From positions 186,001 to 250,000 of the forward strand of contig JAUPSS010000011.1 of assembly GCA_040285825.1 (NCBI GenBank): a stretch of 64,000 nt of DNA. Direction: 5' to 3'. The stretch comes from Eukaryota sp. TZLM1-RC. Its lineage: Eukaryota; Protista; Metamonada: BaSk clade. The notes below the pieces were generated by a model that was not told where the DNA came from, searched no databases, and saw only the letters and a program-made list of their open reading frames with translations. This document shows positions 1 to 64,000 of this stretch, piece after piece. Position 1 is the stretch's first letter. Each line of letters opens with the position of its first letter. The position numbers and the translations under genes are program-made.

Positions 1-186
1 ATTGTATGTATTAACCTTGGGAAAATAGTTGATGATGTATTGAAAGGAGGGGAGATCAGATTAATGTATAGCTATAAATATAATGTAAGAATACAATATT
101 GTCAATTTAGTCTCTCGTCCAAAAGGAAAAAGGTGTCTGCCTTGAGTGATCCTATCCTATATCATCTCAGCTTGTGGTCTTAGCAC

Positions 187-1188
187 ATGTCCATCTCTTC
201 CTCTACGAAACTTCCTTGGATAGAAAAGTACCGTCCAAAAACATTAGATGATGTCATTGCTCATACAGACATTCTTTCAACACTCAAACATCTACTATCA
301 CAGAATCGTCTACCACATCTTCTTTTCTACGGGCCTCCAGGTACGGGCAAGACATCAACCATTCTAGCCATTGCAAAAGACATGTACAAGGAGAATTTCT
401 CTCGAATGACTCTGGAACTCAATGCTTCTGACGAGAGGGGCATAGACGTCGTACGTGAACGTATTAAAGACTTTGCCGCAACAGGGGTTCTGTTTTCAAA
501 AGGATATAAGCTCATTATACTTGACGAAGCTGATCAAATGACCAATGCTGCTCAGTCTGCTCTTCGTAGAATTATAGAAAAGTACACCAATAACGCACGG
601 TTTTGTCTTATTTGCAATAATGTTAATAAAATCATTCCTGCAATCCAATCACGTTGTACACGTTTCCGTTTTGGTCCACTTCCGATCGACTCGGTTAGAA
701 ACTGTTTGGATTCCATTATTGAAAAAGAAAACATCAAGGCAGATGTAGCTGGTAAAGATGCCCTTCTCACACTTTCCAATGGTGATATGCGAAGAGTCTT
801 GAATATTCTTCACTCTACCTACTTGACTTTTAAGGAAGTCACGTCAGCCAATGTGTATGCAACTACTGGACAGCCGAGTCCTTACTTAGTCAAACGAATT
901 GTATCTGTTTTGTTGGAAAAAGATTTAAGTGAAATTGTAAATGAAATCAATAATTGTAGGCTAGAAAAAGGAATCTCTTTGTTGGACTTGGTTTATAGCA
1001 TTCATGATTCTGTTGTTGACCAAGATTGGCCTGTTAAAGTGAAATCAATGCTGTTATTAGAATTGGGCAAATTAGAAGAAAGGTTAAATCATGGTGCTGG
1101 AGAAGGGGTGCAAACAGCCGCTTTGGCTGGGGTGTTTATCATAGCAAGAGAGTTGGTGAGTAGTGAAATGGACAAGATGGAGAGTTGA
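187..1188 (+). CDS. RFC5: Replication factor C small subunit (yeast Rfc3 / human RFC5 type)
   Basis: PWIEKYRP, Walker A GPPGTGKTST, LELNASDERG, Walker B IILDEAD, SRC motif; intronless 333 aa ORF. Confidence 0.92.
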   Translation: MSISSSTKLPWIEKYRPKTLDDVIAHTDILSTLKHLLSQNRLPHLLFYGPPGTGKTSTILAIAKDMYKENFSRMTLELNASDERGIDVVRERIKDFAATGVLFSKGYKLIILDEADQMTNAAQSALRRIIEKYTNNARFCLICNNVNKIIPAIQSRCTRFRFGPLPIDSVRNCLDSIIEKENIKADVAGKDALLTLSNGDMRRVLNILHSTYLTFKEVTSANVYATTGQPSPYLVKRIVSVLLEKDLSEIVNEINNCRLEKGISLLDLVYSIHDSVVDQDWPVKVKSMLLLELGKLEERLNHGAGEGVQTAALAGVFIIARELVSSEMDKMES

Positions 1189-1388
1189 TTCAATAAATTT
1201 TATTTATCCTTTCACTAATGATTCAGTATTAAATTACACCAAAAGAACACTTCCTACTGTATTATTGTATTGTGTTTTGTGATTCTTTGATGAGGCAATA
1301 AGCACAAGGTGGTTTGAGAGGTAAATCTAGGGTCAAGAGAATAGGTTTGTGGGCTGAGCAATTGTGATGTTCTCCTTTATTCTCTTTC

Positions 1389-1527
1389 ATTTCGACCAAA
1401 AAACTTAAAAGGAAAAACTTAATGCTCGTGCTGGTTTAGTAATAGTGAAGCTTGTCTGGAAGATATTGAATTCTAGATAGATTTTTCTTATCTCAATAAA
1501 TATTGATAGTAAAAAAAATTTCGACCA
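1389..1527 (+). mobile_element. 5'-truncated 3' tail of CRE-like non-LTR retrotransposon (family B) with A-tail and 10-bp TSD
   Basis: 1421-1505 aligns to the 3' end of the element at ~34993-35075 (GATATTGAATTCTAGAT...TTATCTCAA); A8 at 1511-1518; ATTTCGACCA at 1389-1398 and 1518-1527. Confidence 0.8.
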
Positions 1528-1754
1528 TTAGAGGCCAATCTCTTTTTGTTACACATACTAAATTTTCGAAGATTACCCAAACTTCACAAGTGCAATATTT
1601 GTATCAATTGAAAAAACAAAACAAAGCATATTTTCGCTCTATACGCCAAGTACTTGACCAGTTGAACCTTTTTGTGTGATGAATGTTTAAATAACTTTAA
1701 TATGAATATAAATGTTAACTATTGATCAAACTTTGTGTATAACAACTGAATCCA

Positions 1755-2795
1755 ATGGACCTCTCTACTCTAAATTTTGCTCCTCAAACTCTCGAGGCAC
1801 TGTCCAATGCTGGTTTCAAAAATTCGTCTGACCTTCTTGGTGTGTCTATCATTGACCTTATAAAGAAGACAAGTTTAGATGAAAATGAAGCCCTCACTGT
1901 TGTACATTCAATACGTCCTTTTCATGATTCATCAACTACTTTTCGTGGCATTTCTGCTCTGGAACTTCTTTCTACTTCCTCTCCTAACCCCGTTATTTCA
2001 TTCATCAGAGACCTCGACAATCTGCTTGATGGTGGATTTCCTACTGGCACTATAACTGAACTCATTGGAGCTCCGAATTCTGGGAAAACTCAACTTTGCC
2101 TGCAACTGACTGCTGATGTTTACATCTCGTCCTGCCTTGGTGGCACTCAAGGAGAAGCTGTTTTTATTGACACAGAAGGAGATTTTTGTTCGAATAGGCT
2201 ACAACAAATTTCAATGGCTGTGGTTGAACATTTGGTATCCACCGTCCAATCAAATCTACAATCAAATTCTCAATCAAGTGATGATTTTGACCGATTGATG
2301 GGAGGTATTTCAGTTGATTCAATAATGCAAAAAACAATTGTTTACCGGGCATTTGATTATCTAGAATTACTTGCAATTATTTACTCACTAAGTGAATTAA
2401 TTCAGAAAAATTCAAATATTAAATTATTAATAATAGACTCAATTGCTGCTCCTTTTAAGTATGCGTTTGGTGAAGATTATGCTAATAGAACCAGAATCCT
2501 ACACGAATTAATGACTTTTTTGAGAACTTTCGCTTTTGAAAATAATGTTGCTGTCGTGCTTACCAATCACTTGGTTTCAAAAAGCAATCAATCAAATGAT
2601 CAATCAATCAATCAATCAGTTGCCTTTGCTCCTGCCTTGGGAGACAGTTTTGGACAACATTGTTCAACTAGATTGTTGTTAAGTATATGTGAAGAATCAA
2701 AGAGAAGGAAAATTATTTCAATTAAGCCAAATAATTCTCAAACAGATGATGTTTATTTTGATATCAATAATTTAGGAGTTCGAGGGTCAACTTGA
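1755..2795 (+). CDS. RAD51C: RAD51 paralog C
   Basis: GAPNSGKTQLCLQLTADV...GGTQGEAVFIDTEG, Walker B LLIIDSIA, VVLTNH, PALG motif. Confidence 0.85.
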   Translation: MDLSTLNFAPQTLEALSNAGFKNSSDLLGVSIIDLIKKTSLDENEALTVVHSIRPFHDSSTTFRGISALELLSTSSPNPVISFIRDLDNLLDGGFPTGTITELIGAPNSGKTQLCLQLTADVYISSCLGGTQGEAVFIDTEGDFCSNRLQQISMAVVEHLVSTVQSNLQSNSQSSDDFDRLMGGISVDSIMQKTIVYRAFDYLELLAIIYSLSELIQKNSNIKLLIIDSIAAPFKYAFGEDYANRTRILHELMTFLRTFAFENNVAVVLTNHLVSKSNQSNDQSINQSVAFAPALGDSFGQHCSTRLLLSICEESKRRKIISIKPNNSQTDDVYFDINNLGVRGST

Positions 2796-2979
2796 TTTAT
2801 CAATTTTCTTTTTAATTAATTTTTGTATTTTTATAACATTATTGAGGTGTTTTTCTGTACTTTTTTGCTTTTATAACTCTTTATATTTTTGTCTCCATTT
2901 TTTTGCGTTTGTAAGAAATAGTTTATCAACATTTTGTAAATATTTTACAACAAAAACTTTATTCAAATAAAAAACTACT

Positions 2980-5900
2980 TCAATTAGAAACATCAATCAT
3001 TGACAAAAATAAATCTCTTCCCAAAGTTAATTCTAATACTGAACCATTTAATGTAAGATTAACACTAGATTTTCCAATACAATTCTGAGTAAAAGATTCA
3101 TAATCTAACAATGGCAAGACCTTGGCAATAAGGGGGAATTCGTCCAAAATTTGATTAGAAACTATAGGTGTAGCTGCACAAAGAACAATTCGAAGAGAAG
3201 ATTCTTCAATTTGCACAGTCTGTTCTCCCAAAACTTTGAGATACTTGGGCACTTCATTAAAATTAGAAATCCCGCATTTAAGTTTGGAGAAAACAAACCC
3301 ACTTCTATTTGAAGAATGTTTTTTAATAACTTCAAGTAAATCAAAATCATTAGATTCAACAAAAACTTCGATTCTATTTTCGGGAGTTAGACCACTAGTT
3401 TTCCTCAATTTTTGGATAAATGAAACAACTTCTCGGACTTTACCCATTTCCAAAAGCTCAGGGGTTACTTTCAAATTCAACAAACAAAGAGATCCTTCAT
3501 CACCAGGCAATGCTTCAAATAGCTGATTCTCATTTTCGGTAAAGGAACGTTGAATTAAAACATCATTCAGAGTAAGGACAAATCCATCACGTTCCATTTG
3601 ACCCTCATCACGTAACTTTGACACATCATCATGAGTCATGTTACTAATAATAGCACCAACTTTCTTCATATTTTTACCCAATTTAGGACCCAAAGCCTTG
3701 AAATTTGGCTTGGCTGATAAGCGAACATATTCCCCTTCTTCAGTGGTGACCAATACATTCTCCAAGTTAGTTTCAGACATAATATACTGTTTGGTTGCTT
3801 CAATGTCCTGAATGTAACCATTATCAGTATGAATTACTACAACTTGACTTAAAGGCTGCTTGACAGGAAGCTTGTTGCGATCTCGAATAGTTCTGATCTT
3901 GATAATGACATCTTGCATTCTTTCAATCATTTTCTCGATTGATTGATTAGTTGCGTGTTCCATAACAGTCGGAAACTCCAAGAAATGAACGGACTGTTCC
4001 GTATTTTGCTGATATTTACCTAATTCTTGGTAAATATGTTCAGTTAAAAAGCAAGCGAATGGAGCCATACACAAATTAAATTCAAAAACTACATAAAAAA
4101 GAGTTTGTAAGGACAAACGAGCCTCTTCCACTCCCAAAGCACCTCTGATACGGTCTCTGTTTAACCGCACATACCAATTAGAAAGGTTTTGCACAAAGTT
4201 TAAAATTTGGGGCACAACACAGTAGACTCTATAGCTTTCCATTTCAGTTCTGATGAAAGAAATTAGAGAATTTAAAGAGGAAATGATCCACTTATCAAAA
4301 ATATTATCTGACTTAAGTGCAGTTTGGGTATCAACAACAAATTCTCCGAGATTCTGATTGAAACGGTCAATATTCTGGGTCAAAAACTTAAAAGAATTGA
4401 ACCAGGGCAGTAAAACATCCCTCAGGATCCCCTCAACTCCAACCTTTCTAAACCTCAAAGATTCCCCCTTCATGACTTGGGAATTAATAAGATAGAGTCT
4501 CAATGCATCAGCTCCATGGTCTTTAACAACCAGCAAAGGATCGGGATAGTTCTTTAGCCTCTTTGACATTTTCCTGCCATCTTCGGCCAAAACCAACCCA
4601 GTAACGACTAGGTTCTTGAAGGCAGCAGAGTCAAAAAGGGCGGTCGAGAGCACCAGCATTGTGTAGAACCAACCTCTTGTTTGGTCCATAGCTTCAGCAA
4701 CAAAATCAGCCGGGAAGGTTGATTGGAATGATTCAGGGTTGGTGAAGGGGTAGTGCTTAGATGCGTATGGCATAGAGCCAGATTCAAACCAACAATCAAA
4801 AACTTCAGGAATTCTTCTTAATTCTGAGCCTGGGTTTGACTTTGAAGGAATGGTGATGTCATCAACGTGATCTCGATGAAGGTCAGTAACTCTAACGCCA
4901 GATAATTTGTATAATTCTTCAACAGACGATACTACTACAATTTCTGAGAAATCTTCATTAGTCCAAATAGGCAAAGGTGTCCCAAAGAACCTAGACCTAC
5001 TGATAGCCCAATCACGGGAGTCTCTTAACCAATTATGAAACCTTCCTTCTTGAATATTTTCAGGAACCCATTTAGATTTCAAATTATTGACCAAAAGCTT
5101 CTCTTTCAATTCAGTAACCTTGACAAACCAAGAAGGTACAGCTCTGTAGAGCAAAGGGGTTTCTGATCTCCAACAGAAAGGATAAGAGTGAGTGATTGTT
5201 CCTTTTCTAAACAATCTACCATTGGCCTTTAATTCAGCAATAAGACTTTTATCAGCATCCTTCACATACTGACCACAATAATCACCTACTTCTTTGGTAA
5301 ACTCTCCAGCACCATTGATAGGGCAAACAGGAGGGTTATCATAACCAGTAATCCCTCCTTCCAAACAAACTCTAGCATCATCCTCTCCAAAACCAGGTGC
5401 AGCATGGACGACACCAGTACCTGTTTCAGAGGTGACGTAACCATCTACGAGGATGTAGAAAGAACTAGGTCGGGATTTGAAGTAAGGAAAGAGTGGAATG
5501 TACTGCTTGCCTTTGAGGGTCGACCCAACAAAAGATGATTCAATCTCATAGTCTGGCTCAACTTTTTCCTTCTTTTTGCTCTTCTTGATGGGGAAAACAG
5601 TATTCAATAAAGCTTGTGCTAATATGTACTTCTGTCCCGTTTCCTTCATTACTATCCGGACATACTCCATCTCAGGATGAACCACCAAAGCCAAGTTAGA
5701 AGGAAGAGTCCAAGGAGTGGTGGTCCAGGCTAAAAGGGAAACTTCTGGGTCATCAACGAGAGGGAAAGTAACGTAGATGGCAGGATCTTCAACGTCCTTG
5801 TAGTTTTGATTAGCCTCAAAGTTTGAGAGAGAGGTTTGCAGACCAGTAGACCAGGGCATCACTTTGGTTCCTCTGTATACCAAGTCTTTCTTCCAAAGTT

Positions 5901-6485
5901 CGGAAAAGACCCACCATACAGATTCCATAAAGGAAGGGTCCATGGTTTTATAGTCATTCTTGAACTCGATCCAGCGGCCGATACGTGAAATAACGTGTTC
6001 CCAGTCTTCCCGGCAACGCATTACAATGGATCGGCAAATGTCGTTGTACTTGCCAATACCCATAGCTTGGACATCAGCCTCACCGTGGATTCCATGGAGT
6101 TTATCGACTTCATGTTCTATGGGGAGACCTATGATGAGGGCGAGTGAAGTCAGGCATACCGTGAGTGTCCCATCCAAAGTTTCGGGGAATATAGTGTCCC
6201 TTCATGGTGAAGTAACGCACAACTACATCCTGAGATGAAAATGGGACAAGTAACAAACCTTGAGAACAGAAATGAGAATATGGCCATAATGGGGTTGACC
6301 AGTAGCAAAAGGAGGCGAGGGTTAGTGATAACAAGAGCATACTCCGCTGAGATAAGCGAAGAAAGGTGAAAGCCAAACTCGTAAAAGGTATATAAGGGTT
6401 TGTCCTTGGTTTTTTCAAGAAGTGTATGGAAAGCGTCAATGTCCTCCCAGAATTGAAGTACATCTTTCTCATCGGGAAGTCCCAT
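2980..6485 (-). CDS. IARS1: Cytosolic isoleucyl-tRNA synthetase, 5 exons: 6485-6379, 6346-6343, 6315-6259, 6229-6160, 6128-2980
   Basis: Removing four 27-32 nt introns restores [16 protein letters not shown] (HIGH motif) and FGWDTHGLPIE; [16 protein letters not shown] and DQTRGWFY lie in the large exon. Confidence 0.95.
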
Positions 6486-7602
6486 GATCGATCAGGATGC
6501 CAGATTGGGTTAAGGATTGAGGAAAAGTCAAATTTGGATATTGTCTGATTCAATAATCAAATGTTCTTCAACTGCTGTTCCTGTTGAAAAGAACAAATTT
6601 CCTCTTTTCGTACAGTGCTTCAAAACATTATTGTAAATATTTCAATGTCTTTTGGTTCCAAAATCCCCAAAAATTCGTCCCATTAATTTCTGATTGTTTT
6701 TACGAAGAATTATAGTTTATACAAAAAAATTGAACGAATGAATTGAATTCATTCAATAAACAAGTGTATTATGTAAAACAACAAGAGTAAAAAGAATATA
6801 CAATTTTACTTTGAACCAAAACCTAAAATTCAAATTCATCATCAAGAATTACTTCGTTCTGGTCTTCTTTATCAAAGCTAAACGGTTGTTATGATGTACA
6901 ATTCAATTAATCATCCTAACAACACATATCAAATAACCTTTTTTTTTCTTTTTTGTCATGAACTGTGAACAACATTACAGTATGCAACATGTTTGATCTC
7001 AATCAAAATCTGTCATAACATACTCGCGTGACTGTGTACATGGAACAGTCATTTAACCAAGGTATATTTGAATGAATTCCCCTATTTCAGCTAGAATCAG
7101 TTTAACAAATCTGTAGCATGAGAAGGTTTAAAATTGTACACAGAAACACCGCTGTTTAACAAAACTTGATTTGTGCTGGGCTGAAATTGATCAATATATT
7201 ATATACTTAACAGTACTTAACAATTAATATTATATATTATTAGGTAGAATATATATAATAAAAACATATTATTAAAAAAAGAAGAATTATTTATTGTCCA
7301 ATTTTGTGAATAAGAGATCACTTGGTGTTTCATACTGGTATTAACTAATCAAATGTCCCTTTTGGCAACAATACATAGAGACTAGTAATAACAAAGTAAA
7401 TGTGATATGAAGATATGCTTTTCATCAGGACATGTTCATTCAAATAGCACAAGTTTGTCAGAATAGATTACTGTGTTGTGAGACATGAATTTGGAGCACT
7501 TGAGGGGGAAATAAAAGTGATTGATATGTATATCAAGCAAAAGGAAAACTAATACAAGGATAGTGGTTACTGGAAAATGGAGGTGAATATTTACAACAGC
7601 AT

Positions 7603-8185
7603 CAATTCAAGAATAGTGACAGGTACTCATTGAAGAATAGACGAGAGCTACCACCCAGCAATGAGGGGATGTGATGTGAAATGAAGAATGGGAAATTACC
7701 AACGTCATGCAGCGAAACTACAAAGACTTGAAGATCTTGCTGACTGATAAAGATCTTGGAACCATCACCTAAACCCTATGTGCAAAAAAAGGGGTTGAGT
7801 CTTCGCTCTAATACTCCAATCCTATGCGGAGGAGTTGCTAATCTTCTCTGTTTAGTTCCTGTTTTAGGAGATGCCTCAAGAGTTGCCTCTTGGGCAATTC
7901 AGTAGGATTGCGAAAGTGAGAAAATTCGATGGTGGAAAAGACAGCAAGATTGCGTGGAAAATTTTTTTGAATTATAATAAACTTTAACAAGTTTCTGTTG
8001 TTGTTTTCATACTGAAGCTGTGATGTAAAACTAGGTCTTGTTTGAGCTGTTATCATTGTTACAAAAGCACGTACTGACTGAAACTATCTAATAAAAGAAA
8101 TGGATTGAATTTTACATCATGCTCAATTAAATCACTTCCTATTGGAAACAAGCTCATGAAACTTTCGTTTCTGAGCATGGCTATA
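7603..8185. repeat. ~580-bp block around the U6 gene, duplicated in inverted orientation at ~41985-42547
   Basis: Long near-identical reverse-complement matches, e.g. 8030-8165 vs 42000-42135 and 7603-7740 vs 42410-42547. Confidence 0.85.
7784..7895 (-). ncRNA. U6: U6 spliceosomal snRNA
   Basis: Minus strand reads GCCCAAGAG-GCAA-CUCUUGAGGC (5' stem-loop), CUAAAACAGGAACUAA-ACAGAGA-AGAUU-AGC, ISL ACUCCUCC-GCAUA-GGAUUGGAGU, then U7 Pol III terminator; 112 nt. Confidence 0.92.
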
Positions 8186-8633
8186 TAGACTTCTGCTGTT
8201 AAAATTGTCACACTAACGATGGTCTATTTTATTTATATGCTGTTTCTCTGACAACTTGCACTAGAAAGTGAATTTCACGAAAATAATATCACGGAAACAG
8301 GTCAAATTATATTTTACAACATTGACACAATAACGTGGAAAAGTGAAGAATGTCATCAATTAAAGACAATTAAAATGATGAGGCTTAATTGTGATGGAAA
8401 GTGTATTGATTACAAGGGATCACAGAGTAACCTTCTTCTACGGTGTGTATGAATGTCGCACACGATGAAATAGAGGTGAAAACTGTTTGGTGAAACACAT
8501 CAACTGGAAAAACAAACAGTATCAACTTATTTGGAAGACCAGTTAAAAATAAAATAGTCTTTAAATGCAACCAACCTAATCTTAACATGTCCTAATTCAA
8601 GATCTGATTATCAGTTTTTTGTGTTAAAACCAG

Positions 8634-8691
8634 AGGCTACAGGTAATGGGGAAACTCCCCCTAGCCTAATGCACACGATCAAATTTCGTGC
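8634..8691 (-). ncRNA. Candidate short omegaRNA-like hairpin pair downstream of Fanzor remnant
   Basis: Stems GCACGA/UCGUGU, and AGGCUA/UAGCCU enclosing GGGGA/UCCCC; ~55 nt past the Fanzor stop, after an AT-rich spacer. Confidence 0.45.
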
Positions 8692-8744
8692 GGAATAATT
8701 ACCAATAATTAAAAATAAAAATTAAAAAAAAATAATTACAAAAA

Positions 8745-8940
8745 CTATCTACTACACAGATGCTGAGGCCTTTCTATGCCACTCATTCTGGCTTCAGCAA
8801 TTGCAAACATATTCAGACAAGCCAGCTTATTTCTATTGAAAAGCGTTGCTGAGCCATTGTTACTGAGTTTGCAACTCTCACTATTACAAGCTAGTAAACC
8901 AAGACACGTAAGGTCTATGTCTTACATCTTTGATGTCTAC
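8745..8940 (-). pseudogene. Fanzor (TnpB-like) C-terminal remnant
   Basis: 8912->8745 translates as LTCLGLLACNSESCKLSNNGSATLFNRNKLACLNMFAIAEARMSGIERPQHLCSR*, matching the Fanzor1 GLLxC..C...WNRD..A.LN(M/I)...G..RP..L.R tail; the RuvC-III Asp is mutated to Asn. Confidence 0.8.
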
Positions 8941-9013
8941 ACAATAACATAAATCAATACAAATTCTATTGTTTATAAATGAAATACTAACATTAAATGT
9001 GCTAATGTTCATT

Positions 9014-9051
9014 TAACCTAACCCTAACCCTAACCCTAACCCTAACCCTAA
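9014..9051 (+). repeat. Interstitial telomeric repeat (TAACCC)n
   Basis: TAACC(TAACCC)5TAA, i.e. TTAGGG repeats on the minus strand. Confidence 0.9.
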
Positions 9052-9054
9052 TTT

Positions 9055-9432
9055 AGTCTGAAGGGAAAATGATACAAAGACTCGACTAATACTAATGATT
9101 AACAGTAATTGGTGATCACTGCCAAGTTGTTATAGGGATCGAGGACCGGGAACAATGAAGACCTAGGAAATAAAAAGAACCTACCAAAGGAAAAGGCTAA
9201 GTGTAAGGTCATTCTAATAGATGAGTTTCAAAGAGTAGAGAAAACAGTTGAAACATTGGAAAAATCAGTGGAAAAATCCGACCAAGGAAGATATTTGAGA
9301 CATGTATTTGTCACAGGCCTATCACATGTGTATTATATGAAAGTATGTGAAGCATAGATTAAAATGCTTCGTTACATCACCTGACAGTGATTGGAAGCAC
9401 ATGTAAAGAAGGAGATAGAACAGTACGCCCTC
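9055..9432 (+). pseudogene. Degenerate Fanzor1 RuvC-II/zinc-finger/RuvC-III remnant
   Basis: With stops and frameshifts: SEGKMIQRL..VVIGIEDREQ*RPRK*KEPTKGKG..KVILIDEF..CHRPITC..NASL; also aligns at the DNA level to 43618-43745 (TGACA.TGA.TGGAAGCACATGTAAA). Confidence 0.75.
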
Positions 9433-9496
9433 AAAGAGCCACGAAACTAGCAGTAGGCAAAATCCAATTTTAGAAACCTTATTGGTGTTGCCCACC

Positions 9497-10618
9497 ATGG
9501 AAACCACACCTCTCGTTCCATCTACACCCACACGGGCTGCTAAGCAGCTGGAATCTGAAACTTCTTCAGATCAGTACTTTGAAAAACTGCGACCTGTGTT
9601 TACACCTTTCATACACCAGTATCCCCACTATAGCATTTATGAAACTGTAAAAGTGGTAATCTTTAGTGTCACTGTTTTTCCTATCCGCTTTATTACGTCT
9701 CTTGTCATCCTTGTTTCACTTTGGATCGCACTTCTCCCTGCTACTCTCTTCAACACACAGAGACGCCTGGTAAAACTCTACATCCGTCTTTTCGCGACCA
9801 TTTTACTCAAAACCCTACTTGCAGTCAATGGTTTCGTTTTCTTTAAACGACTCTATGACCCCTCTCCAGAGAACCCTGGAAAGCACAGAAGGAGAGGAAA
9901 AAGGAGGGTTGTAAATGCAACTATTGTAGTTAACCACGTTTCTTGGGTAGACATTGTTTACTTTGCAGGTGAGATTTTCCCTTCTTTTATAGCAAAAGCC
10001 GAAGTGTCACGGATTCCATTCATTGGTGTGTATCTCTAACCCTAACCCCAGGTAAGATTGCAAAGTCAGCAAATTGTCTTTTTGTCAATCGGTCTGATCC
10101 AAACTCAAGGCAACTCATTTCTTCTTCCATGAATGAGCGAATGTCTGATGAGTCGAAGAGTTCCCTACTCATCTTCCCTCAAGGATGCACCTCTGATTCT
10201 TCACATATTACGCAATTTCAGTTAGGTGCATTCAGGCCAGCTAAACCAGTTCAGCCTGTGGTGCTATGCTATGAATACAAGAGGGGAAACCCTTCTTGGG
10301 ACACTGCTCATTTTCTTTACGTTTGTTTGGAATTATTTATTATTCTTATCCAAGGTGTTTTGGAGGTGCGCCTGTCAGTTTTACAACAAAGTTTCTGTAC
10401 TCTATCTCCCACTTTATCACCCCTCTGAAGAGGAGCAGGCAAACCCCAGGCTCTTTGCAGACAACGTTCGTCATGAGATGGCAAAGGCAGGGGGATTAAG
10501 GGCAGTAGAGAGTGGATATAGGGAGAAAAGGATATATGAGGAAGTGCTTTTCGGTAAGATTTCTTCTAGGGAAGCGAATAGCATACTGGAAATTGAACGT
10601 CAAGCTAGGGTTGTTTAA
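9497..10618 (+). CDS. Lysophospholipid acyltransferase (LPCAT/LPEAT family), exons 9497-10025, 10052-10320, 10355-10618
   Basis: NHVSWVD (HxxxxD), FIAKAEV, IFPQGCTS, FQLGAF; 26-nt and 34-nt GT-AG introns join the three ORFs in frame. Confidence 0.9.
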
Positions 10619-11511
10619 TCATTTGATTGGATAATTGATTGAAGGTTTGGTTAATGGTGTATTTTTTAGTATTTGTTGTACATTTAGTTTTTTATTAGAT
10701 TATGATCTTTAGTTTTTAAAAGTGATTGTTATTAGTCTTTACCTTCCTTCCAAGTTTTTCAAACATTTGTTGAACTTTAACAAGAACAACGGGTTTTAAG
10801 CCAAATGTTTGATAAAGTTGTACATTCATACTTTTGCTTTATCGACGGTGTTGCTTTGTGTTTCTTCAGGTCTATTCCGGAATTTGGCTTTTTGGTAGCA
10901 ACTGGAAAGTCGAAACAAAAATGGCAATTATTAAAAATCAATTGCAACTATTTAGAATCTCGACCTGAATAAATTCATCACATCACAATATTTATAAAAG
11001 TTAATGCATTTATTCTAAGTGAAAGGAAGCCTTAACATCCCATTGCAATTTGTCAACACTTAATCCTCGCTTTCCACATCTCCATTGGAAAGGTTACTTC
11101 AATCAATGGCAAGTTTTCATCTTTGTTTAACAAACTTTAAGTACAGTTTGTATTGATTTGTCTTACACAGAAAGAACCAGAATACGAAGTAGATTTTAAC
11201 AATACCGAAAAACAGTGACAATGCAAACCAAAATACAGTTGTATTTGTTTAAACAAACCCTAAGACTGGCCACTCTATTGAAAAACCAAACCACCAAAAA
11301 GTTGCAAAATAATTAAATTACACTTAAATCATTTATCAAAGTTGAACATAAATTTTGATCATAGTTTCCAAGACTTAAACCACAAAACTATTTTTGAAAT
11401 ATCTTATTTGAAATAAGCCATGTGGGAATAAGATAATAACCATCATCAATAACTACAGATGTCTCTCCAACAAATAACCAGGGGATAAGTGAAAATACTG
11501 TTTATCTTCAA

Positions 11512-11943
11512 ATGTTCGGAAAAGTGACAAAAAGAGTCCACAAATTTTGGAAATTTCCAATGACCGATTTTAGTAGTGCCTACCGTGAAGACATTAAACC
11601 TCATACTGGTGGTTACTTACAAGTCTACGAGAAGCTTTCTCCTTCATTGAGAGCTTATGTGCGTCGAAATGCAGTAGAAAACTGGTTTGTTGGAATTACA
11701 TCCAATGGCAAGGAAGGCTTACGTGCTCGATGGAATGGTAAGTACAAGAAGCGTGATTTTCACAAAATAATATGGCTCTACTCAACTGGAAGCCAGGATT
11801 TCGCAAGAAGACTAGAAACAAAACTTGTACAGGGTTTTGAACACTACACTACCATTGATAACGAACGAGGTGGTGGTGGAGGGAACAACTCAAGAAAGCC
11901 ACCTTATGTCGTTTACTGTGCTTATAAATCAAAGCAAAAGTAA
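11512..11943 (+). CDS. Small GIY-YIG-like protein
   Basis: WFVGIT...LRARW...LYST.S...ARRLETKLV...IDNERGGGG resembles the GIY-YIG order G-R-E-N; the start may instead be the ATG near 11560. Confidence 0.5.
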   Translation: MFGKVTKRVHKFWKFPMTDFSSAYREDIKPHTGGYLQVYEKLSPSLRAYVRRNAVENWFVGITSNGKEGLRARWNGKYKKRDFHKIIWLYSTGSQDFARRLETKLVQGFEHYTTIDNERGGGGGNNSRKPPYVVYCAYKSKQK

Positions 11944-12194
11944 GTCATGTCTTTAAACACTGCTCATCAAACTCTTGTGGGCCTCTTCCAACTTTAGATA
12001 TACCTGTTCTACCACCTGTAAACACAACAATCATCATATCAAGCTTAGCAAGGTGATATCCCTCAAATTTAAATGTAGGAACCAAGAGTTAGCAAAGTGA
12101 ATCACATTGAATCCAGGAAAGAGTGGAAGTCATCAGATTGAAAATTAAACAAAAACTGATTTTTGAGTTATTAAAAGAATAAAAAGACTAAATT

Positions 12195-14102
12195 TTATTG
12201 ATCAAGGGGAAACAAATCCTTCATAACCTTGGGAAAACCAGCGAGAACATTAGAATTGGCAAAAGAATGTGGTGGAGAAAGATCTGAAAGAGAACCAATT
12301 CCATCATTTCCAACAAGTGGTGGGAGATTGAGCAAGTCCAAAATTTGTTGGACTTCTTCAGAATCCTTGTCTTTGAGAAACTGAGTGAGATCCTGAAATC
12401 TATTGTTCAACTTGGAAATTTCGGTCTCCAACAATTTCTTTTCTTTTGACTGACGTTGATTATTCTTGACTTTTTTTGACTTGTTCTTACTCTTATTATT
12501 ATTCTTCTTTTTTGGTTCACGAGATGATTCTGATGTTGGCATCAATACTGTGGTCTTTTGTGATTCATCCAAGTCTTCTAGCCTTTTAGGCCGTTCAATA
12601 TCATCTACTGTAGGGACAGAAGTTGGCAATTCTGGTGGTTTGAAGTCAGTTTGCAAGGCAGAAAACAGATCCAACTTCATAGGTTGATCATTTTTTGATC
12701 GAAGATTGAGCGGATGTGGTCCAAAGGAAGTGAACTCCTCGCACTGATCAACCATTTGTCTTTCTTCACGCTCAGGTTCGATGGTAAAAGAGTCCATTAG
12801 ACCAGGAGGTCCCATCCATGAACCAAAGTGCAGTTGTGTGGTTGTAGCTGAAATTGGGGAATCAGGTTCCTCTGTTGATTTCAAAAGCGATAGTCCCGCA
12901 TCACTTGAATCCAAGGGAGTTGTATCTTGAACACAGGATAGAGATGAAGAAAAGTCAAAGAGATCAGAATCTATTGAAGCAAATAGTGAATCTTGTGCTG
13001 GCTTTGATGAACACCAACTATCGCTTGTGCACTCCTCCTCTTCCCTCTCCTCTGCATGCTCTTCCTCCTCCACAGTGACGTTGCTGATGTCCTCATTAGG
13101 AGGCTGTAGTACTGTTTGTTCAGCGTCAATGACGGGAGTTGATGTGAATTCAGGGTTTCCCTCAGTTAAATGTAAAGACTGCGGATGTCTTGCAAGGTAT
13201 TCTACAATGTCGTCGTGTATAGGCCAATCCGTAATTTCATCTGGGACTGTTCCACTGGCCCTAATGTCCCGACCCAGTGTGTAGGGAGGAGGAAAAACTG
13301 AAGGCCATGATGTGAGTTTCTCAAAATTAGGTATTGGTGTTATTTGAGAATCTTGTGGAATCTGTGTGAAAATTGAATCAAATGTTGGACGAATTGCATT
13401 ATAAAACGGTGAATTTGGTGTGTGATTCATTTCTTCTTTTTTGAACGAAACATCTTGTGGTGCTATTGAATGGAGATAAAGACAAGATGGAGCTGAACAT
13501 GGTAAGCCCCGGAGGAAAAAAGAACAATATTTCGTTGTACCAAACGATGCTTTAAGATTGTAACCTTCAAAATCAAGACCATCTAAAGCATAGACGGTCA
13601 ATGCAGCAGCATGTTGTGTTTCGAATGTGAGGTAAGCTGAAACTGTGGGACCTACTGGGGTATCGACTATACGACTAATATTGACCATAATCTTTTTAAG
13701 AGCACCATACTGACCCAGGTATTCAAATTTAAAAAGTATATTTTCATTGGCAATAAAGCAAGGTAGCCCAACTAAATAAACTAAATTCTTTGTAACAACT
13801 CGCATTTGACCAAGGTTTGGAGGAATCTTTTGAGGCAAGGGTTTAGGGGGCCGCGGTGGTTCTCGCTGGACTGTTTTGAATGGTTCTGTGGATTGTGAGG
13901 AAGAGACCGTGATGAGGTTCTCCTCCAGAGGGTGCCGACAGGCTGGGCACAGAGGATGTGGACCTTCCGAGATGCGTTTGCGACAAAAACCGCAGATTTG
14001 ATAACCACAGTTACAGGACGTCGAAAGATCTATTGAGTCTAGAGGTGTTATGCAGAGAGGACATGTTCTGTTTCCGTGTTCGTCGTAGTAAAGAGATGAC
14101 AT
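12195..14102 (-). CDS. CNOT4: CCR4-NOT subunit NOT4 E3 ligase
   Basis: C4C4 RING (CPLC..CNCGYQICGFC..CPACR), RRM (KNLVYLVGL..LKASFGTTKYC), C3H zinc finger (CSFFLRG..C..CLYLH); ATG at 14102. Confidence 0.9.
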   Translation of the reverse strand: MSSLYYDEHGNRTCPLCITPLDSIDLSTSCNCGYQICGFCRKRISEGPHPLCPACRHPLEENLITVSSSQSTEPFKTVQREPPRPPKPLPQKIPPNLGQMRVVTKNLVYLVGLPCFIANENILFKFEYLGQYGALKKIMVNISRIVDTPVGPTVSAYLTFETQHAAALTVYALDGLDFEGYNLKASFGTTKYCSFFLRGLPCSAPSCLYLHSIAPQDVSFKKEEMNHTPNSPFYNAIRPTFDSIFTQIPQDSQITPIPNFEKLTSWPSVFPPPYTLGRDIRASGTVPDEITDWPIHDDIVEYLARHPQSLHLTEGNPEFTSTPVIDAEQTVLQPPNEDISNVTVEEEEHAEEREEEECTSDSWCSSKPAQDSLFASIDSDLFDFSSSLSCVQDTTPLDSSDAGLSLLKSTEEPDSPISATTTQLHFGSWMGPPGLMDSFTIEPEREERQMVDQCEEFTSFGPHPLNLRSKNDQPMKLDLFSALQTDFKPPELPTSVPTVDDIERPKRLEDLDESQKTTVLMPTSESSREPKKKNNNKSKNKSKKVKNNQRQSKEKKLLETEISKLNNRFQDLTQFLKDKDSEEVQQILDLLNLPPLVGNDGIGSLSDLSPPHSFANSNVLAGFPKVMKDLFPLDQ

Positions 14103-14207
14103 TAGTGAAGTCTCCCAGTTCAAGAATTAAGTTGGGGGAAATTGAGACAGATTACCTATTCTTGTAGCGACTATTCTTTTGGTTTCGGTTCCTCAACACA
14201 ATCCTCA
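14103..14207. promoter_or_regulatory. Probable bidirectional promoter, NOT4 / PI3K
   Basis: Only 105 bp separate the two divergent ATGs. Confidence 0.55.
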
Positions 14208-17200
14208 ATGTCAAACCAAAGCGAGTCTCTTATTCGATGGATCAACAGCCTTGACCCTTCTCTTTCTGTTTCTGACATCCAGGAAGACCTCCGAGATGGA
14301 TATGTTCTTGCACAGATCATAGACATCATCAAACCTGGATTAATCTCATTTCGCTCTCTTCAACGTCCTTCCCCTGGTCGTCAACTCAACCGTTTCGCTC
14401 TTCTTGGCAACTGCAACTACGTCCTTGATAAACTCTCTGAGATCGGTGTTAGCTTGGTCAACATTCACGCCTCGAATCTGGCAGAAGGCGATACCAAACT
14501 TTTATATTCCCTGCTTACCCAACTTCAACGCAAACTTCTAATCTCCACTCACTTTGCAACATCCTCCAATGTCCCAAATGACGTCTCAGACAGCCAGATC
14601 CTTGCTCTGAGCAACCCAGTTGTTGCTGAGGTAGGAGGCGTAGAGGTAAACTCCATAAGAAGTGAAGAGGTGAAGAGTGGAAGGTACCTGGTTTGGTTGT
14701 TGACCGCTGTTTTTGGACAATCGGAAGTGATTGGTCTTTGTTGTTCAAGTGAAAGTCTTTGTGTTTCTGACCTAGTCTCAAAATGTCAGAGTTTGCTTGA
14801 AAGTAGTGTTTACGTCACTGAAAGAGATATTTTGAATGGCAATTCGAAAACAATTGGACCATTAATAATGGCAATTTTAGCAAAGAGAAAGGTCACTAAT
14901 AAGCAGGAAGAGATCACTGACAAGCAAGAAGAGATCACTGACAAGCAAGAAGAGATCACTAATAAGCAAGAAGAGATCATGACACCTGTCACTTTTGAAA
15001 TCAAAGCCGAGGAACCATCACTTGTCTCAACCATTAAGTCCAATCTCTCTTTATTTGAATCAGATCATGATTCATCAACGGACAACGAGGAAGATGACGA
15101 CGAAGAAGAAGAAAGCTTCATTGATAGCACCGTTGAAGAATCTATTGATAGTGGTCTTGCTGATTCTGATAGTCAATCGGATTCTGATAGTCAATTGGAT
15201 TCTGATAGTGATTTCGCCCTGTTTGAAGAGGAAGTGGTTGTGGAGACTCCAATTGTTGAAGATGAATTTTGTGAAACAACGAATTGGGAAAATGAAATGG
15301 CTCTTTTGCTAGGAGTTTCTGATGTTTCTGAGTTTATAACCGTTCAAAAGGAAGGTGGTCATCAATCAGAAAGTGATCTGATTGCTGATCCTGATTATGA
15401 GCTTTTGGATCACGTTATTACTCACTCATCTCTTGATCTATCCGCTCAGAAGTCAAAAGAAGTCACCCAACATCCTTTGGAAATGGAGGGACCACCACTT
15501 CCCGATAATTATCACGAATTTAGCCAGCATTTGTCTGATTTACTAATTGTCAGAGCTTTTTTACCTAATAATGTCAAGCAAACTGTGCGAGTTAAACATG
15601 ACCAGACAGTTCAATCATTATTGGATCAATTATGGGTCAAATTTAGAAAGACAAATCCTGACTATGACATCACCGAACGTGATTTTGCTATTAAAATTAG
15701 TGGAAAATCCGAGTTTTTCGTTGGAAATTCGCCCTTATTCCATTATTCATCTGTTTTTGATGTTTTATTGGAAAAACCTTCCATTTTAGATATTTCATTT
15801 ATGCCCATTGAGGATTTTAATGGATGGTTTTCCTTTTTTAATACGAATAATAGGTCAGAAAACGATCACAACGACGTTTTGACACGTGTTGCTGACGTGT
15901 CACTTCCCAAAGAACTTTCCTTGTCTGATAGTTACAATCATCGTGATGTTTCTGCTCCATTTACGGTCAAAATTCATGGAATTTCAAACATTTTCCCCAC
16001 CACATCACGTTTACTCAGTCAATTGAACAAACTTAAAGGCACGGATGATTTATTCAGGAGCAATTTGTACATTTTGGGTAGCTGCAGTGTTGTGTTTGGG
16101 GATAAAGTGATTTCAAAACCAAAAACCACACTTTTATCCATGCTTACATGTCAAAATGTGTTTTTTGAAGATACAGAAATTGAATTAAGTAAGGAAGTCT
16201 CACAAATTCCTAATGGTTCTCGACTAGTTTTGAACTTTTTTGCTCTAACCAAACCCCCAGGTGATGATGTCAGCAATAACGTGACTGCTGACGATAATGA
16301 CATATCAGAAGATCAAAAATACAGCTCAACGCCTCTTTTTGACCTTGTTTCAGCTGTTGTTAACTCAGTTCAACCCGTACCCACAAGATCTTTTGTGTAC
16401 AAGCAAAAGAAACATGCACCACCTCCTTTTGCGCCAAGAATCATCAAACATGGCGGAATTTCTCTCTGTCCTGTAGTTGCATTGTCTCTACCTCTGTTTG
16501 ATTCGTCAAACAAACTGGTGTCCGGTATCAATCAATTTGATTTATGGACTGATTGCGTGGCAGATCACGTGAAAGCTTCCTTTCCTGCTCCAAATGTTGT
16601 TTTTCATTCAGGTGAATTTCTTACCTCTCCTAAAGTTGAGCTTGAATTTCCAGAGTTTGAGAAGGAAATTCTTGCTGGGAAACATTACACAAATAATTTA
16701 GTTTCCAACCTTTTGTTTCCATTTTCCAATCAAAATGACAATCAAATCAGTAATCAAACTGTCAATCAAGAAGATGACCAAGAACCAAGTGAAGAAGAAC
16801 GAAATATTTTGGACTTTTACATGCTGAATCCTTTGAAAAAGGGCAATGAAAACGAAATTGAATTGCTATTTAAATACAAGAATACTAAGTTTATTCGAAA
16901 ATATTCGTCATTTTTGCCGAAAATTCTGTCAAATCTCAACTACTCATCTCACTCAGAGTACGATTTTGCGACCAGTCTTCTGAAGTTAGCTCAAAATGAC
17001 CCTAATTTTGACCTTGATTGTTTTGATTTGATTGGATTATTATCACCTTCATCACCCAGTCCGGAACATAGGTCATTAATAGCAAGAATCTTGTTGACCC
17101 ATTCAAATGACCCATTATTAGTAGATATTATGCTGCAGTTGTGTGCTGTTCTAAAGTACGAAGCTCACCATTTCAATTTGCTGGCAATTGGGTTGCTTTT

Positions 17201-18431
17201 AAGAGCATTGAAATCTCCATTTTTCTTTGGCCATTATTTCTTTTGGTTTTTGAAAGCAGAGTTGCATGATTTAAAAGTTCGTAAAAGATTTGGTTGCTAT
17301 TTGTATCTATTTCTCAAACATTGTACCCCTGAAACAAGGTATTTCTTGAGAAAACAAGCTTTCGTTGTAAATTCTCTAATGTCAATAGCTGATTCTGTCA
17401 GAGCGACTCCAAAACCTGAACGTTTGACCGTGTTGAGAGAGTCGCTTGAAGAAATTCAGGCTTCAAACAAGTGGCCACAAAACTTTGCCCTACCCCTCAA
17501 CCCCAAACTTGAGTTATGTAAGATCAGAACGGAGAAATGCAAGGTTATGGATACCAAGAAGTGTCCACTTTGGCTAACCTTTATCAATGCTGACGAATAT
17601 GATTCAGAAGTTTCTATTATTTTCAAAAAAGAAGATGACATGAGACAGGACGTCTTGGTTTTGCAAGTTTTTAACCTTTTCGACCGTGTGTGGAGGTCAC
17701 ACGGGTTATTTTTAGAAATGTCTATTTATAGGGCAATCAGTTGTGGCAAGTTTGTTGGAATGGTTGAAGTTGTGAAGGATTCAATGACGACTGCCCAAAT
17801 TTCAACAAAATATTCTAAAAATAGAATGAAATTTAACCAGGCTTTTGATAAGTATGTCATTGATCGCTTTTTGAAAAAGAAGAACCCTACCCCAGAATCT
17901 CTTTCCAAAGCTGTTTCTAACTTTTCAAAGTCCTTGGCTGCGTACTGCGTCGCCACCTTTGTGTTGGGTATAGGAGATCGCCATTCAGATAACGTTATGA
18001 TTTCCAAGCTAGGAAGGCTATTCCATATTGATTTTGGGCATATCTTGGGTAATTACAAGTACTTCAAAGGCATTCCACGGGAAAAGGCACCTTTTGTCTT
18101 CACTCCTGATTTTGCATATGCATTGGGCTATTACAATAAAAAGAGAAAGCAATCAGATCCTAATCATTTTAATCAATTTGTGGATTACTCTATTGCCGCT
18201 CTCAAGGTTCTTCGTCAGAATGCCAAGATTCCAATCAATGCTCTTTCTCTTATGATACACTCTGGTCTTCCTGAACTTATGTCGAGTCTTGATGTGGAAT
18301 GGGTAATGGGTTCTTTGATGCTGGATTCCACCGAAGATGTGGTAGAAGAACGATTTGAAAAGTTGATTCATGAGAGTTTGAATGCTCTCTCTACCTTGCT
18401 GAACAATGCAGTCCATCTGATGGCGCATTGA
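14208..18431 (+). CDS. Class I-like phosphatidylinositol 3-kinase with N-terminal calponin-homology domain(s)
   Basis: CH domain (LIRWINSL..DLRDGYVLAQII..IKPG), acidic linker, RBD-like, C2 and helical regions; kinase IIFKKEDDMRQD, GIGDRHSDN, HIDFGH; first ATG at 14208. Confidence 0.9.
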   Translation: MSNQSESLIRWINSLDPSLSVSDIQEDLRDGYVLAQIIDIIKPGLISFRSLQRPSPGRQLNRFALLGNCNYVLDKLSEIGVSLVNIHASNLAEGDTKLLYSLLTQLQRKLLISTHFATSSNVPNDVSDSQILALSNPVVAEVGGVEVNSIRSEEVKSGRYLVWLLTAVFGQSEVIGLCCSSESLCVSDLVSKCQSLLESSVYVTERDILNGNSKTIGPLIMAILAKRKVTNKQEEITDKQEEITDKQEEITNKQEEIMTPVTFEIKAEEPSLVSTIKSNLSLFESDHDSSTDNEEDDDEEEESFIDSTVEESIDSGLADSDSQSDSDSQLDSDSDFALFEEEVVVETPIVEDEFCETTNWENEMALLLGVSDVSEFITVQKEGGHQSESDLIADPDYELLDHVITHSSLDLSAQKSKEVTQHPLEMEGPPLPDNYHEFSQHLSDLLIVRAFLPNNVKQTVRVKHDQTVQSLLDQLWVKFRKTNPDYDITERDFAIKISGKSEFFVGNSPLFHYSSVFDVLLEKPSILDISFMPIEDFNGWFSFFNTNNRSENDHNDVLTRVADVSLPKELSLSDSYNHRDVSAPFTVKIHGISNIFPTTSRLLSQLNKLKGTDDLFRSNLYILGSCSVVFGDKVISKPKTTLLSMLTCQNVFFEDTEIELSKEVSQIPNGSRLVLNFFALTKPPGDDVSNNVTADDNDISEDQKYSSTPLFDLVSAVVNSVQPVPTRSFVYKQKKHAPPPFAPRIIKHGGISLCPVVALSLPLFDSSNKLVSGINQFDLWTDCVADHVKASFPAPNVVFHSGEFLTSPKVELEFPEFEKEILAGKHYTNNLVSNLLFPFSNQNDNQISNQTVNQEDDQEPSEEERNILDFYMLNPLKKGNENEIELLFKYKNTKFIRKYSSFLPKILSNLNYSSHSEYDFATSLLKLAQNDPNFDLDCFDLIGLLSPSSPSPEHRSLIARILLTHSNDPLLVDIMLQLCAVLKYEAHHFNLLAIGLLLRALKSPFFFGHYFFWFLKAELHDLKVRKRFGCYLYLFLKHCTPETRYFLRKQAFVVNSLMSIADSVRATPKPERLTVLRESLEEIQASNKWPQNFALPLNPKLELCKIRTEKCKVMDTKKCPLWLTFINADEYDSEVSIIFKKEDDMRQDVLVLQVFNLFDRVWRSHGLFLEMSIYRAISCGKFVGMVEVVKDSMTTAQISTKYSKNRMKFNQAFDKYVIDRFLKKKNPTPESLSKAVSNFSKSLAAYCVATFVLGIGDRHSDNVMISKLGRLFHIDFGHILGNYKYFKGIPREKAPFVFTPDFAYALGYYNKKRKQSDPNHFNQFVDYSIAALKVLRQNAKIPINALSLMIHSGLPELMSSLDVEWVMGSLMLDSTEDVVEERFEKLIHESLNALSTLLNNAVHLMAH
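14893..14979 (+). repeat. Coding 21-bp tandem repeat x4 (T[N/D]KQEEI) in the PI3K linker
   Basis: TCACT(AAT/GAC)AAGCA(G/A)GAAGAGA occurs four times in tandem. Confidence 0.9.
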
Positions 18432-18709
18432 GTTTGTTTTATTTTACTGTTTTATTATTTATTTGTATTTATTTGTATATTATGTTTTTTCCAATAAATT
18501 TCAAGATCTTTTTCTTTATTTGGGCTGGCAGTTGATTCAAACAGGAACATTGAGTAACATTGAGTTGTTGATATTTGAACTTAAACAAGACTGAGAAGGC
18601 GGCACGAGATGAATTCTTATTTCATTTTGTGGTCTCTACCCCGGAAAGTGCTAAACCATCATTCATTTATCGTTCTGAAACTATGATATTGTTTATTTTT
18701 AACAAGCTC

Positions 18710-19140
18710 GTACAGAATGAATTTCTGAATCGTTTCACTGAAGAATGTTCATCGTTTTGTCCATTATCTATCAATTATTTGCAATTAATTAGTGATCTCG
18801 ATGTTGCAATTAATGAAGGTGCATCATAAAGTGGTGTCTATGTTTTCCTGACACTCTGTTCAATTGATTCCTCCCAGAAATTTGATCAATTTAAGGTATT
18901 GTGTAAAACAGCTTCAACAAACACTTACAGTAATTTTTGAAGGCTTGGACTATAAAATACGAGTTTACGAGCACAGTGGATGATTATGAAAATACTGTTT
19001 TTTGTTCAATTGATCAAGCACCTTGAAATTGTGGTTTGTTTCTGGATAACCATTGTTTTCTTTGCTCTCTCTTATCGCCTATTTTTATTGATAATTTTCC
19101 ACATGGTTTATGTTGCAGATAGACACAGTCCGTGATTAGT
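18710..19140 (+). mobile_element. Highly degenerate CRE-like retrotransposon remnant
   Basis: EFLNRFTE and PRNLINLRYCVKQLQQTLTVIFE parallel FEFSERFAD and PEKNVLNLKYTLRTLQKRLTGMYE of the better-preserved copies. Confidence 0.55.
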
Positions 19141-19435
19141 TCTATTGTAAGTGTAAAGTGAAAAAAATTGAATCATTTGTTAGAACCTTTGTTTACTAAT
19201 TAGAGAAATGATTATAACAAAAAAATTTTTTGGTGTTAGGTGCGGAGATGTGTTGGTTTAGTCCCTTGATGATTATTATTATTGATGTCAGATCCAGAGG
19301 TGTTGTAACTTTAATCAAATGAATGTACACTATCTTGAAATTCAGTTTCAAGTATAAATGTTCAGGCAAAATCATCAAGTATGGTGAAAAAAATCTATGA
19401 TTTTTGGTCTTATTGAATTCCAACACTTATCAAAA

Positions 19436-20100
19436 TAAACTCATAACGAATGGGACTTTATTCAATGAACCAAGATTTCCTCTGCAAAATTCTGATCTGT
19501 TTGTTTTCTCGCTTTTGTTCCTCTTATTTGATTAGAGAACCGAGGTAATCTATTAATTATGGCAAATTAAACTTGTGAGCACCTCAAAAAGTAATTAAAG
19601 GCTTGCATTAACTAATTGTGAACCAATTTTAGGTAATGATTCCAAAAATTTGCTGCGTTCACTGATGGTCTTCCATTTATAGAAAATGGAAAAAGCATTA
19701 GTAGCAACTTCCGCACTTCAACCAGCATTAGCTTCGATAGCTTTTCTCATATTTCAATGATTTCCATCGACTATGTGGTCAAGTCCTTCTTTGAGTCAAA
19801 TTGTCATTTGCAACATTAAAATATCAACAATAACTTCAAAGTTATCAATCCAATCACAGTATATATCACCTTTATCATTATAACCAAACTTCTTTAATGA
19901 CAATGTTTCTCTAAGCAAAGGCTCTTTAATACATGAGATTCTTGCATTTCGTGCCATATTAAAAACAGTGTCTCTGACAGCATCATTTAATGAAGAACAA
20001 TAAGTTATCAATTTGGAACAAATTCAGGTTTTATTTAACGGAAGGCGGGCAAAGGAATATACAGACGTAATCTCAATTTTGTTACAAAAGCTTCATTATT
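19436..20100 (-). mobile_element. Degenerate 5'-truncated CRE-like retrotransposon (family A), RLE region
   Basis: ORF 19796-20011 DAVRDTVFNMARNARISCIKEPLL..GDIYCDWID; 3' end matches the other copies. Confidence 0.85.
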
Positions 20101-20629
20101 AATTCATCAATAATTTGAATACCAACTCACACACCTAATACCTTCTTTGTTCTTTTGCTTTCTCCATATTTGGAACCTTGGGTAGAACTGCTTTATCTCT
20201 TCAACACAATTGGGCTACAATATTTTATTCAACAACAAATATGAAAACATAAAATACACAATTAAAACTCCACATTGGGCTACAATTGTTGAAAAAAGAA
20301 CAAAAAATAATAATTTTTAGCTGCACTTTCTTGCAAAATAGTATTGTATTTTCTATTTCTATGGGAATGCATAGCCTCTTTCTGGCTCGTTTTTATCACT
20401 AGGAAGCCATTATGAGAGGAACGCTGTTGGTAAGTTTTGAATCCTTGTTGTGGAGTTTAAGTGATTCAGAACAAAATTTTATTGAACTACAACACTTGAT
20501 AAAATTAAACAATGACAATGCCTTTATATATATTCACGGATGGTAGACTTTGTTGTGGACAAGGAAAAGAAGATATTCAGTGTTTGAAAATATTCATTTT
20601 GAAAAAAGTTTGGTAAATCAGTCAATGTC

Positions 20630-21460
20630 ATGATACCTAGTATTCAACTTCCTTCTTGGGTGTTATCAGATGTGCTTCTTGTTATTAGTGAATCTACCTT
20701 TGAACGTTGTAAACTAGTGTCTAGACGTTTTGAGAATGAATGTTTATCCATTATTGAAGCTCGCCACTGTCGACATCTTGAGACAGAGAAGTTGACACTG
20801 CATTTACAACAAAAACAACCTCTGAGCCAAGTACAAGATAGGTTGAAGGAGGGTAAGTTCAACAACTTGTCAGGTATTCTACTTTCTGATGTGGATAAGG
20901 ACCTCGGTTGCTTAGAATCCCTGACTTCACTGTCTGCCTATTGGCAGGGCCGTGGTCCTCGAAAGGCCATAAAGAACCTTTTGAATTTGAAACGGCTTAC
21001 CGATATTACTATTAGACAGTTTGCAGGACCTCCTGGTGACAACGAAACCGCCCCACTACTTCCTCTCTACATTGATTCGGCGAAGTTGTTCTTCTCTGAT
21101 TTTGAGTTTACCTTACGTCGAATTCCCCCTTACATTAGGTTTCTGGAGCTTGAAGGTTTTTGTGGGGGTTTGGATTTTAAATTTGTTTTATATACAGTCA
21201 AAAAGGCCAAGTATCTGAAGAAGCTCTCTATTTCATGCATGGATGTTTCATTTACCGGCACAGAAGCTTCTGCTTTTGCAGGGTTTGAATCAGACTTAAA
21301 CCTCACCATTACTGATACTGAATGTATTGATTGTGGGAGCTACATTGGAAGTTCTGATTACTATACTTGCAGTCATGAAGCATTGCTGAACAATTGGTTT
21401 CCAAACCTTGAAATTTATCTAGATGATTATCCATATGCTGATGAATGTGATTCTTATTGA
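20630..21460 (+). CDS. F-box protein with LRR-like C-terminal region
   Basis: N-terminal IQLPSWVLSDVL...CKLVSRRF F-box signature; LxxLxI-type repeats. Confidence 0.65.
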   Translation: MIPSIQLPSWVLSDVLLVISESTFERCKLVSRRFENECLSIIEARHCRHLETEKLTLHLQQKQPLSQVQDRLKEGKFNNLSGILLSDVDKDLGCLESLTSLSAYWQGRGPRKAIKNLLNLKRLTDITIRQFAGPPGDNETAPLLPLYIDSAKLFFSDFEFTLRRIPPYIRFLELEGFCGGLDFKFVLYTVKKAKYLKKLSISCMDVSFTGTEASAFAGFESDLNLTITDTECIDCGSYIGSSDYYTCSHEALLNNWFPNLEIYLDDYPYADECDSY

Positions 21461-21879
21461 AGAAAATAATAAACTACACTAAATAGACCACTACTAAAAA
21501 CTAAATTAATCACTACTCCAAATTTAATCATCTTTTCTATCTTTTAAAAATTGACTTTAAACCATGTACAATCTGTTACTATGAATAGTAACAGAGTTTT
21601 CATTTTTTGAAAAGAAACTTCATTTCTGAACAGCATTAATTAAATCTCATTTTTTCCGAAGTATTAATTAATAAATTATTGTTCACTTAAATTTTGACAC
21701 TCTCAAGGCCATTGTAGACGAGATTTTTAGTTCCTAAGAACCAAACTATGTAATGTGTGTTTAATATTTTTATTTAAATACAACTTAATCATGATTATCA
21801 TCATCTAAAATACCCTTGGTCCATCAATTTCCGGCGTCATTATTTCTTCTTTGAATCAAACATTTCGTAGTTAAGAATT

Positions 21880-21975
21880 ACATAATTATTAATTTAATGT
21901 TGGGCAATGTTGCTTGAAGGGAAGTGTCCCAAATCCTAAACAGTCCTTTCAATATGCTAAATGCCGTTTGAATTT
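21880..21975 (-). mobile_element. Possible PIF/Harbinger transposase remnant
   Basis: Short peptide IQTAFSILKGLFRIW resembles the Harbinger IERAFGxLKxRFRIL motif; no other support. Confidence 0.3.
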
Positions 21976-22292
21976 AGTCAAAATGAAACAATATGAATAA
22001 AAATTTAAATGTTTAAACTGTTCAAAAACGACAAACATTAGACACTAAATGACCTAAATTTCAAGATTTATAATACAGCAAACAAAAATCGCAAAAATTA
22101 ACGGAAATTTGGTATAAAATCCCGCTAAAATTAGGGGAACTCCACTAGACAAAAAATAAAAACAAATTAAATAAAAAAGCCGAGTAAACTAGAAATAAAA
22201 GAAAAGAAAACCCAATTTCTTGTTCATTCATCTTGTTACCATTGACAAATTGAACCACCAATTGTTCCATAAAGAGAAGGAAAACATCAAAT

Positions 22293-24740
22293 TCACAGAG
22301 ACAACTGTTCTTTAAAGGATTTGAGCCAATCATTGTGACAACTGAGCCTTTCTCGAGCTCTACCACGTGTCTCAGCTCTTGTCAACAAAAATTTCAAATA
22401 ATTGACATCTGACAATAAATCAGCCTTGTGGGTGACACTATCAAATTTTGACCCAGCCTTAACTTGATCTCCATTCCAACCGACATGCTTTGGGACTCCT
22501 GATTCTATAACTTGGCCAAAATAAGTACTTTCTCTCTCGGTTAGCATGGACTCTGCCATTTTAAACTGTTTCATTTTATCATTAAGTCGTCTGGTCTCGT
22601 CTTCCAGTGATCTCTTCTCGTCAATCAGAAAAGAGCTCATTTTTCCTGAATTATTTTTTAATTTTGAGAACCAATCAGATCGTCGACGAGCCAGGTCTTG
22701 TCTATTTTTGGACAAAATTGACCGCTGTTGACTCAAATATTCCCTAGCACGTTCTATTTTTGACCGTTCTAGTGCCATAGGGTCAGAATAAGGCTGACTT
22801 TCCTTGACCGGCTCTGAAACCGTTTGACCTTCATTGACTTTGACTTTAATGTTTCGAAGTTCATCACGTAACTGCGAAATTGTGTTTTCTAGGCGTTGAA
22901 TTTCTGAAATTTTTGGTTGATCCTTTCCAGATGACTCAAAATTTGGTGGTGGCTGACCAAAGGATTCCACTGTAGACTTTACAGTGCCCTCAAAATTTGG
23001 GCCAAACGTTCCTTTTTCAAATTTTGGAGGTAGTTCCTTTTTGAGCTCCTCATGAACCCTTCTCGTCTCATCTATTACATCATCTAGATCCTGTTTTTCT
23101 ACCAATTTTTCATCAAACTCAGACTTTAAAGCTTCAACTTCACCCTGCAAATAAAGATACTCTCTATTTAAATTTGCAACTTCCTTTTCCAGTCTTTGAA
23201 TTTCCTGTTCTTTTCCAGCTATCACGTCATCTTTTTGAACTATCATGTCATCTTTTTGAGCTAAAATTGGAGAAACTCTAGGAGTTTGGGCCTTTTGATC
23301 CAATAATTCAGCATTAAGACCAGCTATTTTGTTTTCCAGTGCTTTGATTTGCTGATAAAGGTCGGTACTTTCCCTTTTCAGATTAAAATTTTCAGTCTCG
23401 AGTGAGGTGATCCTTTCATGATCTCTTTTCTGTGTATCCTCATCAGTCTCTTGTTCTTCCTTTTCTTCCTTCTTCTCTAATTTTGATGTCTTTTCAGTCA
23501 ATTGTTTTTGTAATTCAACTTCAACCCTATCAATTTCACTCTGGAAATCACTTGAAAGTCTTGATAATTCTTCCTGATGTCCACGTGTCATGACGTCAAC
23601 ATTTCTCTGGTGCTCGTCCAAAATTTTCCGCTTTTGACAACTCAATTCTTCTTCTAATGCAGCAATTTCATCGCTAAATTCTGATTTTAATTCTTGAATT
23701 TCTTGTTTCCGCTGTTCTGAAATTTCAGTTTTTTGCTGATCAAATTCAGCTAATAATTGAGCTTTGGCTTTTTCAAAATCATCTTTAATTAAAATTATTT
23801 CTTGTGAATTTTGCTGAGAAAGTTCTTTCTTATCCTTCACAAATTGCTCCTTCTCCATGTTCAGTTGGGATTTTAAATTCTCCAATTCCTGCTTTTCTCG
23901 GTCAAGATTGGATTTTTGACGCTCATATTGACTCTTGTTGACTTCCAATTGACTCTTCAAGACTTCCAAATCATTCTGTTCTTTTTCGACCCCTTTTTTG
24001 ACCTCACTAAGTTCTTTTTTGAGCTGTTCAAACTTTTCTTTCTCCGACTCTAACTTCAGTTTTTGTTCTTCAATTTCTTCAAACCCACTCAACAATTCTT
24101 GTTTTTCTTCTCTTAATCGTTGTCTTTCCTTTATAATACTTTCATAGTCACTCCCACTGCTGACGCCATCATGATCACGTGATAAATCCCCAATTTCATC
24201 TAATGAAGGTTTGACTAAAGTGTTGGGGACTAAGTCTCGTGAACTACCTTGACCAAGCTTGACTTCTTGAGAAATCTGACCGGATGATCCAGGTAAACGT
24301 GATGGCAAGGCTGTAGGCAAAGAAGGGATAGGTTTTAAAGCAGGTTTTATTGGTAAAAGAGATGATTTTCCGGCACTTCCCACCCTAACAGGCAAAGCCC
24401 CTCCTTTGCTCTGACTTTTATGGTCTTGGGACAGGGAGAATGGGGATTCACGGGAACGCAGCTTGGAACGTTCCTGGATGACTTTTGCTTTGAAATCAGC
24501 ATCAGAGGGATGTTCCCAGTGTGAGGTTTTACTGGTTTGATCGTAATAATAGACAGTATCATCGTCGTTTTGGAAAGCAGTCCATCCAGGTGGGAGAGGG
24601 GCTTTGAGTCCTTCTCGTGCGATCCATAAAAGCTCCTTATCGGCTTCAGGATCCATCCCAAGATATCGAGCATATTCTATTATTTCAGAATCATCTGGTT
24701 CAAAATTAGGATCAATTGCTGGTAAAGGCTGAGGGACCAT
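22293..24740 (-). CDS. CEP164: Centriolar distal-appendage protein CEP164-like (WW domain + coiled coil)
   Basis: EIIEYARYLGMDP..ELLWIAREGLKAPLPPGW..YYYD..SHWEHP followed by a long coiled coil; ATG at 24740. Confidence 0.85.
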   Translation of the reverse strand: MVPQPLPAIDPNFEPDDSEIIEYARYLGMDPEADKELLWIAREGLKAPLPPGWTAFQNDDDTVYYYDQTSKTSHWEHPSDADFKAKVIQERSKLRSRESPFSLSQDHKSQSKGGALPVRVGSAGKSSLLPIKPALKPIPSLPTALPSRLPGSSGQISQEVKLGQGSSRDLVPNTLVKPSLDEIGDLSRDHDGVSSGSDYESIIKERQRLREEKQELLSGFEEIEEQKLKLESEKEKFEQLKKELSEVKKGVEKEQNDLEVLKSQLEVNKSQYERQKSNLDREKQELENLKSQLNMEKEQFVKDKKELSQQNSQEIILIKDDFEKAKAQLLAEFDQQKTEISEQRKQEIQELKSEFSDEIAALEEELSCQKRKILDEHQRNVDVMTRGHQEELSRLSSDFQSEIDRVEVELQKQLTEKTSKLEKKEEKEEQETDEDTQKRDHERITSLETENFNLKRESTDLYQQIKALENKIAGLNAELLDQKAQTPRVSPILAQKDDMIVQKDDVIAGKEQEIQRLEKEVANLNREYLYLQGEVEALKSEFDEKLVEKQDLDDVIDETRRVHEELKKELPPKFEKGTFGPNFEGTVKSTVESFGQPPPNFESSGKDQPKISEIQRLENTISQLRDELRNIKVKVNEGQTVSEPVKESQPYSDPMALERSKIERAREYLSQQRSILSKNRQDLARRRSDWFSKLKNNSGKMSSFLIDEKRSLEDETRRLNDKMKQFKMAESMLTERESTYFGQVIESGVPKHVGWNGDQVKAGSKFDSVTHKADLLSDVNYLKFLLTRAETRGRARERLSCHNDWLKSFKEQLSL

Positions 24741-25139
24741 CACTAAGAGATGGAACAAGATTGGTGAAGTGGGATCAAACAACACTTAATATGGCAGATG
24801 AAGATTGAAAACAATTTTCACAACTTAATCACTGATTATTCAGTGCTACAGTTTTTGTATTTGTGCTGAAAGGGTCAAAGAAGGAGACAATCTGAGACCA
24901 TTATATATCAGACGTTTAATTAAAAACAAAAAAACTTTTTCCCTATTTAGAATCAACTACAGGGCTTGCAAAACATTAAAGTCACCCACATGATGACAAT
25001 ATTATTCAACCTTATCAGACAATCAGATGCAAGATTCTCAAGCAGAGAAAGTGCAGTACGAGCATTGAGGAGCTCGTATTGGAAACTTTTGCTCAATGAT
25101 ATGTAGCTCTTAGTACCCAGTGTTATTACAGAAAGTTTA

Positions 25140-25335
25140 AAGCCTTGTCCTTCGACCTAAAACCTAAATAGGACAACACCATTTCTAGACTCTGGTCTTA
25201 ACACAATACAATATGATTAGGGAAGGCAAGACCACCTTTACATTTTGGTAAAGTCAGAGAGTGCACCTCTGCACTTCCTATATTCTCTAATCATGATCTA
25301 ATTTCATTGTGATTTTTGATGAATTTAGACCAGGG
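25140..25335 (-). ncRNA. Structured RNA with the same fold as the 45.2-kb candidate omegaRNA
   Basis: Four helical domains in the same order: 25331-25319/25307-25295; 25294-25284/25223-25213 enclosing two hairpins; AGAC/GUCU at 25198-25187; UUGUCCU/AGGACAA at 25176-25170/25151-25145. Confidence 0.55.
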
Positions 25336-25399
25336 AGGACTAAGGAGGTTCAAAATTCTATTTTATTTTTATTAACTTGAGCAGACTGTCGTTTGAGAA

Positions 25400-25555
25400 G
25401 AATTTACTTCACTGATCGTCTCTACCAGCTTAATTCAAACTTTTTCTTCCTTTTCAAAACGTTCAGGAAGAACAAAACATGCAATGTTGGAGAATTAGAT
25501 TCCTTTGTCGAAATTCTTCGTTAATTAATAAACTACATTTGTTTTCGCATTTGTT
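25400..25555 (-). pseudogene. Possible very decayed Fanzor C-terminus
   Basis: KCENKCSLLIN...RNLIL and (frameshifted) LPERF, compared with CTECQIVYDRD..KNIQI..WPERY of the 45-kb Fanzor; lies just upstream of the structured RNA. Confidence 0.35.
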
Positions 25556-25574
25556 ATTGACTCATAACTAATGA

Positions 25575-26140
25575 AACAAACTTGTCTTGTGATATTTGGT
25601 TATAAAAATCCAATATTGGAACACAACAAGGATTTCGCAGAGCTTTTTAGCCATAACATAAGAGAATTTCATTCCTTGCTTTTGTGATGTAACAACATAA
25701 ACCATAAACCGCATCATGAAGTAAATGTTCTACAACAATATAGTAACAATATTCTTCACTTTGGAACATCATTGAAATGATAGACTTGTAGTTGAAAGCA
25801 TGAAATATCAGAGTATTGAATTTTTTTGTCAAATAGAAACTTTTCGTTGAATCTTTTCCTTTATTTCTGTCAGAAAAATATTTGCCAATAGGTGTATATC
25901 GTTAATGAAAAGACCACTTATTCCAAAGTCTACAATGAAAAGCATCTGTAATAAAAGAGCATTTTGAACTCTCAAATGCTCGTGCTTCATGTATTCTGGT
26001 AGAAAATCTCGTATATGGTTGTCTGATGTAGAATGATAGAAACACCTTGGTTGGTGATTTAACAATGTTGCACATTCAGTATTTGACGTTGATTGTATGG
26101 GTGAAAGAGTTGTTTTGTTATCACCAAAACGTTATTAATA
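25575..26140 (-). repeat. Unclassified dispersed decayed repeat (family C); other pieces at ~25010-25100, 29250-29345, 31050-31185, 60800-61013 and 62898-63120
   Basis: Shared strings ATTGGAACACAACAAGGATTTCG, TTTCATTCCTTGC, CTCTCAAATGCTCGT, AATCTCGTAT. Confidence 0.75.
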
Positions 26141-26148
26141 AATTAAGG

Positions 26149-28500
26149 TCCGTTTTGAGTTTAAGGTCTGTAGTAATTGATGTTGTAGATTAATAGGTGT
26201 ACCTGACTTCGAGACTGCTCAATTGTCTCTCAGTGACTGAAAACAATTGAATCTCAAAAGAACATTTCAATTGCCCAAAATTTCCATTTTCGATTCAATG
26301 GGAGTTTCCGGACTGCTTTCCTACACGAAACGCCACCCTCGACAACATACATTTGACTTTAATAAACGACAATCTCACGAAGTTCATATAGCTGTCGATA
26401 CTTCCAACATCATCCATTCATTCTTGAAGTCCTTCTTTCCCGATTACCTCAACTTGCCATTTTACGCTAACGGAGTCGACGCTGTTTCGTTTTACAATTA
26501 CAGTGTTCAACTTTTCAGTCAAATAAGAGCTCGTAACATCATCCTACACTTCTTTGTTGAGAAGAAGAATCAACACGACCTGAATGCAAAGTTTGATAAA
26601 AAACAGCATTATTGGCTTGACGAAAAAAAAGAGGTAGTGTTGAATAAAGGATACACAATGGCAGATGACCCCGACTCTTTGCACCGCATCTTCAACAAAG
26701 CAGCACATCAAAGTGGTCATGTACTGAAGTTTGTCCCTGGCGAAGGTGATTATTACATGGCAAATGATGTTTGTAACGGAACATGCTCTGCTGTTTGGAG
26801 TGGTGACAGCGACTTTGTTGTTTTCCCTGGGTGTAAAATGATCCTTCTTGACAAAAACTTCTCTCGACTGCTCGATAACCTGAAAAACAATAAAGAAGCG
26901 AATCATAAAGTGTTTTCCCAACATGATGTTGCCCAAAGCTTAAAGCTATCAGATGATGATATGATTTTGTTGGCCATTATGTGTGGAAGTGATTTTGTAG
27001 AGATAAAGCTCGGACCTTACATGAATAATCTTTCAAACGAAAAGTCTTACATAGGGAGACTGGAAGATATTGCAAGGCAATTGAAGGGTCCCCATCACGG
27101 CGCACGGTTACGCAACAAATGGGAAGAAATTCTACAAAACGACCCAAATCTGTCCAAGCTTGTGAACACTCAGAAAATGTTTTACCGGTATCAGATGCTT
27201 CAAGATGAAGACATTTTTATACTTGAACCCACAATGGAGTTCTCATCCCTCATCAAGCATCACACCATGTATTTATTTAAACGAAAAATTATATTATTCA
27301 ATCCAAATGTAATGATCGGGAACACATTTATTGTCAGTTTTTTTCACAAAATTATCAAGGGTTGCTATGCTCTATACTGGCGTCAGTTAGGACACACGGA
27401 AATTGCAAAGACCCTGTGTGTTGGGCAGCTCAAACCCGAGGAGTACGATTATCGCAAGAAGATAAAGCGATTCAACTGCGTCGAGAATATCCCAAAGTGG
27501 TTTTCTTATAATGAACCAATGGGTCTGACTGGACGAATACAGATGGCTTTCACCTTACTCGATCACTGGAGACCCAAGCGTTCTTTCATCACAACACCAC
27601 TTTCAGAGGTTCTTTTTCAGCAACTCGCTGACCTGTATCAACACACACCAGCTTTTGTTATGTTGGCAATGGTTCTGCGGTTCTTATACCATCTCACAGT
27701 TTTTCACTCAAACTTGTTCTCACCAACTGACCTTGCATTGTTTTCCTTTGTTTGTATCAATGGAATGAAAACGCCATTCAAACTCACTGAACAGTTTGAT
27801 GCTGGTTATGAATCATTTGTTAGGTTTAAAGTGCTTATTACCCTTATGGAACATATCTACCATTTGACCAATCTTTTGAATTTACCAGAATGCTTCCAAT
27901 TGCATTCAATGATTAATTATTCATTGTTTAGCTATTTACGTATGAAAATTCACTCATCAAATATTTCTGGTGCAAACCCAGTTGGTGGTCTTTTGGAGGC
28001 CTTTGATGAGAATCTTATTGAATGGTCTCTTCGATCTCAGCTTCAAAATGATCAGAATGTGGCTCTTTTGATGCGTTTTCTGAGTAATTTTTACGGCATA
28101 CAAGATACATGTTCCTTTGACAATCTGAAACTTGAAGAAATTGCTGATTGGGATAATTTGAATAAGTACAAAGTTAAAGGGCCAAGTCTTGAGGCATTCA
28201 GTAGTGTTGAGGAAGATGTTCAGTGGGACGATCGATATGATCTCAAAGTGGAATTACCAAGTCCTGAGGCAGACCGTAGTGTTGAGGAAGATGTTCAGTC
28301 TAGTGTGGTTGACAGTCTCAATGTTAGAATTAATACCATCGCGAGACCTATGAACACTCAGGGAATTTCTAGTGTCAATTCTTTTGATTTATTATGTGAA
28401 GAATAATTAATTGTCATTTACAAAAATGTGTTTTGTATATAGAAATAAATTTTTTGTTTAAAGTTGTGTTTAATAAAATTCGTTGTTTTAGAAATCATAC
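26149..28500 (+). repeat. Left arm of 2352-bp inverted duplication (right arm 35495-37846)
   Basis: Boundaries TCCGTTTT.AGTTTAAGG and AGAAATCATAC are mirrored in reverse complement in the right arm. Confidence 0.92.
26298..28406 (+). CDS. PIN-domain nuclease, XPG/FEN1-fold Asteroid-like, copy 1
   Basis: MGVSGLLSY, IAVDTSN, GEGDYYMA, SGDSDF, H3TH-like LAIMCGSDF; 702 aa from the ATG. Confidence 0.8.
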   Translation: MGVSGLLSYTKRHPRQHTFDFNKRQSHEVHIAVDTSNIIHSFLKSFFPDYLNLPFYANGVDAVSFYNYSVQLFSQIRARNIILHFFVEKKNQHDLNAKFDKKQHYWLDEKKEVVLNKGYTMADDPDSLHRIFNKAAHQSGHVLKFVPGEGDYYMANDVCNGTCSAVWSGDSDFVVFPGCKMILLDKNFSRLLDNLKNNKEANHKVFSQHDVAQSLKLSDDDMILLAIMCGSDFVEIKLGPYMNNLSNEKSYIGRLEDIARQLKGPHHGARLRNKWEEILQNDPNLSKLVNTQKMFYRYQMLQDEDIFILEPTMEFSSLIKHHTMYLFKRKIILFNPNVMIGNTFIVSFFHKIIKGCYALYWRQLGHTEIAKTLCVGQLKPEEYDYRKKIKRFNCVENIPKWFSYNEPMGLTGRIQMAFTLLDHWRPKRSFITTPLSEVLFQQLADLYQHTPAFVMLAMVLRFLYHLTVFHSNLFSPTDLALFSFVCINGMKTPFKLTEQFDAGYESFVRFKVLITLMEHIYHLTNLLNLPECFQLHSMINYSLFSYLRMKIHSSNISGANPVGGLLEAFDENLIEWSLRSQLQNDQNVALLMRFLSNFYGIQDTCSFDNLKLEEIADWDNLNKYKVKGPSLEAFSSVEEDVQWDDRYDLKVELPSPEADRSVEEDVQSSVVDSLNVRINTIARPMNTQGISSVNSFDLLCEE

Positions 28501-30219
28501 TTGGAAAATTCAAATACAGTGTATTTTTTGTATTTTCTCCAAATGTCTTCCAACGGTTCTACTATTAATTCCTTTTCCCCTGATTAGACTCTTCCAAGTG
28601 GCTTCACTGTGAAAGTCACCACATCAAAGAATGCCCTGTGAATTATGGTAGCTTCACGCAACACCAAAACGTCCTCTCAGTCCGACTTTTATTGTTTTGA
28701 ATGTTCATCCACTTTTGTGAACAGAAACACTTCTCGATTTTTAGATTGAATTTTTAGTTATAACCTTCTGCAGATCCAATGAGTAGTTTCACTGATTCTC
28801 AGTCATCTGATATAGTAGAAAGTTGTGTTTTTCTGAAGGCAGGAAAAAAGTGAAGAAAGAAAAGGAATGCTTCAACTGATGTGAAGAATTGAATGTTATT
28901 CAAATCAACAAAAGGAAGTACACACGCACTCATTTATGATAGTTGTTTCTTTGTTTTGTAGCTTTCGGGGTGTTTCTACAATGAATTGAGTATGTTGGCT
29001 TGTCATTAATTGTTGAAACTTATTACCTGATTGCCAGTAATTATATGATGCATCGATTGTTTCTAAATTGTATTTTTGCCCTGTATTTTTGATTTCTTGA
29101 ATTTCATGTATTTTTTTTGAGTAAAATCTGTATTTTCTAGGTAGGTTAGAAACAGTTATCCCTATAAAAAATAACTAAACAATCAATGTCAAAAATTGAG
29201 CTGACAACACGTCTCAATCACCATCAATAGTGATTACAGAAATCTATTCTGTGAGACAACCGTAGACGAGATATTCCAGCAAAAAAGTTGATGTACGAGC
29301 ATTTGAGAACTTGAAAAGGTGATGCTTTATAAATTGTTTCCATTCTAACCTTGGATTCAAAGTCTTCATTTCTAATGGCTTTTGGGGAGGGTAATTACAT
29401 TTTGAGTAATCTTTTCGTTAATGAAATACTGACAAGATGAATTACTTATCCTTTAATTGTGGCCAATATTCCGAGCCCAAAGAGAACAATAATTGTTTGA
29501 ACGAAATAATTATTTTTATTTTTATTTTTTTAATTTTATTTATTTTTTTAATTATTTTTGACAATATAAATGACACAGAAAAATATAAAAATGTGGACTT
29601 AATTTACACATTATTCGTTCAAGCTCTAAAAAACTTTTCATCATGGCTGTGAATCAACAATTTTTGAATTCATATTTATTGTAATTAATCCATCATTAGC
29701 AGTTATAGTTTTAACTTGATTAAATTATCAGATCTTGAATTTTTGTTATAGTATTTTTATTGAAAATTTCTATTGAAGCAACACTGAAGTATTGCTCAAA
29801 GAGTTGATTTCATTTCGTGTTGAATGCTTTTTAAAACAATTTAAAATTTATCATCATTTGACTTCTCACCCTCATCCAGAACCTCATACTCTGCTGAATT
29901 GAAATTGTTGATACTTAATTCGACAGCACGTGCTTTCTAGGATCATTTAGAGGTTCTAATAATATTTGAACATCATTTTAAAGCAAAAAAACTAAGATAA
30001 AAAATTGTTATATAGATGTACAAAGTTTGAATTGAAATCATTGTTGTTTTTGTTATAAATATTGACAATATTGTATTATTCATCACAGATTATTTGAGAA
30101 ATATCGTTGTAAATCAGGGTCCACATGAATACAGAATGGCATAAAACGATGAATAAAATATTGAAAATAACACAAACAACAGCCATAATGATGTATGTTT
30201 ATTGAACATACACACTTAA

Positions 30220-30310
30220 TAAAATTAATTCATAACTAATGGAACGAATATCATTGAACCAAGCTTTCTTCTACAAAATCTTGATCTACTTGCTGTCTAT
30301 GATAATTCAA
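30220..30310 (-). mobile_element. Short 3' tail of CRE-like family A
   Basis: CATAACTAATGG...ATCATTGAACCAAG...CTACAAAATCTTGATCT matches the 3' ends of the other copies. Confidence 0.75.
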
Positions 30311-31194
30311 TAAGAACTGAAAACATAATGTTGGTTCATTTTGTTGATTTTTCTTGATAATGTAATGATTATAATTGAATTTCTTGGTTTCGTTAATGTT
30401 CCGATCTTCTGTTGAAGAAATTTATTTACATGTCAACAGTGAATGCTACACCCTACAGTTCCCTTTTCGCGTTCGCTACATCATCATGTACATTTTCTAG
30501 TCAAAGATACAAACGTTTCACACAGAAGAGCATTATTGTAAGAATCAATATTCCGATCATTGTTATCACTCGGAACTTTGATTGGCATACAACGTTAAGA
30601 AAAATAGGGAAATATGTATTGGTCACCCTTAAGAGAAAAACCAATGTACAAAAGGTGAGACAGAACAGAAAGTAGAGAAGACTTGTTTCTAGGTATGATT
30701 ATATCTATTGCAAACTTATTTAATCATCTTAAACGGAAATTTTGGCCGAATGTGATAGTTTTATCCACTCAATGCAATATCAGCCCAATAGTTGTGGAAT
30801 TAGACCAGAAGGATCCAGGGAGTAACGTTAGGGGGGTTCTGACAAGGATTTATATTCAAACAGACAGACCAACACGATAATAAGTTGATCAATCTTCAGC
30901 ATAAATTGTTTTGCTTAAAGAGAATCATTGCATTAAATATCTAAAACATGATCAAAATAGCTGCGGTTCACTTGAATTTTGTTTCTGAATTATGATATCA
31001 ATTTATGAAGAGTGTTATACCACTACTTATTGCCCTTTTGATATCACCATTGGAACAAACTTGTCTTATGAAATCAAGTAACAAAAATGCATTATTGGAA
31101 CACAACAAGGATTTCGTAACATTTTTCAGCATAAGCATAAGTGGATTTCATTCCTTGCGATTGTGATGGCACAACAAATACAGCGTCACTATAT

Positions 31195-34100
31195 TTTATT
31201 TATTGAATTTGCACACTTAATTGATTAAACCATAACTAATGAGACGACTATCATTGAACCAAGATTTCCTCTACAAAATCTTGATCTGCTTGCTGTCTAG
31301 CTAAAGCTTCTCTTATTCGATTGAAAAACCGAGGTAATCTATTAACAATGGCAAATTGAATCCGTGAACGCCATAAAAAAATATCAACTCTTTTCATTGT
31401 TTTTTCTTGCACCATTTTTTGGAAGTCATTCAAAAAAGTTTCTGCTTCATCTGATAATCTTCCATTTATCTAAAATGGGAAAGCAATAAAAACCAGCTGT
31501 GTATTTCTATCGGCATTAGCCTCTTCAATATCTTTATCATATTTTCTATGTTTCTCTTTTGCTTTAAAATCAAGAGCAGTCACAGAATTAAGTTTTCTTC
31601 TGTGAACCAAAGTATCATTTGCAACATTACATGAGACAAAGTCAACAATAGCTTCAGAATTATCAATCCAATCACAGTATACATCACCTCTATCATCAGA
31701 ACCAAAATTATTCAGAGAAAGTGTTTCCTTCAGCAGGGGATCTTTGATACATTACATCCTTGCAGTTTGTGCCATATTGAAAACAGTGTCTCTACAGCAT
31801 CATGTAATGAAGAACGATAAGTTATCAATTTAGAGCAATTCAGAGCATGGCACAAAGTGAGTTGAGGTGAATTCGAACAAATACATTTTTCTTTTGATAA
31901 CAATTGATTAATGGGGATGTTCAAATATAATCTCATTTTTGTTACAAATACTTCATTAGTGGCACACAATCCAAATCTTCGTGGTACAATGGTTACAAAA
32001 AGTGAAGAATCTGACGACTTGTTTTCACAAACACCTTTTTCCAACAACATTGAAGGCAGATCTTGATTTAAAACAGCCAAGCTGCATAAATTTTTATAAA
32101 GATCATTTTCATACATTCCAGTCAAACGTTTTTGTAATGTTCGAAGAGTATCCTTCAAATTTAAAAATTCGTTGCTGGAATTTTGCCATTGAATGATTGG
32201 GGAAAGCATCGACCCCATTTTTCTGCATCAATTTTTGAAATTTCTTCATTTACTGCAAAAACAGTGGAACTTTGCGTTGTCATCAATAAATCTTCCCAAT
32301 CTGCAAATTTTTCGGAAAACTCAAAGATTGTGTTTCTGCATCCACCAACAAAAGCACACGAGGTAAGAATAGAAGCCTTCGTCCACCCTAAACCGCCATA
32401 ATGTGGACTGAGGTAAGCATGATCTGGAATCTGGAACATTTGACATCCCAGTAATTGTGACAGAACTTTTGCACGTAATTCGTAAAACTTCTGAGCCAAA
32501 GATCTAGTGACGAGAGGATTTGTAGATCGAAATATATGATCGAAATTGGAACTAAAACACAGTCTTATAATGGTAAATTTGATGTGTTTTTGTATATCTA
32601 AATTCATCATTCGGTCAATTTTGTCAGAAATTGAGTTCAACTTTCCAAACAATTTTTTGGTTATTTCACCGCTATTTCCTAAAAACGAACCCAAATGACG
32701 AATAGCATCAATTGAATAGAATTTGGCTTGAATTTCAATACCATCAACTATTATGGAAACTGGAGAATTCGATAACAAAACACATTTAAGTAAATTAAGT
32801 CGGAGACCAATTTTGGTAAATAATTCTTAAAAACATACAGTTGCTTGTTTCACAATATTTAAATCATCAATTATTACAACATCATCCATATATGAAATAA
32901 TTTTTAGCGAAGGAAACAACTCTTGAATTTGCAGTAAATTAGGATGAATGGCCAAAAAAAACAAAAGAGGTCCTAACGGATCTCCTTGCTTTACACCACT
33001 TGATGAACTCAAAATGCAATAACCAAAATGTAAATTAAAATTTGTGCTATTTGTTGATTGAAAATACGGCATTAATTTAGGCATATATTGCAATAAAGCA
33101 CCATGGATACTGCGACGACATAGTGAATTGGAAAGCATTACTGAAATCCAATGACATACAAACATTGGAGTCATTTTGGCGAATTAATACATCAGTAGCA
33201 AATATCGCTGAAGAGACTCCATCCGTGGTATTCCATATTGAAAGGTTAATAAAATTTTTTTGCTTTCTCATTAAACCTGCTTGAGCAACACGCAGAAAAA
33301 TATTTTGTAAGCTCTCAGAGACTGCAATAGCACGAACAGCCATTTTTGAATTTTTGACAAGTGCAGTCAAACGAGAACTTCTTAATTCTTCTGGGTATTT
33401 GAGTTGACCAGACAATATTTTGTTGAAAAATTTGGTTAATAAACCAAGACAATCCTCTGAAGAAATAATTGCGGCTTTTACATGATCAATAGTAATACCA
33501 GAAAGTCCGGCAGACTTACCGCCTGGTCTCTTTTTGATTACCGAAAAAACTTCTGATGGCATCAATGGATAATTTTCCCAGTAAGTGCCGTAAAACTTTT
33601 GATCCATTATAGGGTCTTCATAAGGATGAAGTATTTTTAGTTTATCTATTGTATTTTCATTGTTGGGTGCTTTAACTCCGGGACTTAAAGCTGACAAAGC
33701 CTTGGACCATTTGTTATCAAAGCATTTGTCTTCAAAAATTTTACTTAATTTCTCGGATGACTGATTTTTTGGTGCTATATTAGTTAAATCTTCGGAATTA
33801 TTTACGAAATTTTGTTCAAAAGGAGGACAAAAAGAACTTAAAAATTCCCAAAGAATATTGATAGCATTATTTCCTTTACATAATTGATCCAAAAATCTTT
33901 TAAAAACGAAAGCAAATTCATTGCATTTTGACGGATGAATTTCTTAAGATATTTTTATGGGAGGATGGTAGTTATGAACTGTGCGGCATTTCAAGCATCG
34001 ATCAGAAGTATTTCCTTTTGCATTTTTTCTAAAAGAAATACCACAATTGTTGCAAGTTTTGTGCTTCAAACGATTGCTAACTGGTTTTGCAAAAACTTGT

Positions 34101-35470
34101 GGAACATCATTTATTGGTTCTACATTAGACTCAGTTACGAAGCCACATTTTTTGTGGTACAAATTTTGGTGGTGTTGATTTTCATAAATCAAGCTACCTT
34201 TGTAAAGCTGCTTTTAATGGAGGTGGAAAGAATTTTATTTATGAATTTGTGAATCGTTTTTCTGAAAAAATTTATCTCATTGAAAATTGTGGCAGCTTTT
34301 ATCTTATTTCATTGCAACAGGAAATTGAAACTCTTTCACCCAATATTTGGTCTAAATGTTTTCCCTCTGATTTTAATTTCAAATGATTTAATTTGTCGCT
34401 GCAAAAGTGTTGTTACGCTTTCCCATATTTTAAACTGTAAGTATTTTATAACTTATCGCTCAATTGTTCATGACTCAGTTCGTGATCAATTATATGCCAT
34501 GTGCAAAAGTTTCAATATAGAGGCATTTATTGAGCCATTAGTACGTAAGCTGTCTTCAGATCAAACTGGTGATTCCTTTGGTAAAAGAAAGGCAGGTTTA
34601 GTAGCTCCAGGGATCGATGGTGTTCTCAATGTTGTAGATGTTGTCTCAGTTGATGTTTGCAAAAATTCTGCTGCTCGTTTAGTGTATTCCGCTGATTCGC
34701 CGTTATCTAACGCCGAAAGAAAGAAGATAAAAAAATATGAAGAACCTTTGGCACAGTTAGGAAGGGTGGAACATGTGAAATATCAGTGTGTACCGTTTGC
34801 AATTTTTCTTTTTGGCAATATTGGACCTTCAGGGTTGCACTTTTTTGAAATTTTCAAAAAAGTGTTACTGAATAGGTCTGGTAAAACAATGAACTGCAGT
34901 TTCTGGGTAAATAGAATTGTTTTTTGCATTTCAAGTCTATTCCAACAACGATTTCAAAGGCACTTTTAGCTATTGGTGTAGAATATGAACGTAATGCTGT
35001 GAGTAGGTTTTGCTATAGTGACGCTTGTTTGGAGGATATTGAATTCTAGATGGGTTTTTATCTCAAAAAATATTCCTTTTTTTAAAAAAACCTGAGACTC
35101 TTTTCTTCTAATAAATTTTCTTTTACATTTTGTTTCAGAATTTGTCACATCATTTTTTCCAACATTGGGGCATGTTCAAGCAATATGTCCTTGTTGTCGA
35201 CACTTTGAGCATCTGTAGGAGCGTGGCTTCGTTTTTGAACAAACTTTGTTTTCATCGTGATTTTCTAAAAATTCTTGATCAGAAATTGATTTGTCCAAAA
35301 ATGAAGAGAGAAAAGGTTGAGGAGGAGAGGTGGAAAGGACGTCTTGAGCATCTTGTTGTCTATCGTTCTTTCTTTTGACTCCATTGGAATCAGAAACTGA
35401 TTCAGGCATCAACAAGAAAGAATAGAAGCAATGATCGCAGTTCAGCCAGGCTTGAAGTTAAACGGTTTTA
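31195..35470 (-). mobile_element. Near full-length, frameshifted CRE-like RLE non-LTR retrotransposon (family A), interrupted by a family B copy
   Basis: 5' to 3': CCHC knuckle CSKCRQQGHIA*TC (35.2 kb), CxxC..CxxC (34.0 kb), RT with GVKQGDPLGPLLF and YMDD, RHLGSFLG, CICS..HALNC..HDAV, RLE; ends in CAATAAA. The 5' boundary is approximate. Confidence 0.88.
34285..35090 (+). mobile_element. Nested 5'-truncated CRE-like retrotransposon, family B (zinc finger + RLE)
   Basis: CRCK..HILNC..RSIVHDSVRD..EP..VDVVSVDV..KKIKKY..VPFAI..GNIG; opposite strand to the host element; A7 at the 3' end. Confidence 0.85.
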
Positions 35471-35588
35471 TGTAGAGGAAGGAAGAAAAATAAGGTATGA
35501 TTTCTAAAACAACGTATTTTATTAAACACAACTGTAAACAAAAAATTTATTTCTATATACAAAACACATTTTTAAAAATGACAATTAA

Positions 35589-37697
35589 TTATTCTTCACA
35601 TAATAAATCAAATGAATTGACACTAGAAATTCCCTGAGTGTTCATAGGTCTCGCGATGGTATTAATTCTAACATTGAGACTGTCAACCACACTAGACTGA
35701 ACATCTTCCTCAACACTACGGTCTGCCTCAGGACTTGGTAATTCCACTTTGAGATCATATCGATCGTCCCACTGAACATCTTCCTCAACACTACTGAATG
35801 CCTCAAGACTTGGCCCTTTAACTTTGTACTTATTCAAATTATCCCAATCAGCAATTTCTTCAAGTTTCAGATTGTCAAAGGAACATGTATCTTGTATGCC
35901 GTAAAAATTACTCAGAAAACGCATCAAAAGAGCCACATTCTGATCATTTTGAAGCTGAGATCGAAGAGACCATTCAATAAGATTCTCATCAAAGGCCTCC
36001 AAAAGACCACCAACTGGGTTTGCACCAGAAATATTTGATGAGTGAATTTTCATACGTAAATAGCTAAACAATGAATAATTAATCATTGAATGCAATTGGA
36101 AGCATTCTGGTAAATTCAAAAGATTGGTCAAATGGTAGATATGTTCCATAAGGGTAATAAGCACTTTAAACCTAACAAATGATTCATAACCAGCATCAAA
36201 CTGTTCAGTGAGTTTGAATGGCGTTTTCATTCCATTGATACAAACAAAGGAAAACAATGCAAGGTCAGTTGGTGAGAACAAGTTTGAGTGAAAAACTGTG
36301 AGATGGTATAAGAACCGCAGAACCATTGCCAACATAACAAAAGCAGGTGTGTGTTGATACAGGTCAGCGAGTTGCTGAAAAAGAACCTCTGAAAGTGGTG
36401 TTGTGATGAAAGAACGCTTGGGTCTCCAGTGATCGAGTAAGGTGAAAGCCATCTGTATTCGTCCAGTCAGACCCATTGGTTCATTATAAGAAAACCACTT
36501 TGGGATATTCTCGACGCAGTTGAATCGCTTTATCTTCTTGCGATAATCGTACTCCTCGGGTTTGAGCTGCCCAACACACAGGGTCTTTGCAATTTCCGTG
36601 TGTCCTAACTGACGCCAGTATAGAGCATAGCAACCCTTGATAATTTTGTGAAAAAAACTGACAATAAATTCCTTCCCGATCATTACATTTGGATTGAATA
36701 ATATAATCTTTCGTTTAAATAAATACATGGTATGATGCTTGATGAGGGATGAGAACTCCATTGTGGGTTTAAGTATAAAAATGTCTTCATCTTGAAGCAA
36801 CTGATACCGGTAAAACATTTTCTGAGTGTTCACAAGCTTGAACAGATTTGGGTCGTTTTGTAGAATTCCTTCCCATTTTTTGCGTAACCGTGCACCGTGA
36901 TGGGGACCCTTCAATTGCCTTGCAATATCTTCTAGTCTCCCTATGCAATACTTTTTATCTGAAAGCATGTTCATGTAAGGTTTGAGCTTTTTCTTTACAA
37001 AATCACTTCCACACATAATGGCCAACAAAATCATATCATCATCTGATAGCTTTAAGCTTTGGGCAACATCATGTTGGGAAAACACTTTATGATTCGCTTC
37101 TTGATTGTTTTTCAGGTTATGGAGCAGTCGAGAGAAGTTTTCGTCAAGAAGGATCATTTTACACCGAGGGAAAACAACAAAGTCACTGTCACCACTCCAA
37201 ACAGCAGAGCATGTTCCGTTCCAAACATCATTTGCCATGTAATAATCACCTTCGCCAGGGACAAACTTCAGTACATGACCACTCTGATGTGCTGCTTTGT
37301 TGAAGATGCGGTGCAAAGAGTCGGGGTCATCTGCCATTGTGTATCCTTTATTCAACACTACCTCTTTTTTTTCGTCAAGCCAATAATGCTGTTTTTTATC
37401 AAACTTTGCCTTCAGGTCGTGTTGATTCTTCTTCTCAACAAAGAAGTGTAGGATGATGTTACGAGCTCTTATTTGACTGAAAAGTTGATCACTGTAATTG
37501 TAAAACGAAACAGCGTCGACTCCGTTAGCGTAAAATGGCAAGTTGAGGTAATCGGGAAAGAAGGAATTCAAGAATGAATTGATGATGTTGGAAGTATCGA
37601 CAGCTATATGAACTTTGTGAGATTGTCGTTCATTAAAGTCAAATGAATGCGGTCGAGAGTGGCTGTTTGTGTAGGAAAGCAGTCCGGAAACTCCCAT
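35589..37697 (-). CDS. PIN-domain nuclease, XPG/FEN1-fold Asteroid-like, copy 2
   Basis: Same motifs and length as copy 1; C-terminal half identical in protein sequence. Confidence 0.8.
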   Translation of the reverse strand: MGVSGLLSYTNSHSRPHSFDFNERQSHKVHIAVDTSNIINSFLNSFFPDYLNLPFYANGVDAVSFYNYSDQLFSQIRARNIILHFFVEKKNQHDLKAKFDKKQHYWLDEKKEVVLNKGYTMADDPDSLHRIFNKAAHQSGHVLKFVPGEGDYYMANDVWNGTCSAVWSGDSDFVVFPRCKMILLDENFSRLLHNLKNNQEANHKVFSQHDVAQSLKLSDDDMILLAIMCGSDFVKKKLKPYMNMLSDKKYCIGRLEDIARQLKGPHHGARLRKKWEGILQNDPNLFKLVNTQKMFYRYQLLQDEDIFILKPTMEFSSLIKHHTMYLFKRKIILFNPNVMIGKEFIVSFFHKIIKGCYALYWRQLGHTEIAKTLCVGQLKPEEYDYRKKIKRFNCVENIPKWFSYNEPMGLTGRIQMAFTLLDHWRPKRSFITTPLSEVLFQQLADLYQHTPAFVMLAMVLRFLYHLTVFHSNLFSPTDLALFSFVCINGMKTPFKLTEQFDAGYESFVRFKVLITLMEHIYHLTNLLNLPECFQLHSMINYSLFSYLRMKIHSSNISGANPVGGLLEAFDENLIEWSLRSQLQNDQNVALLMRFLSNFYGIQDTCSFDNLKLEEIADWDNLNKYKVKGPSLEAFSSVEEDVQWDDRYDLKVELPSPEADRSVEEDVQSSVVDSLNVRINTIARPMNTQGISSVNSFDLLCEE

Positions 37698-38013
37698 TGA
37701 TTCGAAAAGTAAAATTTTGGGCAATTGAAATATCCTTATGAGATTCAATTGTTTTCAGTCACTGAGAGACAATTGAGCAGTCTCGAAGTCAGGAACACCT
37801 ATGATTCTTCAACATCAATTACTACAGACCTTAAACTGAAAACGGATCATTATAATGGCAATATTTCTTGATGCCAGACTACATTTTATAAACTGTAATC
37901 ATATTTATCATAAACTGTAGGCTTCACAATTTCTATGGAATCGTCCTTGTTGCGCATTGGCTATTGGTCAAAAAAATTGTTTGATTTATTGTGAAAATTT
38001 CAGCAACAACTAT

Positions 38014-38297
38014 TGGAAATTTGATTGAATAAAACACTCGTTAATTTGTGTTGGGTACAAACTTGCTTTTTATAAACTCTATCTATGCAACCCACAAGAT
38101 TTATACTCGCAATAGGTTTCACAACTTACTAAACATTAATGCTTTGATACGAAATTTGATGGAAATTTGATTGAATAAAACACTCGTTAATTTGTGTTGG
38201 GTACAAACTTGCTTTTTATAAACTCTATCTATGCAACCCACAAGATTTATACTCGCAATAGGTTTCACAACTTACTAAACATTAATGCTTTGATACG
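38014..38297. repeat. Tandem duplication of 138 bp (period 146)
   Basis: 38014-38151 equals 38160-38297; the 8-nt junction AAATTTGA copies the start of the unit. Confidence 0.9.
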
Positions 38298-38352
38298 CAA
38301 CACATCTAACCTCTGATTTTGTCAATATTGGACATCATCTACAAGCAGTACT

Positions 38353-39340
38353 TGTACTGTAACAAAATTTGTTAGTTTATTGAATTTGCACACTTGATTA
38401 AATTAAATCATAACTAATGGGACGACTATCATTAAACCAAGATTTCCTCTACAAAATCTTGATTTGCTTGCTGTCTAGCTAAAGCTTCTCTAATTCGATT
38501 GAAAAACCGCGGTAATCTATTAATAATGGCAAATTGAATCCGTGAACGCCATAAAAAAATATCAAATCTTTTCATAGTTTTTTCTTTCACCATTTTTTGG
38601 AAGTCATCCAAAAAAGTTTCTGCTTCAACTGATAATCTTCCATTTATCGAAAATGGAAAAGCAATAAAAACCAGCTGTGTATTTCTATCGATATTTGCAT
38701 CTTCAATTTCTTTATCATATTTTCTATGTTTTTCTTTTGCTTTAAAATCCAGAGCAGCCACAGGATTAAGTTTTCTTCTGTGAACCAAAGTATCGTTTGC
38801 AACATTACATGAGACAAAGTCAACAATAGCTTCAGAATTATCAATCCAATCACAGTATACATCACCTCTATCATCAGAACCAAAATTATTCAGAGAAAGT
38901 GTTTCTTTCAGCAGGGGCTCTTTGATACACGATATCCTTGCAGTTTGTGCCATATTGAAAACAGTGTCTCTAACAGCATCATGTAATGAAGAACGATAAG
39001 TTATCAATTTAGAGCAATTTAGAGCATGGCGCAAAGTGAGTTGAGGTGAATTCGAACAAATACATTTTTCTTTTGATAATAATTGGTTAATGGGGATGTT
39101 CAAATATAATCTCATTTTTGTTACAAATGCTTCATTAGTAGCACACAATCCAAATCTTCGTGGTACAATGGTTACAAAAAGTGAAGAATCTGACACCTTG
39201 TTTTCACAAACACCCTTTTCCAATGACAATGAGTGAAGATCTTGATTTAAAACAGCCGAGCTGCAAATATTATTATAAAGATCTTTTTCATACATTCCAG
39301 TCAATCTTTTCTGTAATGTTCGAAGAGTGTACTGTAACAA
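38353..39340 (-). mobile_element. 5'-truncated CRE-like family A copy with intact RLE frame and 13-bp TSD
   Basis: Open 302-codon frame (zinc finger, RGD..VDF..KHRKY); TGTACTGTAACAA at 38353-38365 and 39328-39340. Confidence 0.92.
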
Positions 39341-39502
39341 CGAATACTTTTCTATTGTGAAATTTATAACTAAACATCATTGATGAGGTTTGTTATCTTT
39401 TTATGGTGGACACGAATTCAGTCTGTCAAAGATAATATTTTTGAGAAATAAATATAATAGAAATAAAGGACCCAGTCCCTCTGTTCTTATAGACGATTTA
39501 TA

Positions 39503-41175
39503 ATGGTTGGACCTCAACGTTCTCGTCGTAGACTTAAGCAAGCGGACCCTTATCTACGCAACACTCAGAGTGATAATGTAGCAACCACTATTGCTGCCAA
39601 ACTCACATCCCCTACTTATGCAGAACGTCTATCTGCCTGTGAACTCCTTGGGTCCCTTCAATACCCCCCTTCTCAACTTTTAACTCTACTCAAACGAAAT
39701 TCCACTGGTCAAAACCTTGTCAATCTTCTTCTCGATCCCAACACCAATGTGTCTCACACTGCTATAGAAACCATTTGCACTTTCACTAGTACCCGTTCTT
39801 CTGTTATATGTAACTTTTTCTTCTCCAAGGACATTCTCTCCACCATTTCCTCTCTCCTCAATACTTCCCCCTCCCCTCTACTACTCGACCTCCTAGCTTC
39901 TCTTTGCAGTGGATCCAATGATGTAGCGTCTGCGTTGGTTACATCTCCTGTATTTCCTTCTATTATTTCCATAGCTTCCTTGCACCCAGAGTTCCAACAA
40001 TTTCATGATCAATCAGCTTCCGCCTGGGAGTGCTTGGTTGCTGTTTTGGAGGTTAATGACCTAGAAGATCACGTCATTAAGGGTTTGATTGGATCCTTGA
40101 AGAATGCTGATTTTAAAACCCTTTCTCAAGCCTCTATCTTTGTGTCACATCTTTTGTGGTCTTATCATGTCATTGATGACGAAATTTTGAACTTGTCGAG
40201 TGAAATTTTCAAAAATTGCTTTAATCTGACCTCTGATGTTTCACTTAATGAGCTCTACTTTGAACTGGTCCAAATTTTTAAAGTCAATTCTGGTCAAACT
40301 GATGTTGAAAATGACAATTATTCTCAATTGGAGACTCAATTACAGAATTTTAATAACAAAATTACTTCAATTTCATCCCTTTTTGAATCAATATCTTTGT
40401 TATTTTCTGAACCAGCAGATGAAATACCCGAATATTTGAAATATCTGCCTAAATTGATCCCTATTGATCTCTTGTTTAAAATTTTGATTTCTTTTTTAAC
40501 CCAATTTGGGAAGTAGATTTAGATTTTGAACTTGGAGATTTAAGTTCTGAATTTGATTCATGTTTAAATAATCTTTTATTACTTTTACAAAAATCTATTT
40601 TGGCTTTAATTAATTGTATTATTGGAATTTCACACGATAACTTGGAATTTATTGACCCAAATTATTTATTTTCAATATCTTTTTCTTTATTAAAATCAAT
40701 TTTATCTAAACAATTGCTGAAAGAATCAAGTTTTAATAAGTTGAGTTCAACTCTTACTTCCTTAATTGCTTTAATTACGAAATTAGCTGAAATTAATATC
40801 GATAGTCAAGATTTTTCCTTATTTTTGAACCTTTTAGACCAAAATATAGATGCCAATATGACGGTTGATTTACTCACAATAGTTTCCTTAATTGTCTCTC
40901 GGAGTCAAGGAAATTCTTTCAATTTTGACCTTTTGCGCAAGATTTTGTTCAAGTATTTGAATAGTAATGATGTTGCAATTGCCACCGAAGCACTATCGGC
41001 AACCTGTCTACTCTTTCAATCAAATCAAATTATTGATCGGCAGTCGCTTTCGACACTGATATCAAGTGGTTCTTTGTCCAAAATGCTTAGATCGAGAAAC
41101 ATTAAGATGAATGTCGAAGAAAGAGAAGCAGCCAAGGAAGTTTTGGCTCATGCAAAAAATATATTAAACAGCTAG
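39503..41175 (+). CDS. HEAT/ARM-repeat protein, HEATR3/Syo1-like; reading frame changes near 40490-40545
   Basis: Basic N-terminus MVGPQRSRRRLK..DP, then KLTSP..ERLSACELL HEAT repeats; the second frame is open from ~40480 to 41175. Confidence 0.6.
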
Positions 41176-42258
41176 TTTTATTTTTAAAATTTCTTAGTAT
41201 TTTTAGTTTTTTTCAATTTTAGAATTTCAAATCAATCAGATTTCTTTTAATAAAACTTCTAAATAAGCAAAGTATAATTGGTAAGCACTTTTAAACTTGA
41301 ATTTGTAGCAAAACAATAATAACATCAAAATGTGCACCTACATCAAGGTTTCTCTTATAGTTTGGTGTTGATTGGTATGACATATTTATTCTTTTGTAAG
41401 AATTGACTTATATCATCAGTCCACATCAGAGTGGACATCATAGAAAAAAACTTGAGGATAAGATTGCGTTGTTAAGCCACTATTTTAATGTCGCAAATTT
41501 AATTCAATGAGAAGAAATCTATACATTAGCTACTTTTTCAATTGTTTTGCTTAATATTAGTTTACTTCGTTTCTTTATAAACAATAAAACACATTTGGCA
41601 TACCAGGAATAAGATTCAAAAAATAGTCGCCAGAAGAATGGAACTCAAACATTATTGGATGTTGCTGAGATGAAATTCATCTAAATATAGTAGCTTTTGA
41701 CAAATAATGGTCGTCTTTCTATACAGGTATCCATAGCTCAAATATATGAAATTGAGCTTTACGCCAAACACAAGATGTTGTTATATAACTTTTCATTTGT
41801 TTGGGTCAATGAGACTCAGCATAATAACTAAACTGCATAAATAATTCTCAGTCGAAATGGAAAAGAATACAATTCAATTTTCGAAACTAATAGTATTTGT
41901 TAATAGTAAACACGTGCTGCACACATAGAATAACCACCTCAAAAAGGAATCATTTGAAAAGAAATAACCATTGTCCATAGGACAAGCTCAGAAATGAAAG
42001 TTTCATGAGCTTGTTTCCAATAGGAAGTGATTGAATTGTGCCCGATGTAAAATTCAATCCATTTCTTTTATTAGATAGTTTCAGTCAGTATGTGCTTTTG
42101 TAACAATGATAACAGCTCAAACAAGACCTGGTTTTACATCACAGCTTCAGTTTGAAAACAACAACAGAAACTTAAGTTCATTATAATTCAAAATTTATCC
42201 ACGCAATCTTGGTGCCAATTGCACCATCGAATTTTCTCACTTTCGCAATTTCACTGAA

Positions 42259-42356
42259 CTTTGAGGCATCTCCTAAAACAGGAACTGAACAGAGAAGATT
42301 AGCAACTCCTCCACATAGGATTGGAGTATTAGAGCGAAGACTCAATTCCTTGTTTT
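42259..42356 (+). pseudogene. U6: U6 snRNA variant/pseudogene
   Basis: Retains ACAGAGAAGATTAGCA (42289-42304) and the ISL but lacks the 5' arm of the 5' stem-loop, has loop ACAUA and a terminator broken to T4. Confidence 0.8.
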
Positions 42357-43564
42357 GCACATTGGGCTCAGATGATGGTTCCAAGATCTTTATCAGAAAT
42401 CAACGTCGGCAAGATCTTCAAGTCTTTGTGGTTTCGCAGCATGACGTTGGTAATTTCCCATTCTTCATTTCACATCACATCCCCTCATTGCTGGGTGGTA
42501 GCTCTCGTCTACTCTTCAATGAGTATTTGTCACTATTCTTGAATTGACATTGTGGGAATCTTTATATCCATATTCTAGTAGTTAGAATTACATTGTCTTA
42601 TTGATGTTTATGCCGGTTGATATTCATGTCAATCTCAGTCATTTTCATGCTTTCGGTGTAACATCTGTATGTATAAGATTCATTTTTCAGATTACATTAA
42701 TGGTTGTGTGGTGTAAATAATCAATCCATCAATTATAAGGCCAGTTCATTTAACGATAGACAGTCACTCTTTATCTTGCATCTACTATTTACTAAGTAAA
42801 ACTAGCATTTGTAAACTGTGACATTTTTGGAGGAAATAAAGCATTGTTTTATCTGACGCCTTCTTTCAAGGATTTATATCAAGATTGTGGTAGAGTTGAG
42901 TTGCATAAGAGATAGTCTTATCATGGAGGTTTACCTGCCACTGTTTAATAAATATAATCCTTTTAGGAGTTAATAATTACATTAAAGGGGCCAAATATAT
43001 AAATAATTCTGGAGAAGAACCAGTTAAGTAACTATTTGCTGCAATTTTGTTAACAAATAATTTTAATTTGAATCAAAGTCACAAATAGATAATCCTTTAT
43101 TTTCATAGAGCCCCTACTAATGGAGACGAGTATCAGTTTATGGGGGTTCTATTCCGTAGTTTACTGTGTCCCTTTATTTTCATCTATTGGATTAATGCGA
43201 TTTATTAATAAATTAATAAAACTATATTTGGATCCTTGTCAAATATATAATACTTACATGAAATCAATCAAAAAATTGGGGTCTCTTGTGGCGACATCGA
43301 TTTTGGAGTGATTGAATTGGAGTGAATTATTATGCCTATTGATATGGAATAACAGATATTGAAAAAGCAGAAACTTGTCATGCTCTTTCAAACCTCATTG
43401 CTGGAAGAGCCGTCTGTTCGTAAACAACATTTGTCCTATTAAAAATTTAAGATAAAAATGAAAATAAAAATAAAAATTTAACACGCTATTAATAGTAGTA
43501 ATAATAGTTTGAACTAAACAAATTCTTGGATATAAACATAACAGCTCACACCTGACAAATTCAA

Positions 43565-43613
43565 ATCATTACTAATGGGACGAAATTCATTGAACCAAGA
43601 TTCAACCAAGATT
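43565..43613 (-). mobile_element. Tiny 3' tail of CRE-like family A
   Basis: ACTAATGGGACGA..TCATTGAACCAAGATT, followed by a duplicated AACCAAGATT. Confidence 0.65.
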
Positions 43614-43615
43614 GA

Positions 43616-43873
43616 GATGTCTATTCGTCACGAACTACCATGTGTAAATCATGCGAATGTTTGTGGAATAGAGATGGAACTGCTTAGCTGAATATAATGA
43701 CACTGATGGAAGCACATGTAAAAGGTGGGGACATGCCGTTATACCGTAATAGAAAAAAGTTGGATTGTGAAGGAGCTGACGATGGAGAGGAATGGCCACA
43801 TAGGAAGAGAGTGGTGGGGTTTCGGATGAGTCCAACAATTTGTTCAAGAGAACATACTGCAGGTATAAGGTAA
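43616..43873 (+). pseudogene. Fanzor1 C-terminal remnant
   Basis: MCKSCECLWNRDGTA*LNIMTLMEAHVKGGDMPLY: zinc finger CxxC plus RuvC-III WNRD..A.LNI with an in-frame stop at 43685. Confidence 0.8.
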
Positions 43874-44114
43874 AAATGAATCAAAAATGAGTAAAAAAAC
43901 CGGTAGAAAGAGTACAGAAGAGTCCTAAAGCTCGGAAAAGAAGGTAAGTGAGGGAAAAAGGAACCTAGTTGATGAAGTGAAGAAAAAGTGTGTGAAAAGT
44001 GAAAGCTTCCCAAAACCAAGTTGAGGGTTAAGAACCTCCCAGAACAGGCAACCAGAGGTCGAAAATGGGGTGACAAGTGTAAAAATTGACAGATGAGCTG
44101 ATTATTCTCACTAC

Positions 44115-45079
44115 ATGACAGACATCCACTCTATGTCACGTGTATTCACTCGGTCTTGTGCACTTGACTCGCTGCTCCCTCTTGCAGCTGTGCAACAAAT
44201 TTGGACTGACCTTCCTTTGATCACCGAGATTTGTCAAGGAGCTTCTTTATTGCTTCAATCTTTTCTTCTAAATTTTCCGTTGGCATCTAGAGCTTTAGTG
44301 GAACAGGATGTATGGTGTCTGTTTATGACCATCATCACCACTGGTTTTTTTCCAAAGCCGTCCACCTCCAAAGGACAACGTCAATTACTCCATATCTTTC
44401 ACAGTGGATTTCTTCCTGAATGCCCACAAGACAGGTCTCTTGTTTCTTCATGGAAAAATTTTTCAATGCCTTATAGAAATTCATTCAATCTTTTCCTTAA
44501 TGATTGGCTGCAGTCTCAGAAATGTAATTTTATTAATAGAAAAGGGCTTTCTGCTTAGCTTGCATGTTGGGCCAATATTCCGTTCAAAATTTCAACCAAT
44601 ATTTGAACCATTGGAATTTGGTCAGGAGGAAAGTGTATCTGGAAAGTAATCGCCAGAAATGGAAAATAATTAAATTTGATAACCGCAGACGAAAAGAGAG
44701 ACGGTTTCGAGAGACTCTCAACAAATTTCAAAGACTGGCTGGACATCCTGATAAACTCTACCTTGCTATGGGTTCTGCTAATTTCCCTTCTCATTGCCGA
44801 AAAGTCAATCGATGTGGATCAGCAAGGGCTTTAAGAAAATGGTTGTGTTATCAAAAATACTTGAAGCACTTGCAAACCAGTGAATTTAATACAAGCAAAC
44901 TGTCAAGTTGTTGCATGGCCGAGAATATTCAAGCAGGCTCATTGCAGATGCGTATTTGTACTGAGTGTCAAATAGTATATGACAGAGATATTTCCGCTGC
45001 AAAAAATATTCAAATTAAGAAGAAAGCGGAATTGTGGCCGGAAAGATACATTTGCCCAGAAGCTCTGTTGAGGAGATGA
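44115..45079 (+). mobile_element. Fanzor (eukaryotic TnpB), split and internally shortened: ORFs 44115-44558 and 44564-45079
   Basis: ORF2: LAMGSANF, RuvC-II SEFNTSKLSSCC, CTEC, RuvC-III YDRDISAAKNI. ORF1 resembles a Fanzor1 N-terminus (SCALDSLL..ITEICQGASLLL). No RuvC-I (G.DPG-like) motif visible. Confidence 0.85.
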
Positions 45080-45168
45080 ATAGGGAACGTGAGCATACAG
45101 AAACAAAAACTTTGGGAAAACTGATATTTTATTTTGAGTTTTTTATTGTATTTTTAATTTGTTTGAAA

Positions 45169-45362
45169 AACTTTTGAGACCGATCTACAAATACCGTAGT
45201 AGCATTTGGTAGATCCACTTAGATAAATCAAGTCGCGAGGCTTTGTTCTGTGAAAGCAGTAGGTGTATTTAAGTGAGGTAGCCCATTGATGAAGATCATG
45301 ATTGTCTTTGTCATATGACGCTACATGTCTCTTACAGCCTGTGAGTAGACATTGAGAAAGTT
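45169..45362 (+). ncRNA. Candidate Fanzor omegaRNA scaffold
   Basis: Back-to-back helices 45182-45215, 45216-45275 (enclosing GCGA and GAAA tetraloop hairpins), 45278-45324 and 45325-45352, with a possible closing helix 45169-45175/45356-45362; starts ~100 nt after the Fanzor stop. Confidence 0.7.
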
Positions 45363-45441
45363 GAAAACAGGAGTGAACTTTACAGGGGAACGCATGATAA
45401 GTGAATTCACAGTATGTCTATGTAATCTACAGTTTCGTCAT

Positions 45442-46272
45442 ATGCTCTTGCTGTTTGTCTTAATCAATGCAGTGCTCTCTTACACATACATTACAGAGTT
45501 TAGCCATCGCTTACAAACAGCACCAGAATCCTTGTTTACTTTTCCCTACAGTTTCGAATCCGTTCCAGCGACTGTGTTCAGCACTCCGCCGGAATTGTCA
45601 CTACCCAGACATTTTGACATAAGATCATTTAACTGCGGGAATTACACCATACATCAAGGTCTTTGCGGCAGTTGTTATGCTTGGGCTGCCGTGACGTCAC
45701 TTCAAGATCGTTTTTGTTACAACAATCACAAAACAGCTCCTCTTAGTCCCCAGTCAATCATCAGTTGTGGGTGGAGCAATTTGGGATGTTCTGGAGGTAG
45801 TCCATGGCTTACCTACAACTACTTGAAACGGCATGGGTCACCCTCTCTTCAATGTTATCCTTACTCTTCAGGAATGGGCCATAGAACAACTTGCAGAAGA
45901 AACTGTGTGGATGGAAGCCCGTTTGATCTATATTACAGCAATGAAACCTTCTTCTACAGAACTGAATCAGACATGCAGGCAGGCCTGTTTCTCCACGGTT
46001 CAATGCAGATAGCGTTCTTCGTTTACGCTGACTTTTTGTCACATCAACTTGGCATTTATCATCATACAAAAGGTCGTTTATTAGGTGTACATAGTGTTAG
46101 GTTGATAGGGTGGGGAACAGAGAGTGGTGTTCCTTATTGGCTTTGTGCAAACAGTTTCGGAGATGACTGGGGTGATCAAGGGTTTTTCAAAATACGTAGA
46201 GGTAGTAATGAATGTGGACTCGAGTGGTTTGGGGGAATTGGTGGGTCGCCTGTCCCAAAGAATGGTCATTAG
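45442..46272 (+). CDS. Cathepsin B-like papain-family cysteine protease
   Basis: Signal peptide MLLLFVLINAVLS; QGLCGSCYAW (catalytic Cys), HSVRLIGWG (His), ANSFG (Asn), GFFKIRRGSNECG; no obvious occluding loop. Confidence 0.92.
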   Translation: MLLLFVLINAVLSYTYITEFSHRLQTAPESLFTFPYSFESVPATVFSTPPELSLPRHFDIRSFNCGNYTIHQGLCGSCYAWAAVTSLQDRFCYNNHKTAPLSPQSIISCGWSNLGCSGGSPWLTYNYLKRHGSPSLQCYPYSSGMGHRTTCRRNCVDGSPFDLYYSNETFFYRTESDMQAGLFLHGSMQIAFFVYADFLSHQLGIYHHTKGRLLGVHSVRLIGWGTESGVPYWLCANSFGDDWGDQGFFKIRRGSNECGLEWFGGIGGSPVPKNGH

Positions 46273-46763
46273 CACAAACCACTGCATATTAAATGTGCTT
46301 TTGGGCTGGTTATTACATTGGACCATGCAATGAGCTCCATTGTTTGGCTTTCATCAAGTCATTCCGGCTGCAACAATCAAAACCATAAAGACAATCAGCA
46401 CTATCAAGAGACACCTTATTTTACACCACTATTGTTGCTGTTGTAATGTTTTTTATCTTGTAGTCTTGAAGAGGTGGTCTCAATCTTTATAAAAAACTCA
46501 AACATTAAAAACTTTATAATTAGTTTTTTTTGAAATACTCATATTATATCTGTTCAAATTGATAAATAGTATAGGAATCGTGCACTGAAGAGACTTGATG
46601 ATGTTGATGCGTGTATTGAGGATAATGAGTTCAAGTTTTTGCGTGAATATTTAAAACGAATAAAAACAATTAAAAAAAGTTTTGGGAAAAAAACTCAAAT
46701 AAACAAATAAATAAACGACAAAAACGAAAAATAAATAAATAAAAACGTTAAGTCAAAAAAAAG

Positions 46764-47681
46764 CTAAAACTCAAAATAATCATCAGCAATTAATTGATAT
46801 ATCACATCACCAATCATTCCTATTGAAACCACAATAAACATCCACGCCGTCAACTGCCGCAGCCTTTTGGCCTTGGTTTTCTTGTTGACCACTGTGCCAA
46901 TCTTGGCCATTGGAATGCTCAAGATAACCAGCCACAAAAGCTTTTCCCATAACATTTGGTTACTGACAATCTTACCCACCAGGGAAGTGGTAGAGGCGAG
47001 AAACACAACAGGAAGGGCGACAGCAATGGCAACACGCGTGGGTACTGGGGTTAATTAGACAAAGAAAAACTCAACTCTTGAGGACATAAATGGAGAGAGG
47101 CTTCAACTAAAATTAGCAGAAAGAAAAAAACCGACCAGAAACGAACCTCCTGCTCCCACTAGACCAGCGAAGAAACCAACTCCAGATGAGCAATAGAAAC
47201 AATGAAGATTGGAATAATCCAAAGTGGAGTCAGGATCGTCCAAATCAAATTCGTCATTCTGAAATTAAACAAACAAGAATCTGAGTACCTTTGGTTGAAA
47301 CAACATCATAATTGAACCAAAAAAGAGTAAAATCGGAAAGCTTCCCAATAATACCAGCTCGTGCACAAATGCAGACATTATAGAACCTAGGAAGCCAAAC
47401 GTAGCAGAAGGTATGGCTAATGTGATGATTAAGGGGCGAATTGCCTTAGATGATAATACTTTTTTAATTGAGAGAGACCCGGAGAGAGATGCGATCCAGA
47501 TTAGACCTATTGATAGTGCAGAAGCTTCATTCATAGTAATGTTTTCCCCTCCTAAAATAGGGGGGCCATAAACAAGTAATGGTAATAGAAAACCAGCACC
47601 TCCAACACCAAGGAGCCCAGAGAGAAAACTAGAAAGTGCTCCAATAAAGATAAGTATCAAGATGTCATTGATAGGTAACAT
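46764..47681 (-). CDS. TauE/SafE-family sulfite exporter, exons 47681-47289, 47258-47136, 47106-47076, 47044-46764
   Basis: SGLLGVGGAGFLLP and, after splicing 30/29/31-nt introns, AGLVGAGGSFLLKPLSIYVLKIPTRVAIA: the two internal TauE repeats. Confidence 0.88.
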
Positions 47682-48043
47682 TGATGTTCACCGGACAAAT
47701 GTGACTATGAGAAGAGTAACAGTAGATGATTGTTGTTGTTGCTATGTAGATGAAACAAATCCTAAATTAATTAATCCATTAATTAATTTTTTTGATTTTT
47801 CATTCATCGCTATAATGCTTCAACAACGGTTTTACTTTAAAACTAAAATTGTAACACTTAAACATCTCATATGTCACATCACGAACGGCATTAATTAATC
47901 CATAAATTAATTTTTTTTTGATTTTTCATTCTTTGTTACAGTAATATAATGAATTGAACTACTACAGTAAAATTATTTAAATAAAATTTATAGAGATATC
48001 ATACAACTAAATCAAAAATACATATAAATACTTAATCAAAACT

Positions 48044-51000
48044 CTAACTCCGAAGTGCACAGAACAGGGCTGTTCCACGTTTAATCCAATGGCCTTCTGG
48101 TTTATTAGTTGGTAATTCAATGTTAACGACAAAATTTGTTGACAAACCAGTGGTTGATAAGGTTCCTGATCTGGTTAAAGTTTTGTACAATGGACAATTA
48201 TAAATGCCGGTTTCAGGTTTGGTTCTATTGACAACGGGGAGTAGATGAATTACAGGGAATTCAGAGAACAACTCTTTTGGAGGTGATTCAATGAGAGAAT
48301 TTTCTTCAGCCGACCACGAAGCTCCTTCCAAATACAACCCATAGACATAACAACCATCTTCAGGATGGCAAGTGAGTTCTTCAGGCTTTTTATCAATAAT
48401 GACAAAGGAAAATGAAATTTGATCAATCGAAACTACATGCTTTCTCGCATAGTTTTGAAGTAGACCAGTAAGGAATCCTTGAGGGAAGAAGAGAGACGAG
48501 ATATGGAAGGCAACAGGTAACCCCCCTTCAATCCAGCTATCAATAAATGCCAATCTGTGCGAAAGATCTTCAATCCAGGAAGACAGAGGTTTAAGTGAAG
48601 GGTAAGCAACATTATCCCAAATGGATGGTACTTGGTTATTGGAAATACTTATAGACATTTCTTCTAAGGCTGAGGAGAGAACAACTACACCCTTTAAGGC
48701 TTTTTTGAGCTCCTTTAATGTCGAAAACATGACAGCAAGTAGCTTATTGTACCTCGCGACTTCTTGATTTAAAACACTATTCATTGACTCCTCGTACTTT
48801 ATAGGGTATTTTTCGGCAATTAATTCCGCATCAAATAGTGGATGTAAATTATCAAGAATGGTTGAAATGATATTGTAAGTAGTGTCCTCAGAACTACCAG
48901 CTGAAGACGAACTTCTCGGCTGGAGTACCAATAAAGAATTGCAAAGGTTGATGGTTTCATTGAGAGAGAAAGAGACTCCTGCATTTGGATGAAGACCCAG
49001 TACTTCAGCAGGAGAATCAAACACAAGGTTGGATATGTCATGAATTATTTCATGAAGAGTCATTGTGCCATACTTTGCGAATTGATGATCATCAAGCAAC
49101 ACATTTGCGTTAACCAAATCAGTAAACATTAGATCAACAACTCTTTGATCCAAGGCCTGAGTGACCCTACCTCCATAATGAATACTGGCAACAAGGAAGG
49201 AAATGGCCTCAAAGGGAATTTCCTCGTATTTCTCTAGCAATAAATGCAAATGAGATATTGACACCTTTCTATCAGAATCATTCCACTCATAAGGAATGTT
49301 AAAACCAACACCACCAAACCTTCTTCTTTCAAGCAATTGAGCATGGTAAAAGCAAAGACAAAACAACAGGCGTCGCCAAGCAACGGGTTTTGAGCAATCA
49401 GAGAGAAATTCATCAGAGAACGAAGTGTATGATCGTAATAGATTTGCTTTCATCCCAGTCGGAGGTTCGTTCGTCAACTTGACCGACTTTTGCAAGATTG
49501 ACACAGGAAAGTCCTTGGACGGCATTGAAGTTAACCATAGTCTAAAATCTGGATGAACATTAGAATCCAATTCTTCTACCAGCTCTTCGAGCCTTGACAT
49601 CCAAGAAGGAGCCAAATGGCAATTTTGAAGCAAAACCCATTTTCCAGATTCAATTCCATTCTTTATAAACTGTTCAGCAACGACACCTTGACCTTGACCA
49701 AGAGAGACTGAAAGGAATTTTGACCCACTCATCTTTTTCTGATCCGCAAACGTCATCAGATCAGAAACAGGGTCAGCTCCGGTAGAAAGAATAAAGACTA
49801 AGGGGATGCTAGGGGATGAATCTTCAAAGGGTTCAGCTAAGGTAAATTGGGGAATTTCAATAAACTCCTTAGATAATTGGAATTCAATAAATTGAGAAAG
49901 GATTGGAATCAGCTTGTCAGGGGTCAGAATTTTAAGGATGATCAACTGTTGGAAGAATGAAATTTTGGATGACCAATTATTTGGAAGATTGAGTGAGCTC
50001 AACTCATCACGATCTGAGCTGACACTATCCATCCATTGAGACCAAAGAGAAGTATTATTAGAAATATCTTCAACCAAGCCACTAAAAGCTTCAAATTTGC
50101 CCAAATCAGATATATCTTTCCATACCTTCTCGTCAAAAATATCATGATTAGGGTTAGGGTTGGAGGGTTTTTCAATTGAAGTAGACCCTGTTAAAAAGTA
50201 CAAAAATTCTGCATCCTGAATGAGACCGCGAGAGATCATAATCCTAGAGCAAAGCAGAAGGGAGAACAATAACTTATCTCCAGAAAAAAGACCTCTACAA
50301 ACATTTAAAAACAAAGAATTTGTAAAATAATGATTAAGAGAAGTCAGTCTTTTCTCAACGACAGTCAGCCCTTTTCTTTTCTTTTCACCAGAACCACGAA
50401 GAACCAGCAAATCAGGAACCTTGACTCCATCCACTGATTCTGGAGCCTTTTCCAATGCATTTTTGAACAAATTGATAAACCAATCAAGCGAGTATTGATA
50501 CATTGGTGCTATGAGAGAAAGATCAGAAATACAAAAGAAAAGAACAGAAACTGATCTTGCAATTGGTTCGAACAATTCTCTTTTTTTATCAATTTGAAGT
50601 TCAGTTTGCTTTGCGACCTTCATGTCATCTTCAATCTTTTTAACAGTTATTTTTGATTGACCAAGAGTCTCAATCAACACGTCATCATCGAGAATATTAC
50701 CTTCCGCTCTAACTAATAAATTCAGAATTTTAGTTTCCAATTCATCCTGTTCGGCTGCGTATTTTGCTTTTTGAAGAATTAATTCACCTTTTTGCTCCTC
50801 CAGAGAAGGTTCCCATGATTGGACAACTGTTGACAAGAGCTGATCTTCCAGTCCAGTTGGAGTAATACAAAAATTGATGAGGCATACCTTTGCTGCAATT
50901 TCTGGAGGGTAGATGGGGTTGGCAAGCTTGGTCGTCATGTAAAGTTTGAAATTTTCGTCATATGGTACTGTATCTCCTAATTGTATATGAAGCATTCCTC

Positions 51001-54000
51001 CAGAAGTAAAAATTTGCTTCAACAAGAGGGGATCCAGCCCAGGATCAATTTCATTGCCAAAATTTTCAATTAAAACAGGTTTTCCGAATTGAACGGCTCT
51101 TTCCAACACCTTGATTAAATCACTATCTGTTGGTTTTGCTACCACTAAACCATTGGATCCTTCCATAAGCTTAATCCAGCGAGCTGCTTGGCCTTGGGGA
51201 TCTATAAAGAGAGGGAATTTCATTGAATTAGATGCAATAATGCCATTATCCACAGAGAATTTGTTGGGGGGAAGTTTGTTGATGTTCCACGATCTAATAA
51301 GGACAGGATCGCCGATACAATTTGACAAGCTGAAATTTTCAGTCATTGCGACCTCTAGCTCAGAAAGGAGCTCAATCCAACTCTGCATGATCCTATCTCT
51401 GAAAATTTGGTTAAATGGACCTAAATAAACAATGGCTGCACTAGACAAAAGAAGATCCCCTACAATATTTTCAAATAATGCTTTTAATTTTCCCAAAGAG
51501 CTACTCCAATTAACTTTCTCATCCTTTAATCCATCTAACAGTTTAACTGCCCTTTCTAACTGCTTGTTACACGTGTCATAGCGATCTTCCAATTCCTTCT
51601 TTCTGGAAACAGCATCATTATAGTTCTCAGTGAGTTTGTCAATAGAAGCCAAAATTTCATCCAAATTATTTCTTTTTGCTTGAAGCTCCTTTTGAAGAGT
51701 GGCTAATTGTTTCCTAGCTTCTTCAAGTGCTTTCTTTTTAGGAGCAATTTCCTCCACAACTACATGGTACTTGTACACTGCATGAACCCATTCGCAGAGG
51801 GCACCAGCTGGTACCGAAGCCTGAGTAATAACTTTAACATGGAAATCGGGAGAATTGATGTAAGGAACGATGTTTGAAATAACAGAAGATGGAATGTTAT
51901 CAAAGTCGTATTGGTATAATGAATTGAAAAACTCAGTGACGTTAGCCAACATTTTAGTAGAGGGCTCCCAGTAGTCTTTTTCCTTAGTTCCTGGCTTCCT
52001 TACTGGTTTAACCTGCTTCATTATACAAATAGCTTCCAAAACAAGTCTCACTGGTTTAGGAGGGTTCCTCATTGATCTAATCTCCACCACATCACCTTTA
52101 TTAAGGTTTTGAAGTGCTTTAACAGCAGAATGGAGGGCGGGAAGGGCAACTTCCAACGCGGCATTACATTCAGATTCAGTAGTTTCGGCTTCTTTTACAA
52201 GTTTTTCCACCTCTGCTGTCTCAACCTCTAATTGTTGCTTCTTTTCATCGGCAACTGCCTGATCAGCAGTAATACGTGTCATCAAGTCATCAGTTTCCTT
52301 TGCGGCAGTTACCAATTTAGGTTTAAGTTCAGTCAATTCAACTTGCATTTCTTTAACTTGCTCAGAAGTAGAACTTAACTGACCAAGACCAGTCGTATAA
52401 CGATCAATTTGGGAAGAGATTGACTCAGTCTGTTGGTGGTAAAGAGACTTGAGAGTGTTGATTAATTCTAAAAAGAAAGTTGGGGTAACAAACACTTTCC
52501 TCTTATATTCTGAAAAAAACTTCTCAGCTTGTTTTTCAATTGAAGAATGGACCGAAACTGTAAACTTTACCGCCTTCTCGTACACTTCAGGAGCAAGGTC
52601 GACATCTTGTAGAAACTCAGAAGCAACTGATCTCAAGGCTTCTTCAGGCCAGGAGGCAAAAACATCAATGGTACAACAATTGACTAAGGAAGGAAACATT
52701 CGAAGACGATCTCTGAAAGAATCACCGACAGGGGAAAGACAGAGGATGACGTGAAGATTACGTCGACAACGGTCAATAAACCAGTTCCAAACTGACTGCC
52801 GGTCAACTGATTTCCCTTGTTTTTGAGCTTCTTCACCTAAACCTTCAATAATCTCATTAATTTCTTCCTGAATAAACAGGTTGGGTACTTCACCAGAATT
52901 TAGCAGGTTATTTACATCTTCAAGAAAGGCTTCATTTGTGATTTTTGTGTCTGACAATAACAACACTGTGGGTTTATCTGCAAATCCAGAATTCTTCATC
53001 AAACCCTTTACAAATTCCCTCCATTCGTTAACTCCAAAGTTTCTGCTTACTTCTACTTCAAAAAGTTCCAAATCACACACAAATGAAGCAAGTCTTGCTA
53101 CTGATTGTCTCCCAGAACCTCCAACTCCGACGAGTAGGGCATGACCAAAAGGTTGGTTAAGAATGCGAGACACCCTTAGAACGTGGGTTAGACAGTACTC
53201 AAATAGCACCAATTGCATTGGGTTTTGAGTGGTAGAGTTGAAATCTTCTAAAAAGTCACCAATAACGGACCTTAACTGTGTTAACTCAGGTAATTTTTCA
53301 TAAACAATAGGATCAGAAGAGGGGTTGAGCACAGAACCAAATAAACTAGACGATTCCTCTAACTCAGAGAGATCAACACCTCTAAACTTTTCCTTTAAAG
53401 TGGTATCAATAATCGAATCAAACCATTTCCTATCTGAATCATCAACCAATCTGTCCTTGAAAACCCTACTTGCTTCATGAACCCAAAGCGAGACGAGATC
53501 AACTCCAGATTTTATGGTGGTTGTGGACCCTTGCATAATTCCTTGAAATACCTTGGAAACATCCCTCAAGTTAAATGTGTAGTGAGATTTTGAAGGTGTA
53601 GGTAAAAGATTTTCACTAATGGAATTATACAGATAAACAGAAGATTCAACAATACTGGATGATAAATTTCTAATTTCGGAACTAAAGCCATCAGTAAACC
53701 AACTGAAAATCTTTGAGAAAATTCTGGTCAGCGTTTCAGAGTTGAGGGAAGTAAAGGAAATTAAATTACAATGCCTAGTAAAGCGCTGGGTAATTTCTGA
53801 TCTACCACCACCTGGATGACCCATTGCTGAAACAAATTGAATATCAACAAGCTTTCGAAAAACAAGCTGTTTTCTATCGTACCAACCACTGTAATCCATC
53901 CATTGGCGGAGTAGTTCAATAGGGGGTTGAGCACCGTAAATTTCCTTCTTCGGCATATTTAAATCATCAACAAAGATGACGGCATTGTGACCGAGAGGAG

Positions 54001-57000
54001 GGCCATAAACGTCCTTCCTACGTTTTTGATCAATTTTAGAATCAACAATGTCTTGAACTTGGTTACAATCAGTTCTAGCTGAGAATCCCAAAGATGAAGG
54101 TAAATACTTGTCCTTATCCAAAACTTCATGCAACACCTTCTTCATTACTACAGTCTTGGAAGTACCCGTGGGTCCTGTGAAGAGAACAGGCACTTTCGAC
54201 TTGATGAGGATCTCCAAAAGGTATGAAGATCTAATAGTATCGACAGTATCGACAATGATTTCATGGAATGGGGTGCCGGTTGGGATTGAAAACTCAGGGA
54301 CGGTTTGATACCAATCAATCCAATCAGCCTGATCAAAATTCCAGCACACGTCATAAAAAGATTGATTACGTGGAAGGGGGCATGCTACTTTGTATTCTTT
54401 GCTACCTAGTTTTTCATTGATAAAAGCATTGAAATCCTTACGATCTTGAAGCAAACCAGTGGCACCAAAAGACCAAACAAGAGAAAAGATCAAAACGGCT
54501 TCCATCGAAATATTCAGGTTACGTGATCCCAATTTCTCAATTTGATCCGGGCTGGCTAAATACTCAGCTATTAATGAATTGATTATATTCGTAAAAGACC
54601 GTACTAAAATCTGAGGACTGGTTGCTACAGGCTCTTTAACATTCTTTCTAACAAACTCAGCACAATCATCAATAAAAAAATCAACAAACTTTAAAATCAA
54701 CTCCTTTTGATCTTCTAAAGCCTGGGGGAATTGATCCATCCACGAATCAAATAGGGGTCTCCATCCGAGTACGCTTAGCTCACAGTAAACCATACCACAA
54801 CGGGAAACAGTGGCAGGAGAGGCAACTGCCAGATCAGCAACCTCAAACATCATGGTCATATGAGGGGTTAATTGAATGATATCACCAGAAGGAAGACAAA
54901 GCTTCTTATTATCATCAAGTACAGTATTCATTGATTCGATCCAGACTGCATCAACTGGTCCATCAAATATGATCCAATGACGATCACGTGATCGATCACG
55001 TGACGCATTACGAACCAAGACACCCACTAAACCATCAACAACTTCTTGAGAGAGTTCATCACGATACCCATAAAGTTGGCCAATCGTAACAGCTTTAGGA
55101 TTGAGGTAATGACGGTGTACTGTGGTAAAGTTTTCACTCTTACCTACCAATCGCGTCATTGCTTCCCCAAGTACTTTGACTATACAAGACTTTCCTGACA
55201 TTGGCAGACCAACAGTCATTAGCCCATGACGCACCATCACTGTTTCGTATAATTGAACGACCTTTTTAATGAATTCAGGATGGGGTTGGAGTTTAAGATC
55301 AGCAATGACGTCATTGATTGATGATAGTAAAAGGTCATAATCCGGATCAGGCAACTTGGTTTTGGGGAAGAGATCAGTAATGATACCAAGGAAGAGAGAC
55401 ACGTCTTGTTCCAAAAATTTGGGTAAATTTACATCACATAAAGCTCTATAAATCAAAATATCCTCATCCTGATCAGGGAAAGCCTTCTTTAAAGCACCAG
55501 CAGCTGTAAGTACGGTCTTGACGGCCCGCATACCGAAATCGTAATGATCCTGGGAAGAAAGTTGCTGAGAACCAAGTTGAAATGTGTGCACCAACTTTTG
55601 GGCTAGTAGTCTGGCTTCGAAATACCCAAATGACATTAACACAATTTCAGAAATCAAAGAATAATCAGGGACCATCATAGCAACTGATCTGAAAAGAGCT
55701 TTTAAATTGTCAGGAAGTTCTGTCCTTCCTGCATATCCGGGATTCATGGTGATGAACACCGCACAGTTAGGGTTTACTTTGATTCTGGAACCTTCGAAAT
55801 CAATGACAGCTGAATGAGCTTTGATTGCGCTCTGAATGGTTAGGATTTGCTGAGCGACAACAGACAATACTTCTAGATTGATTCTATTAAATTCATCAAA
55901 ACAGGCCCAAGCTCCACTAGATACCAAACCCTTAAAAAACTTTGCCATTGCTAAATGATCAAGACTATCAGAGCAATTGTAAACAACACACTGTTTGGCC
56001 AAAGCCTTTGCCAAATCTTTTACTGTTTCTGTCTTACCAGTACCAGCTGGTCCAGCAGGAGCTCCACCCAGGTACAATTGCATTGCAGACATTAGAGTGA
56101 CATAACATTTATCAGTGAGGGGGGTAATGACAAGCCTTCCCGTATTACCAAGGTATTCGTAACCATATTCAACAGTGGCTGTCACTTGTTTGATCAGTAT
56201 AGTTGATTGTTCATAGTAATAGCGTAGTTGGGAGAGCCATAAAAAGTCGTCTGGGGAGGAAACACCTTCATTTGCCATTTTCGCTACTATATCCCGGTTA
56301 TGAACGTCAATTACAATGAGTGCACTAATGGTGATTCTTTCAGACTCTTTTAATCCACCTCGAACTAGGAGAATGATTTCGTTTAATTGTTGATCTAATT
56401 GCTTTTTAAACTCGACCAACCCATCAACACCGTTATTGATCATAGCTTCCGTTACTCCCCTAGTCCACTCTATTTGAGAAATAGCCAAAACTACCTGGGA
56501 AGGCCACTTCAATACCCATTTAGATCTAGGGGTTTTGGAATAATCAACAAGAGCGTCATTAACCACCTTACGAAGGGAACTTCTCATGACGGTTTCCACT
56601 TCAGTAAGCCATTTCTCAATGAGAGTGGTGGGATTGACTGTTTGATCAAACAAAACTTTTTCTCCTTCAGCAGAGTACATGGCGGTAATACCAGAATTAT
56701 CTTCTGAGAATTCCAGCTTATCAATAGCTTCAAAACAAGAACGTAAATGGGGGTTAACTTTCTTTGGATCTTTTGTTTCAGATAGAATTTCTAAAAGACC
56801 ATCGTTGGAAAGGAAATAAAAACGTGGAAAAGCCTGCCTTTTGGTCTCCAGATAGTCAGACAATCCTTTTTGAATAATTTCCAGTGATTCATTAGCCTCA
56901 GTAAAGGATTGCAAAAGTGCTTCATCGTTACAAATGTTGAACACGTTAGGTCCCTTTGACACTCTCTCCATAACAGACCTCCATAATGAATCAACCTTAG

Positions 57001-60000
57001 AGAACCTAGTAGACTCATCAGGAAGTTGACGAACGATATCTTCAGAACAAAAGATAGGTTCCAAGTACATCCATGCCTTTTGGACCAACAACCATTGCTC
57101 AATAGTGTCCTGAACCAAATGTAATTCGGTTTCGAAAGCTCTCGCCCGGTCTTCGAACGGTTTAATAAAAGGGGAACCTCTTATAGTTTGTACATTTATA
57201 ATTTGCTCGTCTAAGATGCCAACAACGTCATCAGTACCTCGAAGAATAAAGGTTTTGCTTTCATGTGGTTTAATGTCAAACTCAGTTGAAACCCATTCCT
57301 TTGACATTTTATCCAAATTGTGCTCAATGTTAAACTCTCGACCGGCAACAGCAGCAATCTCTTGTAAATCAGAAATATGCTGATGAACTCCCAAATCAAT
57401 CAAATCTTGCAGGCGAAGATCTGGGGTAGGCCTAATGGGAATCCCAACAACAGTGGAGATACGCTTGTCCCAATGCCTTGCTTTTAAGCCAGGAGCTCTC
57501 AATGCCTGGACTACCTCAATGGCTGATTTGAACTCTGCTAATCGATCTCTTAATGAAGTTACAACTTGATTTGGCATAGGAACCTCCTTGAACGTTCTTA
57601 AACGCTTAACTAGAGACTTATTCCATTGCTGGACTGTATCAGTAATAACATTAGGGTCCAGTGAGGTAAAGACGTCGTTTAACCATAGAGGGATTTGCTT
57701 ACCAATAGCAGCAGCAGTTGTCCAGAGTAAATAATACTCCTCAAAGGTTTTTTCAATTTCCGAAAACAAAGAAAAACAAGTATTATCCATATCAAATAGA
57801 GATTCTCTTGAATTAACCAACCTAATCTTCTCAGCAAGAGCACTTAGCTGTTCCTTAAGCCCATTAACTCGATCTTCAAGATCAGGAGCAGAACCAACGT
57901 CACCCTCATGTTGAAGATCGTCGATAGAGTCGGAGATTGAGGATATCTCGTCTGATACTTGATCCCGGAGCTGCTCAAGTTCAGTAATCATTAAAACTCT
58001 TGTCTGATCGAGCCTGAGTTCCTGTTCAACCAAGCAATCAGAAACTCTTCTAGACCATCCAAGTATTTCAGTGTAAAGGGATATAGTTTCATCAGAATGA
58101 GGATGAAAAAATGAATCTAATAGATTAATTTGAGATTTGATTTGAGTAATGGTGTTTCCAATTTCAGCTTCAGTGTTGGGTAAATTAGCAATAAAGAGGC
58201 GTAACTCGTGCAACTCTTCTGGGTTCTCTGGCGATTCTTGCAGTTTTGATTCAATTTCAGTATATTGGTGAATGACACTTTTGCAAGAATTGAAAAGACT
58301 TTGAGCTATTTTTGACCTAAGAGCACTGGAAAATTCTTGGGCCTTCTCCATTATGATCTGTTGTACACGTTGACAGTCGACTAAAAGCAAATCAAACTTA
58401 ACAACAGAAACAAAGTCAAAGGAAATGCGTCGAAAAGCATCATCATGTCTTGATATTTCATTAGAAAGAGTGTCAATGTCAATAAGCCCAAAATCAACAT
58501 CATCAATCTGGACAATTCTGACCTCTTCTTCTTCTTCGTTGAGCTCCTCCTGGGTGTCAGAGTCGTCATCCAAATTTTCATCTTGTGATGTTTCTTCTTC
58601 TTCTGCATCTTCTTGTTTAATACAAGATTTATAAAAGTTAATTAAATACTGTTGGGGAGTTTGAATTAAATATTCTTCAAAAGATTTAAATTGGTCTAAA
58701 AATACTGAGATTCCTTTAAGATAGTTCTCTAATTTCTGGTACAATGCATTCCGTTCATTGTCATATACATCACAAGAAAAAATCTCTATGGGTAGATGAT
58801 CCTCAGGAAGATTTAGAGCGCTCAAAACTTGGTGAGAAAGTTCAGGAATTAACGTGACCGTGGATAAAGCGCTGTCAAACAATGAATCTACCGTTTGAAG
58901 GACATCATCTAACGAAGGAACAAAGAAGAATGGTGATTTGGTAGGCGTGGTGTCATCTGAAAAGGTACAATCAAGGCATATTTTAAATAAAGGTAAAACT
59001 TCTGGTTTGAAATTTACATCGAAACTGCAATACTCTTCATTTGAGGGTAAATACCTTGAGATAAATTGAGAAATCCTACCTACACTTCTTAATAACATCG
59101 TTTTGAGTGCGTCATTTACGGAAAAGTTTAATACTTTGAGCAAAGCACCAACCTTGCCAGAATCATTATTAATTAATTCAGATATATTATTTCTAGGGGT
59201 TTTTCCAGGAATTCCAGTTTTAATCAAGCTTATTAAATGAGCAACCGATTTTTCCAATTCTTGAGAGACAATTCCTGATATCTTTGGGCAGAAATCCCCA
59301 ATAATGTAGTCTCTAGCAGATGTGGAATGCATTTCCTGACGGTGTTGGAAGGAAAGCAAATCTATAGGTAATAGTAATCCTTGTAACTCCAAATCAACCA
59401 AAGGCCTCTCTTCTAGTAGTCTCAACAGTGGTATATAGCGTCTAAGAGCATTAGCAGCATCTGGTCTAGCAAATAAAGCTGCTGAAGACAAATGTTCCCT
59501 AATTGAGTTGAAATGATAGGCAGGAACAGTAACCAAACCCTTTTGAGGTACTGGTTTTGGTTTCAAATACTGATTTGGAATTTTTAAACCTTGATAAATA
59601 ATGGAAAATTGATCATCTTTGAGCTTGTAACTGAGGGAAGCCAACTTCATTGATTGAGTAAAAGAATGCTCGACTTCCTCTTTTAACTTATCAATCAAAA
59701 ATGAACTCTTATTGATCTTTTCAAACAAAGTATTTAAATTTTTGATTCTTTTGTCTCCTAAATCAGGCAGGTCATCATTAAGCGAATCAGCAACAATTAT
59801 AAACCTAATCAATTCTTCTGCACTAGACCTCCTTTTTCTAGCTTCATTCCATCTTCTCTCCCATTCTTCTTTATCTTCCTCATCAAATAAGAGATTAGCT
59901 CTGTTAACGTTGGGCTTGGACGAACCATTAGGCCATTCGAGGGAGTACTTCTGGGTAGTGACGTCATATGACGTGACTTTGCAAGGTTTCCAAGAGTATG

Positions 60001-60490
60001 AGTCAGTTGTGTTGTCATACCATTTGGAATGTGCAGGGAGGGGGAAAGATGCAGAAGTAAAAGGATCTGTTTCATAAGGATCAAAGTAGTGGAGTGGAAG
60101 AAAAGGAGTATCTGTGATGGAGGTAGAATCAATAGCAGCAAGCACAGAGTTGATTTGATCCTTGTAGATAAGATGTTCGGTCATTGTGGGAACATGGTAG
60201 TCTGGAGGGGGTTGTAGAGGTATTGGTGAAGGATTTGGTTTGGGTAGACTGGTGTAGACAGGGCTGAGATGGCGGGCAGAAGGGGTGTAATTTGATGCTA
60301 TACGTTGGGAAGGAGAATCTGGCAAGTGTGACTCAAGAAGCTTCTGGGGAATGTTGCGTGGGGTAACAACTTCATCTGACAAAGATGGAGAATGTTGTGA
60401 TAGTCGTTCTATATTACAAAGGACAGTCTTTGTAGACTGTATTAATCTGTTGAGCGCCTTAGAGAACTCCGGGGGAGCACTCATTGACAT
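48044..60490 (-). CDS. DNAH1: Axonemal inner-arm dynein heavy chain, DNAH1-like
   Basis: P-loops GPAGTGKTET, GLPMSGKS, GPTGTSKT, GVGGSGRQS; C-terminal TLSTTGLSTNF..HWIKRGTAL; N-terminal LPLHYFD..RANLLF.EED is typical of DNAH1; intronless. Subfamily call is less certain than the family call. Confidence 0.85.
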   Translation of the reverse strand: MSMSAPPEFSKALNRLIQSTKTVLCNIERLSQHSPSLSDEVVTPRNIPQKLLESHLPDSPSQRIASNYTPSARHLSPVYTSLPKPNPSPIPLQPPPDYHVPTMTEHLIYKDQINSVLAAIDSTSITDTPFLPLHYFDPYETDPFTSASFPLPAHSKWYDNTTDSYSWKPCKVTSYDVTTQKYSLEWPNGSSKPNVNRANLLFDEEDKEEWERRWNEARKRRSSAEELIRFIIVADSLNDDLPDLGDKRIKNLNTLFEKINKSSFLIDKLKEEVEHSFTQSMKLASLSYKLKDDQFSIIYQGLKIPNQYLKPKPVPQKGLVTVPAYHFNSIREHLSSAALFARPDAANALRRYIPLLRLLEERPLVDLELQGLLLPIDLLSFQHRQEMHSTSARDYIIGDFCPKISGIVSQELEKSVAHLISLIKTGIPGKTPRNNISELINNDSGKVGALLKVLNFSVNDALKTMLLRSVGRISQFISRYLPSNEEYCSFDVNFKPEVLPLFKICLDCTFSDDTTPTKSPFFFVPSLDDVLQTVDSLFDSALSTVTLIPELSHQVLSALNLPEDHLPIEIFSCDVYDNERNALYQKLENYLKGISVFLDQFKSFEEYLIQTPQQYLINFYKSCIKQEDAEEEETSQDENLDDDSDTQEELNEEEEEVRIVQIDDVDFGLIDIDTLSNEISRHDDAFRRISFDFVSVVKFDLLLVDCQRVQQIIMEKAQEFSSALRSKIAQSLFNSCKSVIHQYTEIESKLQESPENPEELHELRLFIANLPNTEAEIGNTITQIKSQINLLDSFFHPHSDETISLYTEILGWSRRVSDCLVEQELRLDQTRVLMITELEQLRDQVSDEISSISDSIDDLQHEGDVGSAPDLEDRVNGLKEQLSALAEKIRLVNSRESLFDMDNTCFSLFSEIEKTFEEYYLLWTTAAAIGKQIPLWLNDVFTSLDPNVITDTVQQWNKSLVKRLRTFKEVPMPNQVVTSLRDRLAEFKSAIEVVQALRAPGLKARHWDKRISTVVGIPIRPTPDLRLQDLIDLGVHQHISDLQEIAAVAGREFNIEHNLDKMSKEWVSTEFDIKPHESKTFILRGTDDVVGILDEQIINVQTIRGSPFIKPFEDRARAFETELHLVQDTIEQWLLVQKAWMYLEPIFCSEDIVRQLPDESTRFSKVDSLWRSVMERVSKGPNVFNICNDEALLQSFTEANESLEIIQKGLSDYLETKRQAFPRFYFLSNDGLLEILSETKDPKKVNPHLRSCFEAIDKLEFSEDNSGITAMYSAEGEKVLFDQTVNPTTLIEKWLTEVETVMRSSLRKVVNDALVDYSKTPRSKWVLKWPSQVVLAISQIEWTRGVTEAMINNGVDGLVEFKKQLDQQLNEIILLVRGGLKESERITISALIVIDVHNRDIVAKMANEGVSSPDDFLWLSQLRYYYEQSTILIKQVTATVEYGYEYLGNTGRLVITPLTDKCYVTLMSAMQLYLGGAPAGPAGTGKTETVKDLAKALAKQCVVYNCSDSLDHLAMAKFFKGLVSSGAWACFDEFNRINLEVLSVVAQQILTIQSAIKAHSAVIDFEGSRIKVNPNCAVFITMNPGYAGRTELPDNLKALFRSVAMMVPDYSLISEIVLMSFGYFEARLLAQKLVHTFQLGSQQLSSQDHYDFGMRAVKTVLTAAGALKKAFPDQDEDILIYRALCDVNLPKFLEQDVSLFLGIITDLFPKTKLPDPDYDLLLSSINDVIADLKLQPHPEFIKKVVQLYETVMVRHGLMTVGLPMSGKSCIVKVLGEAMTRLVGKSENFTTVHRHYLNPKAVTIGQLYGYRDELSQEVVDGLVGVLVRNASRDRSRDRHWIIFDGPVDAVWIESMNTVLDDNKKLCLPSGDIIQLTPHMTMMFEVADLAVASPATVSRCGMVYCELSVLGWRPLFDSWMDQFPQALEDQKELILKFVDFFIDDCAEFVRKNVKEPVATSPQILVRSFTNIINSLIAEYLASPDQIEKLGSRNLNISMEAVLIFSLVWSFGATGLLQDRKDFNAFINEKLGSKEYKVACPLPRNQSFYDVCWNFDQADWIDWYQTVPEFSIPTGTPFHEIIVDTVDTIRSSYLLEILIKSKVPVLFTGPTGTSKTVVMKKVLHEVLDKDKYLPSSLGFSARTDCNQVQDIVDSKIDQKRRKDVYGPPLGHNAVIFVDDLNMPKKEIYGAQPPIELLRQWMDYSGWYDRKQLVFRKLVDIQFVSAMGHPGGGRSEITQRFTRHCNLISFTSLNSETLTRIFSKIFSWFTDGFSSEIRNLSSSIVESSVYLYNSISENLLPTPSKSHYTFNLRDVSKVFQGIMQGSTTTIKSGVDLVSLWVHEASRVFKDRLVDDSDRKWFDSIIDTTLKEKFRGVDLSELEESSSLFGSVLNPSSDPIVYEKLPELTQLRSVIGDFLEDFNSTTQNPMQLVLFEYCLTHVLRVSRILNQPFGHALLVGVGGSGRQSVARLASFVCDLELFEVEVSRNFGVNEWREFVKGLMKNSGFADKPTVLLLSDTKITNEAFLEDVNNLLNSGEVPNLFIQEEINEIIEGLGEEAQKQGKSVDRQSVWNWFIDRCRRNLHVILCLSPVGDSFRDRLRMFPSLVNCCTIDVFASWPEEALRSVASEFLQDVDLAPEVYEKAVKFTVSVHSSIEKQAEKFFSEYKRKVFVTPTFFLELINTLKSLYHQQTESISSQIDRYTTGLGQLSSTSEQVKEMQVELTELKPKLVTAAKETDDLMTRITADQAVADEKKQQLEVETAEVEKLVKEAETTESECNAALEVALPALHSAVKALQNLNKGDVVEIRSMRNPPKPVRLVLEAICIMKQVKPVRKPGTKEKDYWEPSTKMLANVTEFFNSLYQYDFDNIPSSVISNIVPYINSPDFHVKVITQASVPAGALCEWVHAVYKYHVVVEEIAPKKKALEEARKQLATLQKELQAKRNNLDEILASIDKLTENYNDAVSRKKELEDRYDTCNKQLERAVKLLDGLKDEKVNWSSSLGKLKALFENIVGDLLLSSAAIVYLGPFNQIFRDRIMQSWIELLSELEVAMTENFSLSNCIGDPVLIRSWNINKLPPNKFSVDNGIIASNSMKFPLFIDPQGQAARWIKLMEGSNGLVVAKPTDSDLIKVLERAVQFGKPVLIENFGNEIDPGLDPLLLKQIFTSGGMLHIQLGDTVPYDENFKLYMTTKLANPIYPPEIAAKVCLINFCITPTGLEDQLLSTVVQSWEPSLEEQKGELILQKAKYAAEQDELETKILNLLVRAEGNILDDDVLIETLGQSKITVKKIEDDMKVAKQTELQIDKKRELFEPIARSVSVLFFCISDLSLIAPMYQYSLDWFINLFKNALEKAPESVDGVKVPDLLVLRGSGEKKRKGLTVVEKRLTSLNHYFTNSLFLNVCRGLFSGDKLLFSLLLCSRIMISRGLIQDAEFLYFLTGSTSIEKPSNPNPNHDIFDEKVWKDISDLGKFEAFSGLVEDISNNTSLWSQWMDSVSSDRDELSSLNLPNNWSSKISFFQQLIILKILTPDKLIPILSQFIEFQLSKEFIEIPQFTLAEPFEDSSPSIPLVFILSTGADPVSDLMTFADQKKMSGSKFLSVSLGQGQGVVAEQFIKNGIESGKWVLLQNCHLAPSWMSRLEELVEELDSNVHPDFRLWLTSMPSKDFPVSILQKSVKLTNEPPTGMKANLLRSYTSFSDEFLSDCSKPVAWRRLLFCLCFYHAQLLERRRFGGVGFNIPYEWNDSDRKVSISHLHLLLEKYEEIPFEAISFLVASIHYGGRVTQALDQRVVDLMFTDLVNANVLLDDHQFAKYGTMTLHEIIHDISNLVFDSPAEVLGLHPNAGVSFSLNETINLCNSLLVLQPRSSSSAGSSEDTTYNIISTILDNLHPLFDAELIAEKYPIKYEESMNSVLNQEVARYNKLLAVMFSTLKELKKALKGVVVLSSALEEMSISISNNQVPSIWDNVAYPSLKPLSSWIEDLSHRLAFIDSWIEGGLPVAFHISSLFFPQGFLTGLLQNYARKHVVSIDQISFSFVIIDKKPEELTCHPEDGCYVYGLYLEGASWSAEENSLIESPPKELFSEFPVIHLLPVVNRTKPETGIYNCPLYKTLTRSGTLSTTGLSTNFVVNIELPTNKPEGHWIKRGTALFCALRS

Positions 60491-61001
60491 TAAATGGAAC
60501 AAAAAGTTGAACTTGGCGGAATTCAAACAATTTGAATGAAATAAATGCCTAGTGGATCTAAACTAGTGTCTCCTGTATGGCCATTATGTCAATCTGGAGC
60601 AGCAACGATGTGTCACATTTTATGCAGTTGTCCAAGTTATCAAATGCCTGAACTATACAATTTCACATATTTTGGTTAACCTCTTACATCATTTCCTAGA
60701 TCATTATGATGGTTACTGCTTACACACATATCAATAAGTAAATTTCTCTTTGGTGGGGGCTGAATTAAGACCTGATCCAACTTGATCTTGTCTCAAAGAA
60801 TACAGATGAGAAAGAAGGAAGTCAGTCTTGATTTGTGAGTTTACATCATTGATGGAACAACATTTAAATAGTAAACATGCATTAAAAAGTACGAAATAAC
60901 AGAGTTTTGAATTGTTGTTGTCAAATTTATATTTCGTTTTGAAGTTTCAGCAAGAGGAATAGTTGCTAATGGCTACTTTTCATTGATGAAAAGATTACTC
61001 A

Positions 61002-62909
61002 TTCCAAAGTCTATATCGTATTTTCAATCAACATATTGCACATATTCTAATTTACATTTTGATAATAACATTTTGAGTTCATCAAGTGGTGTAAAGCAAG
61101 GAGATCCGTTAGGACCTCTTTTGTTTTGTTTGACCATTCATCCTATTTTACTGCAAACTCAAGAGATGTTTCCTTCACTAACAATGATGACATATATGGA
61201 TGATGTTGTGCTTATTGGTGATTTAAATAGTGAGAAACAAGCAACTGTATGTTTTAAAGAATTATTTACCAAAATTGGTATCTGACTTAATTTACCTAAA
61301 TGTGTTTTGTTATCGAATTCTCCAGTTTCCACAATAGTTGATGGTATTGAAATTCAAGCCAAATTATATTCAATTGATGCTATTCGTCATTTGGGTTCGT
61401 TTTTAGGAAATAATGATGAAATTACCAAAAAATTGTTTGAAAAGTTGAACTCAATTTCTGACAAAATTGACCGAATGATGAATTTAGATATAAAAAAACA
61501 CATCAAATTTACCATTATAAGACTGTGTTTTAGTTCCAATTTTAATCATATATTTCGATCTACAAATCCTCTCGTCACTAGACCTTTGGCTCAGCAGTTT
61601 AATGAGTTACGTGTAAAAGTTCTGTCTCGATTACTGGGATGTAAAATGTTTCAAATTCCAGATCATGCTTACCTTAGTCCACATTATGGCGGTTCAGGGT
61701 GGACGAAGGCTTCTATTCTTACCTCGTGTGCTTTTGTTGGTGGATGCAGAAATGCAATCTTTGAGTTTTCCGAAAGATTTGCAGATTGGGAAGATTTATT
61801 GATGACAACGCAAAGTTCCACTGTTTTTGCATTAAATGAAGAAATTTCAAAAATTGATGTAGAAAAATGGGGTCGATGTTTTCCCCAATCATTCAATGGC
61901 AATATTCCAGAAAAAAATGTTTTAAATTTGAAGTACACTCTTCGAACATTACAGAAACGATTGACTGGAATGTATGAAAAAGATCTTTATAATAATATAT
62001 GCAGCTCGGCTGTTTTAAATCAAGATCTTCACTCATTGTTATTGGAAAAGGGTGTTTGTGAAAACAAGTCGTCAGATTGTTCACTTTTTGTAACCATTGT
62101 ACCACGAAACTTTGGATTGTGTGCCACTAATGAAGCATTTGTAACAAAAATGAGATTATTTTTGAACATCCCCATTAATCAATTATTATCAAAAGAAAAA
62201 TGTATTTGTTCGAATTCACCTCAACTCACTTTGCGCCATGCTCTGAATTGCTCTAAATTGATAACTTATCGTTCTTCATTACATGATGCTGTTAGAGACA
62301 CTGTTTTCACTATGGCACAAACTGCAAGGATATCGTGTATCAAAGAGCCCCTGCTGAAGGAAACACTTTCTCTGAATAATTTTGGTTCTGATGATAGAGG
62401 TGATGATGTATAGTGTGATTGGATTGATAATTCTGAAGCTATTGTTGACTTTGTCTCATGTAATGTTGCAAATGATACTTTGGTTCACAGAAGAAAACTT
62501 AATCCTGTCGCTGCTCTGGATTTTAAAGCAAAAGAGAAACATTGAAAATATGATAAAGATATTGAAGAGGCTAATGTCGATAGAAATACACAGCTGGTTT
62601 TTATTGCTTTCCCATTTTCGATAAATGGAAGATTATCAGTTGAAGCAGGAACTTTTTTGAATGACTTCCAAAAAATGGTGCAAAAAAACAATGAAAAGAT
62701 TTGATATTTTTCTATGGCGTTCACGGATTCAATTTGCCATAATGAATAGATTACCACGGTTTTTCAATCGAATAGGAGGAGCTTTAGCTACACAGCAAGC
62801 AGATCAAGATTTTGTAGAGGAAATCTTGGTTCAATGATAGTCGTCCCATTAGTTATGAGTTAATTTAATTAAGTGCGCAAATTCAATAAATACAATTTTC
62901 CAAAGGCTA
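61002..62909 (+). mobile_element. 5'-truncated CRE-like family A retrotransposon with 12-bp TSD, inserted in a family C repeat
   Basis: GVKQGDPLGPLLF, YMDD, zinc finger and RLE with a few stops/frameshifts; TTCCAAAGTCTA at 61002-61013 and TTCCAAAGGCTA at 62898-62909. Confidence 0.92.
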
Positions 62910-63687
62910 CAATGAAAACCATCTGTAAAGAATTAGCATTTCAAGCTCTCAAATGCTCGTCCCTAACCTTTTCTGCTAGAGAATCTCGTATGCGGTCAGC
63001 TGATGGAGCAAAATGATAGAAAACACCATGGGCCGCGACTTAAAAATGTTACAAGCTGAGTATTTCACGTTGATTGCCAAAACGAAAAATTGATTTTCCT
63101 ATTAAACAAACGATATTGATCCACAGTTTCGGCATCATTATAATAGGGTTTCGACATTTCCAAGTCCCCCCGTTGTAGAGAGAAGTGTCTAGGTTGTGTT
63201 TTTGTTTTAGCTTCAAGAAAGAAGTATTAGATTTGATTTCTAGAAATCAAAACAACTCCTTCAAATTACTGTACGATTTTGTGATAAAACCGATGTCAAT
63301 TGCCAATTTCAACAAGTTTGGTTTTCAAATGGAGATTCATTCTAAACATTCGCTATTACAAATGTTGACCAACTAAATTTAAAAGGAAAAGTGATTTACC
63401 AGCAATTCATTATGTAACATTGATATGGAGACTTGAAACCCAATTTATTCCATCCCTTTAAGCAGGCATAACATTCACGGGCGTTTGTGCACCAATGTAG
63501 GACGACAGAAGTAAAAGAATACTTACTAATATTGATCTCTTCACCGACAATAAAAAGAGACTTACTAAATGGTCCGATTCAATATAAGGAGATCAAAATA
63601 CAACTGAGATCACCAGTTACGTGGATGAAGAAAGTTAGAACAGTATAAGAGAAGAAATCCTTTATTTTATCAAAAGCAACCCCCTCA

Positions 63688-64000
63688 ATGTATCAAGGAA
63701 GTAACTATATACAACAAGAACCTGCCAATGACTTTTCACGTAGGGAGGCCACCAGTCCTGGTGATCTGTCACAAACTATTCTAGTGGATTCTACAACGTC
63801 TCCGTCATCCCTTTCATTACAAACAACGTCCTCTCAGACTGACAACACTACATCGACGTCTTTTTACCTAGAACAGCTTCTTATGTCTTACCACGATAAT
63901 GATGCTGCACCTAAACAGAAACAACCCTCACAACTAGAACAACAGCTTATGATCGCCAACTCTACTCTCATGAACGAACTCCATTCTCATCAGACCATAA
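63688..64000 (+). CDS. Hypothetical protein, S/T/Q-rich N-terminus, runs off the window
   Basis: ATG at 63688 with no stop to the window end (104 codons: MYQGSNYIQQEP...). Confidence 0.4.
   Translation, partial: MYQGSNYIQQEPANDFSRREATSPGDLSQTILVDSTTSPSSLSLQTTSSQTDNTTSTSFYLEQLLMSYHDNDAAPKQKQPSQLEQQLMIANSTLMNELHSHQTI

Follow-up and report, generated by a model that had tools for sequence, protein, structure and literature searches.

A conserved structured right-end module, a candidate omegaRNA scaffold, in a divergent Fanzor1-like transposon family of Skoliomonas litria

Introduction

To our knowledge, Fanzors are the only RNA-guided DNA nucleases of eukaryotes, and their omegaRNAs are highly variable and difficult to predict. 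The stretch of DNA analysed here (64 kb, hereafter the window) contains the C-terminal part of a Fanzor-like reading frame, followed on the same strand by a series of abutting helices. An earlier note, made from the letters of this DNA, had proposed that the helices form the scaffold of a guide RNA, with the guide taken from the DNA just ahead of a cysteine protease gene. The locus thus raises the question of what the gene and the structured region are, where the element that contains them ends, and whether the structure can be the omegaRNA of a nuclease family. The source of the DNA, TZLM1-RC, is Skoliomonas litria, a haloalkaliphilic free-living metamonad; TZLM3-RCL belongs to the same genus (PMC11603281, PMC11316075).

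A decayed copy of a transposon family

With the 171-amino-acid C-terminal ORF of the window as query, a library-wide phmmer search returned 16 matches, six of which are TZLM1-RC fragments with 76-94% identity to the query, and two of which are longer TZLM3-RCL proteins with 44-45% identity (P0006, 659 aa, and P0007, 382 aa). A word-based search and a cluster listing together revealed at least 45 annotated ORF fragments of the Fanzor-like family, spread over many TZLM1-RC contigs. The window copy was compared with ten further S. litria loci (L001, L002 and L005-L012; n=11 copies), and with two loci of the sister species TZLM3-RCL (L003 and L004). This copy-to-copy comparison defines a repeat unit of ~2.4 kb with left and right boundaries that are common to the copies, in which the left end is followed by an ORF of ~650 codons, a short post-stop linker, a 197-nt fold, a 48-nt tail and the right end. 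The single ORF encoded by the unit is that of a divergent Fanzor1-like protein, and the number of fragments and the common boundaries mark the unit as a mobile element that is present in many copies in the nuclear genome of a eukaryote. Window positions 43961-45412 are best explained as a decayed, internally deleted copy of this S. litria DNA-transposon family; a second copy of the fold or of the ORF was not found within the 64 kb.

The window copy is read from the plus strand and opens with the left end and 5' leader (43961-44114), beginning with the start of homology (GAACCTAGTT...) that is common to all left-end-bearing copies, as seen in an alignment of five copies (A6) and in the blastn match of L010 4848-5458 to window 43961-44572. 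The N-terminal 147 codons of the Fanzor-family ORF follow at 44115-44558 (tblastn with P0045, alignment A7), and a nonsense codon at 44556-44558 closes this part of the frame. The view that the ORF is not Fanzor-derived (blastp E 0.57-8.7) was rejected, since window 44115-44573 is 80% identical to residues 1-153 of P0045 by tblastn. At the deletion junction (44572-44573) about 960-990 nt are gone: the alignment with L010 jumps from 5458 to 6447 at window 44572, and that with P0045 from residue 153 to residue 473. Residues about 154-472, comprising WED, the linker and the RuvC-I Asp, are missing from the window copy, and the RuvC-I motif IGVDLGQSRL, which is present in paralogues, is absent from it. 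With this Asp deleted, the window copy does not possess the catalytic Asp-Glu-Asp triad.

The C-terminal ORF of 171 codons (44564-45079) carries the shifted RuvC-II Glu, the zinc-finger Cys residues and the RuvC-III Asp, all of which the earlier note had recognised. SEFNTSK is encoded at 44879-44899, with the RuvC-II Glu codon at 44882-44884, the zinc-finger motif CC...CTEC at 44909-44914 and 44957-44968, and DRD, with the RuvC-III Asp, at 44981-44989. Alignments of the copies show a conserved post-stop linker (45080-45104), followed in the window by a T-rich insertion (45105-45165) that is not present in L001, L002, L005, L007, L008 or L009. The length of this insertion is 53-61 nt, its edges being ambiguous owing to a short duplication (about 45105/45114 to 45165). 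The T-rich spacer described in the earlier note is therefore real but private to the window copy, not a feature of the family. The fold of the window has acquired four private substitutions, two of which break base pairs, and both arms of the terminal hairpin described below are mutated. Because RuvC-I is missing, a nonsense codon interrupts the frame, 53-61 nt are inserted ahead of the fold, two stems carry breaking substitutions and the terminal hairpin is damaged, the window copy is a relic that cannot be active. The other copies have fared no better: frameshifts, stops, truncations or deletions have disrupted each of the 11 S. litria copies that were examined. No intact Fanzor copy was found among them, and they thus offer no partner nuclease in the S. 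litria genome. The longest annotated family protein of S. litria is P0045 (560 aa), which is without the nuclease C-terminus.

A divergent Fanzor1-like protein

The 171-aa ORF matches the Pfam Cas12f1-like TNB family (PF07282) with 28.7 bits, compared with a gathering score of 26.3 (E 1.5e-6), and P0006 and P0007 also score above the cutoff. Of the two window ORFs for which a profile check had been suggested, this is the one that Pfam places; the N-terminal ORF (44115-44558) gave no Pfam match. The family alignment (A7) keeps the D of IGVDLG, the E of SEFNTSK and the D of DRD. At the canonical RuvC-II position the proteins read LAMGSANF, without a Glu, and a conserved Glu is found instead in xEFNTSK, nine residues before CC. 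Such a relocated Glu beside the zinc finger is the rearranged active site typical of Fanzors (PMC11832414, PMC13565253).

Sequence searches connect the family to characterised Fanzors by way of intermediates. Searched on its own against PDB sequences, P0006 retrieved nothing, and a profile of skoliomonad sequences only (A8) yielded a marginal match to Cas12m (E 0.0017) and reached no Fanzor. By contrast, hhalign related A8 to an intermediate set of uncharacterised relatives of 306-713 aa (A10) with a probability of 99.5% (E 3.7e-23, 298 columns), and A10 in turn matches SpuFz1 with an E of 3.9e-23 over about 450 positions and GtFz1 with an E of 2.4e-20, the matches to ApmFz2 (E 1.1e-9) and TnpB (E 5.7e-5) being weaker. 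Homology to characterised Fanzor1 proteins thus extends over WED, RuvC and TNB, but is transitive via A10, as the direct search fails. The AlphaFold model of P0006 has a pLDDT of 57 overall and of 80-93 in RuvC/TNB. When it was compared with the PDB by Foldseek, SpuFz structures came out best, followed by Cas12f, ApmFz2 and TnpB, and all of the top 25 matches (25/25) were Fanzor, Cas12f or TnpB. Together with the Pfam matches, this fits the RuvC fold of the superfamily, in which a zinc finger (TNB) is inserted near the C-terminus. The skoliomonad family is filed here as a divergent Fanzor1-like clade of the TnpB/Fanzor superfamily. The profile chain and Foldseek thereby uphold the assignment of the window gene to this superfamily in the earlier note, but the gene itself is a pseudogene without RuvC-I.

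Structure and strand of the fold

The fold (45168-45364, plus strand, 197 nt), which is supported by the MFE structure, a covariance model and nine copies, is a candidate omegaRNA scaffold. It lies on the strand of the gene, between the stop codon and the right end of the element, so that the family has a structured, sense-strand non-coding region at the place that the earlier note had assigned to it. The MFE structure of 45170-45362 on the plus strand reproduces exactly the four helices H1 to H4 and the two GNRA loops that had been drawn from the sequence, with H2 enclosing the two GNRA-capped hairpins; an additional outer stem, formed by AACUUUU and GAGAAAGUU, closes H1-H4. The predicted structure includes no pseudoknot.

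In the window, the plus strand folds with an MFE of -55.3 kcal/mol (z -3.6, 0 of 200 shuffles as good) and the minus strand with -41.9 kcal/mol (z -1.9). The least mutated paralogue, L001, reaches -70.0 kcal/mol on the plus strand (z -6.6, again 0/200) and -50.1 kcal/mol on the minus strand (z -3.6), which puts the sense strand ahead by 20 kcal/mol. The preference for the plus strand, previously read from the G-U pairs (9 of the 75 pairs in the fold), is thus borne out by the folding energies, and the strand asymmetry points to an RNA that is read from the Fanzor strand. The fold is still significant with DNA folding parameters (z -4.7). When the 64 kb are scanned in 2554 sliding windows of 197 nt, the fold of the window copy comes 22nd in order of MFE, with a GC content of only 40%. 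Rfam has no match, neither for 43000-46500 at a permissive E of up to 10 nor for the whole window at gathering scores, so the assignment to a housekeeping RNA that the earlier note had named as a refutation does not occur. ARAGORN detected no tRNA in the sequence. Since both searches are blank, known ribozymes, introns, snRNAs and snoRNAs are unsupported as identities of the fold. A scan for bacterial promoters and terminators showed nothing, its models being bacterial and unsuited to S. litria.

Conservation among the copies

A covariance model (R1) was built from three copies and searched against both strands of 167 kb, comprising the window together with the ten S. litria loci. It places the fold on the 3' side of the Fanzor remnant in nine of the 11 S. 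litria copies. Full-length matches were obtained for the window (230.5 bits) and for L001, L005, L007, L008, L009 and L012 (211-238 bits), and damaged ones for L010 and L011 (176 and 127 bits, respectively), which confirms that the 3' flanks of paralogous Fanzors share the structure. In L002, which retains a remnant of 27 bits, and in L006, which has no match, the fold is kept for no more than its first 40-45 nt, after which the sequences diverge. All ten matches lie 3' of Fanzor remnants, and there is none elsewhere in the 167 kb. The distance from the stop codon to the fold is ~25 nt in every fold-bearing copy save the window, with its private insertion, and L010, in which a deletion reaches into the ORF. 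Furthermore, the fold varies less than the adjacent ORF, with 7.6% compared to 13.4% segregating sites, and a mean pairwise difference of 2.7% compared to 4.7%.

Covariation is absent because the copies are too similar: there are no genuine double changes in the 75 pairs and shuffles equal the observed value, at a divergence between copies of 2-5% that leaves the test powerless. Substitutions that post-date insertion disrupt pairing in the stems roughly as frequently as they leave it intact, and this fits neutral decay of dead copies. On the sister-species loci L003 and L004, R1 gave only noise (at most 9 bits) even with filters off, and the 3' flank of L004 folds with a z of +0.1. No copy of the fold is detectable with the intact homologues of that species, P0006 and P0007, one of which is separated from the next gene by 85 nt of T-rich sequence, and the other of which is followed by an unstructured flank of 430 nt. 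Protein-pattern scans of metagenome and viral contigs retrieved no related loci, and a DNA-pattern scan of the metagenome contigs with the two-tetraloop segment retrieved nothing.

The right end of the element and the start of the neighbouring gene

Homology between the copies continues for 48 nt beyond the fold (45365-45412, plus strand) and ends sharply after CACAG at window 45412. Six copies (the window, L005, L007, L008, L009 and L010) end at CACAG and continue into unrelated AT-rich flanks, and three others are truncated slightly before it. Past 45413 the pairwise difference climbs from 3-10% to 62%, so that the drop in conservation anticipated by the earlier note is found and copy-specific sequence adjoins the element directly; in all six copies having a complete right end this sequence starts with T. 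The tail contains two 11-nt motifs (the arms lie at 45373-45383 and 45401-45410 in the window) that, where a copy is intact, are exactly reverse-complementary and pair into a terminal hairpin of 11 bp, as in the fold of L007 5953-6220. The hairpin stops 2 nt short of the element end. AGTGA-type motifs are located at both ends of the element in direct orientation. The left-flank (TAM) motif comparison comprises three independent left flanks only.

In known Fanzors, 3' transcripts reach 14-15 nt into non-conserved sequence (PMC13565253). By analogy, the first unique flank bases at 45413-45427 (plus strand) would be the putative guide template if the RNA reads through the element end. This corrects the earlier placing of the guide, since the tail and the terminal hairpin separate 45413 from the fold. 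The gene that follows, outside the element, encodes a papain-family cysteine protease (45442-46272, plus strand; Pfam Peptidase_C1, E 2.2e-47). Its first in-frame ATG (45394), which the earlier note had taken for the start codon, is by alignment a piece of transposon sequence and probably not the protease start, because the element runs to 45412 and the codon is shared by other copies. The likelier start is the ATG at 45442 (MLLLFVLINAVLS), which opens a typical signal peptide and is separated from the element end by 29 nt.

Comparison with known systems

The closest resemblance is to Fanzor1 (SpuFz1, 8GKH; GtFz1, 9CER; PpFz1), with which the family shares a TnpB-type RuvC with a zinc finger and the Glu beside the finger, its nature as a eukaryotic multi-copy mobile element, and structured non-coding sequence on the sense strand that extends from the end of the ORF to the right end, with copy-specific sequence directly beyond. 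GtFz1, too, has four stem-loops, and Fz1 omegaRNAs are 75-150 nt long with an SL1 of 7 bp (PMC11423790); H1 of the present fold likewise begins with 7 base pairs. On the other hand, the protein is very divergent and linked to Fanzor1 by sequence only through intermediates, the Glu precedes the first Cys by 9 residues instead of about 6, the candidate scaffold of about 245 nt exceeds the 75-150 nt of the solved Fz1 RNAs, and no terminal inverted repeat (TIR) or target-site duplication (TSD) was recognised in the element. In the mimivirus Fanzor2 ApmFz2 (9B0L) the catalytic Glu is likewise shifted, and the omegaRNA is long and of a size like that of the candidate (247 nt; PMC11832414), but the profile match to ApmFz2 is weaker than that to Fanzor1 (E 1.1e-9 vs 3.9e-23), and the copies showed neither a serine recombinase nor IS607-like surroundings.

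Similarities to TnpB of IS200/IS605 elements (ISDra2, 8H1J) include the RNA at the right end with a guide from the flank, which we infer for the present family, a subterminal right-end hairpin, and the absence of a TIR. In those elements the nuclease cuts the empty donor site, and the same homing logic is proposed here. The family differs from ISDra2 TnpB in its eukaryotic host, in the size of the protein (about 650 aa), in its long helical N-terminus and in the replaced canonical RuvC-II position, and from IS200/IS605 elements in that no TnpA-like gene occurs in the element or the loci examined. The 3' end of Helitrons is similar in having a terminal hairpin a few nt before the end, and the T-starting flanks (6/6) and the missing TIR agree with it; moreover, Fanzor1 proteins have been reported inside Helitrons (PMC13565253). 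However, the 3' end reads CACAG instead of the CTRR of Helitrons, the 5' end has no clear TC, and no Rep/helicase for Helitron-like movement was found, so that this resemblance is a lead only.

Is the fold an omegaRNA?

By sequence comparison, the 197-nt fold is certainly a conserved right-end module of the Fanzor1-like transposon family. That it is also the family's omegaRNA scaffold is the best-supported reading, which we consider rather probable, given its position, its strand and its family-wide conservation. In the proposed mechanism, the fold and the 48-nt tail, which carries the terminal hairpin, make up the conserved non-coding right end of the family and would be transcribed from the plus strand as the 3' part of the Fanzor transcript, or by read-through from it. 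The scaffold RNA would then be bound by the family nuclease. Its last 14-15 nt or so, copied from the flank (in the window from 45413 onwards), would guide the nuclease to the empty donor site. The comparison of the copies shows directly that the element belongs to the family, and that the fold has a set place and a favoured strand, is kept from copy to copy and is followed by an abrupt end of homology on the right; from this we infer transcription, protein binding and guide use of the candidate scaffold. The absence of covariation and the sister-species homologues without the fold weaken this reading, and the broken state of all copies examined, together with a length of about 245 nt, greater than that of solved Fanzor1 omegaRNAs, counts against it.

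The same right end could be explained by cis-acting parts of the transposon that have no role as guide RNA, either as a DNA or single-stranded DNA end for a trans-acting transposase of the IS200/IS605-like or Helitron-like kind, or as a stabiliser or terminator in the 3'-UTR of the Fanzor mRNA. This, the chief alternative, is rather unlikely, yet several observations agree with it, namely the hairpin 2 nt from the element end, the uniform T at the start of the flanks, the AGTGA-type motifs in direct orientation at both ends, the significance of the fold with DNA parameters, and the lack of any covariation that would tie the fold to an RNA function among near-identical copies. A structure of five stems and 197 nt, with nine G-U pairs and a sense-strand advantage of 20 kcal/mol, nevertheless exceeds by far what known end-recognition hairpins require, and it occupies the place and strand of the omegaRNA of every characterised TnpB/Fanzor. 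Moreover, the two readings partly overlap, as the terminal hairpin could do both jobs. When the omegaRNA reading is extended to the joint claim of a five-stem omegaRNA of ~245 nt, in an undescribed and deeply divergent Fanzor1-like clade of metamonads, with HUH-type movement, it becomes distinctly unlikely as a whole. Such single-strand movement, whether IS200/IS605-like or Helitron-like, would be that of a eukaryotic Fanzor, and would draw on the lack of TIR and TSD, the terminal hairpin and the T-starting flanks. On this extended reading, the relics might also go on providing guide RNAs for a nuclease whose gene lies elsewhere.

It is very unlikely that the fold is an independent ncRNA gene or small non-autonomous element that was captured beside an ancestral Fanzor and co-amplified with it. 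The blank Rfam result would leave room for a new RNA class, the intact Fanzors of the sister species are without the fold, and three independent breakpoints fall close together at its 5' hairpin; but the ten matches in 167 kb are all 3' of a Fanzor remnant with none standing alone, the spacing to the stop codon is constant wherever the junction is unbroken, and homology runs without interruption from the ORF across the fold to the common right end. Highly improbable, too, is a co-option of the right end as promoter or 5' leader of downstream host genes, in this case the cysteine protease. Indeed, 29 nt separate the end of the element from the probable ATG of the protease, the element supplies an upstream ATG in frame, and a gene model on the same strand begins about 30-150 nt downstream in eight of the 11 S. 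litria copies. However, eight of 11 is no different from an expectation of 50%, every intergenic insertion in this compact genome comes to lie near some gene, and the downstream genes are mutually unrelated. As for a chance structure in AT-rich intergenic DNA, which could appeal only to the general frequency of hairpins in such DNA, its probability is practically nil, refuted as it is by the z of -6.6, with none of 200 shuffles as good, and by the conservation of nine copies at 127-238 bits.

Implications

For annotation, the results mean that the Fanzor gene of the window is a pseudogene, that the ORF at 44115-44558 is its N-terminus, and that the protease ORF has its first in-frame ATG (45394) in transposon sequence. 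For the family, they provide a precisely bounded candidate scaffold, which runs from the fold through the tail and its terminal hairpin to the right end, for very divergent Fanzor1-like proteins of a deep-branching metamonad, and the covariance model R1 is now available to locate the fold. The interest of the locus lies in the divergence of the protein, the large candidate scaffold and the precise boundaries, tempered by every copy seen being dead. Should an intact family nuclease exist, or be reconstructed from the copies, it could be tested directly with its candidate scaffold for RNA-guided cleavage.

The Right End of the Window's Fanzor Relic and Its Surroundings

The open reading frame of the papain-family protease downstream of the window's decayed Fanzor copy has its first in-frame ATG at 45394, within the transposon tail common to other copies, while the ATG at 45442 opens the signal-peptide-like MLLLFVLINAVLS (window 45394-45444 examined). 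Judged from this sequence context, ATG 45442 is the likelier start of the protease, preferred over ATG 45394.

The first hairpin (H1) of the 197-nt multi-helix fold, the candidate omegaRNA scaffold, holds three independent rearrangement breakpoints within 22 nt (window ~45190-45212), namely two truncations, in the relics at L002 (~5610) and L006 (~5631), and one 380-nt deletion, in the relic at L010 (~6684). The clustering is statistically marginal; H1 may be prone to breakage or may be connected with processing. At L002 a gene for a DNA_pol_B_exo1 proofreading exonuclease (5663-6439) begins ~50 nt past the right-end truncation of the relic, and at L001 (5409-6310) the Fanzor copy is 5'-truncated and adjoins a retrotransposon integrase/chromodomain remnant.

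Two further 197-nt stretches of the window, 27451-27647 (-) and 36351-36547 (+), reach -64 kcal/mol each with a GC content of only 43-44%, and both outdo the window's Fanzor fold in folding strength. Dispersed repeats are also present. A family of ~100-220 bp is represented by six copies, 77-87% identical, in the 64 kb of the window [43520-43640 (+), 38362-38594, 62674-62910, 30184-30304, 19396-19599 and 31190-31416], and recurs in other loci of the same genome (L006 5717-5795, L007 1500-1715 and L008 431-648). It has no match to Rfam or tRNA, and may represent a MITE, a SINE or a regulatory module. Copies of a second repeat of ~630 bp, 79-80% identical, lie at window 32227-32856 (-), window 61234-61858 (+) and L007 3463-4092.

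Intact Fanzor Homologues in the Sister Species

In Skoliomonas sp. TZLM3-RCL, an XPG/FEN-like nuclease gene is located directly upstream of, and colinear with, both intact Fanzor homologues (L003 2923-6980; L004 3185-6149). Comparison of the two loci by tblastx revealed unbroken homology across the XPG/Fanzor gene boundary, and the Fanzor N-terminal region falls inside the “XPG” gene model of L004. In TZLM3-RCL, XPG and Fanzor may be fused to each other or may form a unit of two genes.
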